Source: Thermoanaerobaculia bacterium (GTDB lineage Bacteria; Acidobacteriota; Thermoanaerobaculia; Gp7-AA8). From it: a DNA stretch of 64,000 bases. The notes under the pieces were generated by a model. It was not told where the DNA came from. It saw nothing but the letters and a program-made list of their open reading frames with translations, and did no database searches. The position numbers and the translations under genes were made by a program. This document shows positions 1-64,000 of the stretch, one piece after another (the stretch's first letter is position 1; every line of letters starts with the position of its first letter). Where the stretch lies: NCBI GenBank assembly GCA_036375075.1, contig DASUSN010000216.1, forward strand, positions 10,302 through 74,301. The letters are read 5' to 3'.

Positions 1-187
1 GGTAGACCGTCGCGCGCGAGATCTTGACGCCCTTCTCCTTCATCTTGAAGAGCAGCTCGTCCGCCTCGAAGTGGTAATGGATGGAGAAGATCTCCCTAAC
101 GAGCGCGGTGCGCTCGGAAGTGAGCTTGAGCCCGTGCTGCTGCAGGAACTCCTGGAAGCGGGGGACCTCTTTGTCGGCGTGGGCCAT
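1..187 (-). CDS. Fur-family transcriptional regulator, 5' part only (gene runs off window start)
   Basis: Minus-strand translation from ATG at 187: MAHADKEVPRFQEFLQQHGLKLTSERTALVREIFSIHYHFEADELLFKMKEKGVKISRATVY... N-terminal winged-helix pattern typical of Fur/PerR/Zur (..ISxATVYRxL). Not in ORF track because it is truncated. Confidence 0.6.
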   Translation of the reverse strand, partial: MAHADKEVPRFQEFLQQHGLKLTSERTALVREIFSIHYHFEADELLFKMKEKGVKISRATVY

Positions 188-203
188 CGGCACTCGGGAC
201 GCG

Positions 204-220
204 TTGAGACGGAGTCTCAA
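204..220. promoter_or_regulatory. Perfect 7-3-7 palindrome TTGAGACggaGTCTCAA just upstream of the Fur-family start; candidate autoregulatory operator
   Basis: Seen directly in sequence 17-33 nt upstream of the ATG at 187 (minus strand). Confidence 0.3.
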
Positions 221-290
221 TCGCGCTAGCGAGTGTAGGGGTCTCGACGGACTTCGTCAAGTGAAGCCCGCCCCCGGGCTGCGGGACGCG

Positions 291-2774
291 TCACAGGTGG
301 GTCCTGGCCGCCTCCACCATCTGGCGCACCTTCGGCTGCCGCGGGTCGATGGCCAGCGACCGGTTCCAGAAGTCGAGAGCGCGGGAGTATTCGTCCTGCC
401 GGGCGTAGAACACCGCCAGGTTGTTGAGGACGAGCGTGGACGACGGCTGGAGGCCGAGGGCGCGCTCGAGCTCGGGGAGGCCCTCGGTGTACCGCTGCGC
501 CTGGGCCAGCGCGGAGCCGAGGTTGGCGGCGATGAGGTACGACTGCGGATAGATCTGCTTGGCCTTGTAGAGCAGGTTGATGGCGCGCGAGGTCATGTTC
601 TGCGACCGGTACAGCGCGGCGAAATCGACGAAGCGCTTCTCCGCGTCCGGCAGCCCGCGCTGTGCGGCGGCAATGAACACGTTCTCCGCGGCGGTGTACT
701 GCTGGCGCTCGAAGAGCACCAGGGCCATGTTGAAGTACGGCGTCGGGCGCGTGGGATTGAGATCGATCGCGTTCTGGAACGCCTCGACCGCCTCCTTCGG
801 CTTCTTCTGCCGGCGCAGCTCGATGCCCTGATTGTTCCAGTGCGCGTACGCGCCCCACTGCGCCGGCGGAACCGCGGCGGCAACCTGCACGCCCTCGTCG
901 TCTTCGAACACCGGCTGCAGCCGCGACGGATCGACGAGGTGGCCGATCGCCTGCAGCCGCTGCGTGTACTGCTGCGGATTCACGCCGCGTCCGCCCGCGG
1001 GACGGCCCGCAAAGAACTCGTCGTAGCTGACGACGCGCACGGAAGTCACCGGATCGATGCCGTTGAAGACCCAGCTCGCCTGATTGCCCGGCATCTCGAG
1101 GGACTTGGGCAATCCGAGGACGGAGAGGACCGTGGGCACGACGTCGTAGAGCGACAGGGTATGGCTGCCGCGGCTGGGCGCGACGTGATTGCCGTAGGCG
1201 ATGAAGATTCCGGGATTGCGGTGGTCGGAGATCGCGCTGCGTCCGATGGGGGCCGTGCGCGGGCGGTTCTTTCCCCAGCGGAACCCGTGCGCGGACATGA
1301 TGATGACGGTGGTGTCGTCCGTCAGCACCTTCATCCACTCCCCGATCAGCCGGTCCACCTCGGAGTAGTAATTCGCGACGCTCGGCCAGTACCGGCGGAA
1401 CTGCGTCTGCGGGATGCCCTCCCGGTACGGCGGGTGGTAAGGGCCGAAGAGGTGATTGACGACGTCCGTGCCGTCGTACGACATCATCATCACCAGCGGC
1501 TCCTGCTGCTGATAGAGCGCGATGGCGGCGCGGTGATCGGTCCAGGTCTTCGCGAGCGTCTCGCGGAACACGTTCACCGGATCCGCGGAACCGCCCTTCG
1601 AGACGGCGTCCTGGTACTCCTGGCCGGTGATGTTGAGAAAGCGGCCGACCTGCGCGAAGCCGATGGTGTTCGTGGCGACGACCTGACTGGCGACGCGCGA
1701 CCGCAGCTCCGCGGGGTCGATGGCTTCGGGCATCAGCGCGCCGGGGACGTCGAACGTGACGGCGCCGTCCATGCGCGGCGGCCACGCCGTCCACCAGTTC
1801 ACGACGACCGAGCGGCGGCCGAAGGCTTCGGCGATGTCCCACAGCGCCGGCGCGCGGCGCGTGGCGGCGTCGACGGGCTGCTTCGTCTGCGGGTCCATGA
1901 AGTCGAGGACGCCGTGGCGATCGGGAGGCAGTCCGGTGGCGACGGACGTCCAGACGAGCGGGGACACGGTCGGCTGGATGGTCTGGAGGGTGCCGGTCGT
2001 GCCGCCGAGGGCGAGGGCGCGGATGTTGGGAATGCGGCCGTCGGCGGAGAGCTCGGAGATGAGCTCCCAGTCGGCGCCATCGATGGCGAAGATGGCGACG
2101 CGACCGGCCACGCCACGCGCGTTGCGGCGCAGCTCGTGGCGTTTGTACTCGAGGAGCGCGCGGCGGTCGGGCTCCATCTGCGCGATCTCGAAGGCCTCGA
2201 CTTTCAGGCCGCTCTGGGCGAGGTAGCCGGCGACGACGCGGCGGAGGACGTCCCGCCGGGTGGCGAACTGCGACGTCGGCGAGAGGAGCTCTTCGACCGG
2301 CACCTGCTGCGTGACGGCGGAGACGGCCTCGCCGACGCGGGTACGGATCCAGGCGCTCCAGCCGTCGCGGACGAGCCGGCGCGCGTCCTTCAGCTCCTCG
2401 CCCGGCAGGGTGAAGCGGATCCGGTAGCTGACCGTGACCGGGATCTTCTCTTTCGAGAGGATGCGCACCAGATCGTCGCGCTGCGCCGCGCCGTTCCGCT
2501 TCTCGAACTCGAGGCGGTAGAACTGATGCGGCGGCAGGAAGGTGATGCGGTTCTGCACCAGCCGGACCTTCCCCGACTGCTTGTCGACGCCGAAGATCAG
2601 GCGGCGCGAGGAGGGGAGAAAGAGGCTGACGATGAGGTAGATCGTCCCCGCCATCGCGGCGAGGAGCGCCAGAGCGCGGACAGACTTCGAGCGGAGCACG
2701 GGAGGGGCAGTATGAAAGAAAGGTGCCGGGATGGGGGCGCTGTTTGGAGTGCGGAGGAGACAGGTCCCTGTCAT
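291..2774 (-). CDS. Membrane-anchored multidomain protein: SPFH/band-7-like region + alkaline-phosphatase-superfamily (nucleotide pyrophosphatase/phosphodiesterase-like) domain + C-terminal TPR repeats
   Basis: 827-aa ORF. N-terminal hydrophobic segment (TIYLIVSLFL), AlkP-like motifs (AIFAIDGADW, MSAHGFRWG), C-terminal TPR repeats (AVEAFQNAIDLNP..., ALDFWNRSLAIDP). True start may be an internal Met (e.g. MAGTIYLIV). Confidence 0.6.
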   Translation of the reverse strand: MTGTCLLRTPNSAPIPAPFFHTAPPVLRSKSVRALALLAAMAGTIYLIVSLFLPSSRRLIFGVDKQSGKVRLVQNRITFLPPHQFYRLEFEKRNGAAQRDDLVRILSKEKIPVTVSYRIRFTLPGEELKDARRLVRDGWSAWIRTRVGEAVSAVTQQVPVEELLSPTSQFATRRDVLRRVVAGYLAQSGLKVEAFEIAQMEPDRRALLEYKRHELRRNARGVAGRVAIFAIDGADWELISELSADGRIPNIRALALGGTTGTLQTIQPTVSPLVWTSVATGLPPDRHGVLDFMDPQTKQPVDAATRRAPALWDIAEAFGRRSVVVNWWTAWPPRMDGAVTFDVPGALMPEAIDPAELRSRVASQVVATNTIGFAQVGRFLNITGQEYQDAVSKGGSADPVNVFRETLAKTWTDHRAAIALYQQQEPLVMMMSYDGTDVVNHLFGPYHPPYREGIPQTQFRRYWPSVANYYSEVDRLIGEWMKVLTDDTTVIIMSAHGFRWGKNRPRTAPIGRSAISDHRNPGIFIAYGNHVAPSRGSHTLSLYDVVPTVLSVLGLPKSLEMPGNQASWVFNGIDPVTSVRVVSYDEFFAGRPAGGRGVNPQQYTQRLQAIGHLVDPSRLQPVFEDDEGVQVAAAVPPAQWGAYAHWNNQGIELRRQKKPKEAVEAFQNAIDLNPTRPTPYFNMALVLFERQQYTAAENVFIAAAQRGLPDAEKRFVDFAALYRSQNMTSRAINLLYKAKQIYPQSYLIAANLGSALAQAQRYTEGLPELERALGLQPSSTLVLNNLAVFYARQDEYSRALDFWNRSLAIDPRQPKVRQMVEAARTHL

Positions 2775-2872
2775 CCTGAGCCGCGTAGACGGCGAAGGAC
2801 CCCCTGATTCGTGCGCGACGCGTGCTATCGGCAGGGGGTCCTTCGCCGCGCTTCGCCGGCTCAGGATGACAG
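2769..2872. repeat. Long imperfect palindrome (about 39-bp arms CTGTCATCCTGAGCCG...GGCGAAGGACCCCCTG, 25-bp loop) between two minus-strand genes; likely terminator/structured intergenic element
   Basis: Arms read directly: ctgtcatcctgagccg..ggcgaaggaccccctg / cagggggtccttcgcc..cggctcaggatgacag. Confidence 0.5.
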
Positions 2873-2891
2873 CGCGCCCTGCCCCTGCCCC

Positions 2892-3645
2892 CTACTTCTT
2901 GCGCTTCACCAGTTGCTTTACCTCGTCGTTGCCGATGGGGCTCTGGGCCGAGATGATCACGGCGGCGGTGCCCTCGCGGAAGGAGGGGATGGTGCAGCGG
3001 ACGATGGCGGAGCCGTCGGCGGCTGTCTTGCCGCGGAAGATGACCCGAGGGGGCTCGACGGTGGAGATGACCTTCACTTCGATGGCGGCCGCCGGGATCG
3101 GCGCTTGGGAGAGGCTCTTGCGGGCGGCGACGCGCAGCTCGATGGACGTGCCGGCGAAGAACTCGGTCTGGCTCAGCAGCGCGAGCTCGAGGTGCTCGCT
3201 CTCCGCCTCGGACGCCAGGTAGTCGATGATCACCTGGTCGAGGGTCTTCTCCTCGTCGATGGCGATCGGGGGCGCAGCGGGCTCGGGGACCGGGGTGCTC
3301 GTGTGCGTGGAGAGCGTCGGCGGGCGCTCCTGGACGGTCTTGGTCGTGTCCGCGGGCTGGTCGAAGCGCCCGCGCTTGATGGCCGCGATCATCGTGCGGT
3401 GCTGCTGTTCCATCAGCCCGCCGATCCATTTGTCGTCGACGCCGACCTTCAACTGCTCCGCGTAGGAGGTCTTCTTCGACGCGAGGATCTCGCCGCCCAC
3501 GTAGACGAGCGACTCGATGTACGGATTGCCGACACCTTTGTCCTCGGTCTGTACGTGGTAGACCTTCTCGTTGTGCTTGATGTCGGTGTTGAAGCCGGTG
3601 ATCACGGAAACCGGTATGTTACCAACTAATTCTGGTCGAGCCACG
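2892..3645 (-). CDS. Hypothetical protein (about 250 aa); only the C-terminal part of ORF 2892..4313 is plausible coding
   Basis: ORF N-terminal half is Arg-rich out-of-frame shadow of the gene at 3626..4483. Plausible protein starts near VARPELVGNIPVSVITGFNTDIKHNEKVYHVQTEDKG (GTG at about 3645), ends ...EVKQLVKRKK. No family recognised. Confidence 0.4.
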
Positions 3646-4483
3646 CGCGCAGATACGCGATCTGCTCCCGCACGCGCGAGCGGTCGTCCGCGGACGGCAT
3701 CAGGACGAGGTACCGCTCGAAGAGCTCGATGGCCTGCGCGTATGCGTGCATCTGCATGGCGAGGGCGGCGCGGTCGCGGACCTCGTATGCGTCGCGCGCG
3801 TCGAGGATGAGCAGGCGATCGATGGACGCCGCGGCGCGGGTGAGATCGCGCTGCGCGAGATACGCGGCCTTGAGCTGCGCCAGCTCGCGGGCGAGGATCT
3901 GGCGCGGCGTGAACGAGCGGAGGTGGTGCTCGCGGAGCTGCACGCCGCCGCCGTACATGCCGTCGAGGATCTTCTGCAGCTCGACGGTGGAAAGTACGCG
4001 CCCGCCGTCGAAGGGATCGACGACGATCACGCCGAACGGGCCCGTGAACTTCACCAGGAAACGCCCCGGCAGGGCGACGCCCGCGGCCTCGATGCCGGCG
4101 CGGCGGGAGAGCTCGATGTAGAGGATCGACAGCGTGATCGGCAGGCCGGCGTGCCGGTCCAGGGCCTCGCTGAGCAGCGCGCTGCGCGGGTCGTAATAAT
4201 CGCCGTCGGCGCCGAGGAAGCCTTCTTCGTCGAAGAGGAGCCGGTTGACCGTGGCGACGATGCGCTCGATGTCCCGCGAGCCTTCCAGACGCTCGCGGAC
4301 GGCGTCGCTCCACGACTGGACGGCGTCGAGGTGACGGCCGACGTCCAGCCGCGGGTCTTCCTCGAGATCGATGACCAGCGACGCTTCCACCAGATCGAGC
4401 AGCGGCTCGGGGCGGCCCGCGATCTCTTCGAATCGCCGGCGCGCCAGCGCAGGATGCGTCAGGACTCTTCCCGGCTGCTGCAT
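3626..4483 (-). CDS. SirB1/YchA-like transglutaminase-like plus TPR family protein
   Basis: 285 aa. GLPITLSILYIELSRRAGIEAAGVALPGRFLVKF...VVDPFDGGRVLS resembles the YchA (SirB1) N-terminal transglutaminase-like core followed by a TPR-like tail. Confidence 0.55.
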   Translation of the reverse strand: MQQPGRVLTHPALARRRFEEIAGRPEPLLDLVEASLVIDLEEDPRLDVGRHLDAVQSWSDAVRERLEGSRDIERIVATVNRLLFDEEGFLGADGDYYDPRSALLSEALDRHAGLPITLSILYIELSRRAGIEAAGVALPGRFLVKFTGPFGVIVVDPFDGGRVLSTVELQKILDGMYGGGVQLREHHLRSFTPRQILARELAQLKAAYLAQRDLTRAAASIDRLLILDARDAYEVRDRAALAMQMHAYAQAIELFERYLVLMPSADDRSRVREQIAYLRAWLDQN

Positions 4484-4906
4484 TCCGCTATCTTCCTCCG
4501 GAGCTCATCGTCCACCGGCCTCTTCGAACGGCGTGCCCAGTCGTAGAGCACGACCGTGACTTTGCCGGTGGCCGCGAGCTCGTTGCCGTTCGTCTTGCGA
4601 ATCTCGTAGTGGGTGTCGAAGGAGCTGTTCCGGACCTCGCCGTAGCGGACGCGGATCTCGATCGGCTCCATCTCGATGGACTGGCGGAAGTCGCACTGGG
4701 CGTGGGCGACGATGAACCCGATGTCGAGCGCTCCGCCGTAGCCGGCCACCTCGAACCAGAGGAGGGTGCGCGCCCACTCGAAGTACGTGAAGAACACGGC
4801 GTTGTTGACGTGGCCGTACGCGTCCACGTCCCGGAAGATGACCTGATGAGGAACGACGTACCAGCCATCGCGCCACGTCCCACGAAAACTCTCGGGCACA
4901 CTCATT
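4459..4906 (-). CDS. Acyl-CoA thioesterase, hotdog fold (YbgC/4HBT family)
   Basis: MSVPESFRGTWRDGWYVVPHQVIFRDVDAYGHVNNAVFFTYFEWART... ATGA start/stop overlap with upstream HMG-CoA lyase gene. Confidence 0.7.
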
Positions 4907-5846
4907 GTACGGCAGCGGTCGTCACAGAGATGGTGCTCTTCGCCGACTTTGTGGTGCACGCCTGCAGGTAGCGGCCGGGCAGCGGGTGGTCGAGGTACGG
5001 CGCGATGATCGAGGACGCCTGGACGAGCCGGTTGAGGTCCACGCCGGTGTCGATGCCCATCCGGTCGAGCATGTACACGAGGTCCTCGGTCGCCAGATTG
5101 CCCGAGGCGCCCGGGGCGTAGGGGCAGCCGCCGAGCCCGCCGGAGCTGCCGTCGAAGGTGGTCACGTTCATCTCCAGCGCCGCGAGCGTGTTGGCCAGGG
5201 CGGTGCCGCGCGTGTCGTGGAAGTGCATCGCCAGCTTCGACGCCGGGATCACGTGCAGGAGGACGCCGATGACACCCTGCACCTGCATGGGCGTCCCCAC
5301 GCCGATCGTGTCGCCGACGGAGACCTCGTAGCAGCCGAGGTCGAGGAGACGGGCACAGACCTCGAGGACCTTCTCCGGCGGAACGTCGCCTTCGTACGGG
5401 CAGCCGAACGCGGTGGAGACGTAGCCGCGCACGCGGATCCCTTCCTGATGGGCGCGCAGGGCCACCGGCGCGTAGTTGTCGAACGACTCGTCGATCGACA
5501 TGTTGATGTTGCGCTTGTTGAACGTCTCCGAGGAGGCGGTGAAGATGGCGATCGACTTCACGCCGGCCTCGATGGCCCGCTCCAGGCCCCTCATGTTCGG
5601 GACGAGCACGGGGTACTCGACGCCAGGATCCTTCGGGATGTCGCGGTACACCTCCGCGGTGTCCGCCATCTGCGGCACCCACTTCGGCGAGACGAACGCG
5701 CCGGCCTCGATGACGCGCAGGCCGGCGTCGGAGAGGGCGGTGATGTAGTCGATCTTGGCCTGTGTCGGGATCGTGACTTTCTCGTTCTGCAGGCCGTCAC
5801 GAGGGCCGACTTCCACGATTCGTACGGTATCAACGGAGATTTTCAT
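4902..5846 (-). CDS. Hydroxymethylglutaryl-CoA lyase
   Basis: RIVEVGPRDGLQNEKVTIPT...DTIGVGTP...HFHDTRGTALANTLAAL...GLGGCPYAPGASGNLATEDLVYML are HMGL-like signatures. Start taken at MKISVDTVRIV. Confidence 0.85.
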   Translation of the reverse strand: MKISVDTVRIVEVGPRDGLQNEKVTIPTQAKIDYITALSDAGLRVIEAGAFVSPKWVPQMADTAEVYRDIPKDPGVEYPVLVPNMRGLERAIEAGVKSIAIFTASSETFNKRNINMSIDESFDNYAPVALRAHQEGIRVRGYVSTAFGCPYEGDVPPEKVLEVCARLLDLGCYEVSVGDTIGVGTPMQVQGVIGVLLHVIPASKLAMHFHDTRGTALANTLAALEMNVTTFDGSSGGLGGCPYAPGASGNLATEDLVYMLDRMGIDTGVDLNRLVQASSIIAPYLDHPLPGRYLQACTTKSAKSTISVTTAAVQ

Positions 5847-5863
5847 GGGATCGCACAGGACTG

Positions 5864-6262
5864 TCATCCTTCTGTCAAAGTTACGAGCTCCACGCCCGGT
5901 TGCACCAGCTCTCCCTCTTTGCAGTTGATGGAAGCGACCTTGCCGTCATGTCCGGCGCTGATCTGGTGCTCCATCTTCATGGCCTCGAGGATGAGCAGCG
6001 GGGCTCCTTTTGCAACAACATCACCCTCGCGCACGAGAATTCGCAGTACTACGCCGGGCATCGGCGCCTCGGTGGAGTGGTCCTTGTGGCGCGCGCGGGC
6101 GCGGCCTTTCTCCTCGACCTCGATGAAGTAGATCTCGCCGTCGAACGCGAAGTTCACGGTCGAGCCCCCTGTTGAAGAGACGATCACGTAGGGAACGGCG
6201 TACGTGCGCCCGTCGACGCGGATCTCGGCTTCTTCGCCGTCGGTGGAGAGGAGCTCGATCAT
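5864..6262 (-). CDS. Biotin/lipoyl attachment domain protein (biotin carboxyl carrier protein-like)
   Basis: C-terminal ...LLILEAMKMEHQISAGHDGKVASI..., the AMKM biotinylation motif. Only the last 133 codons of ORF 5864..7699 are credible. ATGA overlap with pyrE. Confidence 0.7.
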   Translation of the reverse strand: MIELLSTDGEEAEIRVDGRTYAVPYVIVSSTGGSTVNFAFDGEIYFIEVEEKGRARARHKDHSTEAPMPGVVLRILVREGDVVAKGAPLLILEAMKMEHQISAGHDGKVASINCKEGELVQPGVELVTLTEG

Positions 6263-6831
6263 CGGGAGAACCGCGACCCCGGCGCGTCGAGCGGAATCTC
6301 CTGCGAGCAGAGCGGACAGCGGTCGGCTTCGTACGACGCGAGATCGAGCGCCAGCAGCGACTCGTAGGGCGAGTCGAACGGATTCTCCCGGCCGCTGCGA
6401 TTGAGGATCGACGCGAATCCCACGACCAGGCCGCCGTGCTGCGCGATGACGTCCGCGGTCTCGCGCGTCGACTTGCCGGTGGTGACGACGTCTTCGACGA
6501 TGACCACGCGCTCGCCTTCCCCGATGCGGAAGCCGCGCCGCAGCGTCATCACGCCGTCTTTCCGCTCCGTGAACACGAACGGCAACTCCAGCGCCTCGGC
6601 CACGGTGTAGCCGATGATCACTCCGCCGAGGGCGGGGGCGACGATCCGCTGCGCGCCCAGCGAGCGGATACGGTCGCCGAGGGCGGCGCCGATCGCTTTG
6701 GCGTGACGCGGGTGCTCGAGCAGCAGCGCGCACTGCACGTAGTTCGGGCTGTGCAGCCCCGAGGAGAGGCGGAAGTGGCCGGTGAGCAGGGCCCCCGTCT
6801 CTTCGAGAAGAGGCCTGACGTCGAGAGTCAT
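6259..6831 (-). CDS. pyrE: Orotate phosphoribosyltransferase
   Basis: 190 aa. PRPP-binding motif VVIVEDVVTTGKST and overall PyrE pattern. Confidence 0.85.
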   Translation of the reverse strand: MTLDVRPLLEETGALLTGHFRLSSGLHSPNYVQCALLLEHPRHAKAIGAALGDRIRSLGAQRIVAPALGGVIIGYTVAEALELPFVFTERKDGVMTLRRGFRIGEGERVVIVEDVVTTGKSTRETADVIAQHGGLVVGFASILNRSGRENPFDSPYESLLALDLASYEADRCPLCSQEIPLDAPGSRFSR

Positions 6832-6859
6832 CGCCGCGAGTTATAACATTGGCGGCACT

Positions 6860-7306
6860 ATGGGCAATCTCACCGAGAAAATCCGAGCGGACCTGACGGC
6901 AGCCATGAAGGCGCAGGAGAAGGATCGCCTCTCCACGATCCGCATGCTGCAGTCCGCGCTCAAGAACGAACAGATCAACGCCGGACACGAGCTGTCCGAC
7001 GAAGAGGCGATGTCCGTCATCCGCAAGGCCGTCAAGCAGCGCCAGGACTCGATCGAGCAGTACACGTCCGCCGGACGCACGGAGCTCGCGGACAAGGAAC
7101 GCGCGGAGATGGAGCAGCTCAAGGCATACCTTCCGGCGGAGCTGTCGGAGGAGGAGCTGGAGAGCGGCCTCCGGGAGATCATCGCCTCGACCGGCGCCCA
7201 GTCGAAGAAGGACCTCGGCAAGGTGATGAAGGAAGCGACCGCCCGCTTCAAGGGGCGGGCGGACGGAAAGAAGATCCAGGAGCTGGTGTCGCGGCTGCTG
7301 CCGTGA
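6860..7306 (+). CDS. GatB/YqeY domain protein
   Basis: MGNLTEKIRADLTAAMKAQEKDRLSTIRMLQSALKNEQIN... is the typical YqeY pattern. Start taken at internal ATG 6860. Confidence 0.75.
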   Translation: MGNLTEKIRADLTAAMKAQEKDRLSTIRMLQSALKNEQINAGHELSDEEAMSVIRKAVKQRQDSIEQYTSAGRTELADKERAEMEQLKAYLPAELSEEELESGLREIIASTGAQSKKDLGKVMKEATARFKGRADGKKIQELVSRLLP

Positions 7307-7405
7307 CGAGTCTTCGGGTCGTCGAGTCGTCAAGTCGTCAAGAGATCGCTCGACCAGCTGAAGACTTAGACTCGACGACTCGAAGACTCGACGACTCGAC
7401 GACTC
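7306..7405. repeat. Hairpin built from inverted arrays of the 8-bp unit GTCGTCGA/GTCGTCAA (3 direct + 4 inverted copies) abutting the moeB start codon
   Basis: gacgagtcttcgggtcgtcgagtcgtcaagtcgtcaag ... cttagactcgacgactcgaagactcgacgactcgacgactc ATG. Same unit recurs at 28681-28720. Confidence 0.6.
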
Positions 7406-8491
7406 ATGTCCCGCTACCAGCGTCAAATCACGCTCCCCGAGATCGGCGAAGCCGGCCAGCGCAAGCTCGGTGAAGCGTCCGTGCTCGTCGTCGGCGCGGG
7501 CGGGCTGGGCTCGCCGACCGCGATCTACCTCGCCGCGGCGGGCGTCGGCCGTATCGGCCTGGTCGACTTCGATCGGGTCGACATCACGAACCTGCACCGG
7601 CAGATCCTCTACGGCACCTCGGACGTCGGACGGCCGAAGCTCGAGGCGGCGAAAGAGCGGCTGAACGACCTGAATCCGGAGATCCAGATCGAGACGCACG
7701 AGGCACGGCTGACCTCGGAGAACGCGCTGGAGATCCTCGGGCGCTACGACGTGATCGTCGACGGCACGGACAACTTCGCCACGCGCTACCTGGTGAACGA
7801 CGCGTGCAAGATCCTAGGAAAGCCGAACGTCTATGGCTCGATCTTCCGTTTCGACGGGCAGGCTTCGGTGTTCGCGACGGAGACCGGGCCGTGTTACCGC
7901 TGCCTCTATCCGGAGCCGCCGCCGCCGGGGATGGTGCCGTCCTGCGCGGAAGGCGGAGTTCTCGGCGTGCTGCCCGGCGTGGTCGGGACGATCCAGGCCA
8001 TCGAGGCCATCAAGCTCATCACCGGCATCGGCGAAACGCTGGCCGGACGTCTGCTAATCTTCGACGCCCTGCGGATGACGTTCCGCGTCATGAAGCTTCG
8101 CAGACGCTGCGAAGAGCACGCGGCCATCACGCAACTGATCGACTACGAGGAGTTCTGCAATCCCGTGCAAAAGACCGACATCACCCCGACCGAGCTCTCC
8201 CAGCGAATCGCGACCGGCGAAGACATCGTGCTGATCGACGTGCGCGAGCCGTACGAATGGGACGCCGGCCACATCGAAGGCGCGACGCACATCCCCATGA
8301 ACCAGGTGCCGCAGCGGCTGTCCGAGATCCCGAAGGACAAAGAGGTCGTGATGATCTGCCGCAGCGGCGGGCGCTCCGGCCACGTGCAGCAGCACCTCCT
8401 CGGACAGCAGGGCTACACGCGGGTGCTCAACCTGACGGGCGGGATGCAGCGCTGGGCCCGCGAGGTCGACCCAACCATCCGCGTCGCGTAA
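7406..8491 (+). CDS. moeB: Molybdopterin-synthase adenylyltransferase (ThiF/MoeB) fused to a C-terminal rhodanese domain (MoeZ-type)
   Basis: VLVVGAGGLGSPTAIYLAAAGVGRIGLVDFD (Rossmann/ThiF), CYRCLYPEPPP...C (Zn site), C-terminal rhodanese with active-site CRSGGRS. Confidence 0.85.
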   Translation: MSRYQRQITLPEIGEAGQRKLGEASVLVVGAGGLGSPTAIYLAAAGVGRIGLVDFDRVDITNLHRQILYGTSDVGRPKLEAAKERLNDLNPEIQIETHEARLTSENALEILGRYDVIVDGTDNFATRYLVNDACKILGKPNVYGSIFRFDGQASVFATETGPCYRCLYPEPPPPGMVPSCAEGGVLGVLPGVVGTIQAIEAIKLITGIGETLAGRLLIFDALRMTFRVMKLRRRCEEHAAITQLIDYEEFCNPVQKTDITPTELSQRIATGEDIVLIDVREPYEWDAGHIEGATHIPMNQVPQRLSEIPKDKEVVMICRSGGRSGHVQQHLLGQQGYTRVLNLTGGMQRWAREVDPTIRVA

Positions 8492-8502
8492 CTGACAGGC
8501 GC

Positions 8503-8982
8503 TTACTTCTTCGACACCATCTGCACTTTGCGGCGGCCGAAGAGGACGACGATGGACTTGCCCATGGCCGGGCCGGTCGTCGACCCCTCGAGAACGGCGA
8601 TGCCGCAGTCGGCGTAGTTGACGCCGAGGATGTTGGCGCGGTGGCCGGGGGACTCCATCCAGGAGGAGACCAGCAGGCCCGAGGTGTCGAAGCCGGCGGC
8701 GAGGTTCTCCGCGGCGAACGCGTATTCGTAGTCGATCGGGATGTGGACGAAGGGCGGCGTGCCGTCCGGCGCCTGGTGCCCCCACCACTCTCCCTCGGCC
8801 ATGTCGCGCATGCGCGCTTCCGCGGCCCTGGTGAGGCTGGGGTCGAGACGCAGCGGCGGGAGGCCCGCTTCCGCGCGGTACTCGTTCATCAGAGCGGCCA
8901 CGTTGACCGCGTTGATCTCGTTGACGTCCAGCGCGAACGCGCGGAACGCAAAAAGCACTGCCACGAGGATGGCTTTCTTCAT
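8503..8982 (-). CDS. Secreted CAP/SCP/PR-1 domain protein
   Basis: Signal peptide MKKAILVAVLFAFRAFA; CAP motifs WWGHQAPDG, SPGHRANILGVNYADCGIAV. Confidence 0.6.
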   Translation of the reverse strand: MKKAILVAVLFAFRAFALDVNEINAVNVAALMNEYRAEAGLPPLRLDPSLTRAAEARMRDMAEGEWWGHQAPDGTPPFVHIPIDYEYAFAAENLAAGFDTSGLLVSSWMESPGHRANILGVNYADCGIAVLEGSTTGPAMGKSIVVLFGRRKVQMVSKK

Positions 8983-8995
8983 GGTTGTCTCGGGA

Positions 8996-10231
8996 CTAAA
9001 GGACACCGTCGGGACGCACGCGCAGGAAGAACGTGCAGGCCTTGCCGGTCTTGGACTCGACCCATACAGAACCCGCGTGCGCGACCGCGAATTCGCGCGT
9101 CCGGAACAACCCGCGGCCGGTGCGGTCGGGCGACGAAGGGTTCCACGTGAACGACGGCTCGAAGATCGCCTGCCGCAGCGGCTCGGGGACCATCGCACCG
9201 TTGTCCATGACGAAGAACAGCAGCAGCGGCTTGCCCTTGTGCTCCATCCAGCGGACGCCGATGACCACCTGCCCGCTGGCGGGCACGTAGTGCAGCGCGT
9301 TCTCCATCAGGATGGCGAGCGAGTCCGCGAGCTGCTCGTGATCTCCGAAGCGCTCCTCGAGCTCCTGGACGTCGATATCGAGGCGGATGCCTTTGAGGTC
9401 GGCATGGGCACGGAAGCGCTCGGCGACGCGACGGACGACCTCGGTCACGGTCGGCACCGGCCGCACGGCGAACGACGCTTCCTCGACTTCCGGAGCAAGC
9501 TCGAGCGACGACAGCACCTGGTCCAGCGACGACGTGGCGTCGGCGAGGAAATGATCGTTCTTCGAGCTCGCCGCGGCGTCGAGGGAGTCGCGCAGGGCCC
9601 GCAGAGGTCCGAAGACGGTCTCGCGGACGTACGTCACGAACGAGGCGTGGGCCTCGTTCATCGGATCGGTATGGCGGAAGACCAGCGCCGCGCCGCTCGC
9701 TCCGCCGGACATCGGCACGAGCGTGAAGATGAAGTTGCGGTTGCCGATGCGCACGCCGGCGCTCGTCGGGATCGATAGATCGCCGACGCGAATGCCGGTT
9801 TTCGCTTCGATGGCGGAAAGCTGGGAGAGCTCGGCCTGCGTCGCGTCGAAGAGCTTCTTCGCGTCGTCGGAGACGAACTTCACGCTGCGGTCCGGTCCGA
9901 CGAGGATCGACGCGCCGCCGGCGGCGACGAGCAGGTTCACGACACTGGTGATCGCGGGCGATGCGGATTCGACCGGGAACTGGACGACGGGCGCCTTCGG
10001 GAACGGGTCCTCGGCGTGCGCCGAGACGATGACGGCCTGACGGCCGGAGTCTCCGCGCGATGAAGTAGGGGCCGGTGCCGGCGGCGCCTGCACGGGCGGC
10101 GGCTCTGCGACCGGTGGCTTCGTCTCCGCCATCTGCTGCGCCGGACCGCTCTTCCTGCGCGGCTTGTCGCATTTGCCGCAGAGGATGCCCTCCGTCACCT
10201 CACCGCCGCACATGAAGCATTTGCGCGCCAT
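8996..10231 (-). CDS. Histidine-kinase-like ATPase (HATPase_c) protein with N-terminal C4 zinc ribbon and Pro-rich linker; no sensor TM and no cognate response regulator nearby
   Basis: N-term CFMCGGEVTEGILCGKCDKP. C-term N-box/G-boxes: ENALHYVP, VMDNGAMVPEP, GRGLFRTREFAVAHAGSVWVES. Putative H-box around NEAHASFVTYVRE. Confidence 0.6.
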   Translation of the reverse strand: MARKCFMCGGEVTEGILCGKCDKPRRKSGPAQQMAETKPPVAEPPPVQAPPAPAPTSSRGDSGRQAVIVSAHAEDPFPKAPVVQFPVESASPAITSVVNLLVAAGGASILVGPDRSVKFVSDDAKKLFDATQAELSQLSAIEAKTGIRVGDLSIPTSAGVRIGNRNFIFTLVPMSGGASGAALVFRHTDPMNEAHASFVTYVRETVFGPLRALRDSLDAAASSKNDHFLADATSSLDQVLSSLELAPEVEEASFAVRPVPTVTEVVRRVAERFRAHADLKGIRLDIDVQELEERFGDHEQLADSLAILMENALHYVPASGQVVIGVRWMEHKGKPLLLFFVMDNGAMVPEPLRQAIFEPSFTWNPSSPDRTGRGLFRTREFAVAHAGSVWVESKTGKACTFFLRVRPDGVL

Positions 10232-10288
10232 AGGACCGTCGAGTGTACGTCAACTGAGGTAGAGTCTGCCCGATTTTGGCCCGAGAGG

Positions 10289-10392
10289 CAGGGGACAGGG
10301 GACAGGGCGCAGGGCGCAGAAGACCGCCGCACTCCCACGTCGTGGGCAAGGCGGGGGCCTTCTGTCCCCTGCGCCCTGCGCCCTGCCCCCTG
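10289..10392. repeat. Inverted arrays of 7-bp tandem units (GGGGACA/GGGCGCA x4 versus their complements x4) around a 36-bp spacer in the divergent promoter region between the HK-like gene and hbd
   Basis: caggggacaggggacagggcgcagggcgcagaag ... cttctgtcccctgcgccctgcgccctgccccctg. Confidence 0.55.
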
Positions 10393-10425
10393 ATTTCCCG
10401 GGGACCTTCTCAGGAGCGAAACGAA

Positions 10426-11274
10426 ATGAAAAACATCGTCGTGATCGGCGGCGGCACCATGGGCAACGGCATCGCCCACACGGCCGCGGCCAGCGGCTTC
10501 GAAGTCACGCTCGTCGACGTCAACGAGGCGATTCTCCAGCGCGCGGTCTCCACGATCACTGCAAACCTGCAGCGCGGCGTGGACAAGGGAAAGATGACGG
10601 CGGAGGAGCGCGACGCGGTCGTGGGGCGCATCCGCACGAACACCGAGCTCCCGTCGATCGCCGACGCGGACATCGTCATCGAGGCGATCATCGAGAAGCT
10701 CGAGGCCAAAACGGACCTCTTCGCGAAGCTCGACTCGATCACGAAGCCGGAGTGCATCCTGGCGTCGAACACCTCGTCGATCTCCATCACCAAGATCGCG
10801 GCGGCCACGCAACGTCCGGACAAGGTCATCGGCATGCATTTCATGAATCCGGTGCCGGTGATGACGCTCGTGGAGGTAATCCGCGGCATCGCCACCTCGG
10901 ACGAGACGTGGGTGAAGGTCGAAGACCTCGCCAAGCGCATGGGCAAGACGGCGATCGAGGTGAACGACTATCCCGGCTTCATCTCCAACCGCGTGCTGAT
11001 GCCGATGATCAACGAAGCGATCTTCTCGTTGTACGAAGGCGTGGCCACGCGCGAGGCGATCGACGGCGTGATGAAGCTGGGCATGAATCACCCGATGGGA
11101 CCGCTCACGCTGGCGGACTTCATCGGCCTCGACGTCTGCCTCGCCATCCTGCGCGTGCTGGAGCAGGGATTCGGCGATCCCAAATACCGGCCGTGCCCGC
11201 TCCTCGTCAAAATGGTCGATGCCGGATGGCTTGGCCGCAAGAGCGGCCGCGGCTTCTACGATTACCGTAAATAA
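10426..11274 (+). CDS. hbd: 3-hydroxybutyryl-CoA (3-hydroxyacyl-CoA) dehydrogenase
   Basis: MKNIVVIGGGTMGNGIAHTAAASGFEVTLVD (NAD Rossmann) and conserved C-terminal 3HCDH domain. AGGAG RBS 8 nt upstream of ATG 10426. Confidence 0.85.
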   Translation: MKNIVVIGGGTMGNGIAHTAAASGFEVTLVDVNEAILQRAVSTITANLQRGVDKGKMTAEERDAVVGRIRTNTELPSIADADIVIEAIIEKLEAKTDLFAKLDSITKPECILASNTSSISITKIAAATQRPDKVIGMHFMNPVPVMTLVEVIRGIATSDETWVKVEDLAKRMGKTAIEVNDYPGFISNRVLMPMINEAIFSLYEGVATREAIDGVMKLGMNHPMGPLTLADFIGLDVCLAILRVLEQGFGDPKYRPCPLLVKMVDAGWLGRKSGRGFYDYRK

Positions 11275-11334
11275 AGTGTGACCCGAACCGCAATTGGCCT
11301 CAGCGCCTTTGTGTTCTAATCCGCCGAAACCACC

Positions 11335-13188
11335 ATGCTCTGTCAGACCTGCAGCGCGTACAACGACGACGAGCGGGAGTTCTGCTTCCGCTGTCAGAAC
11401 AAGCTCCTCGTCCTCTCCGGTGTCAACGCCTTCGAGGAAGACGAGCTCGAAGACTACGAAGAAGAGGAAGACCTCTCTCTCGACGAGCACCTGCTCGAGC
11501 GGGTGAGCGCCCTCGAAGAGATCGTGAAGCGGTCCGCGGAGACGATCCGTTCGCTCGTCGACGCGGTGCAGAAGCACGAGCGCGCGATCTTCGTCAACCA
11601 GACCGGCCTGCTGTCGGTCAAAGAGATCCTCGAGAAGAAGAACGTCGTCACGAGCGACGAAGTGGTCGAGCTCTGGGAATCGAAGATGGGCGAGCAGATG
11701 CTCGCCCTGGAAAAGAAGCAGCGCTTCACCGAGCGGAAGGACCGCATGGTGTCGCTGTTCCGCGGCGAGAAGCGCGAGCGGTTCCTGATCCTCGTCGCCG
11801 ATTCCGAAGCGGCGTTCGACGGCTTCGATCCCGATCGCGGGATGAAGCACCTCGAAGAAGCGTTCCGACTCGACCGCGACAACTACGAGCTCTCGTTCTT
11901 CCTCGGTGAGATGTTCTTCAACGACGGCAATCTCGACCGCGCGAAGGCGTATCTCGAGCGCACGCTGGAGGTGCAACCCGACCACTTCGACGCCGCGGTC
12001 TTCTACGGCGTGCTGCTGCACGAGCAGCAGGACCTGAAGGGCGCCGAGCGCTGGCTGCGCCGCGCCATCCAGATCTCGCAGGAGTCGTTCCTCCCGTACT
12101 TCTCCCTGGGCGCGATCTACGCGCGGAAGGGGAAGCTGCTCCGCGCCCAGAAGTTCCTCGAGAAGGCCATCCAGCTCGAGGCGATTCCGCAGGCGTACTT
12201 CCTGCTCGGAACGATCTTCTACGAGAAGGGCCAGCTCGAGCGGGCCATCCGCTCGTTTCAGGCGGCGCTGAAGCTCGATCCCGACTACGAGGAAGCGATC
12301 TACCACCTCGGCCTCTGCTATCTCGACCGCAACTGGAACCGCAAGGCGATCGAGTGCTTCCAGGAAGCCCTGGAGCTCAATCCGAACAAGATGGAGTACC
12401 AGCAGGCGGTCAAGATCTACGAGGGCATCTCCGGCCACATGCCGGTCGAGGGACCGGCCGCGCAGGCGATGACCGAGGCGGAGTCGCTGACGAGCGACGG
12501 GCAGTACGCCGAAGCGCTCGATCACTACCGCCGCGCCTCGGAGGTCGAGCCGGACAACGTGAACGTGCTGCTGCCGTACGCGCTGCTCTGCTCGCACCTG
12601 GACATGAACTCCGAGGCCATCGCGGTGGCGCGGCGGATCCTGAAGCACCGGCCGGCGGAAGTCGTCGCCGCGGCAGCGTACACGACGCTCGTCGAGGCGC
12701 TGCGCGCGGAAGGCAACTTCAAGGAAGCCAACAAGGTCCTCGAGGACATGCTGCGCGACTACACCTCGAACTACGCGAAGTCGATCGCGTACTACGAGAA
12801 GGCGTACAACCTCGCGGAGATGGAGGAGAACCTCGACGAGGCGCTGGAGAGCGCGCAGCTCGCCCTCCGCTACTCGCCGAAGGAGCTCCGCCAGTTCCCG
12901 CTCGCGGCTCTCGGCTGGGTGTACTTCAAGCGCCGCGACTTCAAGAGCGCCGTCGACTTCCTGACGAAGTCCGCGGACCTCGGGCCGACCCCCACGAACC
13001 TGATGCACCTCGGCATGGCGCTGCTGGAGAACGGCGAGAAGGACCGCGCCCGGCAGGTGTTCCGCCGCGCGAAGAGCTTCAAGACCAAGGGCGCCGGACT
13101 GGAGGAGAAGATCCTCGAGCAGGTGCGCAGCGCAACGAAGCTCATCGACCGCCTGCACCAGCGGCGCCGCAAAGTCGCGAAGACCTAG
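11335..13188 (+). CDS. TPR-repeat protein with N-terminal zinc ribbon
   Basis: 617 aa. CQTCSAYNDDEREFCFRCQ at the N-terminus, then acidic stretch, coiled region, then many TPR units (AIYHLGLCYLDRNWNRKAIECFQEALELNP etc.). Confidence 0.6.
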   Translation: MLCQTCSAYNDDEREFCFRCQNKLLVLSGVNAFEEDELEDYEEEEDLSLDEHLLERVSALEEIVKRSAETIRSLVDAVQKHERAIFVNQTGLLSVKEILEKKNVVTSDEVVELWESKMGEQMLALEKKQRFTERKDRMVSLFRGEKRERFLILVADSEAAFDGFDPDRGMKHLEEAFRLDRDNYELSFFLGEMFFNDGNLDRAKAYLERTLEVQPDHFDAAVFYGVLLHEQQDLKGAERWLRRAIQISQESFLPYFSLGAIYARKGKLLRAQKFLEKAIQLEAIPQAYFLLGTIFYEKGQLERAIRSFQAALKLDPDYEEAIYHLGLCYLDRNWNRKAIECFQEALELNPNKMEYQQAVKIYEGISGHMPVEGPAAQAMTEAESLTSDGQYAEALDHYRRASEVEPDNVNVLLPYALLCSHLDMNSEAIAVARRILKHRPAEVVAAAAYTTLVEALRAEGNFKEANKVLEDMLRDYTSNYAKSIAYYEKAYNLAEMEENLDEALESAQLALRYSPKELRQFPLAALGWVYFKRRDFKSAVDFLTKSADLGPTPTNLMHLGMALLENGEKDRARQVFRRAKSFKTKGAGLEEKILEQVRSATKLIDRLHQRRRKVAKT

Positions 13189-13192
13189 CGTC

Positions 13193-16186
13193 TCAGCGCA
13201 CCGCGCGGCGGCGGATCGGGGTGCGGGTGCCGCGCAGCTTCATCGTCGGATCGCCGAAGAGGAGCAGCGTCCGGCGGACGTCGGGGTCCGCCGTCGCGCG
13301 TTGGGCGGCGATCGTCGCCTGGCCGAGGGTCCGGCCGGAGCTCAAGGTGGCGAGGAGCGCTTCGTTCGCGGGCACCTGGCCGCTCGTCTCGGTGAGAGTC
13401 GAGAGCGCCCACACCGCAGCCGCGCCGCCGTCCTCGTTGCGCAGCAGCGCCTCGGCCAGCGACTCCTGCGCGAGGTCGTGGAAGTAGCCGTTGAGGCATG
13501 TCATCGCGATCACCAGCGGCAGAGGTGCGCCGTCGCCCGCGGACGCCGCGTCGGCTCGCGCGAAGAAGCCGGCGCTCTCCCACATCTCCACCGAGCCGTG
13601 TCCGACGAAGTCGATGATGCCCGCGCCGTTCGACCACGTCTGCAGCAGGTTCTGGCGTGCGGCAACGACCCCCTCGGCATCGACGTCGATGTGTGCCGTC
13701 GTCAGCGCGGAGCGATGCCCCTCGAAGGCTCCGCTGCCGCTGACGAACACCACGTCGCCCGTGGCCGCATCGCCGGTCTCGTACGCCACGATCTTCGCCA
13801 CCATCGCCTGCAGCTCGCCGCTCGTGCGCGCCGGCAGGCGGCCGATGGCGATGTCGGCGATACCGTCGTCGTCGAAGTCGGTGAACCATGCATCCGAGGG
13901 CGTGCGCTGCAGCGCGGTGTCGACGAGCTTCACCGGGATGACGTCCGCCGCCCCGCCGCCGACATGGTCCCGCGGATCGTACGAGCCGTCGCCGGCGAGC
14001 AGGATGGCGCGCGGGCGCGTGACGCTTGCAAAGGCACGGATCGCCGCGGGGTCCTTCGCGCCGAAGCTGAACTCGTCGTAGATCTCCTCGACCGCCAGCA
14101 GCGCGGCGTCCTCGCGCCGTGCGGCGAGCGGCGCGAGCGCCTGCAGCATCGCCCGCGGAGCGACGATCGCGAACGCGCCGTGCTTCAGCGCGTGCACCAT
14201 GGTCGGAAGGTTCTGCTCCACACCCGCCGGCGCGAGTACCTTCGCTGCGACAGCGACCGTGCGCACACCGGGGCCGCGCACGTCGACGACGTCGGCCGCG
14301 GCCGCGAGCTGCCGCGGCGCCTCAGGGTCGGTGATGTCGAATGCCACGAGCTGCTTGCCGCCGGCACCGCCGAGGCGGACGCGGGTTCCGCCGGGGGCGG
14401 TGAAGAGCAGCGCGCCGTCCGCGAGGACGTACTTGCGCGCATACGTCACGCGCACCGCTTCGACCGCGCTCACATCCTCGGAGCCGTTCTGCGCCAGGAG
14501 CACGACCTCGTTTGCGCCGTCGCGCAGCCATGCGGTGTCGACCGTGAACGTCGCGTGCTGCCGCGCCTGTCCTTCGAAATCGATCGTGCCCGCGGCGTGG
14601 CCGTTGAGCGTCACCGCGATCCGATGCGCTCCGAGGGTGGCGCCCTGCACCGTCAGTGCGAGCTCCGCCGTCGCCGCGGAGCGATCCACATCCGCGAGAC
14701 GCACCGTCTGCTTCGCGGGCAAGGCAGGGTCGTTCGTGATCACGGGACCGAAGAAGCCGTCGCCGTCCTCGCTCTGCAGCGTGGCGGCGAAGATCGACTT
14801 CTCGCGCAGCTCCACGGTCGCAAGGAAGCCGCTGGCGTCGTGCATCGGTGCGGCCGACATCGGCTCCGCGACGGTCCGCGCACCGCGGCCTTGCTGCCAC
14901 GTCAGCCAGTACACACGCGTGCCGCTGGCGGGCGTGTCGAGCGGCGTTCCATAGAAGCGAATGGCCGTCGGCGTGACCACGATCGGGAGCTCACGCCCTT
15001 CTTCCCACAGCCGCAGCGCGTCACGATCGGCGCCGGCGGGAATCGGCAGCTCGTGAATGCCGGGCGTGGTGACGGCGATCTTCAGCGCCTCGTGCGCGGC
15101 GAGCTCGAAGTTGTACCCCGCCGCCGGAGCGGCGGCGTTCGCGCGCAACCGCTCGCGCGTGAAGCCGCGCTTCACACCGGAGCGCTGCGCGAGCTCGCTC
15201 AGCTTCGGGGCAGGAACCGTCGTCTCCGCGATCCGTCCGGACGCGGGCGCGATCGGCCCGTGCCATTCGCGCGCGCCGCGGAGATCGATCTCCTCGATCC
15301 AGTACTCGTCCGCCGCGGCGTCATCGAGCCAGCGATAGGTGCTGCCGGTGGAAGACGCAGCATTGACGAAGAAGGTCGAGCCGGCGATCGGCTGGGGCGT
15401 GATGCAGACACGCTCCCCGTTCGAAACACGCCACACCCGGTATCCCAGGTTGCCAACGGCGCGGCCGGTGGTCCAGGTGACGAGCGTGCTGCCGCCGTCG
15501 CGGATTGCGCCCATCGAGTCCATCTCCACCGCCGTCGGCGCCAGCGTGGACGCGTAGAAGGTGTCGGCAAAGCTGTCGTCCTTCGTCCGCACCTGCAGGC
15601 CGAGGCCTGCGCGGCCGGCGGCGGTGATGGTGTTGTCGGTGACGGTGGCGACGAGGGTGCCGTTGATGCTCAGGCGCTTCGACGCGTCCGTGACGGAGAA
15701 GACGATCTCGTTGTCGCTGGCGAGGCCGACGTTCAGCGCCGTCGTCGTGCCCGAGGCGAGCACCGTCGGCACGCCGCTCACATAGCGGATGATGGCGTAC
15801 GACGACTGTGCGTTGACGTACGCGACGTAGCCGTTCCCGCCCGTGATCCGCGCCAGCAGCTCGACGTAGTTGTCGGCATTGGCGGAGATGAACGAGGCCG
15901 TGATGCCGACCGTGTACTCGGCGGACGGCGGCACGGCGGCGTTCGTGTAGCGGTCGGTGCCGTTCGTCTTGTCCGGGGTGATCTCGCCGCCCTGCAGCCG
16001 CAGCCCCTGCCCCTGGATGCGCGTCCAGGCGCCGCCGGTATCGGGCGCGTGGCTCTCGAGAAAAGTGCCGTTGGTGCCCGTGAACGCGTCGCGCACAAAC
16101 TCCGTCTGTGCCTGCAGGGAGACTGCAGACAGAAGGAGACACAGCAGTCGGGCGATCTTCTGGAGCACAAGCGGACCCTGCCGCAA
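13193..16186 (-). CDS. Secreted peptidase C25 (gingipain) family protein with large N-terminal lectin/LamG-like and beta-rich domains
   Basis: Signal peptide MRQGPLVLQKIARLLCLLLSAVSLQAQ. Catalytic-dyad context IDFVGHGSVEMWES ... VIAMTCLNGYF. C25 landmarks IAIGRLPARTS and LLFGDPTMKL. Confidence 0.7.
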   Translation of the reverse strand: MRQGPLVLQKIARLLCLLLSAVSLQAQTEFVRDAFTGTNGTFLESHAPDTGGAWTRIQGQGLRLQGGEITPDKTNGTDRYTNAAVPPSAEYTVGITASFISANADNYVELLARITGGNGYVAYVNAQSSYAIIRYVSGVPTVLASGTTTALNVGLASDNEIVFSVTDASKRLSINGTLVATVTDNTITAAGRAGLGLQVRTKDDSFADTFYASTLAPTAVEMDSMGAIRDGGSTLVTWTTGRAVGNLGYRVWRVSNGERVCITPQPIAGSTFFVNAASSTGSTYRWLDDAAADEYWIEEIDLRGAREWHGPIAPASGRIAETTVPAPKLSELAQRSGVKRGFTRERLRANAAAPAAGYNFELAAHEALKIAVTTPGIHELPIPAGADRDALRLWEEGRELPIVVTPTAIRFYGTPLDTPASGTRVYWLTWQQGRGARTVAEPMSAAPMHDASGFLATVELREKSIFAATLQSEDGDGFFGPVITNDPALPAKQTVRLADVDRSAATAELALTVQGATLGAHRIAVTLNGHAAGTIDFEGQARQHATFTVDTAWLRDGANEVVLLAQNGSEDVSAVEAVRVTYARKYVLADGALLFTAPGGTRVRLGGAGGKQLVAFDITDPEAPRQLAAAADVVDVRGPGVRTVAVAAKVLAPAGVEQNLPTMVHALKHGAFAIVAPRAMLQALAPLAARREDAALLAVEEIYDEFSFGAKDPAAIRAFASVTRPRAILLAGDGSYDPRDHVGGGAADVIPVKLVDTALQRTPSDAWFTDFDDDGIADIAIGRLPARTSGELQAMVAKIVAYETGDAATGDVVFVSGSGAFEGHRSALTTAHIDVDAEGVVAARQNLLQTWSNGAGIIDFVGHGSVEMWESAGFFARADAASAGDGAPLPLVIAMTCLNGYFHDLAQESLAEALLRNEDGGAAAVWALSTLTETSGQVPANEALLATLSSGRTLGQATIAAQRATADPDVRRTLLLFGDPTMKLRGTRTPIRRRAVR

Positions 16187-16239
16187 TAACTACGGCCGGT
16201 CCGTGCAACATGTAGGCCGACGCTGATCTTCCGGGCCGG

Positions 16240-18594
16240 TCAGGCCCGTGTCAGCTTGGCAAACCGGGCGATGAACTTCTTCGTCCCGTGGCGCTCGAAA
16301 TAGACCGAGAGCTTCGCGTCCGGGCCGCTGCCTTCCATGGTCAGGATGGTGCCGACACCGAACATCTCGTGACGCACGCGCTGGCCCCGCGTGAGCTCCG
16401 CCGACGCCGGCGCCTCGGCCTGCTTCGCCGCGCGGATGGCCGAGGGGTCGAACTGCACCGGCGCGTTCTGAAAGAAGGACATCACGCCGTTGACGTTCGC
16501 GCTCGGCTTCGCCTGCGAAGCGCCGCCTTCCTGCCGGGCGGGCGGCCGCTGGCCTCCGGCCGGCGGACGCTGACCTCCAGCCGGCGGACGCGACGCCTGA
16601 TACGCCGCGGGACGTGCGGCCGGGTAGCGGCGGTCCGCCATCGGCCGCTCCTGCCACGACTGCGACGACGAATGCGCGCGCCCCAGCCGCACCTGCTCCC
16701 GCGCCCCTTCCGGGATCTCGGTGAGGAACGGCGACGGACTCTGCTCGCGGAACCTGCCGTGCACGCGGCGCTCGTACGCGTGCATGCAGTACAGCATCTC
16801 CCGCGCGCGGGTCATGCCGACGTAGCAGAGGCGGCGCTCTTCCTCCATGTCGTCCGTGCGCTCGAGGGACTGCGCGTGCGGCAGGATTCCCTCCTCCATG
16901 CCGACCAGGAAGACGACCTTGAACTCCAGCCCCTTCGCGGCGTGAAGCGTCATTAACGTCACGCCTTTTTGTGACTCATATTTATCCAGGTCCGACATCA
17001 GCGTCAGCGAGTCGAGCCAGTCCGCCAGCACGGCCTGCGGGTTCTGCTCCGTGTACTCGCGAGCGGAGTTGATCAATTCGTCCAGGTTCTCCAGGCGCGA
17101 CTCGTCCTGCAGGTCGCGCGACTCCTGCAGCATGCGCCGGTAGCCGGTGCGGACCAGGACGTAGTCGACGAGATCCGGGATCGGATTCGTCGACGCGCGG
17201 TTGAGGTCGTGCACGATCTCGCGGAACTCGCGCACCGCCTTCGCCGCGCGCGGCGGGAGGAACGCCAGGTCGCCCTCGATGATCGTCCAGAGCGACACGC
17301 TCTGCGCGGCGGCCTGCTCCGTGAGCGCGGTGACGGTCGTGTCGCCGATGCCGCGCGAGGGGACGTTGATCACGCGTTCGACCGACGGCGTGTCGTGCGG
17401 GCGGATGGACAGGCGTATGAAGGAGAGGATGTCCTTGATCTCTGCGCGCTCGTAGAACTTCACGCCGCCGACGACCGAGTACGGCAGGTTCGCGCGCAGC
17501 AGCTCTTCTTCGAAGGGCCGCGACTGCGCGTTCGTCCGGAACAGCACCGCGAAGTCGGTCAGCTTGTACCTGCCGCGGAGCGAGGAGATCTTCTCCAGCA
17601 CGAACTGCGCTTCCTCGCGGTCGTTGCTGCACGTCACCACGCGCACGGGGTCGCCTTTGCCGCCCTGCGTGAACAGCGTCTTGCCCTTGCGGGCGATGTT
17701 GTTCGAGACGACGCCCGTGGCCGCCTCGAGGATGTTCCCGGTGGAGCGGTAGTTCTGCTCCAGCTTGATGATTTTGGCTCCCGGAAAATCTTTCTCGAAA
17801 TTGAGGATGTTATTGATGTCAGCGCCGCGGAAGCGATAGATGCTCTGGTCCTCGTCGCCGACCGCGACGATGTTTCCCGCTTTCCCGGCCAGCAGCTTGA
17901 CCAGGACGTACTGGGCCTTGTTCGTGTCCTGGTATTCGTCGATCAGCAGGTGCTGGAAGCGGTCGTGGAGCTCGTTCCGCACGTCCTCGTGCTTCTCGAG
18001 CAGGAGCACGTAGTTGCCGATCAGATCGTCGAAGTCCATCGCGTCGTACTCGCGAAGGCGCTTCTGGTAGAGACGGTAGATCTCGGCCACGCGGGAGCCG
18101 AAGAAGTCGAGGTTCGTCTTCTCGTAGTCGACCGGGTTGATCAGCTCGTTCTTCGCATGCGAGATGCGGCTCAGGACCGAGCGCGGCGGGAAGGCGTCGT
18201 CGTTGACGTTGAGCTCCCGCATGCAGCGGCGGATGAGCGTGAGCTGATCCGAGGTGTCGTAGACGGCGAAGGACTTCGTGAAGCCGAGCCGGTCCGCGTA
18301 GCGGCGGAGCATCTTCAGCGAGGTCGAGTGGAAGGTGCCGATCCACGGGCGGTAGCCACCCGTGGGCGGGACGAGCTGGTCCACGCGATGGAGCATCTCC
18401 GCCGCGGCCTTGTTGGTGAACGTCACCGCCAGAATGTGCTGCGGACGGACCCGGAGCTCGCCCATGAGATAGGCAATGCGATACGTGATGACGCGGGTTT
18501 TTCCCGAGCCCGCGCCGGCCAGGACGAGCAGAGGGCCCGTGCCATGAGTGACGGCTTCGCGCTGCTGGGGATTGAGTCCGGAGAGGTCGATCAT
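16240..18594 (-). CDS. uvrD: ATP-dependent DNA helicase UvrD/PcrA
   Basis: LNPQQREAVTHGTGPLLVLAGAGSGKTRVITYRIAYL (motif I), the full UvrD motif set, and a C-terminal Tudor-like tail. Start taken at MIDLSGLNPQQ. Contains a short RPPAGGQ tandem repeat. Confidence 0.9.
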   Translation of the reverse strand: MIDLSGLNPQQREAVTHGTGPLLVLAGAGSGKTRVITYRIAYLMGELRVRPQHILAVTFTNKAAAEMLHRVDQLVPPTGGYRPWIGTFHSTSLKMLRRYADRLGFTKSFAVYDTSDQLTLIRRCMRELNVNDDAFPPRSVLSRISHAKNELINPVDYEKTNLDFFGSRVAEIYRLYQKRLREYDAMDFDDLIGNYVLLLEKHEDVRNELHDRFQHLLIDEYQDTNKAQYVLVKLLAGKAGNIVAVGDEDQSIYRFRGADINNILNFEKDFPGAKIIKLEQNYRSTGNILEAATGVVSNNIARKGKTLFTQGGKGDPVRVVTCSNDREEAQFVLEKISSLRGRYKLTDFAVLFRTNAQSRPFEEELLRANLPYSVVGGVKFYERAEIKDILSFIRLSIRPHDTPSVERVINVPSRGIGDTTVTALTEQAAAQSVSLWTIIEGDLAFLPPRAAKAVREFREIVHDLNRASTNPIPDLVDYVLVRTGYRRMLQESRDLQDESRLENLDELINSAREYTEQNPQAVLADWLDSLTLMSDLDKYESQKGVTLMTLHAAKGLEFKVVFLVGMEEGILPHAQSLERTDDMEEERRLCYVGMTRAREMLYCMHAYERRVHGRFREQSPSPFLTEIPEGAREQVRLGRAHSSSQSWQERPMADRRYPAARPAAYQASRPPAGGQRPPAGGQRPPARQEGGASQAKPSANVNGVMSFFQNAPVQFDPSAIRAAKQAEAPASAELTRGQRVRHEMFGVGTILTMEGSGPDAKLSVYFERHGTKKFIARFAKLTRA

Positions 18595-18720
18595 GAAGGT
18601 GCGGATGGTAACAGCCGATCGGACAGGGAACGCATCCCTTTGTGATGCTGTTGTGTCGGGAAACACGCGGTTTCGGGTTAGACTTCCGCCGCTTCGGTCC
18701 TGACTCCTGGAGGCATCATC

Positions 18721-18900
18721 ATGTTTGGCTCGTTTGGTTTACCGGAACTGCTCATCATCCTCGTGATCGTCGTCGTGATCTTCGGCGCGAGCAAGCTGCC
18801 CCAGCTCGGCCGCGGTCTCGGCGAGGGGATCTCGAACTTCCGCGACGGCATCAAGGGGAAGGACGACAAAGCCCTCCCGAAGTCGTCCGACGACAAGTAA
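18721..18900 (+). CDS. tatA: Twin-arginine translocase subunit TatA/E (59 aa, below the ORF-track size cut-off)
   Basis: Hand translation: [67 protein letters not shown] at 18706-18710. Confidence 0.8.
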
Positions 18901-19725
18901 GTGAAGTGGCTCATCACCGGTGCCGGAGGGATGCTCGGCACCGACCTCCGCGATGAGCTCGCCCGCCGCGGCGAGCCGGTCGTCGCCCTCACCCGCACCG
19001 ATCTCGACGTGACGGACTCGCGTCTCGTGGATGCGGCCGTGGCCGAGCACGCACCCGACGTGATCGTGAACTGCGCGGCGTACACGAAGGTCGACCTCGC
19101 GGAGTCCGAGGAGGCGGCGGCGAACGCGATCAACGGGTCGGCGGTCGAGCTGCTCGCATCCGCGGCGAACGAAGCGGGCGCGCTGCTCGTGCAGGTGTCC
19201 ACGGACTTCGTCTTCGACGGCTCGAAGCGCGAGCCGTACGAGGCCGGCGACCCCACCAACCCCCTCTCCGCGTACGGCCGCTCAAAGCTCCTCGGCGAGG
19301 TCGCGGCGCGTCACGCGGAGAAGCATCTGATCGTGCGCACGTCGTGGCTGTTCGGCACGCACGGTCCGAACTTCGTGGAAGCCATCCGCAACCAGATCCG
19401 CAAGGGTGTGGACTCGCTGCGCGTGGTGAACGACCAGCGCGGCCGGCCGACGTACACGCCGCACCTCGCGCGGGCGATCGTCCGCCTGGCGCTGCAGTCG
19501 GCGCAGGGCATCGTGCACTACGCCGACGCGGACGAATGCTCGTGGTACGACTTTGCGTGCGCGATCGCTCCCGGGTTCCCGATTCACCCGGTGACGAGCG
19601 AGGAGTTTCCCCGTCCGGCGCGGCGACCCGCCTATTCGGTGCTGTCGACGGGCCGCTACGAGGAGTTGACCGGGGTCCGTCCGGACTCGTGGCGGGACGG
19701 GCTGCGCGAATACCTCCGGGAGTGA
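18901..19725 (+). CDS. rfbD: dTDP-4-dehydrorhamnose reductase
   Basis: GTG start immediately after the tatA stop. MKWLITGAGGMLGTDL...YTKVD...SAYGRSK (SDR-type RmlD pattern). Confidence 0.8.
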   Translation: MKWLITGAGGMLGTDLRDELARRGEPVVALTRTDLDVTDSRLVDAAVAEHAPDVIVNCAAYTKVDLAESEEAAANAINGSAVELLASAANEAGALLVQVSTDFVFDGSKREPYEAGDPTNPLSAYGRSKLLGEVAARHAEKHLIVRTSWLFGTHGPNFVEAIRNQIRKGVDSLRVVNDQRGRPTYTPHLARAIVRLALQSAQGIVHYADADECSWYDFACAIAPGFPIHPVTSEEFPRPARRPAYSVLSTGRYEELTGVRPDSWRDGLREYLRE

Positions 19726-19737
19726 TGAACGATGAGA

Positions 19738-19763
19738 GATGAGTGATGAGCTCATCACTCATC
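19738..19763. terminator. Perfect 26-bp palindrome GATGAGTGATGAGCTCATCACTCATC between convergent rfbD and tlyA; probable bidirectional terminator
   Basis: Read directly from sequence; flanked by further GATGAG/CATCAC repeats (19726-19790). Confidence 0.55.
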
Positions 19764-19775
19764 TGTCATCACTCA

Positions 19776-20510
19776 TCACTCGTCCTGCGTTGACGCATAC
19801 ATCAGATACTCCATGTTCCCCTCCGCGCCACGGATCGGGCTTTCGATCACCGCCTTGACGTCGAAGCCGTTCTCCCTCGCGAACTCGACGACCGAGTCGA
19901 CGGCCGCCTGCCGCTTCGCGTCGTCGCGCACGATGCCGCCCTTGCCGACGTCGTGCTTGCCGACCTCGAACTGCGGCTTGATCAGCGCCACCAGCTCGCC
20001 GCGGAGGAACCCGGCCACCGCCGGCAGGATCAGCTTCAGGGAGATGAACGACACGTCGATGGAGGCGAACTCGATCGGCTCGTCGAAGTTCTCCGGCTGC
20101 AGGTAACGCGCGTTCACCTTCTCGCGGTTGACGACGCGCGGATCGTTCCGCAGAGAGACGTCGAGCTGCCCGTAGCCGACGTCGATCGCATACACCTTCG
20201 CCGCGCCGTGCTTCAACATCACGTCCGTGAAACCGCCGGTGGATGCACCAATATCCGCACACGTTTTCCCGTGTACATTGATGTCGAACATTTTCAGCGC
20301 GTGCGCGAGCTTCATCCCGCCGCGGCCGACCCATGGATGCTCGAGCTCCGCGACCGTCACCTCGTCGTCCCCGGCGACGTTCGCCCCGGCCTTGTCGACG
20401 AACTGCCCGTTCACCAGGACCCGCCGGGCCATGATCAGCGACTGCGCCTTCGACCGGGTGTCGACCAGACCGCGCTCGACGAGCGCGACGTCGAGGCGCT
20501 GTTTCTTCAT
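19776..20510 (-). CDS. tlyA: TlyA-family rRNA 2'-O-methyltransferase (hemolysin A homolog)
   Basis: S4 domain N-terminus (RLDVALVERGLVDTRSKAQSLI) + FtsJ-like MTase (CADIGASTGGFTDVML). Confidence 0.85.
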   Translation of the reverse strand: MKKQRLDVALVERGLVDTRSKAQSLIMARRVLVNGQFVDKAGANVAGDDEVTVAELEHPWVGRGGMKLAHALKMFDINVHGKTCADIGASTGGFTDVMLKHGAAKVYAIDVGYGQLDVSLRNDPRVVNREKVNARYLQPENFDEPIEFASIDVSFISLKLILPAVAGFLRGELVALIKPQFEVGKHDVGKGGIVRDDAKRQAAVDSVVEFARENGFDVKAVIESPIRGAEGNMEYLMYASTQDE

Positions 20511-20911
20511 TGGCTGACGACGGTGAAGCCTTCCTGACGGAAGTGGTGGTCGTTGGTGAGCACGTCTTTGATGCCTCGCTCCCGCATTACGACCATCGAC
20601 ATGCAGTCGACGAGGGAGTACTCCTTGTCGGGACGGGATTCGTAGAAGTCCAACGCCTTAGGGAAGAGCGAGCTCGCAGGAACGACGTCAAACTGACGCA
20701 GCACTTCGCGGACACCGACGACAGCGTTGTTTCTCGAGCCCGGGCCAAACCCCGAAAAATACGTGAGCACTTCGGTGAGGACGGCGTCGTGCGTCACAAG
20801 GGCGGCCCGCACGAGCTGAGGTCCCAGGCGCCTCGCGCGCTCATGATGAGCGTCGAAACGGTCGAGACGCGCAATGAAAAACCATGAATCGACGAAGTAC
20901 TGCCGCTCCAT
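20507..20911 (-). CDS. PIN-domain protein (VapC-like RNase fold), translationally coupled between dxs and tlyA
   Basis: 134 aa. Acidic residues in PIN-like positions (FVDSWFFIA..D...TNDHHF). TAATG overlap with the dxs stop and ATGA overlap with the tlyA start. No adjacent antitoxin-like small ORF. Confidence 0.6.
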   Translation of the reverse strand: MERQYFVDSWFFIARLDRFDAHHERARRLGPQLVRAALVTHDAVLTEVLTYFSGFGPGSRNNAVVGVREVLRQFDVVPASSLFPKALDFYESRPDKEYSLVDCMSMVVMRERGIKDVLTNDHHFRQEGFTVVSQ

Positions 20912-22947
20912 TACTTCACGTTCGCGCGACGAGGCAGGCCGTAGACCACTTCGTCGATGTGGTCTGAATCCACACCCCGCTCATGTGCCGCCCGCAGCTC
21001 ATCCTCTGGCATGCGTCCGGCGATCTCGTCCATCAGCTCCATGACGCGGCGTGTTCGTTCCGCCGGCTGCTCGCCCACGAACTCCCGCACCCGCCTGGCG
21101 ATGCCTTCGGCATGCAGGTCGTATTGCGCGCGCAGCACGTCCTGCGAGCCGTGGTGGACGTACTCGTCGGGGATGCCGATGCAGTGGAAGTCGACGTTGC
21201 GGATGCCGAGCTGCTCGCAGCGCTCCATGATGGCCGCGCCGAAGCCGCCGGCCAGGGAGCCTTCCTCGACGGTAATGACGCGCGAATAAGGCGCGCAGTA
21301 TTTCGCGATCAATTCATCATCCAAAGGCTTGATGAATCGTGCATTGATAACCGTGACGTTAATCTCTTCCTTCGCCAGGATCTCCGCGGCCTGCATCGCC
21401 GGCCAGACTTCGTTGCCGATGGCGAAGATCGTGGCAGTGTCGCCTTCGCGCAGCACTTCGCCCTTGCCGACCGGCAGCGACTTCAGCTCCGCGTCCAGGG
21501 CCACGCCCTGACCGTTGCCGCGCGGGTAGCGCAGCGACGCCGGGTGGCCGCACTCGAAGGCCGTCTTGAGCATGTGCCGCAGCTCGTTCTCGTCCTTCGG
21601 CGCCATGCAGACCATGTTCGGGAAGATCCGCAGGTAGGCCATGTCGTAGATGCCGTGGTGCGTCGGGCCGTCCGCGCCGGCGATGCCGCCGCGGTCGAGC
21701 GCGAACACGACCGGCAGGTCCATGATCGCCACGTCGTGGAAGACCTGGTCGAAGGCACGCTGCAGGAACGTCGAATAGATCGCCGCGACCGGCTTCATCC
21801 CCTGCGTGGCCATGCCGCCGCACATCGTTACCGCGTGCTCTTCGGCGATCCCGACGTCCAGCATCCGGTCCGGAAACGCCTTCCCGAATTTGTCCAGCCC
21901 CGTCCCTTCGGGCATCGCAGCCGTCACGGCGACGATCTTCGGATCGGCTTTCGCCAGCTCGATCAGCGCTTCCGCGAAGACGGCCGTGTACGTCGGCGGC
22001 TGCGGCTTGTCGGACTTGTGCACCTCGCCGGTCGGGATGTCGAACGGATTCACGCCGTGCGACCAGATCGGCTTGTTCTCGGCGGGCGTGTAGCCCTTCC
22101 CCTTCTTGGTGATGACGTGGATGAGCACCGGACCGTCGTAGTCGCGGTTCTCCTCCATGACCTGCAGCAGCAGCGGCAGATCGTGTCCGTCGTACGGCCC
22201 GAGGTACTTGAAGCCGAGCTCCTCGAACAGTGTGCCCGGCACGACCATGTTCTTGAGCACCTGCTCCATGTCGTGCGCCAGGCCGTGGAGCTTCCCGCCG
22301 ATCAGCGGGATGCGGTCCATCACGCCCTTGGCCAGGTCCTTGGCCTGGTTGTAGCGCTGGCCCTTGATGATCTGGTTCAGATAGCCCGACATGGCCCCGA
22401 CGTTGGTCGAGATCGACATGTCGTTGTCGTTCAGGACGATCATCAGCTTGCGCTTGAGATGTCCGGCCTGATTGAGGCCCTCCAGGGCGATGCCGCCGGA
22501 CAGCGCTCCGTCGCCGATGATCGCGACGACACGGTAGTCCTCCTTGCGGAAGTCGCGCGCGAGCGCGATGCCCACCGCCGCGGAGATGGACGTCGACGCG
22601 TGCCCCGCGTTGAACACGTCGAACTCCGACTCCTCGCGCTTGCAGAAGCCGGAGATCCCGTTGTGCTGCCGGATGGTGTGGAACGTATCGCGGCGCCCGG
22701 TGATCAGCTTGTGGGGATAGCTCTGGTGCCCGGTGTCGAACACGATCTGGTCGCGCGGCGTGTCGAACATGTAATGCAGCGCCAGCGTCAGCTCGACGAT
22801 GCCGAGGTTGCCGCCGAAATGGCCGCCGACGCGCGAGACCACGTCGATGATCTGATCGCGGATCTCCTGCGCGACCTGAGGGAGCTTGCGGCGATCGAGC
22901 TTGCGAAGATCGCGCGGCGAGTCGATCGAATCGAGTAGTCGTGGCAT
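20911..22947 (-). CDS. dxs: 1-deoxy-D-xylulose-5-phosphate synthase
   Basis: TPP motif GDGALSGGIALEGLNQAG and typical Dxs length and termini. Confidence 0.95.
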   Translation of the reverse strand: MPRLLDSIDSPRDLRKLDRRKLPQVAQEIRDQIIDVVSRVGGHFGGNLGIVELTLALHYMFDTPRDQIVFDTGHQSYPHKLITGRRDTFHTIRQHNGISGFCKREESEFDVFNAGHASTSISAAVGIALARDFRKEDYRVVAIIGDGALSGGIALEGLNQAGHLKRKLMIVLNDNDMSISTNVGAMSGYLNQIIKGQRYNQAKDLAKGVMDRIPLIGGKLHGLAHDMEQVLKNMVVPGTLFEELGFKYLGPYDGHDLPLLLQVMEENRDYDGPVLIHVITKKGKGYTPAENKPIWSHGVNPFDIPTGEVHKSDKPQPPTYTAVFAEALIELAKADPKIVAVTAAMPEGTGLDKFGKAFPDRMLDVGIAEEHAVTMCGGMATQGMKPVAAIYSTFLQRAFDQVFHDVAIMDLPVVFALDRGGIAGADGPTHHGIYDMAYLRIFPNMVCMAPKDENELRHMLKTAFECGHPASLRYPRGNGQGVALDAELKSLPVGKGEVLREGDTATIFAIGNEVWPAMQAAEILAKEEINVTVINARFIKPLDDELIAKYCAPYSRVITVEEGSLAGGFGAAIMERCEQLGIRNVDFHCIGIPDEYVHHGSQDVLRAQYDLHAEGIARRVREFVGEQPAERTRRVMELMDEIAGRMPEDELRAAHERGVDSDHIDEVVYGLPRRANVK

Positions 22948-22973
22948 CGTTTTTCCGGTTTCCAGACCGCTTT

Positions 22974-23885
22974 TCAGGAGCGGCGTTCGCAAATGTAACG
23001 TGCGATCGGGGTGAGGGTATTCACGGGACCGGCGATCATATCAGCGTTATCCACGGCCTCCCGGAGCAGCCGGTCCACCTCCGCACGTGCAGCATCGACG
23101 CCCAGAAGCGCCGGGTAGGTCAGCTTTCCCTGAGCGACGTCCTTGCCCGCCGTCTTCCCCAGGATCAGCGAGGACTGCTCGATGTCCAGCAGGTCGTCCA
23201 CGATCTGGAAGGCCAGACCGAGCGCGGCCGCATAGCGCCCGAGCGCCTCGAGCTGCCCGTCCGACGCGCCGCCGAGGAGACCGCCCAGGAGGACGGTGGC
23301 GGTGAACAGCTTCCCTGTCTTGTTGCGGTGGATGAAATCCAGCTCCTCGAGCAGTGCCTCGCGGTCGCTGCTCTGGTGGTGGGAGCGCTCCGCCACGATG
23401 TCCGCGACCTGCCCGCCGATCATGCCGGTGGAGTCGACGCCCTTCGCCACCTCCGCGATCGCCCGTAACTGCCGCGCCGGCTCCACACCTGCTTCCGCGA
23501 GCGGCCGCGCCAGCCACGAAAACGCCTCGGTCAGCAGCGCGTCCCCGACCAGGATCCCCATCGCCTCCCCGTACACCACGTGCGTCGTCTTCCGTCCGCG
23601 GCGGAGGTCGTCGTTGTCGAGAGGCGGAAGGTCGTCGTGGACGAGCGAATAGGTGTGGATCAGCTCCAGAGCACAGAACGGGACCAGCAGCGGCTCGGCG
23701 TCCGCTCCTACCGCCTCCGCGGCGGCGATGGCCAGGATCGGGCGGAGGCGCTTGCCGCCGCCGAGGACCGCGTAGCGCATGGCCTCGTGGATGAGAGCCG
23801 GCGGCGTATTCGCGGGAGGCAGGTTGGCGTCGAGTATGCGGTCGACGTGCGCGCGCTTCGCGTTGAGGTACTCGCCGAGGTTCAC
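22974..23885 (-). CDS. ispA: Farnesyl diphosphate synthase / geranyltranstransferase
   Basis: LIHTYSLVHDDLP (first DDxxD) and FQIVDDLLD (second) motifs. Confidence 0.9.
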   Translation of the reverse strand: MNLGEYLNAKRAHVDRILDANLPPANTPPALIHEAMRYAVLGGGKRLRPILAIAAAEAVGADAEPLLVPFCALELIHTYSLVHDDLPPLDNDDLRRGRKTTHVVYGEAMGILVGDALLTEAFSWLARPLAEAGVEPARQLRAIAEVAKGVDSTGMIGGQVADIVAERSHHQSSDREALLEELDFIHRNKTGKLFTATVLLGGLLGGASDGQLEALGRYAAALGLAFQIVDDLLDIEQSSLILGKTAGKDVAQGKLTYPALLGVDAARAEVDRLLREAVDNADMIAGPVNTLTPIARYICERRS

Positions 23886-24148
23886 TCCGCGATTTCCTCG
23901 TCGTGGTGCAGCTCCTCGTCGTCCTCGAACGGCTCGGTGACCGGCTGCCCCTTCGCGTCGGCGAGGATCAGCTCGATCTTCTTCTCTACCTCTTCCAGCC
24001 GCTGGTGGCAGAAGCGCGACAGCCGGATCCCTTCCTCGAAGAGCTGCAGCGACTCGTCGAGCGGCATCTCCTCGCCCTCCAGGCGCTGCACGATCTTTTC
24101 GAGCTGCTGGAAGGCCTTTTCGAACTCGTTGGGGCGGCGGGCGGCCAT
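23882..24148 (-). CDS. xseB: Exodeoxyribonuclease VII small subunit
   Basis: 88 aa. FEKAFQQLEKIVQRLEGEEMPLDESLQLFEEGIRLSRFC is the XseB pattern. ATGA overlap with ispA. Confidence 0.85.
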   Translation of the reverse strand: MAARRPNEFEKAFQQLEKIVQRLEGEEMPLDESLQLFEEGIRLSRFCHQRLEEVEKKIELILADAKGQPVTEPFEDDEELHHDEEIAE

Positions 24149-24200
24149 TGCGCGCGGTTTATACCAGATGCGCCCCTGCCTATTTCGAGTGCGGCGGCCG

Positions 24201-25514
24201 CTACAGCGACTCCACGTCCGGCCAGAGACTCTCCACGCCCAGAGTCTTCGCGTCGACGGTGGCGTTCAGCCGTCCCTTCTTGAGCTGCACCTCGATCGGG
24301 TCGCCGACCTGCACCTGCGCGGAGTCGAGGATCGGTTTGCGGCCGCGCTTCGTGCGCGAGAAGGCGATGGCGTAGCCGCGCGACAGCACGGACAGCGGCG
24401 ACACTGCCTGCAGCGTGGCAACGACCCCGCGGAGGCGGTGGCGCTCGCGCTCGATCCGGGCCGGGTACTTCGCCAGCGGCTCGTCGCACGCCCGGAGGCG
24501 GACGCGCAGCGACTTCGCCCGCGCGTCGAGCATGCGGTACAGCAGCATGCGCCGGCGCTCGAGGCGCTCGCGCATCAGGGCCGCGCGGCGCACGACGATG
24601 CCGAGGCGGTCCGAGGACGAGAGATGGCGCAGCTCGTGGCGGTAGTTGCGCACGCGGCCCTCGAGCACGTGGCGCACGCGGCGCACCATGTGGTCGATCT
24701 GCGTGCAGATCTCGCTCTTCGCGCGGATGACGATCTCCGCCGCGGCGGACGGCGTCGGCGCGCGCAGGTCGGCCACGAAATCGCAGATCGTGAAGTCCGT
24801 CTCGTGGCCGACGCCGGAGATCGTCGGGATCTCGCAGTCCGCGACCGCGCGCGCCACGACCTCCTCGTTGAAGGCCCAGAGGTCCTCCAGCGAGCCCCCG
24901 CCGCGCACGATCAGGACGACGTCGTGCAGCTTCCAGCGCGAGAGATTTCGGACCGCGGCCGCGATCTCGCGTCCCGCGGTCGCGCCCTGCACGCGCACCG
25001 GGTAGATCTGCAGGGAGAGTCCTTCGAAGCGGCGGCCCAGCACGTTGAGGATGTCGCGAATCGCGGCGCCGGTGGGACTGGTCACCACCGCGATGCGCTG
25101 CGGCAGCATCGGGATCGGCTTCTTCCGGGCGGGATCGAACAGCCCTTCCTCCGCCAGCCGCTTCTTGAGCTGCTCGAACGCGAGCTGCAGCGCGCCGAGG
25201 CCCGCCGGCTCCGCGGAGACGGCGTTGAGCTGAAACTCCCCCTTCGCCTCGTAGACCGACAGGCGCCCGCGGACGATGAGCTGCAGCCCGTTCTCGATGC
25301 GGAAGCGCAGAAAGCGCGCCTGCGTGGCGAACAACACCACCCGGATCTGCGCGCGCGCGTCCTTCAGCGTGAAGTACTGATGCCCCGCGGCGGACCGCGT
25401 GAAGTTCGAGACCTCCCCTTCGACGGAGATGTCGTTGTAGCGGTACAGGTCGAGATTGATCTGCCGGATCAACTCGGAGACGGAGTACGTGCGCGCTTCG
25501 GGCATCGCCGTCAT
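24201..25514 (-). CDS. xseA: Exodeoxyribonuclease VII large subunit
   Basis: 437 aa. N-terminal OB fold (VEGEVSNFTRSAAGHQYFTLKD), central XseA catalytic region. Confidence 0.9.
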   Translation of the reverse strand: MTAMPEARTYSVSELIRQINLDLYRYNDISVEGEVSNFTRSAAGHQYFTLKDARAQIRVVLFATQARFLRFRIENGLQLIVRGRLSVYEAKGEFQLNAVSAEPAGLGALQLAFEQLKKRLAEEGLFDPARKKPIPMLPQRIAVVTSPTGAAIRDILNVLGRRFEGLSLQIYPVRVQGATAGREIAAAVRNLSRWKLHDVVLIVRGGGSLEDLWAFNEEVVARAVADCEIPTISGVGHETDFTICDFVADLRAPTPSAAAEIVIRAKSEICTQIDHMVRRVRHVLEGRVRNYRHELRHLSSSDRLGIVVRRAALMRERLERRRMLLYRMLDARAKSLRVRLRACDEPLAKYPARIERERHRLRGVVATLQAVSPLSVLSRGYAIAFSRTKRGRKPILDSAQVQVGDPIEVQLKKGRLNATVDAKTLGVESLWPDVESL

Positions 25515-25622
25515 GATCTCACTCCGCGCCGGTTACGAAACTCACAATAAACAGGCACTACTCTTGCCTTTGAGCTGAGGCGCCGGGCCACACGACGTGG
25601 CCCGCAAAACAACAGGAGTCAG

Positions 25623-26018
25623 ATGATCATGATCCAGAAACTGATGCGCAATTCTGTGGCCGCCGCGGGATTTGCGGCCCTTCTCCTCGTCGGAGCGTGC
25701 GCGAGCAACGACAACCTGCGCGATACCACCGAGACCACCGACTCGACCGATCAGGTCATTCAGGTCCAGCCCGAGGCTGCCAACGTCGAAGTGACCGGGA
25801 ACATGGACCCGTCGCCCATCGTGCCGGACTCGACGACGGTCACCACCGTCGACACGACCGCTTCGCTGAGCACGACCCCGTCCACCTCCTCCACGGTCAC
25901 CACGGTCGAGACGACCACGGTCCCGATGACCTCGTCGGTGCAGGAGTCGACCACCACGACCGACGATGATGATGACGACGACGAGACCCCGGCGCGCACC
26001 CGCATGCGCAAGGACTAG
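25623..26018 (+). CDS. Small lipoprotein with Thr/Ser-rich low-complexity region and poly-Asp tail
   Basis: Signal peptide + lipobox LLVGAC, then TTVTTVDTTASLSTTPSTSSTVTTVETTTVPMTSS..TTTDDDDDDDE. Confidence 0.5.
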   Translation: MIMIQKLMRNSVAAAGFAALLLVGACASNDNLRDTTETTDSTDQVIQVQPEAANVEVTGNMDPSPIVPDSTTVTTVDTTASLSTTPSTSSTVTTVETTTVPMTSSVQESTTTTDDDDDDDETPARTRMRKD

Positions 26019-26022
26019 CTCG

Positions 26023-26058
26023 TCACGGATCGCGCGAACCAAACGGCGGGCCTCGGGC
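26023..26058. terminator. Rho-independent terminator (stem AACGGCG/CGCCGTT followed by T-tract) downstream of the lipoprotein gene and at the 3' end of mlaF
   Basis: aaacggcgggcctcgggctcgccgttttcgtttttc. Confidence 0.6.
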
Positions 26059-26074
26059 TCGCCGTTTTCGTTTT

Positions 26075-26833
26075 TCAGTCCTCGGTCGCCGTGAGCGGGC
26101 CTTCCGCGCGCCCTTCGATGAACTGCCGCACGATCGGGTTCTTCGACGCCTGAAACTCCTCCGGCGTCCCCTCCTCGACGATCGTCCCGCGGTGCAACAT
26201 GGCCACGCGGTCCGCGATCTTGAACGCGACCTTCATGTCGTGCGTGATGGTCACGGTCGTGGTCCCGAGCTTCTGGTCCATTTCCACAATCAGATCGGCG
26301 ATGACGTCGCTGATCACCGGGTCGAGGCCGGTCGTCGGCTCGTCGAACAGCAGGATGTCGGGCTTGAGCGAAATCGCCCGCGCGAAGCCGACGCGGCGGC
26401 GCATGCCGCCCGAGAGCTCCGACGGCCGCTTCTTCTCGACGCCGTGGAGATGCACGTCATCGAGGCACTCCTCGACGCGCGTGCGGATCTCCGCTTCCGT
26501 CATCTTCGTGTGCCGGCGCAGCGGGAAGGCGATGTTCTCGAACACCGACATCGAGTCGAACAGCGCGCCTTCCTGGAAGGCCATCCCGAAGTGGCGGCGG
26601 AAGCGGTTCAGCTCCACTTCGCTCATGGCCGTGATGTCCTCGCCGGCGATGAGCACGCGTCCCTGGTCCGGCCGCAGCAGCCCGATGATGTGCTTGAGGG
26701 TGACGCTCTTGCCCGTGCCCGAGCCGCCGACGATCACCAGCGACTCTCCCTGCGCCACCTCGATCGACATGTCGTTCAGCACCTGCTTGCCGTCGAAGGC
26801 TTTGTAGAGGTGCTGCAGGGAGATCGTCTGCAT
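26075..26833 (-). CDS. mlaF: ABC transporter ATP-binding protein, MlaF-like
   Basis: Walker A GGSGTGKS, signature LSGGMRRRVGFARA, Walker B LLFDEPTTGLD. Confidence 0.8.
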   Translation of the reverse strand: MQTISLQHLYKAFDGKQVLNDMSIEVAQGESLVIVGGSGTGKSVTLKHIIGLLRPDQGRVLIAGEDITAMSEVELNRFRRHFGMAFQEGALFDSMSVFENIAFPLRRHTKMTEAEIRTRVEECLDDVHLHGVEKKRPSELSGGMRRRVGFARAISLKPDILLFDEPTTGLDPVISDVIADLIVEMDQKLGTTTVTITHDMKVAFKIADRVAMLHRGTIVEEGTPEEFQASKNPIVRQFIEGRAEGPLTATED

Positions 26834-26835
26834 GA

Positions 26836-27606
26836 TCAGAAGAGGATCTTGGTCAGGAAGAAGTCGCTGAGCAGGATGATCAGCGACGCCGACACCACGG
26901 CATTGGTGGTCGCGCGGCCGACCCCTTCCGCGCCGCCGGTCGTGTAGTAGCCGCGCACGCAGCCGGTCAGCGTGAGGATCAGGCCGAACACCGCGGCCTT
27001 GATCAAGCCGCTGTAGACGTCGCTCAACTGCAGGAACTGGAAGGTGTTCTGCTTGTAGACCACCGGGTTCGTCTTCAGCAGCTTCACCGCGACGAGATAG
27101 CCGCCGTAGATGCCGAGCGCGTCGCCGAGGATGCAGAGGAACGGCAGCATGATCACGCCGGCGATGACGCGCGGCACGAACAGGTACTGGATCGGCTCCG
27201 TCGCCAGCGCCTTGAGCGCGTCGAGCTGCTCGGTGACGCGCATCGTGCCGATCTCCGCCGCCATCGACGAGCCGACGCGGCCCGTGACCATCAGGCCCAC
27301 CAGCACCGGCGCCAGCTCGCGCAGCATCGCCAGCGACACGACGCTGGCCACGAACTGCTCCGCGTGCACGCGCTGGAATCCGGCGAACGTCTGCAGCGCG
27401 AGCACCATCCCGGTGAACATGGTCGTGAGGAAGACGACCGGGATGGAGTCGACGCCGAGGCGGACCATCTGGCGGAACCACTCCCGGAAGTCGTAGGGCG
27501 GGCGGAACATCCACAGGATCGTGCGCCCGAGCGCGTCGAACCAGATTCCGGTCTGCTCGAACCACGAGAGGAAGCGCCGGCCGATGCGATCGAGGATCGT
27601 GATCAT
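26836..27606 (-). CDS. mlaE: ABC transporter permease, MlaE-like
   Basis: 256-aa polytopic protein with MlaE-like pattern (...LDALKALATEP...GGAEGVGRATTNAVV). No MlaD-like gene adjacent. Confidence 0.75.
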   Translation of the reverse strand: MITILDRIGRRFLSWFEQTGIWFDALGRTILWMFRPPYDFREWFRQMVRLGVDSIPVVFLTTMFTGMVLALQTFAGFQRVHAEQFVASVVSLAMLRELAPVLVGLMVTGRVGSSMAAEIGTMRVTEQLDALKALATEPIQYLFVPRVIAGVIMLPFLCILGDALGIYGGYLVAVKLLKTNPVVYKQNTFQFLQLSDVYSGLIKAAVFGLILTLTGCVRGYYTTGGAEGVGRATTNAVVSASLIILLSDFFLTKILF

Positions 27607-28775
27607 TCGCGATAGAGGCGCGGCACGCGTTTGCTCACGTTGCAGAACACCTCGTACGAGATCGTATCAAGTTTCGCCGCCAGCTCTTCGGCGGTGATCC
27701 CATCCCCGAGCAGGACCACCTCGTCGCCGACCTCCGCGTCGACGTCCGTCACGTCGATGGTGGTGAGGTCCATCGACACGCGACCGACCACCGGCACCCT
27801 CCGCCCGCGCACCAGCACCTCGCCGCGATTGGACAGGCGGCGGTTGTAGCCGTCCGCATAGCCGACCGGGAGGGTCGCGATGCGGCTCGCGCGCCGGGTG
27901 TGGAACGAGGTGCCGTACCCGACGGCGTGGCCGGGCGGAAGGTCTTTCAGCCGGGCGATCTCCGTACGCCAGCGCATGACCGGCTCGAGACGCGGAGAAT
28001 CGACGTCGAGGGGCTCGGCGCCGTAGAGCGCGATGCCCGTCCGCACGTAATCGCCCGGCGTGATGCCCCGCACCGTCGCCGCGCTATTCGCCGCGTGATG
28101 CTGCGGCGCCGTCACGCCCGCTTCGCGCAGCGTCTCGACGAGCGTGTTGAAGCGCGCGAGCTGCCGCTCGGTGAACGGGTCGCGCGGATCGCCCGCGTTC
28201 GCGAAATGCGTGTACAGCGCATCCACGCGCAGCTTCGGCGCCGAACGGATCAGCTCCACCACCCGCGGCAGCTCCGTCTCCACGACGCCCATCCGGCCCA
28301 TGCCGGAGTCGAGCTTCAGGTGGATGGCCACCTCGCGCTCTCTCGCCACACGCGTCACATGCTCGAGCTCCTCGGGGCCCGGCACGCCGAGGGTGACGTC
28401 GTGGTCGAGCGCGATGCGCACCTGCGCCTCGCTCAGAGGGCCGAGGACGAGGATCGGCAGCGCGATCCCGGCCTGCCGCAGCTCGAGCGCTTCCTCGAGC
28501 AACGCCACGCCGATCATCGCGACCTTCTCCGGCGAGCACCTGCGTCCCAACGCCACCGCGCCGTGGCCGTACGCGTCCGCCTTCAGCAGCGCGATCAGGC
28601 GCGTCCCCGCGGGCAGGCCCGAGACGATCGCGTCGACATTGCGCTCGAAGGCGCCGAGGGAGATCTCGGCGAACGTAGGTCTCGAGTCGTCGAGTCGTCG
28701 AGTCGTCGAGTCGTCGAGAGAGCCCCCTCGGAGACTGGAAGACTTGAGGGCTTGGCGACTAGGAGGAGTAGACAT
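27603..28775 (-). CDS. alr: Alanine racemase, with an unusual about 30-aa N-terminal extension partly encoded by an 8-bp tandem repeat
   Basis: PLP-Lys motif ALLKADAYGHGAV and conserved Alr body from RPTFAEISLGAFERN. No in-frame start between the ATG at 28775 and RPTF, so the repeat-encoded DDSTTRRLDDS segment would be translated. Confidence 0.8.
   Translation of the reverse strand: MSTPPSRQALKSSSLRGGSLDDSTTRRLDDSRPTFAEISLGAFERNVDAIVSGLPAGTRLIALLKADAYGHGAVALGRRCSPEKVAMIGVALLEEALELRQAGIALPILVLGPLSEAQVRIALDHDVTLGVPGPEELEHVTRVAREREVAIHLKLDSGMGRMGVVETELPRVVELIRSAPKLRVDALYTHFANAGDPRDPFTERQLARFNTLVETLREAGVTAPQHHAANSAATVRGITPGDYVRTGIALYGAEPLDVDSPRLEPVMRWRTEIARLKDLPPGHAVGYGTSFHTRRASRIATLPVGYADGYNRRLSNRGEVLVRGRRVPVVGRVSMDLTTIDVTDVDAEVGDEVVLLGDGITAEELAAKLDTISYEVFCNVSKRVPRLYRE
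28681..28720. repeat. Five tandem copies of 8-bp GTCGTCGA (same unit as 7306-7405) inside the 5' end of alr
   Basis: ctcgagtcgtcgagtcgtcgagtcgtcgagtcgtcgagag. Confidence 0.6.
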
Positions 28776-29454
28776 TCAGGTTCTGGCCATTCATCGGCCG
28801 GGAACGATCCGATGCAAGAAACAGGATCGTTTCGGCGACCTCCTCCGGCGTCATCGATGCCGGCGCGCCGCCGCTGGCGTCCGCCCACATCTGCGTGTCG
28901 ACCGAGCCCGGGCTGACGCAGTTCACCCGCACGCCGTGGCTCTTGATCTCCACCGCCAGCGCCTCGGTCAGCGAGATCACCGCGCCCTTGCTCGCGCAAT
29001 ACGACACCCAGCCCGGGAACTTCTCCGGACCGGGCACGCCGGAGATCGACGCGACGTTCACGATCGCGCCGCTGCGGCGCTCGATCATCGACGGCAGCGC
29101 GCGCCGGCAGGTGAGATAGACGCCGTGCACGTTGACCGCGAACATCTCCTGCCACTCGTCGAAGGTCGTCTCGACCAGCGGCGCGGGATCGATCATGCCG
29201 GCGTTGTTCACGAGCACGTCCACGTGGCCGAAGTGCGACTCGGCGGCGGAAAAGAGGCGCTCCACATCGCCCAGATGCATGACGTCGCCGGTCACCGGCA
29301 GCACGCGATCGCCGGCGATCTCCGCGAGCTTCTCCGCCGAGCGCGCGAACGCGACGACGCGCGCGCCGCGGCGCGCGAGCAATTCCGCCGTCCGGCGGCC
29401 GATGCCCGAGGAGGCGCCGGTGACGATGGCTACTTTTCCGTCAAATTCGCTCAT
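28759..29454 (-). CDS. SDR-family oxidoreductase
   Basis: GKVAIVTGASSGIGRRTAELLARRGARVV (TGxxxGIG), NNAG, YCASKGAV (YxxxK). Confidence 0.8.
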   Translation of the reverse strand: MSEFDGKVAIVTGASSGIGRRTAELLARRGARVVAFARSAEKLAEIAGDRVLPVTGDVMHLGDVERLFSAAESHFGHVDVLVNNAGMIDPAPLVETTFDEWQEMFAVNVHGVYLTCRRALPSMIERRSGAIVNVASISGVPGPEKFPGWVSYCASKGAVISLTEALAVEIKSHGVRVNCVSPGSVDTQMWADASGGAPASMTPEEVAETILFLASDRSRPMNGQNLNVYSS

Positions 29455-29499
29455 AATCCGCAGGCTATCCCATTCCGCCTGTCGACGAGAGGAGAAGTC

Positions 29500-30288
29500 A
29501 TGGACCCCACCGTCAATACCCTGGTGAACCTCTTCCTCCGCTGGATTCACGTTGTGGCCGGCATCATCTGGATCGGCCATCTGTACTTCTTCAACTGGGT
29601 GAACGCACAGTTCCAGGCCAAGGTCGAAGGACCGACCAAGAAGGTCATCAACCCCGAGCTCCTGCCGCGCGCGCTGTACTGGTTCCGCTGGGGCGCCATG
29701 TGGACCTGGATCACCGGCATCCTGCTCCTCGGCCTCATCTACTACCACGGGAAAATCGTGTTCGAAGGCGACTACATCCAGAGCGGCAACCCCTGGCTGT
29801 GGCTGGCGATCGTGCTGGTGGTCCTGTTCGTCGGCTTCGTGATCTACAACACGATCATGAAGGCCATCGCGAACAAGACCGTGGCCGCGGCCATCTGCCT
29901 GGTGCTGTTCGCGGCCGTGTACCTGTTCCTCGAGTACGTCGGCCACTTCGGCGGACGCTCGCTGTACATCCACGCCGGCGGCATCTTCGGCACGATGATG
30001 TTCCTCAACGTGTGGATGGTGATCTGGCCGAACCAGAAGAAGATCATCTCCGCGCTGAAGGCGGGCACGCCGCTGGCGCCGGATTCGCCGGAGGTCAAGA
30101 TCGCCGGCCTCCGCTCGCGGCACAACACGTTCATGTCCGTGCCTCTCGTGTTCCTCATGCTCAGCAACCACTACGGCGAGATGTACGGCAATCCGACGCG
30201 CGACCTCTGCCTGGCCGGCGTGATCATCATCGGCTTCATCGCCGTGCGCCTGCTTTACGCGAAGGCCGCGAAAGTGGAAGGGATGTAG
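29500..30288 (+). CDS. Polytopic membrane protein with HemJ/PuuD-N-terminal-like signature
   Basis: GAGGAGAAG RBS. LFLRWIHVVAGIIWIGHLYFFNWV resembles the HemJ-like motif (K/R-x-H-I-x-A-V-I-x-W-x-G-x-LY). 6-7 predicted TM helices. Only the last 262 codons of ORF 28144..30288 are credible. Confidence 0.4.
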   Translation: MDPTVNTLVNLFLRWIHVVAGIIWIGHLYFFNWVNAQFQAKVEGPTKKVINPELLPRALYWFRWGAMWTWITGILLLGLIYYHGKIVFEGDYIQSGNPWLWLAIVLVVLFVGFVIYNTIMKAIANKTVAAAICLVLFAAVYLFLEYVGHFGGRSLYIHAGGIFGTMMFLNVWMVIWPNQKKIISALKAGTPLAPDSPEVKIAGLRSRHNTFMSVPLVFLMLSNHYGEMYGNPTRDLCLAGVIIIGFIAVRLLYAKAAKVEGM

Positions 30289-30295
30289 CCCCGCC

Positions 30296-31072
30296 TTGCG
30301 GCTTCTTCAGGTCGACGCGTTCACCGCGCAGGCATTCCGCGGCAATCCGGCCGCGGTGTGCCTGCTGGACGCCGAGCGCGACGAGCGCTGGATGCAGGAC
30401 GTCGCCGCGGAGATGAACCTCTCCGAGACGGCGTTCCTGCTGCGCCGCGCCGACAGCGACTACTCGCTGCGCTGGTTCACACCCGAGGTCGAAGTGGCGC
30501 TCTGCGGACACGCGACGCTCGCGAGCGCGCATGCGCTGTACGAGGAGCACGGCCTCACGTCGGTGCGCTTCCATACGAAGAGCGGAGTGCTCACCGCGGA
30601 TCGCACCGGAAACGCCATCGAGCTCGATTTCCCCGCGATCCTCGAAGAGCGCGCCGAACCGCCCGAGGGCCTCCTCTCCTCCCTCGGCGTCACAGCCCCG
30701 GTTTACGTCGGCCGGAACAAGTTCGACTATCTCGTGGAAGTGGCGTCCGAGGACGAGGTGCGCGCGCTCGACCCCGATCACACGCAGCTCGGGCGCATCC
30801 CCGTGCGCGGCGTGATCGTCACCAGCCGCTCGCGCGAATACGACTTCGTGTCGCGATTCTTCGCGCCGGGGTCGGGTATCGCCGAAGACCCGGTGACGGG
30901 GTCGGCGCATTGCTGCCTGACGCCGTACTGGGCGCCGAAACTGGGGAAGGACGCAATGACCGCGTTCCAGGCGTCGAAGCGCGGAGGCGTGGTTCAGGTG
31001 CGCCTCGCAGGCGGTCGCGTAAAGCTCGGCGGCGCAGCGGTGACGGTCCTCCGGGGCGAGCTCACGGCGTGA
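30296..31072 (+). CDS. PhzF-family isomerase (phenazine biosynthesis-like protein)
   Basis: MRLLQVDAFTAQAFRGNPAAVCLL...LSETAFL...ALCGHATLASAH are PhzF/DAP-epimerase-fold motifs. TTG start. Confidence 0.75.
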   Translation: MRLLQVDAFTAQAFRGNPAAVCLLDAERDERWMQDVAAEMNLSETAFLLRRADSDYSLRWFTPEVEVALCGHATLASAHALYEEHGLTSVRFHTKSGVLTADRTGNAIELDFPAILEERAEPPEGLLSSLGVTAPVYVGRNKFDYLVEVASEDEVRALDPDHTQLGRIPVRGVIVTSRSREYDFVSRFFAPGSGIAEDPVTGSAHCCLTPYWAPKLGKDAMTAFQASKRGGVVQVRLAGGRVKLGGAAVTVLRGELTA

Positions 31073-31076
31073 GGTT

Positions 31077-31550
31077 CTGTCGCCCGCTACACGGGCTCGT
31101 TCCGCTGTGCGCCGGTCCCCCCGGCTGAAGCCGCAATGACGTTCACTTTAGGCGAGAGCTCACCCCTCATCCGCCTTCGGCACCTTCTCCCCTCGCCGGG
31201 GAGAAGGGCTCTCGACACACGAGCCCTGCGAGCGCCCTTCTGCCTCGCGCCCGGGAGAAGGCTCTCGATGCACACTTCCCCTCGAGCGCCCTTCTCCCCT
31301 CGTGAGGGGAGAAGGTGCCGAAGGCCGGGGAGAAGGGCTCTCGACACACGAGCCCTGCGAGCGCCCTTCTGCCTCGCGCCCGGGAGAAGGCTCTCGATGC
31401 ACACTTCCCCTCGAGCGCCCTTCTCCCCTCGTGAGGGGAGAAGGTGCCGAAGGCGGATGAGGGGTTGTTCTCGCCTAAAGTGAACGGCATTGCGACTGAA
31501 GCCGGGGGGCCGGCGCGCAGCGGACGAGCCCGCGTAGCGGGCGACAGGAC
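31077..31550. repeat. About 475-bp composite palindromic element: outer inverted arms of about 100 bp enclose two 129-bp tandem units, each made of three hairpins with a CTTCTCCCC...GGGGAGAAG stem; MITE-like or giant structured intergenic repeat
   Basis: Left arm tgtcgcccgctacacgggctcgttccgctgtgcgccggtccccccggctgaagccgcaatgacgttcactttaggcgaga... pairs with right arm ...tctcgcctaaagtgaacggcattgcgactgaagccggggggccggcgcgcagcggacgagcccgcgtagcgggcgaca. Internal 129-bp period measured (31198 versus 31327). ORFs predicted inside (31136..31483 etc.) are repeat artefacts. Confidence 0.7.
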
Positions 31551-31572
31551 GACGTGCGATAGCATCGCGCGC

Positions 31573-32589
31573 ATGACCATCCGGGAGATGCTCGAGCGGA
31601 TCGAGTACGACACCCTCGTTCCGCAGGCGGCCAAGAGCGCCGAGACGCGCGGCCGCGACCGGGCCGAGGACGAAGACGACATCCGCCCGTCGTACCAGCG
31701 CGACCGCGACCGCATCATCCACTGCAAGGCCTTCCGGCGGCTCAAACACAAGACCCAGGTGTTCCTCGCCCCCGAGGGCGACCACTACCGGACGCGGCTC
31801 ACCCATGTGCTGGAAGTGACGCAGATCGCACGCACCATCGCCAAGAGCCTCCGCCTCAACGAAGTCCTCACCGAGGCCATCGGCCTCGGCCACGACCTCG
31901 GCCACTCCGCCTTCGGCCACGCCGGCGAGGCCGCGCTGAACAAACTGGTCCGCGGCGGCTTCGATCACTACCGGCAGTCGGTGCGCGTCGTGGAGAAGCT
32001 CGAAGACCTCAACCTCACCGTGGAGGTCCGCGACGGCATCCTCAAGCACTCCAAGGGTGAGAAAGGCGAGCTGCTGCGGACGCGGCCGAAGGCGCGCGCC
32101 CTCACGCTCGAGGGGGACATCGTCCGCATCTCCGACATCATCGCCTACGTCAACCACGACATCGACGACGGCATCCGCGCCGGGATCATCCACGAGGACG
32201 ACATCCCCGCCGATATCCGCAAGACCCTCGGCGACACGAAGAGCCGGCGCATCGACCGCATGGTGCACGACGTGATCGACGCGACGCTCGCGAACGACTA
32301 CGAGGCCATCATGATGACGCCCGAGGCGCTGGAGGCGCTGGAGGCGCTGCGGACGTACATGTTCGAGAACATGTATCTGATCCGCGAGGTGCGCGGCGAG
32401 TTCGAGAAGGCACAGAAGATCCTCGCCGCGCTGTTCGAGTACGTCGTCGCGCATCCGGACGAGTTCCTCGACACGTCCGGCGACGAGCCGGTCGAACGGC
32501 TGGCGATCGACTTCATCGCGGGGATGACCGACCGCTACGCGCTGAACCTGTACTCGAAGCTGTTCCTGCCGCGGCCCTGGGTAAGCTGA
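31573..32589 (+). CDS. dgt: dGTP triphosphohydrolase-like HD-domain protein
   Basis: HD motif region RLTHVLEVTQIARTIA...GLGHDLGHSAFGH and a dNTPase-type C-terminus. Start taken at MTIREML (31573); the upstream part of ORF 31444.. lies in the repeat. Confidence 0.75.
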   Translation: MTIREMLERIEYDTLVPQAAKSAETRGRDRAEDEDDIRPSYQRDRDRIIHCKAFRRLKHKTQVFLAPEGDHYRTRLTHVLEVTQIARTIAKSLRLNEVLTEAIGLGHDLGHSAFGHAGEAALNKLVRGGFDHYRQSVRVVEKLEDLNLTVEVRDGILKHSKGEKGELLRTRPKARALTLEGDIVRISDIIAYVNHDIDDGIRAGIIHEDDIPADIRKTLGDTKSRRIDRMVHDVIDATLANDYEAIMMTPEALEALEALRTYMFENMYLIREVRGEFEKAQKILAALFEYVVAHPDEFLDTSGDEPVERLAIDFIAGMTDRYALNLYSKLFLPRPWVS

Positions 32590-32597
32590 ACGCCGGG

Positions 32598-32894
32598 CTA
32601 GCGCTTCTTCCTGGGCGGCGCGTTCAGCACGTCGCGCAGGTCCTTGCCGGCTTTGAAGCGCACGTTCTTCGAGGCGGGGATGGTGATCGTTTCCTTCGTG
32701 CGCGGATTGCGGCCTTCGCGGGCCTTGCGCTCCGTCACCGAGAAACTGCCGAGGCCGGGGATCGCGCAGCGCTCGCCGCTCTGGCAGGTTTCCGTGATGT
32801 AACCGACGAACGCATCGAACGCCGCCGCGGCCTCTTTCTTGGAAATGCCGGCCTGTTCGGCAATGGCGTTGATGACGTCACCCTTACCTGGCAT
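32598..32894 (-). CDS. hup: HU-family DNA-binding protein
   Basis: [29 protein letters not shown]...[42 protein letters not shown]; C-terminal Lys/Arg tail. Confidence 0.85.
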   Translation of the reverse strand: [98 protein letters not shown]

Positions 32895-32957
32895 TCGCCC
32901 TCCTCCAGCAACTTGTGCGGATAGCGCTCGTCAATCTAGGGTCCGGTTCCGCGAAAG

Positions 32958-34871
32958 TCAACGCGCGGCGGTGACACGTTTCGCAACGCATTCGTGCACG
33001 ACCGACACGACTTGCGCGTGGCTCCACGTGAGCGGTGCGACGGAAACGTGCTGTCCGTCGTGCGGATCGATCTGCTCGGGCAGGATCATCGACGGCGTCG
33101 CCTTCGCGCGCGCCCAGCGCACGAGATCGAGCGCGGCCTGGTCGTTTCCTATGGACAGCTCGTGCTCCGCGAGCCACAGCGTGCAGAGGATCCACGGATT
33201 GCCGCTGTCCTCGTAGATGCGGTGGTACTCGTCGTTCTCGTAGCGCGTGATCCCGCCAGTCTCCGTCCGGATCGACAGCTTTTCCCGGATGGAGCGCATC
33301 GTTCCCTCGACGAGCGCGCTCTCCGCGGGAAAGACGCCGAGATAGAACGTGGCGAACGCGGAGGCGTCGACGGTCGGGTCGAGCTCCAGCGCGCCGGTCC
33401 CGGTGAGCAGGAGGCCGCGCGCGAAGCGGCCTTCACTCTCCATCCAGAGGTGCTTCTTCATCGCGTCGCGCACTTCGTCCGCCGCCTGCGTCCACGTCGC
33501 GCGGCGCTCCGGCTCGTTCAGGAGATTCGCGAGCTCCGCGGCGGCGGTGAGACCGGCCCAGACCGCGGCGCACGTGAACGTAAAGACACCTTGACGCTCC
33601 TCCCACAGGTCGAAGCTCGGCAGGGGAAGGCCCGTCTCCGGATCGCGGAACCGCGCCAGAAAATCCGCCGCCGCGACGACGAGCCGCGGATAGATCGCGC
33701 GCAACAGATCGAGGTCGCGGGTACGCTGATAGTAGCGCGCGACGAGCCACAGCACGAGGGCGGTCTCGTCCTCCTGGATCGGCAACTGCGGCTGCCCGTC
33801 GCGCACCCACGGCTGCCAGAGCGGCGCGTGCGAGCCGTCGGGGTTGTACTTGTGGAGGAAATAGCCTTCGTCCCGGATCACCCCGTGCGCGAAGAGGAGG
33901 AAGCGCCGGGCGATCTCCGGAAAGCCCGCGCGGTCCAGGGCGTCACAGATGAACGCACCGTCGCGCATCCAGACGTACGAGTAGTGATCGTTGTGGCCCC
34001 ACTGAATGTCGGAGTCGTTCGCGGCCAGCACCGCGCCGCCGCGGTCGCACTGCGTGGCGATCACCAGCAGCGACCGGCGATAGAGGTCGATGATCTCGTC
34101 GGGCAGCACGCTCAGGTCGTCGCCCGGCTTGTTGACCCAGGTGTACCAGTGCGAGCCCGCGCGGGCCAGCACGTGCGCTGCACCCTCCGCCCGCACCGCC
34201 GCATCCAGCTTTCGCACCTCGGCGTCGCTCCGGCCCGCGCAGATCCACACCATGACCGTGGCGTTGCCGTTCGCGTCGAGATGGACGGGGATGGCGATGG
34301 TCGTGTCGACGGCGCCCTGCGCGATGGCGCTCATCGACAGCTCGCCGTCCGCCGCGTCCACCCAGGTCATCGCGCTGCGGCTGCACGCGTACTCGCGCAC
34401 GCCACCTTCGCAGTTGATCAGGACATAGCGACGCTTCTTGTACTGCATCATGCCGCCCGACTCGGGGTCGTACATGACCGTGTCGCCGATGGCGTTTCCG
34501 TACAGCGCGAACTCGTGGTGCAGCATCAGCTTGACGTCGCGGGCCTCGTCGCGCTGGTTGCGCACGACGATCTTCCGGACGTACACGTTCGCGTCGGGAT
34601 CGACGGCGTCGTAGCAGCGCAGCCGCAGCCCGAGCGTGTCGTTCTGCAGCGTGACGTCCGTGACCAGCGTGTCGCGCAGGTAGTCCAGCGTGTGCTGCCA
34701 GGAGGCCTCGTCGGTCGCGTGGAGCTCGTCGTCGGCATACACGCCGAGGCGGAACTTCGCGCCGGCCTGGTTCTCCATCCCGACGCGCGGAAAGTAGAAG
34801 TCGGACAGCCGGTACTGCGCGTCGAAGGCGACGAGCAGCGAGCCGTTGCCGATCGGGAGGTCGCGTGGCAT
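32958..34871 (-). CDS. Glycoside hydrolase family 15 (glucoamylase-like)
   Basis: 637 aa with an N-terminal beta-sandwich and a GH15 (alpha/alpha)6 core (WGHNDHYSYVWMRDGAF, LWEE). Confidence 0.7.
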   Translation of the reverse strand: MPRDLPIGNGSLLVAFDAQYRLSDFYFPRVGMENQAGAKFRLGVYADDELHATDEASWQHTLDYLRDTLVTDVTLQNDTLGLRLRCYDAVDPDANVYVRKIVVRNQRDEARDVKLMLHHEFALYGNAIGDTVMYDPESGGMMQYKKRRYVLINCEGGVREYACSRSAMTWVDAADGELSMSAIAQGAVDTTIAIPVHLDANGNATVMVWICAGRSDAEVRKLDAAVRAEGAAHVLARAGSHWYTWVNKPGDDLSVLPDEIIDLYRRSLLVIATQCDRGGAVLAANDSDIQWGHNDHYSYVWMRDGAFICDALDRAGFPEIARRFLLFAHGVIRDEGYFLHKYNPDGSHAPLWQPWVRDGQPQLPIQEDETALVLWLVARYYQRTRDLDLLRAIYPRLVVAAADFLARFRDPETGLPLPSFDLWEERQGVFTFTCAAVWAGLTAAAELANLLNEPERRATWTQAADEVRDAMKKHLWMESEGRFARGLLLTGTGALELDPTVDASAFATFYLGVFPAESALVEGTMRSIREKLSIRTETGGITRYENDEYHRIYEDSGNPWILCTLWLAEHELSIGNDQAALDLVRWARAKATPSMILPEQIDPHDGQHVSVAPLTWSHAQVVSVVHECVAKRVTAAR

Positions 34872-34883
34872 TGCGCGCGGAGT

Positions 34884-36026
34884 CTACACGGGCAGGACGA
34901 ACGCGGTGAATCCGTCGGCGCCCGATTCGGGCGTCAGCCGGAGCACGCCGTTCTCCACCCATGCGCGTGCGCCTTCCGGAACGAAGCTCGTGATGTCGGC
35001 GCGCGCGTGGCCTTCGACGATGGCGTCGTTTTCCTCCGGCTCGAGTGAGCAGGTCGAGTAGACGACGTACCGATTCGCGAGCGTCAGCGCGCTGGCCAGG
35101 AGCTCGCGCTGCAGCTTCGCGAAGTCCTGCAGCTCGTTCTCGTGCAGGCGCCACTTGATCTCCGGGTTCTTGCGGATGGTGCCCGTGGCGCTGCAGGGCG
35201 CGTCGAGGAGGACCACGTCGAACTTTCGCGCGAACGGCGGCATGCGCCCGTCGCCGGCCACCACGCGGCGGCTGCGCCCGAAGAGCGGGCGGAGTCGCGT
35301 GAGCGAGACGTCGTTCGAGACCACGCGCGCGCCGTAATGCTCCATGTAGATCGTCTTGCCGCCCGGGGCCGCGGCGAGGTCGAGGACGTCGTCGCCGCAC
35401 GCGCGCGCGATCGCCGCGATCACCGCGCTGCCCTCGTCCATCGGGTAGAAGTCCTTGCGGTCGAGGTCCGCGCTCGAGCCGTGCAGCTTCCAGAGGCCCG
35501 GCACGAGCGCTGACGGCTCGCCCTGCGGCGGCGCGTCGCCGAGGGCGAGGACGTCGGGGTACGAGAGCTCCTGATTCGCGTGCGCGATCTTCGCCGCCCG
35601 CTCCGCGCCATAGATCCGCGACCAGCGATCGACGAGCCATTGCGGATGCGCGGTCTGCGTGGCCACGTCGCGCGGCTCCGGGATGTCGCCGCGCGTCACG
35701 CGGCGGAGGATCGCGTTCACGAACCCGCGCGCCCGCTTCGGCGCGAGGTCCACGGTCTCGGACACCGCCGCGTACTGCGGGACGTCCATGTACAGCAGTT
35801 GATACAGGCCGAGGCGCAGGACCTCGACCACGGGCGGATCGAGCTTCTTCACCGGACGCTGCGCGAGCTGCGCGATCGCGAAGTCGAGCCGCGAGCGCCA
35901 GCGCAGGATGCCCAGCACCAGCGTGCGGACGAAGCCCGATTCGCCGAGGAGGAGGAGGGAGGCGTAGAGCTGCTCGCGCTCGATGCGCTGCAGGAGCTGC
36001 AGCGCGCGCGCACGCTCAGAGGACAT
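34884..36026 (-). CDS. rsmB: 16S rRNA (cytosine-C5) methyltransferase RsmB/Sun
   Basis: NusB-like N-terminus + MTase (VLDLAAAPGGKT, DAPCSATGT, YSTCSL). Confidence 0.8.
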   Translation of the reverse strand: MSSERARALQLLQRIEREQLYASLLLLGESGFVRTLVLGILRWRSRLDFAIAQLAQRPVKKLDPPVVEVLRLGLYQLLYMDVPQYAAVSETVDLAPKRARGFVNAILRRVTRGDIPEPRDVATQTAHPQWLVDRWSRIYGAERAAKIAHANQELSYPDVLALGDAPPQGEPSALVPGLWKLHGSSADLDRKDFYPMDEGSAVIAAIARACGDDVLDLAAAPGGKTIYMEHYGARVVSNDVSLTRLRPLFGRSRRVVAGDGRMPPFARKFDVVLLDAPCSATGTIRKNPEIKWRLHENELQDFAKLQRELLASALTLANRYVVYSTCSLEPEENDAIVEGHARADITSFVPEGARAWVENGVLRLTPESGADGFTAFVLPV

Positions 36027-36972
36027 GACCCGCTTTCCAGCCCAGACCGCGGGCCACCGCCGCGGCGGGCGTGCGCGGTTTGCCCGGACGCTGCATCTCC
36101 AGGATGCGCAGCGCGCCTTCGCCGCAGGCGATCACGACGCCGTCGTCGATCCCGAGGATCGTGCGCGGACTCGCGGTGCCGTCCGCGGGGCGCATATCCG
36201 TCAGCTTCAGGTCGCGAAACGTGATGCCGGGCCAGGGATCGAACGCGCGGAAGCGGTCGTAGATCGTCTGCGCCGGCTCGTCGAAGGTCATCTCCCCCTC
36301 GCGCTTGTCGATCTTCGGCGCGACCGTCGCGCGCGCGTGGTCCTGCTCCGTCTCCACGGCCGTGCCGTTCTCCACCTCGCGCAGCACCGCCGCCAGCGCA
36401 GCGCCGCCGATCGCCGACAGCCGCTGCGCCAATTGCGGCGTGCGCTCGTCCGCGCCGATCTCCGTCGTCTCGATGCGCAGCATCGGACCGTGATCCAGCT
36501 CCTCGTCCACGCGCATGATCGTCACGCCCGTGACCTTGTCGCCGGCCTCGATGGACCGCTGGATCGGCGCCGCCCCGCGCCACAGCGGCAGCACCGAGCC
36601 GTGGACGTTCAGAAACCCGTGCCTCGGAATGTCCAGCAGCGCCTTCGGCAGGATCTTCCCGTACGCGACGACCACCCCGCAGTCGGGGCGCACGCGCGCC
36701 ACTTCGCCGAGAAACTCCTCGTTCCGGACCCGCGGCGGCTGCAGCAGCGGCAGCCCCAGCTCCCGCGCCCGCACCGCCACCGCCGGCGCCTGCATCTTCA
36801 TCCCCCGCCCCGCGGGCTTGTCCGGCTGCGCGACGACGAGCACGACCTCGTGCTCGCGCGCCACGGCGTCCAGCGAGGGGACGGCAAACTCGGGAGTCCC
36901 GAAGAACACGATCCGCACGGGCGCGGATTCTATCTTTGGTACGCGGAGGCACTCCAAACGCCCAACTGTCAT
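36016..36972 (-). CDS. fmt: Methionyl-tRNA formyltransferase
   Basis: VRIVFFGTPEFAVPSL...NVHGSVLPLWRGAAPIQRSI are Fmt motifs. The usual upstream def is absent and replaced by the repeat/island boundary. Confidence 0.85.
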   Translation of the reverse strand: MTVGRLECLRVPKIESAPVRIVFFGTPEFAVPSLDAVAREHEVVLVVAQPDKPAGRGMKMQAPAVAVRARELGLPLLQPPRVRNEEFLGEVARVRPDCGVVVAYGKILPKALLDIPRHGFLNVHGSVLPLWRGAAPIQRSIEAGDKVTGVTIMRVDEELDHGPMLRIETTEIGADERTPQLAQRLSAIGGAALAAVLREVENGTAVETEQDHARATVAPKIDKREGEMTFDEPAQTIYDRFRAFDPWPGITFRDLKLTDMRPADGTASPRTILGIDDGVVIACGEGALRILEMQRPGKPRTPAAAVARGLGWKAGHVL

Positions 36973-37000
36973 CCCAAGCGTCGATGGGATTCTTAGGGGA

Positions 37001-37027
37001 GTGCGGAGGGCAGTCGATCGCCTCCGC
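37001..37027. repeat. REP-like palindromic element GTGCGGAGG-(n)-CCTCCGC (family also at 46006-46068, 46099-46119 and 46272-46290)
   Basis: gtgcggagggcagtcgatcgcctccgc. Copies at 37001-37019 and 46099-46119 share GTGCGGAGG[AG]GCAGTCGATC (19 of 21 positions), same orientation. Confidence 0.5.
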
Positions 37028-37172
37028 TTTTGTAGTTACACGGTCGCGCGACCGGCGCTGCGCGCACGTCGGCTCACGCCCTCGCATAGATCCGAATGGC
37101 ACCCAGTAGCGGGCATGGCGCTCCTATCAGCATGGGTTGTGCTTATCCTGTCAAACAGCGAGCCGCCGGTGC

Positions 37173-39419
37173 TCAGCCGGTTCCGACCGGGGCCGTGCTC
37201 ACGAGTGACTGCGTTCCTGAGGCATCTGGCTGCACAACCACTGGTTGTACGACCATGGGTTGCACGACGATTGGCTGTGCGACGACTGGCTGCGCCACCA
37301 CCGGATGCGCGATGACTGGCCGCACGACGACCGGGCGCACGACGACCGGCTGCGGCGTAGCCGGTAGAGGGGCAGGTGGCGGAGGCGCAGCCGGTGGCGG
37401 CGCGGGTGACTCGACCGCACTTTTCGCTTTCGCGAGCAGGTTCTCGAACTCCTTCGGCTTCCAACGACGCAGGCTCGTCAGGGTCGAATCGGTTGCTGCC
37501 ACTTGGTAAGCGGCGGGCTGAAGATGCAGTGCGAGTTCGAGGTGCTGCCAGCCGAGAGTGAGATAAAGAGTCCTGTCCACCGGTATCGTAGTTTTCGCCG
37601 CGAGGACGCCGAAGGTGGAGGCGACATTGAATTGCGTGTCCGCGTTCGGACCGTGTCTGTAGCCCAACAGGGCCAGATATGCGTCGTGGGGGCCGATTGT
37701 CCCGACTTCCGCGGCGATGCCGATCCTCATCACGTCGACCGGTGGCCGGGCATACGAAATGTACGTCTTGATGCGTCTGCAGTCCGCCTCGGTGCGGTGG
37801 ATCGCGCCGGCATCCGCCTTTTCCATTGCCTTGAGCAGAGTGTCGGCTTCGGCGAGTGCTTTCCCGATGTCGCCGCGTTGATAGTGGATGTACGCCAGCC
37901 GGTAGGAAGCAGCGAAGAGGACCGGGGCGGCTGGTCCATCACTGTGCGGCATGCGGTTCTTGGCGACCTCGAACTGCTCGATGGCAGGGCCTAGAAGCTG
38001 CGCGTCGTGTAGCATCGCTCCAAAATTTGCGCGTGCCGCCGCGTGCTCCGGGTCATTCAGCAGCGCGCCGACAAGCAACTCCTGCGCACGCTTGTTATCT
38101 GAGCCCATCACCGATTCGGCGGCCTTGTTCATCGCATCGCTCACCCAGCTGGCCGTTCCGGTCATTGCCCGAATCCGGACCGGGTGGCGAATCTCGAGCT
38201 GCAGCAACTGGTACAGCAACCAGACCGCCGCCGAATCGAGGAGGTCCAAGTATGGTGCCGTATCGGCGGGTGCGGGTGCAATCGTCAGATCCAGTGGCTC
38301 GGGCGCCTTCTTCGGCGCCTCGGGCGGCTTCGTGCCGAAGTCGCGCTGCCAGAGCGTGGTCGTGCTCGCGACTTTGTTCCGTTCGCTCAGTACGAGCGTC
38401 AGGCCCGCTCCTTTTTCATCGATCGCCGGATGGGTACAGCCGGTGAGGATGAGCGTCCGGCGCCAGTAGATTAGCGACAGCAGTGACAGCAGGCCTTTTA
38501 GCCAGCCGAATACTGAGGGGATCGCTGAGGTGATCGCAGCCGGGACCTCGAAGCTCGTGAGCGTGGCCGACGGGAACTGCACGTTCGAAGGCTGCAGTCG
38601 CGTCAGCGCAACGAGTTGTTGCTGCAGATACAGCGACGCGCCCGCCCCAGGAAATGCAGTATCACCCGTCAGATTCTCCACGCGCAGGTGCGGGTAGAGC
38701 ACGAAATGTCGCAGCAACAGCGGGGCGAGCAACGCGACCAAAATAAGCACGAGCGCTGTGTTGACCGGGTGGAGCACAATGACGTTCAGCCAGCGTGGCA
38801 ACGTGAGGTAACTCAGCTCCGCCGGAATCTCTTTCACCGGCGGCTTCTTCGCGGCCTCGGTCAGCTGCGTCAGCGCCTCGCCGTGCATCCCGGCGCGTGA
38901 GAGACCCAATGCAGGCGCGAACGGGTCGACCAGCGGGCGAAGCTCCACGGGGATCTCCCGAGCCGGATATTTTTTTGCGGTCGCTTGCAGCGCCTGAAGG
39001 GCTTGGTCGTACAGCTTCAGCCTGTACAGAACAAGCGCCTCAGCAAATGGGTCGGCAGGTTTCACTGCCGCCGCAGACGCCGTCGTTGGTAAAGCCTGCG
39101 GATCAAGCGCGAGCGCCGCCAGCTTCTCAGCTTGCGCGCGTTGCTTGTCGACGCTCCCAAAATTCTTTGCGAGCTCGAGGTGGCGTGCAATGTCCGCGCG
39201 CGTGGTGGCGATTTTCTCGATGCCCTCCCGTGAGCACGGCTCGGCCGGATCGATCTTCAGCCGTGCGGCATACGCCTGCTCCGCATCGGCGTAGCGCCTC
39301 GCCTTCAGCAGGTCATCGGCAGCGGCGCATGGATTGGCGCGCACCGCAACAGGCAGCAGCAAGAGTACGGCGATGACGACAGGTTTTGCTATCGAACGCA
39401 CGGGCCACCTCGGTTGCAC
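37173..39419 (-). CDS. Large signal-peptide-bearing membrane protein with TPR-like segments and C-terminal Pro-Val pentapeptide (PVVxQ) tandem repeats; low-GC island gene
   Basis: 748 aa. N-terminal signal peptide MQPRWPVRSIAKPVVIAVLLLLPVAVRA, internal TM helices (NVIVLHPVNTALVLILVALLAPLLL; VFGWLKGLLSLLSLIYW), TPR-like blocks, C-terminal PQPVVVRPVVVRPVIAHPVVAQPVVAQPIVVQPMVVQPVVVQP (15-bp DNA tandem repeats at 37200-37330). GC visibly lower than flanks. Confidence 0.55.
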   Translation of the reverse strand: MQPRWPVRSIAKPVVIAVLLLLPVAVRANPCAAADDLLKARRYADAEQAYAARLKIDPAEPCSREGIEKIATTRADIARHLELAKNFGSVDKQRAQAEKLAALALDPQALPTTASAAAVKPADPFAEALVLYRLKLYDQALQALQATAKKYPAREIPVELRPLVDPFAPALGLSRAGMHGEALTQLTEAAKKPPVKEIPAELSYLTLPRWLNVIVLHPVNTALVLILVALLAPLLLRHFVLYPHLRVENLTGDTAFPGAGASLYLQQQLVALTRLQPSNVQFPSATLTSFEVPAAITSAIPSVFGWLKGLLSLLSLIYWRRTLILTGCTHPAIDEKGAGLTLVLSERNKVASTTTLWQRDFGTKPPEAPKKAPEPLDLTIAPAPADTAPYLDLLDSAAVWLLYQLLQLEIRHPVRIRAMTGTASWVSDAMNKAAESVMGSDNKRAQELLVGALLNDPEHAAARANFGAMLHDAQLLGPAIEQFEVAKNRMPHSDGPAAPVLFAASYRLAYIHYQRGDIGKALAEADTLLKAMEKADAGAIHRTEADCRRIKTYISYARPPVDVMRIGIAAEVGTIGPHDAYLALLGYRHGPNADTQFNVASTFGVLAAKTTIPVDRTLYLTLGWQHLELALHLQPAAYQVAATDSTLTSLRRWKPKEFENLLAKAKSAVESPAPPPAAPPPPAPLPATPQPVVVRPVVVRPVIAHPVVAQPVVAQPIVVQPMVVQPVVVQPDASGTQSLVSTAPVGTG

Positions 39420-39874
39420 GGATTGTTTCCGGCATTATGCAATAGGAGGGACCGCGGCGCGAACTTCCCGGCCGTAAGGCAAATACTCTGCTTTTTACGC
39501 AACGGGGCCCTCAACGCCGCATAGCAGCCTGGCCTCGCGCCTGCGACGTGCGTACCTCTCCGGGAGAGATGACTGGGCATTTCATCGCACGCGCCGCGTT
39601 GCGCGCCGCTGCATGTGCGAACGCCCGCGTGGCGGAAGCGGGTTGGTCAGGTGCCCGTCCGTTCGGGATGGCGTCGGCAACTAATGCGGTCAGGACGACC
39701 GCGCGGCCGCATCGTTCAAGAGGTCTTCCAACTCGTTCTTTCGGCGTCGCTGAACACGCGTGGTGAGGGTTCCGGCCGCTCACGCATGATGGTGGGGTGC
39801 GCCTCGCTCGCCTGTAGCACGGTGCATTTGGCGGCCGGAGCGTATTCCGCCCTGCAGGGCCTGCCCGACGCAAA

Positions 39875-41359
39875 GTGACGCGGCCGAACAACTCGCAGCA
39901 GAACAAGGATGCGGTTGATGCCGTCTACACGGCATCAGCGACACCACCCGACTACATCATGATCCTCGGCTCGATCGACATCGTTCCGCACCAGGATCTG
40001 CTCAACCCTCTCTTCGGCGGTGACGACGACGACGAGCACGCCTGGGGCGATCTGCCGTATGCCTGCGATGCGCCGTACAGCCAGAACATCAGCGACTTCA
40101 CTAAGCCGACGCGCGTAATCGGCCGCTTGCCGGACATTCAGGCGATGAAGAACACCGCTTATTTCGTGAAGTTGCTTGACAATGCCGCGAAATGGGTCTC
40201 GCTCGCACCGTCGAGCTATGACGATTACTTCGCCGTTTCTGCATTAACGTGGCAGAAGTCAACGAAGCTCAGCGTCAAGAAGACCTTCGGCTCGAACGAG
40301 AAGGTGTTCGTCTCGCCGACGGCCGGACCTCCGTGGAACGCACCGGACCTCGCGCCGCTTGCGCATTTCATCAACTGTCACGGCAACTCCGGACGGTCTG
40401 CGTTTTACGGCGAAGATCCGAACGCCACGGGCGAAGCGAAATACCCCATCGCCCATCAGACAATTCACGTACGCAACTTTATCGAACCCGGAACCGTGGC
40501 CGCGGTCGAGTGCTGCTTCGGTGCCGAACTCTACAAACCGCACGCGGACATCGACCCGGAACACGGGATTTGCCAAGAGTACCTGTACGACGACGCTTAC
40601 GGCTTCTTCGGCGCCACGACCATCGCGTATGGTCCCGCGGTCGGCCATGGTGCGGCGGACATTATCTGCGCCGCCTTCCTCAAGCACGTCCGTGCCGGCG
40701 ACTCGCTCGGCCTAGCGGCATTGGCGGCTCGTCAGGATTTCATCAAAGCCTGCGATGTAATGGATCCGATCGACCTGAAAACCCTCGGCCAGTTCAATCT
40801 CCTCGGCGATCCGTCGATCCATCCCGTTCATGCGGCTGCGAAAGCAACGGGCAAGACGCTCGCGGCGGCAAAGAAGTCTCCCGAGGCGCTTAACACCGCG
40901 CGTGCAGAACAGCCGGCGCTCGATGACGGTTATCGTCAACGGCGCGAGGATCTGCGGGCGAGCGCGGCCCGTGTCGCGGGGAAGGTGTCGATGGCGTCGA
41001 CACACGTACCCGATCCGCTGATGGACTCACGTGCCCGCGCCGCTGCACAGGCGGCCGGTATCACGCCGTCGGATGTGAAGACGTTCGAGTTGCAGAGGCC
41101 GACCAACGCGCCGAGAAGGAAGGCTATGGCCGGTATGAAGGCCGTCATGGCGCCCCCGGCCCCTGCGAGGATCTGCGTCGTCACCGGCCGGACTTCGGAT
41201 CAACAGCCTCCGGCAGCACATCAAGTCCCGGCGAAAGGCAAAGGTGTGACAAAAGGGAAGGACGGTGGGCATCCCGGACCGTCACCCTTCGTCGTGGCGG
41301 TCATGAAAGAGAGGCTCGACGGCAGCATGACCATGGTCCGGAAGGTGTTCAGCAAGTAA
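39875..41359 (+). CDS. Gingipain-like (peptidase C25 / clan CD) cysteine peptidase without signal peptide; low-GC island gene
   Basis: Same landmark order as the secreted C25 at 13193..16186: PDYIMIL (catalytic-domain start), VIGRLP, His-Gly dyad context FINCHGNSG, Cys context AVECCFG 45 aa later, and LLGDPSI. No N-terminal signal peptide; GTG 39875 or ATG 39958 are possible starts. Confidence 0.6.
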   Translation: MTRPNNSQQNKDAVDAVYTASATPPDYIMILGSIDIVPHQDLLNPLFGGDDDDEHAWGDLPYACDAPYSQNISDFTKPTRVIGRLPDIQAMKNTAYFVKLLDNAAKWVSLAPSSYDDYFAVSALTWQKSTKLSVKKTFGSNEKVFVSPTAGPPWNAPDLAPLAHFINCHGNSGRSAFYGEDPNATGEAKYPIAHQTIHVRNFIEPGTVAAVECCFGAELYKPHADIDPEHGICQEYLYDDAYGFFGATTIAYGPAVGHGAADIICAAFLKHVRAGDSLGLAALAARQDFIKACDVMDPIDLKTLGQFNLLGDPSIHPVHAAAKATGKTLAAAKKSPEALNTARAEQPALDDGYRQRREDLRASAARVAGKVSMASTHVPDPLMDSRARAAAQAAGITPSDVKTFELQRPTNAPRRKAMAGMKAVMAPPAPARICVVTGRTSDQQPPAAHQVPAKGKGVTKGKDGGHPGPSPFVVAVMKERLDGSMTMVRKVFSK

Positions 41360-41369
41360 TATTGCGGCG

Positions 41370-41600
41370 ATGCGTGTTCGCGGGACCGTTGTCCACCGGC
41401 TCTTCGGCAAGAACTCGAAGAGCGAGCACACGGCGGTCTATCTCGAGACGCCATCGGGCGACTCATACCGCCTCCAACGTAGCGGCGGGAACCCGTTTTT
41501 CGACGAAACACTCGAGTTGCTCGTGGGTAAGACAATTGAGGGAAGCGGCACGTTGCGTGGGAAAAGCCTTTATCTCGGGAGTTGGAAAGAACTCAAGTAA
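41370..41600 (+). CDS. Small hypothetical protein (76 aa) immediately downstream of the C25-like peptidase; low-GC island gene
   Basis: MRVRGTVVHRLFGKNSKSEHTAVYLETPSGDSYRLQRSGGNPFFDETLELLVGKTIEGSGTLRGKSLYLGSWKELK. 10-nt gap after the peptidase stop, same strand, same low-GC composition. Confidence 0.4.
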   Translation: MRVRGTVVHRLFGKNSKSEHTAVYLETPSGDSYRLQRSGGNPFFDETLELLVGKTIEGSGTLRGKSLYLGSWKELK

Positions 41601-41679
41601 CGTAGAGCCGACCGGTTTCGCGGCCGGCTTCCCAACACCAAGGCTCTAGCAAGCGAGTCGGCAGCGGCGAGATCGACGC

Positions 41680-41946
41680 CTACGTGGTCGTGGTCGGGGG
41701 GGTGTCCGCCATGGTGGTCGTGCTCGTGTCCGTCGGCGACATCTGCTCGTAGGGGCCGGCCGTGCCTTCCACGCCGGTGGATGGCTGCGGCGGCACCTGG
41801 CCGGACGCGGCGCCGGACGGCGTTTCCGTCTGCGACGACGGCGGGTTGGTCACGTCGGGCGGCGCGTTCTGGTAGTCGCGGGGCACGGGCTCGCCGCGGC
41901 AGGCGGCCAGGGCCACGAGCATCGCGACTACAATCATCCTTCGCAT
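41680..41946 (-). CDS. Small lipoprotein with Thr/Pro-rich tail
   Basis: MRRMIVVAMLVALAAC (lipobox) ... TDTSTTTMADTPPTTTT. Start codon overlaps the divergent start at 41945. Confidence 0.45.
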   Translation of the reverse strand: MRRMIVVAMLVALAACRGEPVPRDYQNAPPDVTNPPSSQTETPSGAASGQVPPQPSTGVEGTAGPYEQMSPTDTSTTTMADTPPTTTT

Positions 41947-42796
41947 GACAAGGATGAGCTTCAACGCACGTGCCACCGCGCTTCTGCTGCTGCTCGCCAT
42001 GCCCGTCTTCGCACAGGTCGCGGAGGGCGACCGTCACTACGCCGCCCGCGCGGAAGGCGCGTCCGGGGCGCGCGCGAAAGCCGAGCACATCGACGCCGCG
42101 ATCGCCGCCTATCAGAAGGCGATCGCGGCCAATCCGAACGACATCGAGGCGCACTGGAAGCTCCTCCGCTCCTACCGTTACAAGGGTGCGTACGTCGCCG
42201 CGAACGCCGAGCAGAAGAAGCAGATCTACGGGATGGCAAAGACCGCGGGCGAGAAGGCCCTCGCGGTCGTGAACGCCCGCCTCGGCACGAATGCGAAGTC
42301 GAGCGAGCAGCAGGTGGCCGAGGCCGCGAAGAGGGTCCCGGGCGCCGGCGAGGTCTTCTTCTGGGACTCGGTGAACTGGGGGGAGTGGGCGCTCGCGTAC
42401 GGGAAGATGGCCGCGGCCCGGCAGGGCGCGGCGGACCGCATCAAGCGCGGCGCGACGATCGCCCTGCTCGTCGACCCGCGCATGGAGCTGGGCTCGCCGG
42501 CCCGCGTCCTCGGCCGCCTGCACGACCAGACCCCGCGCATCCCGTTCGTGACCGGCTGGGCCTCGTCGAAGGAAGCGGTGCGGTTCCTGAACGAATCGCT
42601 GAAGATCGACCCGACGAACAAGCTCACGCTCGTGTTCCTGGCCGAGGCGATGGTGGCGGCGGATTCGTCGAAGAAAACCCAGGCGCTGCAGATGCTGCGC
42701 TCGGCCGTCAACACGCCCGTCCATCCCGACTACCCCGTCGAAGACGCCGCGTCGATCGAGGACGCGAAGGCGCTGCTCAGGAAATGGGGCAGTTGA
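41945..42796 (+). CDS. Secreted TPR-like repeat protein
   Basis: Signal peptide MTRMSFNARATALLLLLAMPVFAQV; helical repeat blocks (AIAAYQKAIAANPNDIEAHWKLLRSY...). Confidence 0.5.
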   Translation: MTRMSFNARATALLLLLAMPVFAQVAEGDRHYAARAEGASGARAKAEHIDAAIAAYQKAIAANPNDIEAHWKLLRSYRYKGAYVAANAEQKKQIYGMAKTAGEKALAVVNARLGTNAKSSEQQVAEAAKRVPGAGEVFFWDSVNWGEWALAYGKMAAARQGAADRIKRGATIALLVDPRMELGSPARVLGRLHDQTPRIPFVTGWASSKEAVRFLNESLKIDPTNKLTLVFLAEAMVAADSSKKTQALQMLRSAVNTPVHPDYPVEDAASIEDAKALLRKWGS

Positions 42797-42805
42797 GCCG
42801 GCGGC

Positions 42806-45800
42806 TCACTGCTGCTCCGCGGGAATCGCGGCGATGAACTCGGAGTCGCCGCTCGGCTCGACCACCGTCGCGAAGCCGACGCCCGTGCCCGCGATCACCG
42901 TGATGCGCACCGTGGTCGTCTCGTCCAGCTTCACGCCCAGCGCCGCCTCGAGGTCGTTGACCAGCCACACCTGATCCTCGGGCACGCCCTGCTCGACGCT
43001 CCCGCCGATCGGCTGCCCCGTGCGCGTGCGCACCGAGAAGCGGAACGTCGCCGGGATGGTGCCGATGTTCACGACGCCGGCGTTCACGCGCCGCCCCGCG
43101 ACTGTGGACGCGGGGATGCCGACGAGCGCCAGCTCCGCGCTCTGCGTGGACGCGGTCGCCGAGTCGAGCTTCGTGAGCGGCGCTTCGAGCGAGGCGCTCG
43201 CGCTGTGCGCGACGTCGGACGTCTTCATCACCGCGACCGGCGCGCGCCCCTCCCGGTGCTCGAGCCATAGCGTGCCGACGGTACCCGGCCGCGCGAACAG
43301 GCTGCGCACGACGTCCGGCCAGCGCAGCGTCTGCCGCGGCGCCAGCGTCAGCCGCCGGTCGATGCCGGTGTTGCCCGTGACGTACCGCAGCGTCACGCGC
43401 ATGGGATCGCGATAGGGGTTGTGAATCGTCAGGTCCGACTGCCAGTACGAGTCGCCCACGCCGCCGATGCTGCCGACGGCGGGAAAGACCATCCGCGCCA
43501 GGCCGGTGGCCACGAGCTCCTTCTTGTCCGGCAGCCGGATCAGGCCGAGGTAATCAGCGACGGCGCGCGGCTTCGCGTCGGTTCGGCGCGTCCACAGCTC
43601 CACGCCGCGCACGGAGCGATGGAAGCCGTACATGTCGTCGATGTACGCCGACACGGCCTGCGCGCGCAGGTCGTTGGTCACGCCGTCGAACATGTCGAAC
43701 AGCTCCGGCGAGCGGCGGAGGATCACCTTCGGCTTCGTCCGCTCCAGCGCGGCGATCGTCTCCGCCTGGAAGTCGCGGGGCGAGAGGATCGGCACCTGAT
43801 AGAAGCGCGTCGGGTTCGGGCGGTCGGCGAAGAAGTAGAACGCGGGCTGGTTCGAGAAGTCGAAGATCGGCTCGTTCGTCTTCGTCAGGTCCCGGACGTT
43901 CGCCACCACGTCCGTGATCCGCCACTGGACCGCCTCGGCGTTCGGATCGCGATCGACCCGCAGCACGCGGCCGTAGTAGCGCGTGAAGTCGTGCAGCCGG
44001 GCGTTGACCAGGTCGGGGATCCAGAACAGCACGCCGACCACCGGCACGGCCATCACGGCCAGCGCCGTTACGAATGCGCGCGTGCCCTGTCCGCCGGTCC
44101 GCCACACGCCGCGGAGCGTCCGCACCAGGATCACCGCGAGCAGCACGATCAGCGGCCCGATGAGGAACGCCGCGAAGTACTGGTGGCGGAACGACGCCCG
44201 GCCGAACGCCGTCCTCTGGGCGACCGTGGCGAACACGGTGAGCACGAGCAACGCGAAATCGAGGGCGTCCACACGCCGCCGGAGCCAGCGGACGATGAAG
44301 TACACGGCGGCGATGGCAATCACCAGCGGGCTGAGGACGAGATGGAACTTCTCCCACAGCACGAAGTCCGCGAGGGTGTGCAGCGTGAGGTCTTTGCGGA
44401 AGGTGGAGACGAGGTCCGGGAACGGCAGCGACCACACCGCGTCGATGATCCGCGGGATGGTCACGAACGACGTCACCGCGAAGTCGTCGAGCGCGCCGTG
44501 CATGGCCAGATACGCCGCAAACGGTGCGGCGCCGATCAGGACGCCGAGGAGGAAGAAGAGCGCCCCCTGCGCGGGCGCGAGCCCGTCCCATGCGACCCGC
44601 TTCGACGCGATCCACACCAGCAGTGACGCCGCCAGCGCGCCGGCGACCGAGTACGCGCCGATCTCGTACGAGAAGAAGAGCGCCGCGCCGCTGAAGATCC
44701 CGGCGAAGACGGCGGAGACCCGGCTGCGCCGCCGCAGCGCGTTCCAGAACAGCGCCACCGCCGCGACCTGGAAGAACGTGCGGTTGTTCTCCGCCGTCGT
44801 CCACGACCCCATGGCCACGCACAACAGCGCGAGCGGAATCGACTCGAAAACGGCCAGGCCGAGGAACCAGATCGCGACGCCGAGGAAGGCGCCGACGATC
44901 ACCGTGCGGGCCACGGCCACGTCGAGCGAGCGGCCGAAGATCTCCATCAGCCACGCGTCGAGCTGGCCGTCTTCCAGCATACCGTGCAGCGCGAACACGT
45001 CCCGGAACGGCACCTTGCCGCGCAGGTAGTCCGACGCCGGCCCGATCGACTCGCCGCGGTGGAAGAGGTCGATCCACTGCGACAACTGCGCGGTCGACGC
45101 GTAGCTGAAGAGGTAGATCAGCGCCGGGATGATCAGGTACGCCGCGAGCCGCCAGGCGCTCCGCGGCTTCATCGGACGGACGACGAGCGCGAGCGCCGCG
45201 CAGACGAGCAGCGTGATGGCCATGACCGGCCGCGCGGGCTTCAGGGGAATCCACACGGCCGCCAGGAACGGCAGCAGGACGATCGGCAGTGCCGCCACGG
45301 TCACGCGCTTGAACGTGTCCTCGGCGTCGCGTCCGAAGCTCAGCTCGGCCAGCTTCGCGATGAGCAGTGTCGCGGCCCAGAAGAGGGCCACGAACATCGC
45401 CACGAAGACGACTTCCAGAAAGAGCGTCGGGATGTGCGCGATGCGCCTGGCCGTGACCAGGTAGCGGAAGAACAGCCACGCCAGCGCCTCGGTGAACAGC
45501 AGCGCGTGATAGGGGCGGAGCTCCTCGCGGAACATCCGCCGGAGCCACAAGCGCGTCCGCGCGAAGCGCAGCAGCGCCGGCCCGCCGAACGAGATGGCGA
45601 GGGGGATGCCGAGGATCCAGCCCACCTTGCCGGTGGTCAGGTAAAAGAGCGGCGAGAAAAAGTACGGGACCGTCGCCAGCGGATGCGGGCGCCTGCGCAG
45701 CAACCGCTGCAGCCACACGGTGAGCGGCGGGACGAGCAGGAAGAACAGCGCCGCGCCGAGGTAGTCGCGGAGCTTGGAGTAGCGCTCGATCGTGACCAGG

Positions 45801-45943
45801 CCGATCGCCACGGGATCGGTGGGCGGGAGGTTGCGGAAGAGGAGCGTGATCGACAGGAAGACGCCCGCGGCGAGGCAGAAAGCGGCGATCCAGACGAAGG
45901 CGGCCGCGATGCGGTCGTAGAGTTTCAGTCGGTCGCGTTCCAC
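42806..45943 (-). CDS. Large polytopic membrane protein (about 1045 aa) with C-terminal extracytoplasmic beta-rich region; function unknown
   Basis: More than 15 hydrophobic helices after a likely GTG start near 45943 (VERDRLKLYDRIAAAFVWIAAFCLAAGVFL). The first about 110 codons of ORF ..46282 overlap the REP-like repeats and the methyltransferase 3' end and are probably not translated. Confidence 0.5.
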   Translation of the reverse strand: MERDRLKLYDRIAAAFVWIAAFCLAAGVFLSITLLFRNLPPTDPVAIGLVTIERYSKLRDYLGAALFFLLVPPLTVWLQRLLRRRPHPLATVPYFFSPLFYLTTGKVGWILGIPLAISFGGPALLRFARTRLWLRRMFREELRPYHALLFTEALAWLFFRYLVTARRIAHIPTLFLEVVFVAMFVALFWAATLLIAKLAELSFGRDAEDTFKRVTVAALPIVLLPFLAAVWIPLKPARPVMAITLLVCAALALVVRPMKPRSAWRLAAYLIIPALIYLFSYASTAQLSQWIDLFHRGESIGPASDYLRGKVPFRDVFALHGMLEDGQLDAWLMEIFGRSLDVAVARTVIVGAFLGVAIWFLGLAVFESIPLALLCVAMGSWTTAENNRTFFQVAAVALFWNALRRRSRVSAVFAGIFSGAALFFSYEIGAYSVAGALAASLLVWIASKRVAWDGLAPAQGALFFLLGVLIGAAPFAAYLAMHGALDDFAVTSFVTIPRIIDAVWSLPFPDLVSTFRKDLTLHTLADFVLWEKFHLVLSPLVIAIAAVYFIVRWLRRRVDALDFALLVLTVFATVAQRTAFGRASFRHQYFAAFLIGPLIVLLAVILVRTLRGVWRTGGQGTRAFVTALAVMAVPVVGVLFWIPDLVNARLHDFTRYYGRVLRVDRDPNAEAVQWRITDVVANVRDLTKTNEPIFDFSNQPAFYFFADRPNPTRFYQVPILSPRDFQAETIAALERTKPKVILRRSPELFDMFDGVTNDLRAQAVSAYIDDMYGFHRSVRGVELWTRRTDAKPRAVADYLGLIRLPDKKELVATGLARMVFPAVGSIGGVGDSYWQSDLTIHNPYRDPMRVTLRYVTGNTGIDRRLTLAPRQTLRWPDVVRSLFARPGTVGTLWLEHREGRAPVAVMKTSDVAHSASASLEAPLTKLDSATASTQSAELALVGIPASTVAGRRVNAGVVNIGTIPATFRFSVRTRTGQPIGGSVEQGVPEDQVWLVNDLEAALGVKLDETTTVRITVIAGTGVGFATVVEPSGDSEFIAAIPAEQQ

Positions 45944-46005
45944 TCGGTGGCGAATATAGCAGGCGGCCCATCCGGAGACGCGGAGATGCCTGAGCGTTCC
46001 GCCAT

Positions 46006-46068
46006 TTGGAGTGCGGAGGCAGGCAGCCGCCTCCGCTTTCCTATTCGGAGCCTCCGCACTCCACAAGG
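46006..46068. repeat. REP-like nested palindrome TTGGAGTGCGGAGGC..GCCTCCGC..GGAGCCTCCGCACTCCA (same family as 37001-37027)
   Basis: atttggagtgcggaggcaggcagccgcctccgctttcctattcggagcctccgcactccacaag; partial copies at 46099-46119 and 46272-46290. Confidence 0.5.
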
Positions 46069-46076
46069 TCGCCCGA

Positions 46077-47196
46077 TCAGCCGACGAATGTGGCGGCGGT
46101 GCGGAGGAGGCAGTCGATCTGGGGGTCGGTCGCTCGCGTTCTTCGCGGGAAGAGCGCCGCGAGACGCGATTCGCGGTAGAGGTTCGCGCGATGCGGCCGG
46201 CGGGCGAGGATCGACAGACGCGCGAGGCGGGACCGCATGCGGGAGGGGAGCGCATTCGAAAGTGGCGGCGCGGCCTCCGCACTCCAGAGAGGATCGCGCT
46301 CGATGTCCTCGGCGCCGCGAGCGCGCGGGGGGAGCGGGCGGTCCGCCCGCGTCACGCGCGAGCCGCGTTTGCGCGCCGCGAGGATCACGTAGTCGCACGG
46401 GATGCGGCCGGAATCCACGAGCATCGCCTCGATCGTGCAGAGGATCTCCAGGATGGCCCGCTCGCGCGGCACTTCGAAGCGGAAGTGCTGGACGACGCCG
46501 TAGAGGAGATGCTGGAGGACGGTGCCGCCGATCTCCTTCCGCTCCAGCACTTCGAAGAACCGCGAGGTCAACCCGGGCAGCTCGTCGCTCCGCACCGCCT
46601 CGGTCGGATCGTTGGCGATCATCTCCTCCACGGTCGGCCGCGCTTTCGGCGGAAAGCCGAGGCAGCCGAGGAGCGTGTTGATGATCGAGAGCACGTCGTC
46701 GCCGTACTGAAAACGCTTCGGGCCGACATACTCGTTCATCACCAGCGTCGCGTCCGGCTTCATCGTCCGCTCGATCTGCGCGAATGCGTGCTCGAGGTGC
46801 TCCACGTGATGCAGCACCGAGTGCGCGACGACCACGTCGTACGCCCCGGCCGGCAGCTCGTCGCGATTCAGATCGACGACCCCGTAGCGGATCTTCGGAA
46901 TGTCCCGCGCGGCTTCGCGGGCGCGCGCCACCGCGTGCTCCGCGAAGTCCACCGCGTCGATGTGCGCGACGAACGGCCATTGCGCCACCGCGCGCTCCAG
47001 CCACCCTTCGCCGCAGCCGAGGACGAGCACGCGGAGGTCGTTCCCCACGAACCACCGATGCGCCCAGGACGACAGCCAGTCCCGCGCGGGGTCGCCCGTG
47101 GCCCGCTCGTTGAGGTGCATGAGGACGGCGGTATTCGCCATCCACGTGGTGTGTGCGAGGTGCTCCGAGCGCCGTTCGTCGTTCCAGACGGTCATG
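46077..47196 (-). CDS. Class I SAM-dependent methyltransferase
   Basis: Motif I VLVLGCGEGWLERAV, motif II/III (VVVAHSVLHHV). Start MTVWNDE (47196) or MANTAVL (47142). C-terminal about 70 aa are low-complexity and overlap REP-like copies. Confidence 0.65.
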
Positions 47197-48679
47197 AAAA
47201 CTGTAGGCCGACCACCGCGTCGTGCAATGCCTGGATGGTGGCGTTCTTCGCCACGACGTCCGGCGTCCGGCCGTGACGCTGGATGGCGTCGCTGGTGGCC
47301 GGGCCGATCGACGCGATGCGCGCGCGTCCCGGCGTGGCCTTCGCGAAGAAGTTGTCGACCGTCGACGCGCTCGTGAACGTGACCACGTCCACTTGGTCCG
47401 CGTCGATCAACGCGCGCAGCTCGTCGAGGTCCTGATCCGCCGCGATGGTCCGGTAGGCCACGGCAAGGTCCACTTCCCCGCCGCGCTTCCGCAGCTCGGC
47501 GATCAGCTCGTCCCGCCCTTCCTCGGCCCGGATGACGGCCGTGCGGACGCCGGTCTGGTCCCGGGCGAGGAGCGGCAGGAGCTCGGTGGAGATGAAGCGC
47601 TCCGGCACGACGTCGGGATTCAGGCCGCGCGCGCGGAGGTCCTCTGCCGTCGCCTGGCCGACGGCCGCGATCTTCGTCCCCGCCAGCGCCCGCACATCTC
47701 TGCCGAGTGCGAAGAGGCGCTGGAAGAACGCCGCCACGCCGTTCGTCGACGTGAACACGAGCCAGTCGTACTTCGACTCGATCGCGCGATCGAGCGAGTC
47801 CCACGACGCCGGCGGCGCGATCTCGATGGTCGGGAACTGCAGCACCTGCGCGCCCGACTCCTCGAGCAGGCGCTTGAGCTCCGAGGCCTGCTCGCGGGCG
47901 CGGGTGACGACGACGCGCCTGCCGAAGAGCGGCTTGTTCTCGAACCAGTTCAGCGCCTCGTGCAGCGTCACGACGTCGCCCACCACGATCAGCGCCGGCG
48001 TCTCGAGCTTCGCCTCGGCCACCCGCGCCTCGATGTTGCGCAGCGTGCCGGTGACGGTGCGCTGATCCAGGCGCGTGGCCTTCGAGATCACCGCGCAGCC
48101 GCGGTCGCCGCTCATGCCATGCTCCATCAGCTTGTGGCAGATCGACGGCAGGTTCGCGAAGCCCATCATGAACACGATGGTGCCGTCGAGCTGCGCCAGC
48201 GCGGGCCACTTGATCCCGGTCGAGCCGGCGTCGGCCTCGTGCGCCGTGACGAGCGTGACCGACGTCGCGTACGAGCGGTGCGTCACCGGAATGCCGGCGT
48301 AAGCGGGACCGGCGATGGACGACGAGATGCCGGGCACGATCTCGACCGGCACGCCGGCCGCGAGCAGCTCCTCGGCCTCTTCCCCACCACGCCCGAAGAT
48401 GAACGGATCGCCGCCCTTGAGGCGGACGACCATCTTCCCCTTCTTCGCCTCGGCAACGAGGAGCGCGTTGATCTGGTCCTGCGGCAGCGCATGCGCGCTG
48501 GCCCGCTTGCCGACGTACACGACCTCGGCCGACTTCGGGATGCGCGCGACGATGTCCTGCGAGACGAGGGCGTCGAGAGCGATGAGGTCCGCGCGCTCGA
48601 TGAGCTCCGCGGCGCGCAGCGTGAGCAGGCGCCAGTCGCCGGGACCGGCGCCGACGAGATAGACCTTTCCGGCGCTCAA
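47192..48679 (-). CDS. cobA: Bifunctional uroporphyrinogen-III C-methyltransferase / uroporphyrinogen-III synthase (CobA-HemD fusion)
   Basis: N-terminal VYLVGAGPGDWRLLTLRAAELIERADLIAL (SUMT) and C-terminal HemD-like half. TTG start overlapping the hemC stop (TTGA). The upstream part of ORF ..49231 is an out-of-frame shadow. Confidence 0.8.
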   Translation of the reverse strand: MSAGKVYLVGAGPGDWRLLTLRAAELIERADLIALDALVSQDIVARIPKSAEVVYVGKRASAHALPQDQINALLVAEAKKGKMVVRLKGGDPFIFGRGGEEAEELLAAGVPVEIVPGISSSIAGPAYAGIPVTHRSYATSVTLVTAHEADAGSTGIKWPALAQLDGTIVFMMGFANLPSICHKLMEHGMSGDRGCAVISKATRLDQRTVTGTLRNIEARVAEAKLETPALIVVGDVVTLHEALNWFENKPLFGRRVVVTRAREQASELKRLLEESGAQVLQFPTIEIAPPASWDSLDRAIESKYDWLVFTSTNGVAAFFQRLFALGRDVRALAGTKIAAVGQATAEDLRARGLNPDVVPERFISTELLPLLARDQTGVRTAVIRAEEGRDELIAELRKRGGEVDLAVAYRTIAADQDLDELRALIDADQVDVVTFTSASTVDNFFAKATPGRARIASIGPATSDAIQRHGRTPDVVAKNATIQALHDAVVGLQFS

Positions 48680-49539
48680 AACAGTTCCTCCGCGCCCTGG
48701 GCGATGAGCTCGCGGTGTACGGCGTCGGCCGTCGCTCCGCTCGCACGGATCGAGCGGGTCCCGTTGGAGAAGAACGCGCGCAGGGTCCCGCCGGAGTAAT
48801 GGACCGCGACCGCTGAATAGCAGTCGAGACGCGTGCCGAACTTCTGCAGGACCGCGCGCTCGGAGCGCGCGGCGATCTCGGATGGCTCGTGGTTGACGGC
48901 ACGAGCGGCTTCTTTCGCGAGCTCGTTCGCGGCCAGGCACTCCATGGCCACGATCCCCTGGCCCGCCGCCGGGAGCATCTCGTCCACCGTAAAGTAGGAC
49001 GTGATCTCGCCCGCGCGGCCGAGGCGGGCGAGGCCGGCGCTGGCGAGGATGATCCCGGCGTACGCGCCGTCCCGCGCCTTGTTGATGCGCGTGTCGACGT
49101 TGCCGCGGATGTCCTCGACCGCCAGTTTCGGGAAGAGCTGCGCGAGCTGCGCGCGGCGCCGGGGCGCGCTCGTCCCGATCACCGAGCCCTCCGGCATGTC
49201 CGCGATGGCGCGACCCTCGGCGTGAATCCACGCGTCGCGCGGATCGGCGCGCTCGAGGAACCCCGCCAGCTCGAACTGGTCCGGGACGATCGACGGCACG
49301 TCCTTGAGGCTGTGCACCGCGATGTCGACGTCGCCGCGCTCCAGGGCTTCTTCCAGCTCCTTGATGAACAGCCCCTTGCCGCCGATGGCGGCCAGCGAGA
49401 CGTCCTGGCGTTTGTCGCCGGTGGTCTTGACGACATGCAGCTCGGGCTCGTAGCCGGCTTCGCGCAGGCGGCGGGACGTCTCATTGGCCTGCCAGAGCGC
49501 GAGCTGGGAGCCGCGGGTCCCGATGCGGACTCTCTTCAT
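48676..49539 (-). CDS. hemC: Hydroxymethylbilane synthase (porphobilinogen deaminase)
   Basis: MKRVRIGTRGSQLALWQA...AVHSLKDVP...DIRGNVDTRI. Confidence 0.9.
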   Translation of the reverse strand: MKRVRIGTRGSQLALWQANETSRRLREAGYEPELHVVKTTGDKRQDVSLAAIGGKGLFIKELEEALERGDVDIAVHSLKDVPSIVPDQFELAGFLERADPRDAWIHAEGRAIADMPEGSVIGTSAPRRRAQLAQLFPKLAVEDIRGNVDTRINKARDGAYAGIILASAGLARLGRAGEITSYFTVDEMLPAAGQGIVAMECLAANELAKEAARAVNHEPSEIAARSERAVLQKFGTRLDCYSAVAVHYSGGTLRAFFSNGTRSIRASGATADAVHRELIAQGAEELF

Positions 49540-50801
49540 TTCGCGAGACCGAAGATCTTCCGGATGGTCTTCCGCAGCGACTCGCGCTCCTGCGGCTCCT
49601 CGGCGCCGTCACGGAGCTGCAGGATCGGGTAGTGGAGGATCTTGTTGACCATCTGCGTGGAGAACAGCTCGATGGCCTCGCGCTGCTCCGGCGTCATCGG
49701 CCCGACCTTGCGCAGGCACTTCTCGAGCTCCGACGCGCGAATGGTCTCCAGGCGCTGCTGGAGCTCGAGGATGGTCGGCACGGCATCCTGCGCCACGAGG
49801 CGCCTGTGGAAGGCCTCGACCTCGCGCAGCACGATCTGCTCGGCGTTGGACGCCTTCTGCTGGCGGCGGCCGAGGTTCGCGTCGGCGACCTGCTGGAGAT
49901 CGTCGACGTTGTAGAGATACGCGCCGTCGACGCGCGACACCGCGGGGTTGATGTTGCGCGGGACGGACAGGTCGATGAGGAAGAGGCTGCGGTTGCGGCG
50001 GACGTCGAGCGCGCGCGTGACGTGGTGCGGCTCGATGACGAAGTGCGGCGCCGCGGTGGACGCGATGACGATGTCGCACTTGGCCAGGTGCTCGTCCAGG
50101 CCGTCGAACTGCACGGCCGCGCCCTCGAAGCGGTTCGCCAGCTCCACGGCCCGCTCGTGCGAGCGGTTCGCGACGAACACCTGCTTCACGTCGTGCTGGT
50201 GCAGGTGCTCGGCGGTGAGCTCGCCCATGTCGCCGGCGCCCAGCAGCAGGACCTGCAGGCCGCGCAGGTCGCCGAAGATCTTCTTCGCCAACTGCACCGC
50301 GGCGTAGGGGACCGACACCGCGTGCTCGCCGATGCCCGTGTCCGTACGGACCTTCTTCGACACGCGCATCGTGTTCTCGTAGACCTGCGTCAGGAGCGTG
50401 TCCAGCGTCCCCAGCCCCTGCGCGGCCAGGAAGGCCTGCTTGACCTGCCCGCCGATCTGCGGCTCGCCGAGGATCATGGAGTCGAGGCCGGAGGCGACGC
50501 GGAAGAGGTGCTGGACCACGTCGCCGTGGCGGAGGATGTAGAGGTGCTTCTCCAGCTCCACGCGGTGCGTGCCGGCGCGCGCGGCGAGCCAGTCCACGAG
50601 CTGCGTGATGACGTCTTCATCGCGCGACGAGACCACGGCCTCGACGCGGTTGCACGTCGAGATGATGGCTGCGCCCTCCACGCCGTCGATCGCGCACAAC
50701 GCGCTCGTCGTGTCGGCCAGCTTCGGCTCCGGCACGTCCAGCCGCTCGCGCACCTCCACGGGCGCGGTGCGGTGATTGAGTCCGACGAGGATCAGAGGCA
50801 T
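49536..50801 (-). CDS. hemA: Glutamyl-tRNA reductase
   Basis: MPLILVGLNHRTAPVEVRE..., STCNRVE, NAD-binding LLGAGDMGEL. Confidence 0.9.
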   Translation of the reverse strand: MPLILVGLNHRTAPVEVRERLDVPEPKLADTTSALCAIDGVEGAAIISTCNRVEAVVSSRDEDVITQLVDWLAARAGTHRVELEKHLYILRHGDVVQHLFRVASGLDSMILGEPQIGGQVKQAFLAAQGLGTLDTLLTQVYENTMRVSKKVRTDTGIGEHAVSVPYAAVQLAKKIFGDLRGLQVLLLGAGDMGELTAEHLHQHDVKQVFVANRSHERAVELANRFEGAAVQFDGLDEHLAKCDIVIASTAAPHFVIEPHHVTRALDVRRNRSLFLIDLSVPRNINPAVSRVDGAYLYNVDDLQQVADANLGRRQQKASNAEQIVLREVEAFHRRLVAQDAVPTILELQQRLETIRASELEKCLRKVGPMTPEQREAIELFSTQMVNKILHYPILQLRDGAEEPQERESLRKTIRKIFGLAK

Positions 50802-50922
50802 CGTAGCCTCTCCGAACCCTGAGCGGAGCGAAGGGTCAACGGTGCCCTCTCGAGAAGCGTGCGCAGCACAGATCGCGTGAGGGCTCCGGTGATTCCTCGC
50901 TTTGCTCGGAATTCCATGGCCG

Positions 50923-51702
50923 CTAACCCCGGATCCCCAGCATCGCCACGATCAGGGCGATGAAGGCGCCGGCGGACACGAGCAGCATCCGTTTCTGCCG
51001 GTAGGTATTGCTGATGTACGACTGCAGGAGGATCCCGAACAGGATCCACGCCGCGACCGCGCCGATCTGCTTCACGCGCAGGTCCATGAACCCGGCGGTG
51101 GTGCGGTACGACCAGAGCACGCCGGCGATCAGTCCGACCGTGTAGATGCTGAACCCGATCGCGAGCGCGCGGAAGCTGACGTTCTTGCAGATGTCGAGGC
51201 TCGGAATCCACTCCCACAACCGGCCCGGCCGCTTGTTCTTCAGCATCCGGTCCTGGATCAGCGCGAGCAGCCCGAACGAGAGGCCGATGAGCAGCCCCGC
51301 GACGCCGACGGTCGACAGGAGCAGGTGCGCGATGAACAGGTTCGAGCGGAGCTCCGGGTCGAGCGCCGCGAAGTTCTCCCCGACGACCGCGGAGAGGGTG
51401 AGGAGGAGCAGGACCAGCGGATAGACGAAGAACGACGCGGCGTAGACGCGGTACCGCAGCCAGAGCACCAGCTCCACCGCGAACACCACCCAGCCGATGA
51501 AGCTCGCCGCCTCGGCCAGGTTCGTCAGCGGCGGATGCCCGGTCGCGGCGCAGATCGTCCCGATCCACACGGTGTGCGAAACGAAGCCGAGGACCATGAA
51601 GCCCAGCCCGGCGTTCCGCAGGCCTTTCGCCCTGTGGAACAGCGACCCCAGCGCGGCCAGGGTGCCGAGAGCGTAGAAGGCGAGCGCAGCGTAGAGGGTC
51701 AT
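50923..51702 (-). CDS. Cytochrome c assembly (CcsA/HemX-like) membrane protein
   Basis: 259 aa, 8 hydrophobic helices, W-rich segment. It sits upstream of hemA, the position the HemX/CcsA-like gene occupies in the Bacillus hemAXCDBL operon. Confidence 0.55.
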   Translation of the reverse strand: MTLYAALAFYALGTLAALGSLFHRAKGLRNAGLGFMVLGFVSHTVWIGTICAATGHPPLTNLAEAASFIGWVVFAVELVLWLRYRVYAASFFVYPLVLLLLTLSAVVGENFAALDPELRSNLFIAHLLLSTVGVAGLLIGLSFGLLALIQDRMLKNKRPGRLWEWIPSLDICKNVSFRALAIGFSIYTVGLIAGVLWSYRTTAGFMDLRVKQIGAVAAWILFGILLQSYISNTYRQKRMLLVSAGAFIALIVAMLGIRG

Positions 51703-52184
51703 CCCAGGTTCTTCGAGAACACGACCTTGTCGTCCTCGATTCTGTAGAAATCCTTGATGCGGGAGATCTCGTGATACCCCGCCTGTTGGTAAAACCGGAC
51801 CGTGGGCGCGTAACTCCGTTTCGACGACGTCTCGATCAGCAGCATGCGCCCGGCCTGCCGCCGCACCTCATTTTCCACGAAATGGAGCAGGAACTGCCCG
51901 AATCCCTGCCCCTGATGTTGCGGATCGACGGCAATCCAGTAAAGATCCCAGACCCCCTCGGCCTTGGGAGTGGGTCCGAAGAGGACGTAGCCGTGTATGG
52001 TCCCGCCCGGCTGCTCGCCCACGTGGGCCTGGTACTCCGGCCTGCCGCCGAGGGCCAGGTCGACCAGGTCCATGGCCCAGCCGATCTCCTGCCGCGTGAA
52101 GCGCGCCGTGGCTACCAGGATCTGCTGGATGCGGGCGCGATCCGCGGGGTGGGCGGGGCGGATCTTCATGGGGTTGGGTGTCAT
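51699..52184 (-). CDS. GNAT-family N-acetyltransferase
   Basis: WIAVDPQHQGQGFGQFLLHFVE (acetyl-CoA motif A). Confidence 0.7.
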   Translation of the reverse strand: MTPNPMKIRPAHPADRARIQQILVATARFTRQEIGWAMDLVDLALGGRPEYQAHVGEQPGGTIHGYVLFGPTPKAEGVWDLYWIAVDPQHQGQGFGQFLLHFVENEVRRQAGRMLLIETSSKRSYAPTVRFYQQAGYHEISRIKDFYRIEDDKVVFSKNLG

Positions 52185-52254
52185 AGGACGTCTAGGACGG
52201 TCCTATTGGTCCTATTGGTCCTATTCGTCCTATAGGTCCTATCCGTCCTATCAA
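52182..52254. repeat. Array of 9-bp units TCCTATNNG: 2 inverted + 6 direct tandem copies, spanning the GNAT start / hflX stop
   Basis: cataggacgtctaggacgg tcctattgg tcctattgg tcctattcg tcctatagg tcctatccg tcctatcaa. Confidence 0.6.
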
Positions 52255-53504
52255 CTGGCAACACGGCGGCGGGCGCGGGTGGCAAACTCCGAGAACAGGT
52301 GCACCGCGTCCCGCGGCACCCACGCCGTCACCACCACGCCGGCGTCGTTCGTCGCCTGTTCCTGCACCTCGGCCACCTCGTGGAGCTTCGCCACCAGCCG
52401 GGACTCGGCGTGGGGGATCTCCAGGTGCAACAGCTCGCCGCCGGCGCGCTCGCGGTCGCGGATCATCTCCAGCAGGCGGTCGACGTGCTCGCCGGTGAGG
52501 GCGGAGACGACGATGGAGTTGGGGCGGCGCATGGCGAAGTGCTCGTCGATCTGATCGACCTTGTTGTAGACCTCGATCACGCGCTCGCGGTCGATGCCGA
52601 GGTCGGAGAGGACTTCTTCGCCGACCTCGCGCTGCTCGGTGTACTGCGGGTGGCTGCCGTCGATGACGTGCAGGACGAGGTCCGCGGCCACGGCTTCCTC
52701 CATCGTCGAGCGGAACGACGCGACGAGGTGGTGGGGCAGCTTGCGGATGAACCCGACCGTGTCGATGACCACGGTCTCGCGCGGCATCTCCGCGGCGATC
52801 TTCGCGGACTTGGAGTCGAGCGTGGCGAAGAGCTGGTCCATGGCCAGCGCGTCGCCGCGGGTGAGGCGGTTGAACAGCGTGGACTTGCCCGCGTTCGTGT
52901 AGCCGACCAGGGCGATGGTGAACGCCGAGTGGCGGGCCTTGCGCTGGGTCTCGCGGTTCTTCCCGATGTGCTTGAGCTCTTCCTTGAGCTTGGCGATGCG
53001 CGTGCGGACGATGCGGCGGTCGAGCTCGAGCTGGGTCTCGCCGACGCCGCGCTTCGCGCCGCCGCCCGCGCCGCCGGCCTGACGCTCGAGGTGCGACCAC
53101 GCCCGGGTCAGGCGGGGGAGCATGTACTCGAGCTGCGCGAGCTCGACCTGCGTGCGGGCCTCGCGGGTGCGGGCGCGGCCGGCGAAGATGTCGAGAATCA
53201 GGCCGCTGCGATCGATGACCTTCACCCCGATGATCTTCTCGAGGTTGCGGGCCTGCGCGGGGGAGAGATCGTCGTCGAACACGATCAGCGTGGCCCCCGT
53301 GCTCGCGGCCAGGCTCTTGATCTCCTCTGCCTTCCCCTTGCCGATGTACGTGCCGGCGTCGGGCGCGTTGCGCTTTCCCAGGACACGGGCGACGACGGAG
53401 GCGCCGGCCGTCCCGACGAGCTTGGACAGCTCTTCCAGGTGCTCTTCGGCGACAGTGCGGGAGAGGTCGGGGAGGATGAGGCCTGCGGCGATGACGGATT
53501 GCAT
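52251..53504 (-). CDS. hflX: GTPase HflX
   Basis: HflX N-domain + G-domain (ALVGYTNAGKSTLFN, DTVGF, NKVD). Start taken at MQSVIAAG. Confidence 0.9.
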   Translation of the reverse strand: MQSVIAAGLILPDLSRTVAEEHLEELSKLVGTAGASVVARVLGKRNAPDAGTYIGKGKAEEIKSLAASTGATLIVFDDDLSPAQARNLEKIIGVKVIDRSGLILDIFAGRARTREARTQVELAQLEYMLPRLTRAWSHLERQAGGAGGGAKRGVGETQLELDRRIVRTRIAKLKEELKHIGKNRETQRKARHSAFTIALVGYTNAGKSTLFNRLTRGDALAMDQLFATLDSKSAKIAAEMPRETVVIDTVGFIRKLPHHLVASFRSTMEEAVAADLVLHVIDGSHPQYTEQREVGEEVLSDLGIDRERVIEVYNKVDQIDEHFAMRRPNSIVVSALTGEHVDRLLEMIRDRERAGGELLHLEIPHAESRLVAKLHEVAEVQEQATNDAGVVVTAWVPRDAVHLFSEFATRARRRVAS

Positions 53505-53569
53505 GTGGCGTCGAGGGGAACATGATAGCCGTTGTGAGGATTTCGGGCCCCTGGCGCGACTCCGTAGCA

Positions 53570-54232
53570 ATGACGTTCGAAGAGATCTACACCACTCTCC
53601 TGCCGCTGCTCCGCCGGATCGCCGAGCAGCAGTTCCGCGTGCCGGAGCACGACTCGGATGCCATCGCACACGAGGTCCTGCTGAGCTACCTGCGGAAGCG
53701 GGAGCCGGTCCGCGAAGTCCGCTCGTATCTGATCGGCGCCCTCAGCAACAACTGCCGCACCTACTGGCGCTCCCAGGCCCGGATGGACCGCGATGCGGAG
53801 ATGCCGGTCCGCGTGCGCGTCCCGCACTACGAGTCCGTCATCGACCTGCGCCGGTTCCTGGGCCGGCTGCCGCCCCTGCAGCGGCGCATCGTCGTGCTGC
53901 ACGCGCAGGGGTGGACGGTGAAGGAGATCGCCGCCCGGATCGGCTACTCCCCGAGCTGGACCGAGAAGCTCCTCCGCCGCGCGCGGGAGGCCGCTGCCGA
54001 AGAGCTCGACCTCACGCATCGCCGCCGGGTAGGGCGAGGTGTGGCCCGCACAGACACTTCTGATTGCCGTCGTATGATCTGCGCTCATGTACGTCCTGTA
54101 CGAGGTCCTGCTGTACCTCGTGCTCCTGCTCGCGCTGCCGTATTTCCTCTTCACCGGGTTCCTGCGGGGGAAGTACGTCGTGAACTTCCCGCTGCGCGCG
54201 GGCTGGTACCGCCATCGCGCCGCGCGGCATGA
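53570..54232 (+). CDS. ECF-subfamily RNA polymerase sigma factor (3' end uncertain; reading frame overlaps kdtA by about 145 nt)
   Basis: Region 2 (DAIAHEVLLSYL), region 4 HTH (LQRRIVVLHAQGWTVKEIAARIGYSPSWTEKLLRRAR). The ORF continues about 75 codons past the expected end. Confidence 0.6.
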   Translation: MTFEEIYTTLLPLLRRIAEQQFRVPEHDSDAIAHEVLLSYLRKREPVREVRSYLIGALSNNCRTYWRSQARMDRDAEMPVRVRVPHYESVIDLRRFLGRLPPLQRRIVVLHAQGWTVKEIAARIGYSPSWTEKLLRRAREAAAEELDLTHRRRVGRGVARTDTSDCRRMICAHVRPVRGPAVPRAPARAAVFPLHRVPAGEVRRELPAARGLVPPSRRAA

Positions 54233-55334
54233 CCTCTGGATCCACGCCGTCTCCGTCGGCGAGACGCTGGCCGCGAAGCCGATCGTGGACGAGATCGTGC
54301 GCCAGCGGCCCCACACCTCCATCGTGTTCACGACGACCACCCTCACCGGACAGACGCAGGCGCGCCGGCTCTACCCCGAAGCCACGGTGACGTACTTCCC
54401 GTTCGACTTCGCGTTCGCGGTGCGGCGGTTCCTCGACCACCACCAGCCGCGCGCATTCGCCACCATGGAGACGGAGATCTGGCCGAACGTCACCCGGCTC
54501 GCCAAAGCGCGGGGCATGGGCCTCCTGCTGGCCAATGGACGCATCTCCGACCGTTCGTTTCCCCGCTATCGCGCGTTCCGCATGGTCGTCCGCCACGTGC
54601 TGCGCAAGTACGACCGCATCCTGGCGCGCGAGACCACCGACCGCGACCGCTTCGTGGCCATGGGCGCGCCGCCGGAGATCGTCGAGGTGAGCGGCAACGT
54701 GAAGTTCGACTATCACCCGGACGACACGCCGCTGGAGATCGCATCGCAGCTCGAGGAGATGATCGGCAACCGCAAGGTGGTCGTCTTCGGCTCGACCATG
54801 GAAGGCGAGGACGAGGCGCTGCTGCCGGAGATCGAGGGCCTGCTCGCGCAGCAGCGCGCCTTCGCGATCATCGCGCCGCGGAAGCCGGAGCGGTTCGAGC
54901 TGGTGGCGGGACTGCTGGCGACGTCGCAATTGCGCTACGTGCGGCGGAGTGAGTGGCAGCCCGGAAACGCGGACGTCCTCCTCCTCGACACCTTCGGCGA
55001 GCTGGCGAAGATCTACCGCTACGCCACCGTGGCGTTCATCGGCGGGACGCTCGTGCCTACCGGCGGGCACAATCCGATCGAGGCGGCGGCCAACGGCGTG
55101 CCGGTGTGTTTCGGCCCGTCGATGTCCAACTTCCGCGAGATCGCGCAGGTGTTCCTCCGCAACGAGGCGGCGGCGGAAGTGCGGACGGCGGCGGAGGCCG
55201 TGGAGTTCGCGGCGAAAATGATCGAGCAGCCGGAGCTGCAGCGGGCGTGGGGCGCGCGCGCCCGCGACACCGTCCTCCAGAACCGCGGCGCCTCGGAGCG
55301 CACGGCCCGCAGAATCGTCGAGCTGCTCGCGTGA
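54087..55334 (+). CDS. waaA: 3-deoxy-D-manno-octulosonic acid (Kdo) transferase
   Basis: N-terminal membrane anchor MYVLYEVLLYLVLLLALPYF, ...LWIHAVSVGE... are typical KdtA/WaaA. Confidence 0.85.
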   Translation: MYVLYEVLLYLVLLLALPYFLFTGFLRGKYVVNFPLRAGWYRHRAARHDLWIHAVSVGETLAAKPIVDEIVRQRPHTSIVFTTTTLTGQTQARRLYPEATVTYFPFDFAFAVRRFLDHHQPRAFATMETEIWPNVTRLAKARGMGLLLANGRISDRSFPRYRAFRMVVRHVLRKYDRILARETTDRDRFVAMGAPPEIVEVSGNVKFDYHPDDTPLEIASQLEEMIGNRKVVVFGSTMEGEDEALLPEIEGLLAQQRAFAIIAPRKPERFELVAGLLATSQLRYVRRSEWQPGNADVLLLDTFGELAKIYRYATVAFIGGTLVPTGGHNPIEAAANGVPVCFGPSMSNFREIAQVFLRNEAAAEVRTAAEAVEFAAKMIEQPELQRAWGARARDTVLQNRGASERTARRIVELLA

Positions 55335-57070
55335 TCGTCCTGCAGGCCCTCTGGACGGCCCTGAACCGCGCGCGCCGCGCGCTGTACCGCGCCGGCATCC
55401 TCCGCGCGAAACGGCTGCATCGCCCGGTGATCTCCGTCGGCGGGATCACGGCCGGCGGAGCGGGGAAGACGCCGGCGACGATCGCCGTCTGCCGAGCCTT
55501 GGCAGCGCGCGGCTTGCGCGTGGCGGTGCTCACGCGCGGCTACGGGCGCGGCGACCCATCGTATACAGGCCCCGTCACGACAAGTGATGCCGATAAATTT
55601 GGCGATGAACCAGTGCTGATTCGTCGTTCGATAATCGGTGAGGTATTAGTCGGATCGAATCGCTATAGAAATGCTCGCGATTTCGATTGCGATGTATTCG
55701 TGCTCGACGACGGCTTCCAGCACCTCCAGCTCCGCCGCGACTACGACCTCGTGATCGACGCCCCGGCGCGGTTCCATCGCGAGGGACGCTCCGCCCTGCG
55801 GGACGCCGACGCCGTCATCCCCCGCAGGCTGCGCACCCTGGTGCCGGAAGAGCTGCGCGGGAAACGCGTGTTTGCCTTCTCCGGGCTGGCGGACAACGAG
55901 CAGTTCTTCGCGTCTCTGCGCGAGGCCGGGCTCGACGTCGCCGGCACGAGGAGCTTCCCCGACCATCACCGTTACACCGCCGCGGACGTCGAATCGCTGA
56001 AGCGCGACGCGAACGGCCTCCCGCTCGTCACAAGCGAGAAGGACAAGGTCAAGATCGCGGATCCCGCGGTGCTCCCGGTGGGCGCGGAGCTGGAGATCCC
56101 GGAGGACGTACTGGAAGAGATCATCGACGTCGCCGCACAGCCGCGGAAGCCGAAGAAGCGCCGGAAGAACCCTCTGGTCCAGCGGATCGAGTACCTCGCG
56201 TACCGCTTCGTCGCCCGCCGGGTGACGGCGATGTCCGAGGCGTCGGTGCACCGCTGGGGGACGCGCCTCGGGGCGCTGGGCCGGAACGTCCTCCGGGGGC
56301 GCGACCGCCTGATGCTGCGCAACCTCCGCTTCGTCTACCCGGATCGCCCCGAGAGCGAGCTGCGGCAGATCGCGAAGGCCTGCTGGCACCACTTCGGCCG
56401 CGAGGTGCTGATCGGCATCCAGTCGCAGAACCTCACCCTCGAGCAGCTCGCCGAGCGCTGCCCGTTCGTGAACGCCCACCTCCTCGAAGAGGCCATCGCC
56501 CGCGGGAAGGGGACGATCCTCATCAGCGCGCACTGGGGCGGCTGGGAGGTCGCGGGGCAGGCCATCATGTCGATGGTGCGCAACATCCGCACGGTGGCGC
56601 GCCCCCTGGACAACGAGCTGCTCGAGCGCGAGCTGCAGCAGATCCGCGCCCGCACGGGGGCCGAGGTGGTGGACCGGCGGAAGGCGGCCCGGGTGCTGCT
56701 CAAAGGGCTCGCCGAGAACAGCGTCCTGGTGCTCCTCCCCGACCAGGCCGTGCTCCCCCGCGAGGGAGTCCTGGTCCCGTTTCTGGGCCGCCCCGCGTGG
56801 ACCACGCCGGCCCCCGCGAAGATGGCTTTACGAGCCGGTTCTACGATTGTGTTCGCTTTTTGCATCCCGGACGGCCTCAGGCATCGACTCGAGTTCGTGG
56901 AGTCCATTCGAGCCGACCTGCTGACGGAGTCGGAACGCGATCCGGTGGAACTGACGAAGCGCATCAATGAGATCATCAGCCGCCGCATCCATGAACGTCC
57001 TGATCTCTGGCTTTGGATGCACGACCGCTGGAAAGGGACCGGAGAAGGTGGCGTAAAGCATGGCGTGTGA
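55331..57070 (+). CDS. lpxK: Apparent single ORF fusing tetraacyldisaccharide 4'-kinase (LpxK) with an LpxL/HtrB-family lipid A acyltransferase
   Basis: LpxK P-loop ISVGGITAGGAGKTP and DDGFQH, then Lys/Pro linker (QPRKPKKRRKNP), then the acyltransferase H-x-G-x-WE motif (ISAHWGGWEV) and LLPDQ. No stop between domains in the supplied sequence. GTGA overlap with the kdtA stop. Confidence 0.65.
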   Translation: MIVLQALWTALNRARRALYRAGILRAKRLHRPVISVGGITAGGAGKTPATIAVCRALAARGLRVAVLTRGYGRGDPSYTGPVTTSDADKFGDEPVLIRRSIIGEVLVGSNRYRNARDFDCDVFVLDDGFQHLQLRRDYDLVIDAPARFHREGRSALRDADAVIPRRLRTLVPEELRGKRVFAFSGLADNEQFFASLREAGLDVAGTRSFPDHHRYTAADVESLKRDANGLPLVTSEKDKVKIADPAVLPVGAELEIPEDVLEEIIDVAAQPRKPKKRRKNPLVQRIEYLAYRFVARRVTAMSEASVHRWGTRLGALGRNVLRGRDRLMLRNLRFVYPDRPESELRQIAKACWHHFGREVLIGIQSQNLTLEQLAERCPFVNAHLLEEAIARGKGTILISAHWGGWEVAGQAIMSMVRNIRTVARPLDNELLERELQQIRARTGAEVVDRRKAARVLLKGLAENSVLVLLPDQAVLPREGVLVPFLGRPAWTTPAPAKMALRAGSTIVFAFCIPDGLRHRLEFVESIRADLLTESERDPVELTKRINEIISRRIHERPDLWLWMHDRWKGTGEGGVKHGV

Positions 57071-58088
57071 AACGGTCGTCGTGGGCCTCAACTGGGTCGG
57101 GGACAATGTCCTGGCCCTTCCGGCGTTCAAGGCACTGCAGCACCGCTTCCGGAGCGAGGGCGGCATCGCCGTCGTCGCGCCCGCGAACGTCGCGCCCCTC
57201 CTTGAGGCGACCAGCGTCTTCAAGGAAGTGATCCCGTGGAGCCGCTCGACCACGAAGCGCATCGCCGTGCTGCGCGAGCGCGACTTCCGCCGCGCGGTCA
57301 TCCTCCCGAACTCGTTCCGCGCCGCCTTCGTCACGTTCGCCGCCGGCATCGACGAACGGTGGGGCTACCCGACCGACTGGCGGGGCATGTTCCTCACGCA
57401 CTCGGTGACCCCTCCCGCCGTCCGCGGACACCAGCTCGACGACTACACCCCGCTCCTCGCGGCCCTCAACGCGCCCCGCGTGGTCGACGACATCCCGACC
57501 ATCAAGCTCCCCGCCGCCGTGCGCGAGCACGGCCGCAAACGCCTGCTGGAGATCGGCCTCCATCTCGACCGGCCGGTCATCGGCGTCCACCCGGGCGGCC
57601 TGTACGGCCGCGCGAAGCACTGGGGCGACGAACGTTACGTCGAAGTGATCCGCCGCCTGCGCCTGGACGGCTACGACGTGGTGCTGCTGACCAGCCCGGG
57701 CGAGCGCGCGCAGGCGGAGCGGATCGCCACGATCTGCAACGGCGTCCCGATGGTCGGCCACGACGGCGACGTCCTCGAGCTCGCCGCCGCGATGTCGCAT
57801 CTCGCCGCCATCATCACCAACGACAGCGGCCCTCTCCACGTCGCCGCCGCTCTCGCCGTCCCCTCGGTCGCCATCTTCGGCCCGACGGACCCGGAGCGCA
57901 CCGTCATCCCCGGCGCCACCCGCGTCGTCCGCCAGCACCTCGGCTGCCAGCCCTGCTACCAGCGCCAATGCCCGCTCAAGCACCACGGCTGCATGACCAG
58001 CGTGTCGGTGGACGAGGTGTTCGAGGCCGCATCGGGCCTCTTCGCCGAAACGGCCGTCGCCGAAGCCGTCCACCACATCGAGGCGTGA
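57060..58088 (+). CDS. ADP-heptose:LPS heptosyltransferase (GT9 family)
   Basis: [20 protein letters not shown]... ILPNSFRAA ... [17 protein letters not shown] is the GT9 pattern. Confidence 0.8.
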
Positions 58089-58134
58089 CGTTCGCCGAGG
58101 AGCCGGGGAGCTCCGGGGAACCTATAATCCCTGC

Positions 58135-58500
58135 ATGGCTCGTGCGGCCGCGGAAGAGAAACTCTACAAGATCGGCGAGGTCTGCAAGCTCGCCGAGCTG
58201 CAGCCGTACGTGCTGCGCTACTGGGAGACCGAGTTTCCCCAGCTCGCCCCCGGCAAGAGCGGCGGCGGCCAGCGCCTGTACACGAGGCGCGAAGTGGACA
58301 TCATCCTGCGCATCAAGGAGCTGCTCTACCGCGAGGGGTTCACCATCGCCGGGGCGAAAAAGAAGCTGGAGACGGAGATGAACGAGCCGGCAGCGGCGGT
58401 TGCCGACGTACCTCCGGCTCCTCCGCCTCCGCCCGCAGCCATCGATCTCTCGAACGTGAAGCGCGAGCTGCGCGCGATCCTCGACATGCTCGCAGAGTAA
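58135..58500 (+). CDS. MerR-family transcriptional regulator
   Basis: [26 protein letters not shown]...[18 protein letters not shown] (MerR HTH); Pro-rich C-terminus. Confidence 0.7.
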
Positions 58501-58560
58501 TGTAGGGCGTGGCTTCACGCCCGCCCACGGGGGGAGGCGGGCTGAAGCCACGCCCTACAT
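58501..58560. terminator. About 25-bp-stem perfect hairpin (TGTAGGGCGTGGCTTCA..GCCCGCC / GGCGGGC..TGAAGCCACGCCCTACA) between convergent merR and glgA-side genes; bidirectional terminator
   Basis: tgtagggcgtggcttcacgcccgcccacggggggaggcgggctgaagccacgccctacat. Confidence 0.65.
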
Positions 58561-58594
58561 TCGACGTTCGGCGGAAAGGTGGAAATTCAGTTCG

Positions 58595-58702
58595 CTAGCG
58601 TTTGCGGCGAGTGACGCGGACCGGTGCTGGCGCAAGACGCGGCTTTGTACCGGCTGCGATCACCAGGAGCGTTCCGGCTATTGCAAGAATGACTTCGATC
58701 AT
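58595..58702 (-). CDS. Candidate small hydrophobic protein (35 aa) translationally coupled downstream of glgA
   Basis: AGGAGG 7 nt upstream of ATG 58702; MIEVILAIAGTLLVIAAGTKPRLAPAPVRVTRRKR*. Not in ORF track (under 60 aa). Confidence 0.35.
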   Translation of the reverse strand: MIEVILAIAGTLLVIAAGTKPRLAPAPVRVTRRKR

Positions 58703-58720
58703 GCCGTCCTCCTGCACTCT

Positions 58721-60190
58721 CTAGTGCACATCGGCGGCCAGTTTGTAAATGCGCTCGTAGTCTCTCGCCGACCGCTCCCACGAAAGGTCCGCGGACATGC
58801 CGTTCGCCTGCAGCGCCTTCCACACGTCCCCGTCCTTGAAGTTCAGCATCGCCACCCACGTCGCCAGATAGAGCTCGACCGGATGCGCCGCGACGAAGCC
58901 GAACCCGTTCGCATCCTCGAGATTGGTGCCATCAAAAGGGATCACCGTGTCCGCTAATCCGCCCGTCAGCCGCACGACCGGAAGCGTGCCGTACCGCAGC
59001 GCGTACATCTGGTTGAGGCCGCACGGCTCGTACATCGACGGCATCAGCAGCAGGTCCGAGCCGGCGTAGATCCGGTGCGCGAGCGCGTTGTCGAAGCCGA
59101 TCCACACCCGGCAGTGGCTGGGATGGCGCGCGCCGATGGTCTGCAGCGCCTGCTCCAGCTCCGGCTCGCCGCTGCCGAGGAGCACCACCTGCGCGCCGGC
59201 CGCCAGCAGGCGGTCGAGGATCGGGATCAGGAGCTGGAACCCCTTCTGTCCGACCAGCCGCGACACTGCGCCGATGAGCGGCGTCTTCGCGGAGAACTTG
59301 AACCCCGCTTCCTTCACCAGCGCGCGCTTGTTCTTCGCCTTGTCCTTCAGCGTGTCCGCGTCGTAGTTCGACGCCAGCAGCGGGTCCGTCGCCGGGTCCC
59401 ACTCGTCCACGTCGATGCCGTTCAGGATCCCGCTGAGCTTGTACGACACGTGCCGCAGCACGCCGTCCAGCCCCGCCCCGTGCTCGCTCGTCCGGATCTC
59501 CCGCGCGTACGTCGGCGACACCGTCGTCACCTGGTCGGCGAAGAGGATGCCGCCCTTCATCGGATTCACCGTCCCGAAATGCTCGACCGCGTCCGGCGCC
59601 CAGTAGCGGCTGTGCAGCCCCGTCAGCGGAAACGCGTCCGGGCCCGCCACGCCCTGGTACATGAGGTTGTGGATCGTGTAGACGGAGCGCGTCTTCGCGA
59701 AGTGCGGCCCGCCTCGCAGGCCGGAGTGGAGATACACCGGCAGCAGCGCCGTGTGCCAGTCGTGCGCGTGGAGGATGTCCGGCCGCACGTCGAGCAGCTC
59801 GCAGCCGCGGATGACGGCGCGCGAGAAGAACGTGTAGCGCAGCAGGAAGTCGTCCACGCCGTTTGCCGCGCGCGCGTAGATCTGGTCGCGCTCGAAGAAG
59901 TAATCGTTCGCGACGAGGATCAGCGGGATCTCCGTCCCCGGAAGCACCGTGCGCAGGAACGTCGCCTCCGCGATCCAGTTCCCCCAGCCGATCGTCACCG
60001 TCGGCGCGCACTGGTACGGCGTGACGCCGTTCTGGTCGAACCAGTGCCGCGCCTGGCGATAGAAGGGCATGAAGACCACGACCTCGTGGCCGAGCTTCGC
60101 CAGCGCTTTGGGCAGGGCCCCGCAAACGTCCCCCAGACCGCCGGTCTTGGCGATCGGCGAAACCTCGGCTGTGGCGAAAACGATTCTCAT
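58721..60190 (-). CDS. glgA: Glycogen synthase (GT5)
   Basis: MRIVFATAEVSPIAKTGGLGDV and the C-terminal GT-B motifs (PSMYEPCGL). Confidence 0.9.
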   Translation of the reverse strand: MRIVFATAEVSPIAKTGGLGDVCGALPKALAKLGHEVVVFMPFYRQARHWFDQNGVTPYQCAPTVTIGWGNWIAEATFLRTVLPGTEIPLILVANDYFFERDQIYARAANGVDDFLLRYTFFSRAVIRGCELLDVRPDILHAHDWHTALLPVYLHSGLRGGPHFAKTRSVYTIHNLMYQGVAGPDAFPLTGLHSRYWAPDAVEHFGTVNPMKGGILFADQVTTVSPTYAREIRTSEHGAGLDGVLRHVSYKLSGILNGIDVDEWDPATDPLLASNYDADTLKDKAKNKRALVKEAGFKFSAKTPLIGAVSRLVGQKGFQLLIPILDRLLAAGAQVVLLGSGEPELEQALQTIGARHPSHCRVWIGFDNALAHRIYAGSDLLLMPSMYEPCGLNQMYALRYGTLPVVRLTGGLADTVIPFDGTNLEDANGFGFVAAHPVELYLATWVAMLNFKDGDVWKALQANGMSADLSWERSARDYERIYKLAADVH

Positions 60191-61002
60191 TGAATGACGA
60201 CGGAAGCGTATCCCACTACGTGCGAGTAGTCGCCGTTCACGTCGCCGGACGTCGCGTGCTTGATCAGCCGCGCGCTGGTGGCGCCGAGGGCGTTCGTGGC
60301 GATGAGCATGGTCGTGGTGGGGATGAAGCCGCACATCGAGACGTCGTATTCGTCGACCACGCGCCACAGCTCCCGCGGATCGCGGGCCAGGACCTGGTCG
60401 ATCGCGAGCTGGTCCTTGCGCAGCGTCTCGCGCTGGTCTTCGTAGTGGTTGAGGTCCGACGACGCCAGGATCGCGACGTCCGTCTCGCTCTTCAGCACCT
60501 CGGCGATCGCCCGGCCGATCTCTTCGGCGTAATCGTAGCGGTGGGCGCCGAGGCAGATGGGAACGAAGGTGAAGTCCCCGCCGAGGAGGCGCTGGAGGAA
60601 GGGGAGCTGGACTTCGAGCGAGTGCTCGCGCGCATGCGCCCGCATGTCCTCGGCCAGCAGCGGCGTCTTCGCCATCAGGGCGCCCGCCAGCGGGGTATCG
60701 ATGGCCACGTCGCCGAGGGGCGTGCGCCACGCGCCATCGCAGTTGATGGCGGCGAAGTGACCGGCGCCTGTGTGATTCGGGCAGAGGATGACGAAGCGCT
60801 TCGGCAGCTCGGCGGACGCGTAGAGCGCGGCGACGACGTGGCCGCTGTACATCAGCCCCGCATGCGGCACCACGGCGCCGAGGAACCGTTCCTTCCGTTC
60901 GGGCTGCGGGTTGGCCGCGAAACACGCGTCGACCTGCCGCGTGAGGCGGTCGGGCGTCCCCTCGTAAAACGTGCCGGCGACGGCCGGTGGGCGAGTCGTC
61001 AT
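60187..61002 (-). CDS. MEMO1-family protein (AmmeMemoRadiSam system protein B homolog), ATGA-coupled to glgA
   Basis: AGTFYEGTP...VPHAGLMYSGHVVAALY...LCPNHTG...SDLNHY are the MEMO1/AmMemoRadiSam-B pattern. No AMMECR1 or radical-SAM partner nearby. Confidence 0.7.
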   Translation of the reverse strand: MTTRPPAVAGTFYEGTPDRLTRQVDACFAANPQPERKERFLGAVVPHAGLMYSGHVVAALYASAELPKRFVILCPNHTGAGHFAAINCDGAWRTPLGDVAIDTPLAGALMAKTPLLAEDMRAHAREHSLEVQLPFLQRLLGGDFTFVPICLGAHRYDYAEEIGRAIAEVLKSETDVAILASSDLNHYEDQRETLRKDQLAIDQVLARDPRELWRVVDEYDVSMCGFIPTTTMLIATNALGATSARLIKHATSGDVNGDYSHVVGYASVVIQ

Positions 61003-61226
61003 GCGCCTAATGTAGTGCGCGCAAACGAGAAGTGCCGCGAGACACGCTCCGCGGCACTCCGTGGCGGTGGTTGTCGTTCGCTCGTTGCGTCGGGGCGACT
61101 GCATGTTCCCCTGGGGCGTTACTGCTGAGAAGGAAGGGTCTGCCCGCTGCCCTGGCGCGCCGCGAGGGGCGAGCTCGCCTTCCATTCCACCGTCGCCCGG
61201 ATGAATTGCAGCGCGTGTGCCATCCG

Positions 61227-61365
61227 AGTTCCTCGGAGTGCCTCGGAGTGCCTCGGGTTCCTCGGAGTGGTCGGCCGAGGAACGAGAGACTCCCGAGGAG
61301 CTCCGAGGAACTCCGAGGAACCCGAGGAACCCCGAGGAACTCCGAGGAACCCGAGGAACCGCCGC
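61227..61365. repeat. Inverted tandem-repeat array of the 10-11-bp unit TTCCTCGGAGT (4 direct copies) and its complement CTCCGAGGAA (8 copies), ending 13 bp upstream of the MocR-type regulator start
   Basis: gttcctcggagtgcctcggagtgcctcgggttcctcggagtgg ... ccgaggaacgagagactcccgaggagctccgaggaactccgaggaacccgaggaaccccgaggaactccgaggaacccgaggaacc. Confidence 0.65.
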
Positions 61366-61377
61366 TAGACTCGCGCG

Positions 61378-62792
61378 ATGGAATTGCACGTCCGCCTCGA
61401 AGGACGCGGCGACCTCGCGCGGCAGATCTATCGCCAGATCCGCGCGGCCATCGCCAGCGGCAGGCTGAAGCGCGGCGACCGGCTGCCGCCCACCCGCGAG
61501 CTCGCGCAGCGGCTCGACGTCTCGCGCAACACCGTCGCGCTCGCGTTCGAGTGGCTGGTCGCGGAAGGGCTGCTCAGCGGACGCAGCGGCGCCGGGACCT
61601 TCGTGGAGAGTGATCCCGCGGCGCGCGGCGGGCGCAAGCCGTCGAGCGCGCAGATCCGCCACCGCGCGATCTGGAACGAGCTCACCACCCTCGGCCGCCG
61701 CGGCCCCGCGCCGCCGTTCGACTTCGGCGTGGGCATGCCGGACGCGCAACTGTTCCCGTTCGAAGCCTGGCGCCGCCTGCAGGCGCGGCAGCTCCACGCG
61801 TCGATGCTGTCCGCCGACTACGGCAATCCCGCGGGACATCCGAAGCTGCGCGAGGCCATCGCGCGGCACGTCGGGGTGGCGCGCGGCGTGATCTGCCGGC
61901 CGGAGGACGTGATCGTCACGAACGGCGCGCAGCAGGCGTTCGATCTCATCGCGCGCGTGCTGCTCGAGCCGAATGCGCAGGTGGCGGTCGAGGAGCCGGG
62001 CTATCCGCCGCCGCGCATGCTCTCGAGTCCCTCGGCGCCCGCGTCGCGAGCGTGCCGGTCGACGACGCGGGGCTGGACGTCGCCGCGCTCCCCGACCAGG
62101 CGCGCCTGGTCTACGTCACGCCCTCGCATCAGTTCCCCCTGGGCATGCCGATGTCGCACGCACGCCGGCAGGCGCTGCTGGACTGGGCGGAGCGGCGCAA
62201 CGCGGTGATCGTCGAGGACGACTACGACAGCGAGTTCCGCTTCGGCGGACGGCCGTTGGAGACGCTGCAGGCGTCGGACCGCAGCGGACGCGTGATCTAC
62301 GTCGGCTCGTTCTCGAAGTCCATGCTCCCCGCGCTCCGCCTCGGCTTCCTGATCGCGCCCGAGCCACTGCAGAAAAGTCTGCATACGGCAAACTTCGTGG
62401 CCTCGTGGCACGCGGCGTGGCCGGCGCAGGCGGCCCTGGCGGCATTCATGGAGAAGGGCCTGTTCGCGCGGCACGTGCGGAAGATGCGGCGCGAGTACGC
62501 CGCGCGGCACGACCGCATCGTGCGGACGCTCACGCGCGACTTCTCGCGCTGGCTGACGCCGGTGGTGGCCGAAACGGGGATGCACGTCTGCGCGACGCTG
62601 CGGTCGCAGAGCGTGCGGCGCGAGGGAGAGATCGCCGCTCGCGCGCGCTCCGCGGGCGTGGGGCTGGACCGGCTCTCGATGTACTGCCGCGGCGACGAGC
62701 GCGCCGGCTTCGTCCTCGGCTACGGCGCGATTCCGGAGTCGAAAATCGACGAGGGACTGCGCCGCCTGCGCTCGTGCTTGGCCCAGTGAAGT
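61378..62792 (+). pseudogene. MocR/GabR-family regulator (GntR-type HTH + class I/II aminotransferase-like domain) interrupted by an apparent 1-nt frameshift near 62005-62020 (could also be a sequencing error)
   Basis: ORF 61378..62208 carries the HTH (LPPTRELAQRLDVSRNTVALAFEWL) and the start of the AT domain up to EEPGYPPPR. ORF 62052..62789 continues in another frame (..ESLGARVASVPVDDAGLDV...SFSKSMLPALRLGFLIAP..). Restoring one base in ccgccgccgcgcatg rejoins them. Confidence 0.55.
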
Positions 62793-62843
62793 CCGTCGAA
62801 AGCGGCACTTTTCGCGGGCCGCTTCGGGCGCAGACTGCACGTC

Positions 62844-63293
62844 ATGAAAGCACGACTGAACTACACCAACGGCATCTACGACGCAATGGACGCCCTCGAC
62901 CAGTACCTCGGCAACTGCTCCCTCGACGCCAGCCTCCTGCACCTCGTGCGGCTGCGCGCGTCGCAGATCAACGGCTGCGCGTACTGCCTCGACATGCACT
63001 GGAAAGACCTCCGCGCCGGGGGTGAGAACGAACAGCGCTTGTACTCCCTGGACGCATGGCGCGAGTGCCCGTACTACACGGACCGCGAGCGCGCCGCGCT
63101 GGAGTGGACGGAGGCGGTCACGCGCATCACGGAGGGACACGCGTCCGATGATGCATACGCGCGGGTTCGCGCACAGTTCAACGAGAAGGAGCTGGCGGAC
63201 CTGACCCTCGCCATCACGACGATCAACGCGTGGAACCGGTTGTCGATCGCGGCACGGCTGGTGCCGGGTAAATACCAGCCCGCCGCGGCGTAG
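62844..63293 (+). CDS. Carboxymuconolactone decarboxylase (AhpD-like) family protein
   Basis: INGCAYCLDMH (CxxC AhpD-like motif). Confidence 0.7.
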   Translation: MKARLNYTNGIYDAMDALDQYLGNCSLDASLLHLVRLRASQINGCAYCLDMHWKDLRAGGENEQRLYSLDAWRECPYYTDRERAALEWTEAVTRITEGHASDDAYARVRAQFNEKELADLTLAITTINAWNRLSIAARLVPGKYQPAAA

Positions 63294-63303
63294 GCGCGCT
63301 TCG

Positions 63304-63378
63304 TTCCAGGAGTGTGGTGGCGCGGGTGGCGGGCGGCCGGGAGCCCGTCCGCCCTACCTCGCCACCGCACTCCTGGAA
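63304..63378. terminator. 19-bp-stem inverted repeat (TTCCAGGAGTGTGGTGGCG / CGCCACCGCACTCCTGGAA) between convergent genes; bidirectional terminator
   Basis: Read directly from sequence. Confidence 0.55.
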
Positions 63379-63381
63379 CAC

Positions 63382-64000
63382 TCACCGCGGGAACGAGGGC
63401 GAGTACAGCACCGCGTTCAGGAAGATCGGCAGCGTCCCTCTCCAGAACAGCCGGAAATGCGGGTCGTCGGCGAAGGTGATGACCTGGCCGCGGCCGGAGG
63501 GCTCGCTCACGACGTACACCGAGCCTTTGATCCGTTCGAGCGACTCGTTCCACGCGACGCCGGAGATCAGCGGCTCTTTGGCGTCGATGGTGAGGATGTT
63601 GTCCACCTTCTTCGGCAGCGGCAGGAACGCGCCCGTGCCCTCCACCAGCACCGCGGGTGGCCTCGGAACGCCGAACGTCAGGTACGAACGGTCGTTCATC
63701 GTCGTGCGGAACGCCGAGCCGGGGATGCGGAAGTCGTTGTAGCGCTCGTCGGCCGCGGGCGCGTCCTTGTCGTCGTCTTTCTTCTTTGGCGGCTCCCACG
63801 GCTTGAGCTTGGAGATCTCGACGTCCTTCGCCCGCAGGAAGGCGCTCGCGCCCTTCACCGCCACGATCGTTCCGCCCTCGGCCACCCACTGCTTGAGCTT
63901 CTCGATGCCGCTCTTGCCGACCCGGTCGGCGTAGCTGCCGTCGGGGAAGACCAGCACCTCGTAGTCGTGCAGCTCGATGCTGCGCAGCGACTCGGTGGAG
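63382..64000 (-). CDS. Hypothetical protein, 3' portion only (reading frame continues past the window end)
   Basis: In-frame with no stop from 63957 to 64000; the displayed M is a GTG. ...VLVFPDGSYADRVGKSGIEKLKQWVAEGGTIVAVKGASAFL... No family assigned. Confidence 0.4.
   Translation of the reverse strand, partial: STESLRSIELHDYEVLVFPDGSYADRVGKSGIEKLKQWVAEGGTIVAVKGASAFLRAKDVEISKLKPWEPPKKKDDDKDAPAADERYNDFRIPGSAFRTTMNDRSYLTFGVPRPPAVLVEGTGAFLPLPKKVDNILTIDAKEPLISGVAWNESLERIKGSVYVVSEPSGRGQVITFADDPHFRLFWRGTLPIFLNAVLYSPSFPR

Follow-up and report, generated by a model that had tools for sequence, protein, structure and literature searches.

The phzF-dgt spacer and its palindrome

The stretch of DNA analysed here (the window, 64,000 nucleotides of a Thermoanaerobaculia bacterium, with a G+C content of 63-70%) carries housekeeping genes only and, at a single locus, a large imperfect palindrome that fills most of the spacer between a PhzF-family coding sequence and dgt, the gene of a dGTPase-like HD phosphohydrolase (Table 1). 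This placement had been proposed in an original prediction made from the sequence, and a renewed reading of the sequence, repeat finders and Pfam matches of both flanking genes agree on it. The palindrome sets in 2 nt past the phzF stop codon and ends 22 nt ahead of the dgt ATG; a conserved TAGCATCGCGCGCATG leader of dgt lies 24 nt past it. The Dgt protein of the window is 100% identical to P0001, a protein of a Thermoanaerobaculia MAG, and has dozens of relatives at 85-99% identity from soil metagenomes and from Thermoanaerobaculia and Acidobacteriota MAGs; an exact-match look-up returned no entry for the window's Dgt or for P0001.

The arms of the palindrome mirror each other as reverse complements, as predicted, but are longer than the ~100 bp originally ascribed to them: they measure ~128 nt and are ~91% complementary (120 of 140 columns are identical in a global arm-against-arm alignment, with three 1-nt indels). 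Each arm is layered, with part of a small hairpin outermost, then an outer layer, a family-specific extension and a REP module. The copy is 443 bp long (31091-31533), or 477 bp when the small hairpin is counted in.

Between the arms, and overlapping them, lie two 129-bp tandem units. That they are present and 100% identical to each other (repeat finders) is as originally described; the three hairpins that had been assigned to each come down, on counting, to two complete ones and half of a third (2.5 per unit). The whole element has five complete hairpins, three of them perfect and two variant, plus one orphan arm. Hairpins are set apart by two related 28-nt spacers, and TRF picks up a 54-nt sub-period inside the tandem units. 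Counted together with its complement, the 10-mer CCTTCTCCCC has 7 occurrences in the 64 kb of the window, every one of them within the element, where 0.19 would be expected. The inner hairpins are near-perfect palindromes, so that the alternating orientation by which BIMEs are recognised cannot be assigned to them individually. (That this is not a CRISPR array, as had been stated with confidence at the outset, is evident from repeats that are hairpin arms in alternating orientation and from spacers that are ~75-100% alike.) The junction of the 129-bp duplication (…GAAGGC/CGGGGAG…) has 2-3 nt of microhomology, and the perfect duplication probably arose recently, by replication slippage or by unequal exchange between the element's own repeats.

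Table 1. Features of the phzF-dgt region, in window coordinates
Feature	Position	Strand	Sequence or composition	Remarks
PhzF-family CDS, upstream flank	30296-31072	+	stop TGA 31070-31072	Pfam PF02567 PhzC-PhzF, E = 2.4e-66
Palindrome	31074-31550			477 bp, imperfect
Left arm	31074-31201
Outermost left arm	31076-31090		TCTGTCGCCCGC + TAC	left half of the 27-nt hairpin that is solitary in L132 (2944-2970)
Left outer layer	31091-31122		ACGGGCTCGTTCCGCTGTGCGCCGGTCCCCCC	mirror copy at 31504-31533
Left family-specific extension	31123-31162		GGCTGAAGCC GCAATGACG TTCACTTTAGGCGAGAG CTCA	common to L125, L129, L131, L134, L130 (alignment A1)
Left REP module	31163-31207		tail CCCCTCATCC, mini-hairpin GCC-TTC(G)-GGC, REP hairpin CCTTCTCCCC-TCGCC-GGGGAGAAGG	matches S. 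meliloti canonical REP
Perfect hairpin	31183-31207		CCTTCTCCCC/GGGGAGAAGG
129-bp tandem unit, copy 1	31195-31323		X' arm, spacer S1, variant hairpin, spacer S2, perfect hairpin, truncated linker GTGCCGAAGGC
Variant hairpin	31235-31261		CCTTCTGCC/CGGGAGAAGG	in copy 1
Perfect hairpin	31290-31315		CCTTCTCCCC/GGGGAGAAGG	in copy 1
129-bp tandem unit, copy 2	31324-31452		orphan arm, variant hairpin, perfect hairpin
Orphan arm	31327-31336		GGGGAGAAGG	in copy 2
Variant hairpin	31364-31390		CCTTCTGCC/CGGGAGAAGG	in copy 2
Perfect hairpin	31419-31444		CCTTCTCCCC/GGGGAGAAGG	in copy 2
Right REP module, inverted	31419-31464		CCTTCTCCCC-TCGTGA-GGGGAGAAGG TGCCGAAGGC GGATGAGGGG
Right arm	31426-31550
Right family-specific extension	31465-31503		TTGTTCTCGCCTAAAGTGAA CGGCATTGC GACTGAAGCC	alignment A1
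Right outer layer	31504-31533			mirrors 31091-31122
Outermost right arm	31534-31548		GTA + GCGGGCGACAGG	right half of the small hairpin that is solitary in L132
dgt, dGTPase-like HD phosphohydrolase, downstream flank	31573-32589	+		Pfam HD + HD_assoc

Folding and coding capacity

The element folds with a stability well beyond chance, which was the expectation on which its fold had been put up for checking: as RNA its minimum free energy is -383 kcal/mol, against -223 +/- 7 for shuffled sequences (z = -23.8), and as DNA the fold has z = -21.8. Rfam at gathering level gives no match in the whole window, and a permissive search of the locus gives two sub-threshold miRNA models only (E > 0.5). Promoter and terminator scans find no sigma-70 consensus and no intrinsic-terminator consensus. 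The alternative reading as a large structured RNA, which had been offered from the start, finds no support apart from the fold that any palindrome trivially has: no Rfam family matches, and the element is missing in a 99%-identical relative (L132, discussed below). Non-coding as it is, the element also belongs to no described RNA family.

Predicted reading frames that cross the element are artefacts, as had been supposed, and have no relatives (a protein search with a 115-aa ORF crossing the element, used as query because spurious ORFs might reveal other copies, gave no matches). ORFs 31136-31483 (+) and 31160-31402 (-) and an extended dgt start giving a 381-aa product are artefacts of this kind, and the proper annotation for the element is a repeat region, not genes. 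No transposase, RAYT or Y1 enzyme is found among the window's 43 ORFs of high GC3 (third-position G+C of the coding type), and no recurrent transposase adjoins the modules across 127 loci.

A dispersed family of REP-module doublets

The repeating module of the family, of ~45-60 nt, consists of a C-rich tail (CCCCTCAYCC), a mini-hairpin of 3-5 bp and a hairpin with a 10-bp stem (CCYTCTCCCC / GGGGAGARGG), and the basic element of 150-230 bp is made of two such modules in inverted orientation flanking a 28-nt spacer. It is this REP-module doublet that is the unit of the family, and not one mobile unit of 475 bp as originally envisaged. Modules from Thermoanaerobaculia carry an extension, CTCTCGCCTAAAGTGAACG.CATTG. 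In alignment A1, the core GGGGAGARGGT-(mini-hairpin)-GGRTGAGGGG is common to all copies, the rhizobial copies and the Deinococcus consensus included; the extension, (T/C)CTCGCCTAAAGTGAACG.CATTG, is found in 10 of 11 acidobacterial-type arms and is missing from the rhizobial arms; the layer 31091-31122 / 31504-31533 is confined to the window copy, and a separate comparison also finds no homologue of it in any other copy.

Of 142 modules from 91 loci, 122 have a perfect small stem in the linker that connects the tail with the main hairpin. This stem comes in 12 different sequences (GCC, GGC, GCCC, CCC, CGC, GGCC and others), its loop is mostly TGCC or TTC(G), and the sequences of tail and main stem are kept. 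Because the mini-hairpin stem varies and still pairs, while tail and main stem are fixed, the mini-hairpin can be thought of as conserved in structure and the rest of the module as conserved in sequence, a pattern that would be expected of a folded single strand recognised by a protein.

Copies at other loci were found by motif scans. Scanning a genome collection with an 18-mer of the outer arm gave six matches, five of them due to chance and one a real relative: a 230-bp palindrome of the same architecture in an Acidobacteriota MAG (L125, 2072-2300), built on a CCCTCTCCCC / CACCCGGCC variant, with arms of 55 nt that are 95% complementary. A first metagenome scan with 23 specified bases found no match; a second, looser one yielded L129, L130 and L131. 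L129 (1201-1380) and L131 (668-815) are two different loci of one soil metagenome sample, 85-89% identical to the window core, and each consists of one doublet with a 28-nt spacer of the window type in its middle (CTCTCGA-13 nt-TCGAGNGC); L130 is a solo module plus a truncated module. In L129, L131, L125 and L134 (an orthologous locus, see below) module, spacer and inverted module follow one another (the REPIN layout), and the window copy is likewise so arranged, with extra internal hairpins. Placement is extragenic throughout: the window copy is bounded by the stop codon of phzF and the start of dgt, and the other four lie between ORFs or at ORF ends. The existence of copies at unrelated loci (L125, L129, L131, L130) supports the part of the original MITE reading that had the element as a non-autonomous palindromic repeat, here one of a dispersed family; membership in the MITE class does not follow, since neither a target-site duplication nor a transposase-derived terminal inverted repeat was found.

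If orientation is set by the asymmetric loops of the hairpins, L129 and L131 have the 13 nt in the middle of their spacer inverted relative to the window; an inversion of this kind corresponds to a flip of the loop between short inverted repeats.

The window copy is larger than every other copy, and has the hairpin-plus-spacer unit in extra copies with a 54-nt period. The family may have a low copy number for a REP in its source genome: there is one locus in 64 kb, and 21 kb of a relative (L137) contain no copy. Scans of IMG/VR for the Acidobacteriota-type linker plus extension returned nothing, a related alphaproteobacterial variant, or chance matches. (A link to phages through 'viral' hairpin matches was considered and discarded, the matches being alphaproteobacterial GTA-type clusters with REPs in their spacers.) A literature search for the motif strings turned up no relevant paper.

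Relation to known repeat systems

The closest described relatives are elements of the REP/REPIN/BIME/RIME type, not MITEs. A blastn search of plasmid and chromid records with the element as query finds 884 places in 179 records, all from Rhizobiaceae or other Hyphomicrobiales; the matches cover the inner part of the query only, where the core is ~88% identical to rhizobial intergenic doublets. S. meliloti pSymB and a Shinella replicon, for example, have intergenic doublets of the form GCCCCTCATCCGCCTGCCGGCACCTTCTCCCC-loop-GGGGAGAAGG ... spacer ... CCTTCTCCCC-loop-GGGGAGAAGGTGCCGGCAGGCGGATGAGGGGC, which is the design of the window core. Its hairpin sequence places the element in the S. meliloti-type REP family, and its arrangement is that of a REPIN/BIME-like cluster. 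The canonical S. meliloti REP is ACCTTCTCCCCGCAAGCGGGGCGAAGG (Tobes & Pareja 2006, PMC1525189, Additional file 15), and its hairpin, ACCTTCTCCCC-loop-GGGGCGAAGG, is represented in the window by ACCTTCTCCCC-TCGCC-GGGGAGAAGG and CCTTCTCCCC-TCGTGA-GGGGAGAAGG. Stems of 10-11 nt are identical in the two systems, the tail is CCCCTCATCC in both, and the mini-hairpin has the same position; the rhizobial doublets built from this REP, as in the window, consist of two inverted modules around a spacer, are intergenic and have modules ~88% identical to those described here. The two differ in host (Acidobacteriota, class Thermoanaerobaculia, as against Alphaproteobacteria), in the loop of the mini-hairpin (TTCG in the window, TGCC in S. 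meliloti), in the window's extra extension (CTCGCCTAAAGTGAACG.CATTG) and unrelated 28-nt spacer, and in the multiplication of hairpin and spacer that makes the window element ~3 times longer. What is new is the host phylum, the acidobacterial module extension, and the unusually large, nested and duplicated form; the range of the Sinorhizobium type of REP extends to uncultured Acidobacteriota of soils.

The rhizobial doublets of the S. meliloti REP type are presumably the RIME elements of Osteras and co-workers (1995), for which a RIME1/RIME2 consensus and a restriction to Rhizobium and its relatives were reportedly given; if the present family is RIME, that host range no longer holds, the host here being one of the Thermoanaerobaculia. 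The plasmid records with the rhizobial matches bear no annotation of repeats. In S. meliloti 2011, 209 RIME, 256 'MOTIF' and ~150 Sm-repeats are annotated, and are transcribed (PMC3738161). REPs of S. meliloti are targets of ISRm19 and ISRm22, the latter inserting at the axis of the palindrome (PMC1525189).

A resemblance extends to Deinococcus. The D. radiodurans REP consensus is GGGAGAGGGCCTTGCGAAGCAAGGGGTGAGGG (PMC1525189, Additional file 15), which the design GGGGAGARGG-(mini-hairpin)-GGRTGAGGGG matches. This REP/SRE joins GGGAGAGGG, a small GC hairpin with a GAA-type loop, and GGTGAGGG; the same design recurs in the subfamily of L125 and L134 (GGGGAGAGGGTGGCCGAAGGCCGGGTGAGGGG) and also in the module of the window, where GGGGAGAAGG-TGCCGAAGGC-GGATGAGGGG has the D. 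radiodurans layout (the flanking module being GGTGCC-GAAG-GC-GGATGAGGGG). The likeness is to the 32-nt consensus, a comparison that did not extend to a partner CCCTCTCCC arm or a doublet form.

With REPINs (Bertels & Rainey 2011, PMC3116915) and enterobacterial BIMEs the window element shares two inverted REPs that make a long hairpin, the clustering of hairpins with conserved linkers, an extragenic location, non-autonomy, and an occupancy that varies between close relatives. It differs from them in having no linked RAYT (among the 43 window ORFs and across the 127 loci), in being a longer unit than typical REPINs, and in its apparently low copy number, one in 64 kb; a copy number of usually over 100 per genome is given for REPs by Nunvar 2010 (PMC2817692). 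The GTAG/CGTC tag of the superfamilies of Di Nocera 2013 (PMC3733652) is not found beside the hairpin, the flanks of which read ...GGCA/CCTTCTCCCC and GGGGAGAAGG/TGCC.... Like MITEs (Correia, ERIC, Nezha), the elements are small, non-coding, palindromic and dispersed, and can supply a neighbouring gene with its stop codon (TTTAG in L134); unlike MITEs, they have no demonstrable target-site duplication, no parent IS, and REP hairpins inside instead of simple terminal inverted repeats. The window copy, at 443 or 477 bp, also exceeds the MITE size of ~70-300 bp, within which the family relatives (150-230 bp) fall.

Site polymorphism among close relatives

Orthologous loci were retrieved through homologues of Dgt. 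The closest relative found, L132 (Dgt 99% identical in amino acid sequence, flanks 92-95% identical in nucleotide sequence), has a phzF-dgt spacer of 67 bp in which the sole notable feature is a 27-nt hairpin, TCTGTCGCCCGC-TAC-GCGGGCGACAGA. Its halves are the outermost 15 nt of the window arms (TCTGTCGCCCGCTAC - 443 bp - GTAGCGGGCGACAGG), so that the whole structure of the window sits on the axis of a hairpin that L132 carries alone. Window and L132 align as far as 31096 and again from 31557. Of the 27 nt that make up the L132 hairpin, 21 are found at either end of the element, with the loop as TAC in the left arm and as GTA in the right arm, an inverted and not a direct duplication. A direct target-site duplication, which had been suggested as a check on mobility, is not seen in this one filled/empty pair; the flanks GGT/ACGACG share no direct repeat. 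Outgroups are without the small hairpin, and the few bases directly beside it differ between the window and L132. The difference between the two loci could be due to insertion on the axis of the hairpin or to central deletion of a long palindrome in L132; what the comparison establishes is that the element is present or absent among very close relatives. (A supposed remnant of the family in L132, AAGCCGGCATTACG, was dismissed: by our own estimate a 9/10 match has a chance probability of ~0.25.)

More distant relatives show other arrangements. L133 and L139 have no spacer, the TGA of phzF overlapping the ATG of dgt (ATGA). L134 has a 190-bp copy of the other subfamily (that of L125), the TTTAG of which is the phzF stop codon. 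L140/L141 have an unrelated palindromic repeat (GTGTCATCCTGAGCGAAGCGAAGGACC...), and in L137, L138 and the P0037 contig other genes replace or adjoin phzF. (The 381-aa Dgt form of P0037 was entertained as a sign of the same element upstream and rejected, its N-terminus being unrelated and two genes being inserted there.) The phzF-dgt spacer, of which close relatives show at least six states, is a hot spot where several families of palindromic repeats occur, and intergenic spacers in these genomes turn over fast by way of different palindromic repeats.

Interpretation and rival explanations

In all likelihood the element is a lineage-specific, internally expanded REP-doublet repeat of the REP/REPIN/BIME/RIME type, non-coding, non-autonomous and dispersed. 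Its large size at this locus is accounted for by local multiplication of hairpin and spacer, by the 129-bp duplication, by the outer layer and by the small hairpin that L132 has on its own.

The copy might have been built partly on the spot: a 150-230-bp REP doublet would have entered the spacer, and host DNA beside it, comprising the small hairpin and the layer 31091-31122, would then have been copied in inverted form to the other side by fold-back priming or template switching, leaving only the inner ~380 bp (31123-31503) as family DNA. The outer layer unmatched in other copies, the inverted loop of the small hairpin and the 21 nt of it at each end are what such a history would produce. On the other hand, nothing like 31097-31122 occurs in L132, so that the layer is not demonstrably host DNA; GGCTGAAGCC and GCAATG.CG, lying just inside the layer, are common to L125 and L129 at other loci; and arms that differ by ~9% imply that the event was not recent. 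We regard construction on the spot as unlikely, though deserving some weight. An assembly artefact, with the 129-bp copy as an extra pass through a cycle of the de Bruijn graph or the entire palindrome as a chimeric inverted join, is distinctly unlikely. The suspicion arises from units that are 100% identical between arms that are not, and from the source, a third-party-assembled MAG: short reads count repeats of a 129-bp period unreliably, and the assembler may have miscounted the perfect 129-bp repeat (the number of element copies in short-read MAGs is in general unreliable). The palindrome itself is not of the assembler's making, since its arms diverge and homologous palindromes are found in independent assemblies (L125, L129, L131, L134); imperfect arms with indels are not produced by chimeric joins, and taking away the 129-bp copy would still leave a 348-bp palindrome with three hairpins.

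A classical MITE would be a deletion derivative of a DDE-transposase IS, ending in the inverted repeats GGCGAGAG.../...CTCTCGCC, flanked by a duplicated TA target (CTT-TA-GGCGAG ... CTCGCC-TA-AAG) and inserted into another palindrome. It is consistent with this that TTTAGGCGAG ... CTCGCCTAAAG is kept at the module boundary in all Acidobacteriota-type copies, and that removal of the inner part leaves a perfect palindrome, ...CGTTCACTT-TA-AAGTGAACG.... But a TA within inverted sequence is indistinguishable from a part of the inverted repeat, the rhizobial relatives are entirely without the extension, none of the sites retrieved is an empty one with a single TA, and neither a parent IS nor a transposase was found (window ORFs; 127 loci), so that a MITE origin is very improbable. 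The extreme stability of the fold, and the orientation of both flanking genes on the + strand, which makes transcription of the element probable, might also suggest a cis-acting RNA or DNA structure under local selection (a terminator or attenuator, an mRNA stabiliser, a binding site for a nucleoid protein or gyrase), kept for its function and not as a selfish repeat. REP and BIME elements of E. coli do have effects of the terminator/attenuator, mRNA-stabiliser or protein-binding type, and RIME and other intergenic repeats of S. meliloti are transcribed (PMC3738161). Against a local function, L132 manages without the element at 99% Dgt identity, the genes of L133 and L139 overlap with zero spacer, other relatives have unrelated palindromes or extra genes at the site, and neither a terminator or sigma-70 consensus nor an Rfam family was detected; the lack of the element, or of any spacer, in close relatives speaks against a required local function, nothing indicates that the locus needs the element, and we consider selection for such a function highly improbable.

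For the REP-doublet repeat, which remains the preferred reading, a mode of spread can be proposed. RAYT/IS200-type enzymes act on REPs as folded single-stranded DNA, and the present family would be spread or maintained by an enzyme that acts in trans and recognises this form of the conserved hairpin and tail, with the axes of palindromes as putative preferred points of entry; enlargement would probably have come about when repeats within the element slipped or exchanged unequally. The ~45-nt module is near-identical in Rhizobiaceae, in Thermoanaerobaculia and apparently in Deinococcus, and might be what a single mobilising or binding protein recognises, one that is passed horizontally from phylum to phylum; elements might also enter preferentially at hairpin axes and then grow by self-templated duplication, the window being a snapshot of that growth. 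This is a speculative and rather doubtful proposal, but a module so nearly identical in different phyla is the sole feature that could lead to something unexpected, namely which protein recognises it.

If transcription of phzF extends through the element, its product would contain a very stable RNA hairpin of ~480 nt. As REP/BIME elements would lead one to suppose, such a hairpin could act as an attenuator of read-through into dgt or as protection for the 3' end of phzF. Repeats of this kind can also reshape the ends of genes directly, as in L134, where the repeat supplies the stop codon of phzF.

The phzF-dgt spacer in relatives

Unrelated palindromic repeats have a hot spot in the spacer between phzF (a PhzF-family gene) and dgt (a dGTPase-like HD gene). 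In L140 (= L141), one of the loci of relatives reached through Dgt homologues, the palindromic repeat in this spacer is another one, GTGTCATCCTGAGCGAAGCGAAGGACCTTCC…GGAAGGTCCTTCGCTTCGCTCAGGATGACAC, with part of a third copy after it. In L134, another of these loci, where the spacer is a copy of a second subfamily of the REP-type repeat, a single product is called across the Urate_ox_N and PhzF genes, and its stop codon is the TAG within the repeat's CTTTAGGCGAG; the native gene end has thus been replaced by the repeat.

Immediately 5' of dgt, the sequence (GA)TAGCATCGC(G/C)CG(C/T)ATG is kept wherever there is a spacer (the window, L132, L134 and L138, the last three from relatives). No Shine-Dalgarno-like motif occurs here. 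The sequence TAGCAT lies 7 nt ahead of the dgt ATG and, judged from sequence, would suit a leaderless dgt transcript as a candidate -10 element. (A scan for consensus promoters returned none.)

Other palindromic repeats, and ORFs with weak or no Pfam matches

A second palindromic repeat family, …TGGAGTGCGGAGGC-NNNN-GCCTCCGCTTTC(C/G)TATTCGG…, has copies in the window and in L138, there in the dgt-HU spacer. The window copy is situated within a long ORF that has no match in a Pfam search, and the presence of a palindromic repeat inside this ORF makes its extent doubtful. A separate stretch of the window is lower in G+C (0.63 vs 0.66-0.70), and Pfam matches of its ORFs are weak or none.

Several intergenic hairpins in the window, L134 and L140 have arms built from short tandem oligonucleotide repeats, and often occupy the whole gene-to-gene spacer. 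Their design is constant while the repeat unit varies between loci: examples are GAGTCGTC octamers, CAGGGGA/CAGGGCG heptamers, GAGTGATGA, CCTCGGAGT / GAGGAAC and, in L134, CTCTGTG.

Coordinates of repeats, hairpins and associated reading frames
Feature	Locus	Coordinates	Strand	Remarks
Conserved sequence 5' of dgt	window	31555-31575
Different palindromic repeat	L140 (= L141)	1380-1480
Urate_ox_N/PhzF product	L134	1233-2804		523 aa
Second palindromic family	window	45990-46080
Second palindromic family	L138	2470-2590
Long ORF	window	42806-46282	minus
Lower-G+C stretch	window	37000-42000
ORF in this stretch	window	37173-39419	minus	748 aa; weak TPR match (Pfam)
ORF in this stretch	window	39875-41359	plus	494 aa; Pfam: none
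Tandem-arm hairpins	window	7307-7405, 10289-10392, 19720-19781, 61223-61353
Tandem-arm hairpin	L134	4020-4145
Tandem-arm hairpin	L140	2520-2600
Module variant	L135	5890-6015, 7900-7975
Module variant	L136	9650-9775

REP modules in viral-labelled and phage-like contigs

The CCTTCTCCCC/GGGGAGAAGG hairpin is present in >120 'viral' IMG/VR contigs (L001-L120). It is adjoined by an HK97-type capsid gene in 44 loci, with portal, prohead protease, GTA-gp10 and DUF2460 nearby; these contigs are alphaproteobacterial clusters of the gene-transfer-agent type, whose spacers contain REP modules. Phage-like contigs L135 and L136 carry another variant of the module, CCCCCTCACCCGGCCTTCGGCCGACCTCTCCC-loop-GGGAGAGGTCGACGGCG.AGCCGGCGGGTGAGGGGG, which shows that the design of tail, mini-hairpin and main hairpin exists in many sequence subfamilies.

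What the first reader, a model, noticed from the sequence alone, without database searches (positions are those of the whole stretch)
37173..41650. Low-GC island encoding a signal-peptide-less gingipain-like (clan CD) peptidase, a tightly linked small ORF and a divergent giant TPR/membrane protein with a Pro-Val repeat tail
Seen in sequence: by eye, base composition drops from about 70% GC to about 53-58% between about 37.45 kb and about 41.64 kb. Sampled 60-nt lines at 38461, 40201, 40261 and 41521 give 53-57%, versus 68-70% at 41641 and 43021. The 494-aa product of 39875..41359 has the C25 landmark order (PDYIMIL, VIGRLP, H-G in FINCHGNSG, C in AVECCFG 45 residues later, LLGDPSI). This is the same order as in the bona fide secreted C25 peptidase at 13193..16186, yet it has no signal peptide or pro-domain. 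A 76-aa ORF follows after 10 nt. Its position is reminiscent of cognate cytoplasmic inhibitors of cysteine peptidases (the staphostatin/staphopain arrangement is the established analogy). A 748-aa protein with signal peptide, TM helices, TPR-like blocks and a 15-bp tandem-repeat C-terminus (PVVxQP)n is transcribed divergently from a 455-bp low-GC intergenic region. Inference: a horizontally acquired protease cassette. It could be an intracellular caspase-fold protease with an immunity/inhibitor partner, possibly a conflict or regulated-proteolysis module, with the large TPR/membrane protein as partner or substrate. I do not recognise this three-gene arrangement as a described system.
Basis: partly seen in the sequence, partly recalled or inferred. 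Interest (0 to 1): 0.78.

Follow-up and report, generated by a model that had tools for sequence, protein, structure and literature searches.

The report
Truncated cytoplasmic gingipain-like protease with OB-fold partner
The region holds a copy, missing its first ~57 codons, of a widespread but unstudied two-gene unit: a gingipain-shaped cysteine protease that stays inside the cell, followed by a tiny barrel-shaped partner protein; the large neighbouring TPR gene is not part of it.

Summary
The three ORFs, the 10-nt gap, the 15-bp repeat tail and a compositional island are real. The GC drop is smaller than claimed: 62.6% against 67.2%. It is clearest at third codon positions (0.70-0.75 against 0.89-0.93).

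The 76-aa ORF follows the peptidase on the same strand in 73 of 80 genome loci from more than ten phyla (median gap 15 nt). It is fused to the peptidase in two metagenomic proteins, and it is under purifying selection (dN/dS about 0.09). It is predicted to be an OB-fold barrel with an invariant SKSEH loop. The top structural match is the OB-fold protease inhibitor potempin A, but ordinary OB folds score almost as well.

The 748-aa TPR protein is never linked to this pair elsewhere.

The window copy lacks the family's N-terminal 57 residues (strand-helix-strand of the first subdomain). All 80 comparison loci have this segment.

Best reading: a latent intracellular protease plus a cognate binding or inhibitory partner, here probably crippled. 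The mechanism is inferred, not shown.

The parts
39869..41359 (+). 5'-truncated gene for a cytoplasmic gingipain-fold (C25-like, clan CD) cysteine peptidase. The ORF is called from GTG 39875 (494 aa) and equals NCBI HEX6100775.1, annotated 'hypothetical protein'. It corresponds to family residues ~58 to the end.
40379..40384 (+). Codons for His169-Gly170, the catalytic His of the clan CD dyad, within HFINCHG.
   Evidence: Invariant in 82 of 82 aligned family members. Coordinates.
40511..40516 (+). Codons for Cys213-Cys214, the candidate catalytic Cys, within VECCFG.
   Evidence: Both Cys are invariant in 82 of 82 members. Coordinates.
41370..41600 (+). 76-aa partner gene. The product is a predicted five-stranded OB-fold barrel (b1-b2-b3-helix-b4-b5).
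41415..41429 (+). Codons for the Ser16-Lys17-Ser18-Glu19-His20 loop between strands b1 and b2. This is a candidate contact or reactive loop.
   Evidence: Invariant in 20 of 20 sequences of A3. K, S and E are at least 90% conserved in 73 genome loci.
39420..39868 (.). Junction region upstream of the truncated gene. It holds no remnant of the family's N-terminal coding sequence.
   Evidence: Three-frame translation and tblastn with four N-termini gave only chance-level hits. Homology to the relative L090 ends at 39468. No sigma-70-like promoter was found.
37173..39419 (-). 748-aa membrane or secreted protein with weak TPR similarity and a Pro-Val repeat tail. It shares the atypical composition but is not a conserved partner of the pair.
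   Evidence: GC3 is 0.737. No co-occurrence in 80 loci. Only 4 homologs. Different neighbours in L090, L091 and L092. Hydrophobic segments.
37226..37353 (-). 15-bp tandem repeat, 8.5 copies, encoding the (PVVxQ)n C-terminal tail of the 748-aa protein.

Best explanation
What it is. Window 39869-41600 is a horizontally acquired copy of a self-contained two-gene module. The module is scattered thinly across many bacterial phyla, one archaeal MAG and rhizobial plasmids.

Gene 1 encodes a cytoplasmic cysteine peptidase of about 530 aa. It has the two-subdomain gingipain (C25) catalytic fold, invariant His-Gly and Cys-Cys motifs, no signal peptide and no pro-domain. It also carries its own alpha/beta C-terminal domain.

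Gene 2 often overlaps gene 1 or lies within about 15 nt of it. It encodes a 75-90-aa OB-fold barrel. Its invariant residues (the SKSEH loop, LRR, GGNPF-D, LVGK) lie in or next to the loops b1-b2 and b3-helix. In OB folds this is the usual binding face, so that placement is an inference from topology.

How it most likely works (inferred). The small protein binds the peptidase stoichiometrically and keeps it latent or gated, probably by placing the conserved Lys-containing loop in or near the active-site cleft. Loss or displacement of the partner would release proteolysis. This is the logic of a protease-inhibitor safety pair or of a toxin-antitoxin or conflict module.

This window's copy. The peptidase gene has lost the codons for its first ~57 residues: strand b1, a long helix and strand b2 of the N-terminal subdomain. 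It is therefore probably inactive or impaired. The rest of the gene and the partner gene are still intact and show no sign of decay. The divergent 748-aa TPR gene is a compositionally similar neighbour, not a component.
For: Shown:
- Family size and architecture.
- Pfam C25 scores above threshold for homologs: 28-37 bits. 19 of 21 members match at E<=0.01.
- H228, G229, C269, C270, D319 and R416 (P0009 numbering) are invariant in 82 sequences.
- No hydrophobic N-terminus.
- Gene pairing in 73 of 80 loci on the same strand, median gap 15 nt, 10 overlapping. Three of the seven loci without a hit are cut by contig ends, and L079 is recovered with a second query.
- No other conserved neighbour.
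- Fusion proteins P0238 (on 4 contigs) and P0240 join the peptidase and the small domain.
- The partner is a confidently modelled OB fold. Its best PDB match is potempin A, an OB-fold inhibitor co-transcribed with its protease (PMC9890683).
- Purifying selection on the partner, dN/dS about 0.09.
- Truncation: homology starts at 39869. The missing residues 1-57 have pLDDT 97-98 and form b1-a1-b2 in the model. 78 of 80 loci align from residue 10 or earlier, and the other two from residue 31.
- The same sequence occurs in an independent assembly at 100% identity over 6059 bp.
- Foreign composition: GC3 0.70-0.75 against 0.89-0.93.
Against: - No interaction, inhibition or proteolysis has been shown or modelled.
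- The small domain also occurs away from the peptidase, in HD-domain proteins and in a secreted tandem protein. This suggests a more general ligand-binding role.
- There are no PADLOC, PHROG or viral-contig hits. Neighbourhoods are mostly housekeeping, so a defence or TA role is unsupported by context.
- The truncated window gene keeps 98 of 103 highly conserved columns. It is no more diverged from outgroups than its intact sisters. It may therefore still function, or the truncation is very recent.
Confidence: 0.45

Rival explanations
1. The small OB-fold protein is not an inhibitor. It could be a sensor or adaptor subunit that binds a ligand or nucleic acid and then activates or targets the peptidase. 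It could also be the peptidase's dedicated substrate, cleaved at the conserved Lys-containing loop.
For: OB folds are typically ligand or nucleic-acid binders, and PriB, SSB, RPA and Stn1 score almost as well as potempin. The domain also occurs fused to an HD phosphohydrolase domain and in other architectures without the peptidase. Conserved Lys, Arg and Phe residues lie in the loops.
Against: Net charge of the domain is not consistently basic: median +1, range -6 to +10. A 1:1 gene pairing with overlapping or tightly spaced genes, plus in-frame fusions, fits a stoichiometric complex better than a turned-over substrate. Co-transcribed OB-fold protease inhibitors have a documented precedent.
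Confidence: 0.3
2. The window copy is fully functional. On this view the N-terminal 57 residues are dispensable or regulatory, and the 494-aa product is an active, perhaps deregulated, protease kept in check by the intact partner.
For: The 494-codon reading frame is intact. 98 of 103 highly conserved columns are retained. The rate is not accelerated relative to the sister sequences P0002 and P0003. The partner gene is intact. NCBI annotates the ORF as a CDS, not a pseudogene.
Against: The missing part is b1-a1-b2 of a four-stranded subdomain modelled at pLDDT 97-98. The gingipain match spans 305 residues, about the size of the whole two-subdomain catalytic region. None of 80 other loci lacks this segment. 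No recognisable Shine-Dalgarno or sigma-70 promoter precedes GTG 39875 or ATG 39959.
Confidence: 0.25
3. This is the first reader's model: a three-gene acquired cassette in which the 748-aa TPR/membrane protein is the partner or substrate of the protease-inhibitor pair.
For: The genes are adjacent and divergent, and the TPR gene has similarly atypical GC3, 0.737 against 0.745 and 0.701.
Against: No TPR748 homolog occurs in any of 80 loci carrying the pair. TPR748 has 4 homologs in all, and its relatives have unrelated neighbours. The TPR protein is predicted to be exported or membrane-bound, while the pair is cytoplasmic.
Confidence: 0.05
4. The enzyme is not a hydrolytic protease. It would instead be a transpeptidase or ligase, as seen for other clan CD enzymes (PorU sortase, GPI transamidase, asparaginyl ligases), and it would modify or attach the small protein.
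Confidence: 0.08

Closest known systems
Gingipains RgpB and Kgp of Porphyromonas gingivalis (MEROPS family C25, clan CD; Pfam PF01364)
   Different: 11-14% identity. A profile of the family finds no PDB sequence at E<=1. hhalign to the window's own canonical C25 aligns only the LGDP end. There is no signal peptide, no N-terminal pro-domain, no Ig-like domain and no T9SS C-terminal domain. Instead there is a distinct alpha/beta C-terminal domain and a dedicated small partner gene. The family is predicted to be cytoplasmic.
Staphopain-staphostatin operons (scpAB, sspBC) of Staphylococcus
   Same: A cysteine protease gene is followed immediately by a small cytoplasmic beta-barrel protein gene in the same operon.
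   Different: Staphopains are papain-fold (clan CA) and secreted. Staphostatins are eight-stranded lipocalin-like barrels. Here the partner is a five-stranded OB fold and the protease itself is cytoplasmic. No sequence relationship exists.
Potempins and KLIKK peptidases of Tannerella forsythia (PMC9890683)
   Different: Potempins are outer-membrane lipoproteins of 98-132 residues, encoded upstream of secreted metallo- and serine peptidases. Their inhibitory loops lie between b4 and b5, whereas the invariant loop here is between b1 and b2. Identity is 13%, and Z exceeds generic OB folds only marginally.
Latent cytoplasmic clan CD proteases: separase-securin, and CHAT proteases of CRISPR type III and CBASS-like systems (SAVED-CHAT, TPR-CHAT/Craspase)
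   Different: They have different subfamilies and domain architectures, with sensors fused or in large complexes. Securin is a disordered pseudosubstrate, not an OB fold. No CRISPR, CBASS or PADLOC link exists here.

Membership tests
Pfam PF01364 Peptidase_C25 / MEROPS C25 | Score at or above the Pfam gathering threshold (23 bits) | tested here: not met
   The window protein scores 15.2 bits, E 0.013, over the last 75 residues of the domain only. Full-length homologs do pass: P0009 28.2, P0238 36.3 (profile positions 10-373 of 374) and P0240 36.9 bits. 19 of 21 match at E<=0.01.
Pfam PF01364 Peptidase_C25 / MEROPS C25 | Gingipain-type two-subdomain catalytic fold | tested here: met
Pfam PF01364 Peptidase_C25 / MEROPS C25 | Complete catalytic domain (both subdomains present) | tested here: not met
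   The window copy lacks family residues 1-57, which form b1, a1 and b2 of the N-terminal subdomain.
Clan CD cysteine peptidases | Catalytic His (in His-Gly) followed by catalytic Cys, each after a beta-strand | tested here: met
   His169-Gly170 and Cys213/214 in the window protein. Both are invariant in 82 of 82 sequences. In the model the preceding strands are at 222-226 and 264-267.
Clan CD cysteine peptidases | Peptide-bond hydrolysis, and P1 specificity | not testable with these tools
Gingipains proper (secreted T9SS virulence proteases) | Signal peptide, N-terminal pro-domain, Ig-like domain and T9SS C-terminal domain | tested here: not met
   There is no hydrophobic N-terminus. Family proteins start directly at strand b1. 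The C-terminal domain is alpha/beta, not Ig-like.
Staphostatin-type inhibitors | Eight-stranded lipocalin-like beta-barrel | tested here: not met
   The model has five strands plus one short helix, which is OB-fold topology.
Potempins | OB-fold or eight-stranded barrel, co-transcribed with its target peptidase | tested here: met
Potempins | Lipoprotein signal and outer-membrane anchoring; demonstrated inhibition of the linked peptidase | tested here: not met
   No signal or lipobox is present. Inhibition is not testable here. Sequence identity is 13%.
Pfam PF19135 DUF5818 | Score at or above the gathering threshold (27 bits) | tested here: not met
   The window protein scores 12 bits, E 0.16. 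Only 4 of 20 relatives match at E<=1, with a best E of 0.0024.
Toxin-antitoxin or anti-phage defence systems | Match to a known defence-system model, or enrichment in defence islands or mobile elements | tested here: inconclusive
   PADLOC gave no hits for either protein. None of 25 candidate stretches in viral contigs was confirmed. PHROGs gave nothing. Contexts are mostly housekeeping, with one TIR gene and one integrase nearby. The pair is present on rhizobial plasmids. It is thinly scattered: 372 matching stretches in genomes of 185,579 species.
Toxin-antitoxin or anti-phage defence systems | Toxicity of one partner, neutralised by the other | not testable with these tools
   This requires expression experiments.

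The most novel reading that the evidence does not exclude
The peptidase and OB-fold pair is a previously unrecognised, horizontally mobile, two-component intracellular proteolysis switch. A gingipain-fold protease would be held latent by, or gated through, a dedicated OB-fold protein. It would act as a toxin-antitoxin, abortive-infection or stress-triggered module in soil and sediment bacteria of more than ten phyla. This would be the first cytoplasmic role for the C25 fold and a new class of OB-fold regulators of cysteine proteases.
Probability: 0.25. Interest if true: 0.75.

Novelty: new variant of a known kind. Interest (0 to 1): 0.5.

Why it matters
C25 peptidases are known almost only as secreted virulence factors and T9SS sortases of Bacteroidota. 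This family shows the same fold used inside the cell. It has more than 1,600 members and is always coupled to a tiny OB-fold protein, whose own family has 766 clusters at 50% identity. It occurs across Acidobacteriota, Verrucomicrobiota, Planctomycetota, Pseudomonadota, Nitrospirota and others, and on rhizobial plasmids. I found no literature on it.

If the partner is an inhibitor or gate, the pair would add a compact regulated-proteolysis or conflict module. It would also add a new scaffold for inhibitors of clan CD proteases. Cultured Rhizobium, Bradyrhizobium and Sinorhizobium strains carry it, so it can be tested directly.

For this particular window the significance is smaller. The copy is truncated at the 5' end and may be a decaying acquisition.

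Tried and rejected
- Three-gene cassette with the TPR protein: rejected.
- Remnant of the missing N-terminus, in other frames or elsewhere in the window: none found.
- Assembly artefact at the truncation point: unlikely, because an independent Logan contig is 100% identical over 36793-42851.
- Mobile-element boundaries: no tRNA genes in the window and no convincing flanking direct or inverted repeats.
- Promoter or terminator signals: no sigma-70-like promoter, and terminator-like sites at chance level. The hairpin after the small ORF is not significant, z -1.4.
- Known defence or phage families: PADLOC, PHROGs, the phage collection and viral contigs were all negative.
- Sequence link to solved structures: none for the single protein or for the family profile.
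- Relationship between the peptidase C-terminal domain and the small protein: none by hhalign.
- A third conserved neighbour: none. The shared neighbours of a beta-proteobacterial group are PNPOx and TetR genes (lineage synteny), and the alphaproteobacterial neighbour is a weak GDSL-like hit.
- The ferritin-like and radical SAM association is confined to Rhizobiales.
- Ubiquitin-like tag idea for the 76-aa protein: rejected. It is an OB fold, not a beta-grasp, and has no conserved C-terminus.
- Literature: 0 papers for DUF5818. Nothing relevant for Peptidase_C25 with defence, gingipain with anti-phage, gingipain-like with cytoplasmic/operon/inhibitor, or clan CD C25 intracellular.
Full report
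OBSERVATION.
- ORF 39875..41359 (+) encodes 494 aa from a GTG start. It contains HFINCHG (His169-Gly170) and VECCFG (Cys213/214).
- It ends in TAA. Ten nucleotides later a 76-aa ORF begins, at 41370..41600.
- A 748-aa ORF runs divergently at 37173..39419 (-). It has a hydrophobic N-terminus and an internal hydrophobic segment, and only weak sub-threshold TPR matches.
- Its C-terminal Pro-Val tail is encoded by a 15-bp tandem repeat at 37226-37353, 8.5 copies.

The GC claim is only partly right. The four quoted 60-nt lines are indeed 53-57% GC, but they are the low tail. The island averages 62.3-62.6% against 67.2% for the window, and its lowest 400-nt windows are 58-59%. The contrast is much sharper at third codon positions. 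GC3 is 0.737, 0.745 and 0.701 for the three ORFs. It is 0.89-0.93 for rsmB, fmt, the downstream lipoprotein-like ORF, the 283-aa TPR protein, the 1158-aa membrane protein, the canonical C25 gene and uvrD. So a compositionally foreign island spans about 37.17-41.60 kb. No tRNA gene or convincing flanking repeat marks its ends.

THE PEPTIDASE. On its own, the window protein matches Pfam Peptidase_C25 only below threshold: 15.2 bits against 23, E 0.013, over the C-terminal 75 residues of the domain. It has more than 1,637 homologs, nearly all 515-555 aa and nearly all called 'hypothetical'.
- 19 of 21 aligned members match PF01364 at E<=0.01.
- Full-length members pass the threshold with 28-37 bits, one of them over profile positions 10-373 of 374.
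- His-Gly, Cys-Cys, an Asp about 50 residues after the Cys, and one Arg in the C-terminal region are invariant in 82 sequences.
- The family has no hydrophobic N-terminus and starts directly at the first strand of the catalytic domain. It therefore has no signal peptide and no pro-domain.
- In place of the Ig-like and T9SS domains of gingipains, it has its own alpha/beta C-terminal domain after a variable linker.
- At sequence level it is far from canonical C25. The family profile finds no PDB chain. It aligns only the LGDP end of the window's own secreted C25 gene. That gene lies on the minus strand at 13193..16186 and scores 195 bits.

THE WINDOW COPY IS TRUNCATED. Every homolog carries about 60 residues, MxxKxIVTN...LIAADKxRGIxTR..., ahead of the point where the window protein begins. 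In the model these residues form strand 2-8, helix 10-37 and strand 40-46, at pLDDT 97-98. They are half of the four-stranded N-terminal subdomain.
- In the window, homology starts at 39869 (RKVTRPNNSQQNK against KAVTQPRNPKQNK). Upstream there is an in-frame stop, and no frame or other place in the window encodes the missing part.
- 78 of 80 genome loci align from residue 10 or earlier, and the remaining two from residue 31. The truncation is therefore peculiar to this copy.
- It is not an artefact of one assembly. An independent Logan contig is 100% identical over 36793-42851.
- NCBI annotates the 494-aa ORF as hypothetical protein HEX6100775.1 of a Thermoanaerobaculia MAG.
- Against simple decay: the frame is intact, 98 of 103 columns that are at least 95% conserved are kept, and identity to outgroups equals that of the intact sister sequences.
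- The truncation is therefore either recent or tolerated. I consider an impaired enzyme more likely, because core secondary-structure elements are missing.

THE SMALL ORF IS A GENUINE PARTNER. A homolog of the 76-aa protein lies downstream on the same strand in 73 of 80 loci. The median gap is 15 nt and ten pairs overlap. Three of the seven loci without a hit end at a contig edge, and at least one more (L079) is recovered with a second query.
- The loci come from Acidobacteriota, Verrucomicrobiota, Planctomycetota, Alpha- and Betaproteobacteria, 'delta' lineages, Nitrospirota, Actinomycetota, Gemmatimonadota, Latescibacterota, Bacteroidota and a Nitrososphaeraceae archaeon. There were 372 matching stretches among genomes of 185,579 species.
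- No other gene is conserved around the pair.
- Two metagenomic proteins fuse the peptidase and the small domain in one chain. P0238 is seen on four contigs. In P0240 the small domain replaces the C-terminal domain.
- Against an 85%-identical relative, the small ORF has dN/dS of about 0.09.
- A profile search finds 766 cluster representatives, mostly free-standing proteins of 75-110 aa.
- The model (pLDDT 89.8) has the topology b1-b2-b3-helix-b4-b5, an OB fold.
- Invariant residues include the SKSEH loop between b1 and b2, LRR at the end of b3, GGNPF-D before the helix, and LVGK before b4.

THE TPR PROTEIN IS NOT PART OF THE MODULE.
- No homolog accompanies the pair in any of 80 loci.
- The protein has four homologs in 5.8 billion sequences.
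- The 42%-identical homologs sit among unrelated genes.
- The 84%-identical relative shares DNA homology with the window only from 37170 to 39468. Its sequence on both sides is different.
- The TPR gene has the same atypical GC3 as the pair, so it may have arrived in the same or a similar event. That is co-location, not a conserved system.

MECHANISM (inferred). The evidence is obligate pairing, tight spacing, in-frame fusions, purifying selection, an OB barrel with an invariant Lys-bearing loop, and the absence of any fused sensor or other partner. Together these best fit a stoichiometric complex in which the small protein holds a cytoplasmic gingipain-fold protease latent or gates it. Known precedents are staphostatins, potempins and securin. 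Thin, cross-phylum scattering and plasmid copies in Rhizobium, Bradyrhizobium and Sinorhizobium are compatible with a toxin-antitoxin or conflict role. But PADLOC, PHROGs, phage and viral-contig searches are negative, and neighbourhoods are mostly housekeeping.

The main rival is that the OB protein is a ligand- or nucleic-acid-sensing activator or adaptor, or a substrate. The domain does occur in HD-domain proteins and in a secreted tandem protein without the peptidase. Its net charge is not consistently basic.

NOVELTY AND VERDICT. Automated annotation already labels cultured members 'C25 family cysteine peptidase', so the protease assignment is not new. The constant partnership with an OB-fold protein, the cytoplasmic location and the domain architecture are, as far as my literature searches go, undescribed. 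I rate it a new variant of a known kind, a protease plus a cognate small partner. It is of moderate interest at family level. The interest of this window is lower because its copy is truncated and because the proposed three-gene system does not exist.

Noticed in passing
L093 (Rhizobium sophoriradicis plasmid pCC511_1), L094, L039, L042, L037: In Rhizobiales the pair sits beside large ferritin-like proteins, a radical SAM protein, a DyP-type peroxidase-domain protein and conserved hypotheticals. This association was not seen in other phyla, although P0011's locus (L085) also has a divergent radical SAM gene upstream.
   Followed up: partly
proteins P0271, P0215, P0162, P0154: The small OB domain also occurs without the peptidase. 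It lies between an N-terminal HD domain and a shared C-terminal 'REDPEE..GD.VR.R.RG..F.QI.G' module (P0271; the latter module also in P0215 and P0162). It also occurs as a tandem pair behind a signal-peptide-like N-terminus (P0154). No PHROG or phage-genome match explains these.
   Followed up: partly
window 10400-12400: A second stretch with 1.5-kb GC minima of about 62% is comparable to the island studied here. The long ORF listed there (10195..13158, minus strand) has GC1 0.89 and GC3 0.63, so it is probably not the true reading frame.
   Followed up: no
window 13193-16186 (minus strand): This is the canonical C25 peptidase, 997 aa, with the C25 domain at residues 673-984 (195 bits). The plus-strand translation of these coordinates matches nothing.
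   Followed up: yes
window 41680-42000 (minus strand): A 106-aa ORF (called as 85 aa in the Logan contig) has a lipoprotein-like N-terminus (…AMLVALAAC…) and host-like GC3 of 0.907. It lies immediately right of the island and marks the island's right-hand compositional boundary.
   Followed up: no
window 41370-41600: The exact 76-aa partner sequence was found only in a Logan assembly, not among NCBI proteins. The neighbouring 494-aa and 742-aa products are in NCBI. The small gene therefore appears to be unannotated in the deposited MAG.
   Followed up: partly
L028, L041, L059: Three contigs of one beta-proteobacterial MAG (MFD02840.bin.1.387) each carry the pair with the same neighbours (PNPOx-like, TetR). 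This is either a multi-copy segment or strain variants binned together.
   Followed up: no
L087 12540-13706 and L088 11171-12415: A TIR-domain gene lies about 3 kb downstream of the pair in one locus, and a phage-type integrase about 1.5 kb downstream in another. These are isolated hints of a mobile or defence context that were not seen in the other annotated neighbourhoods.
   Followed up: no
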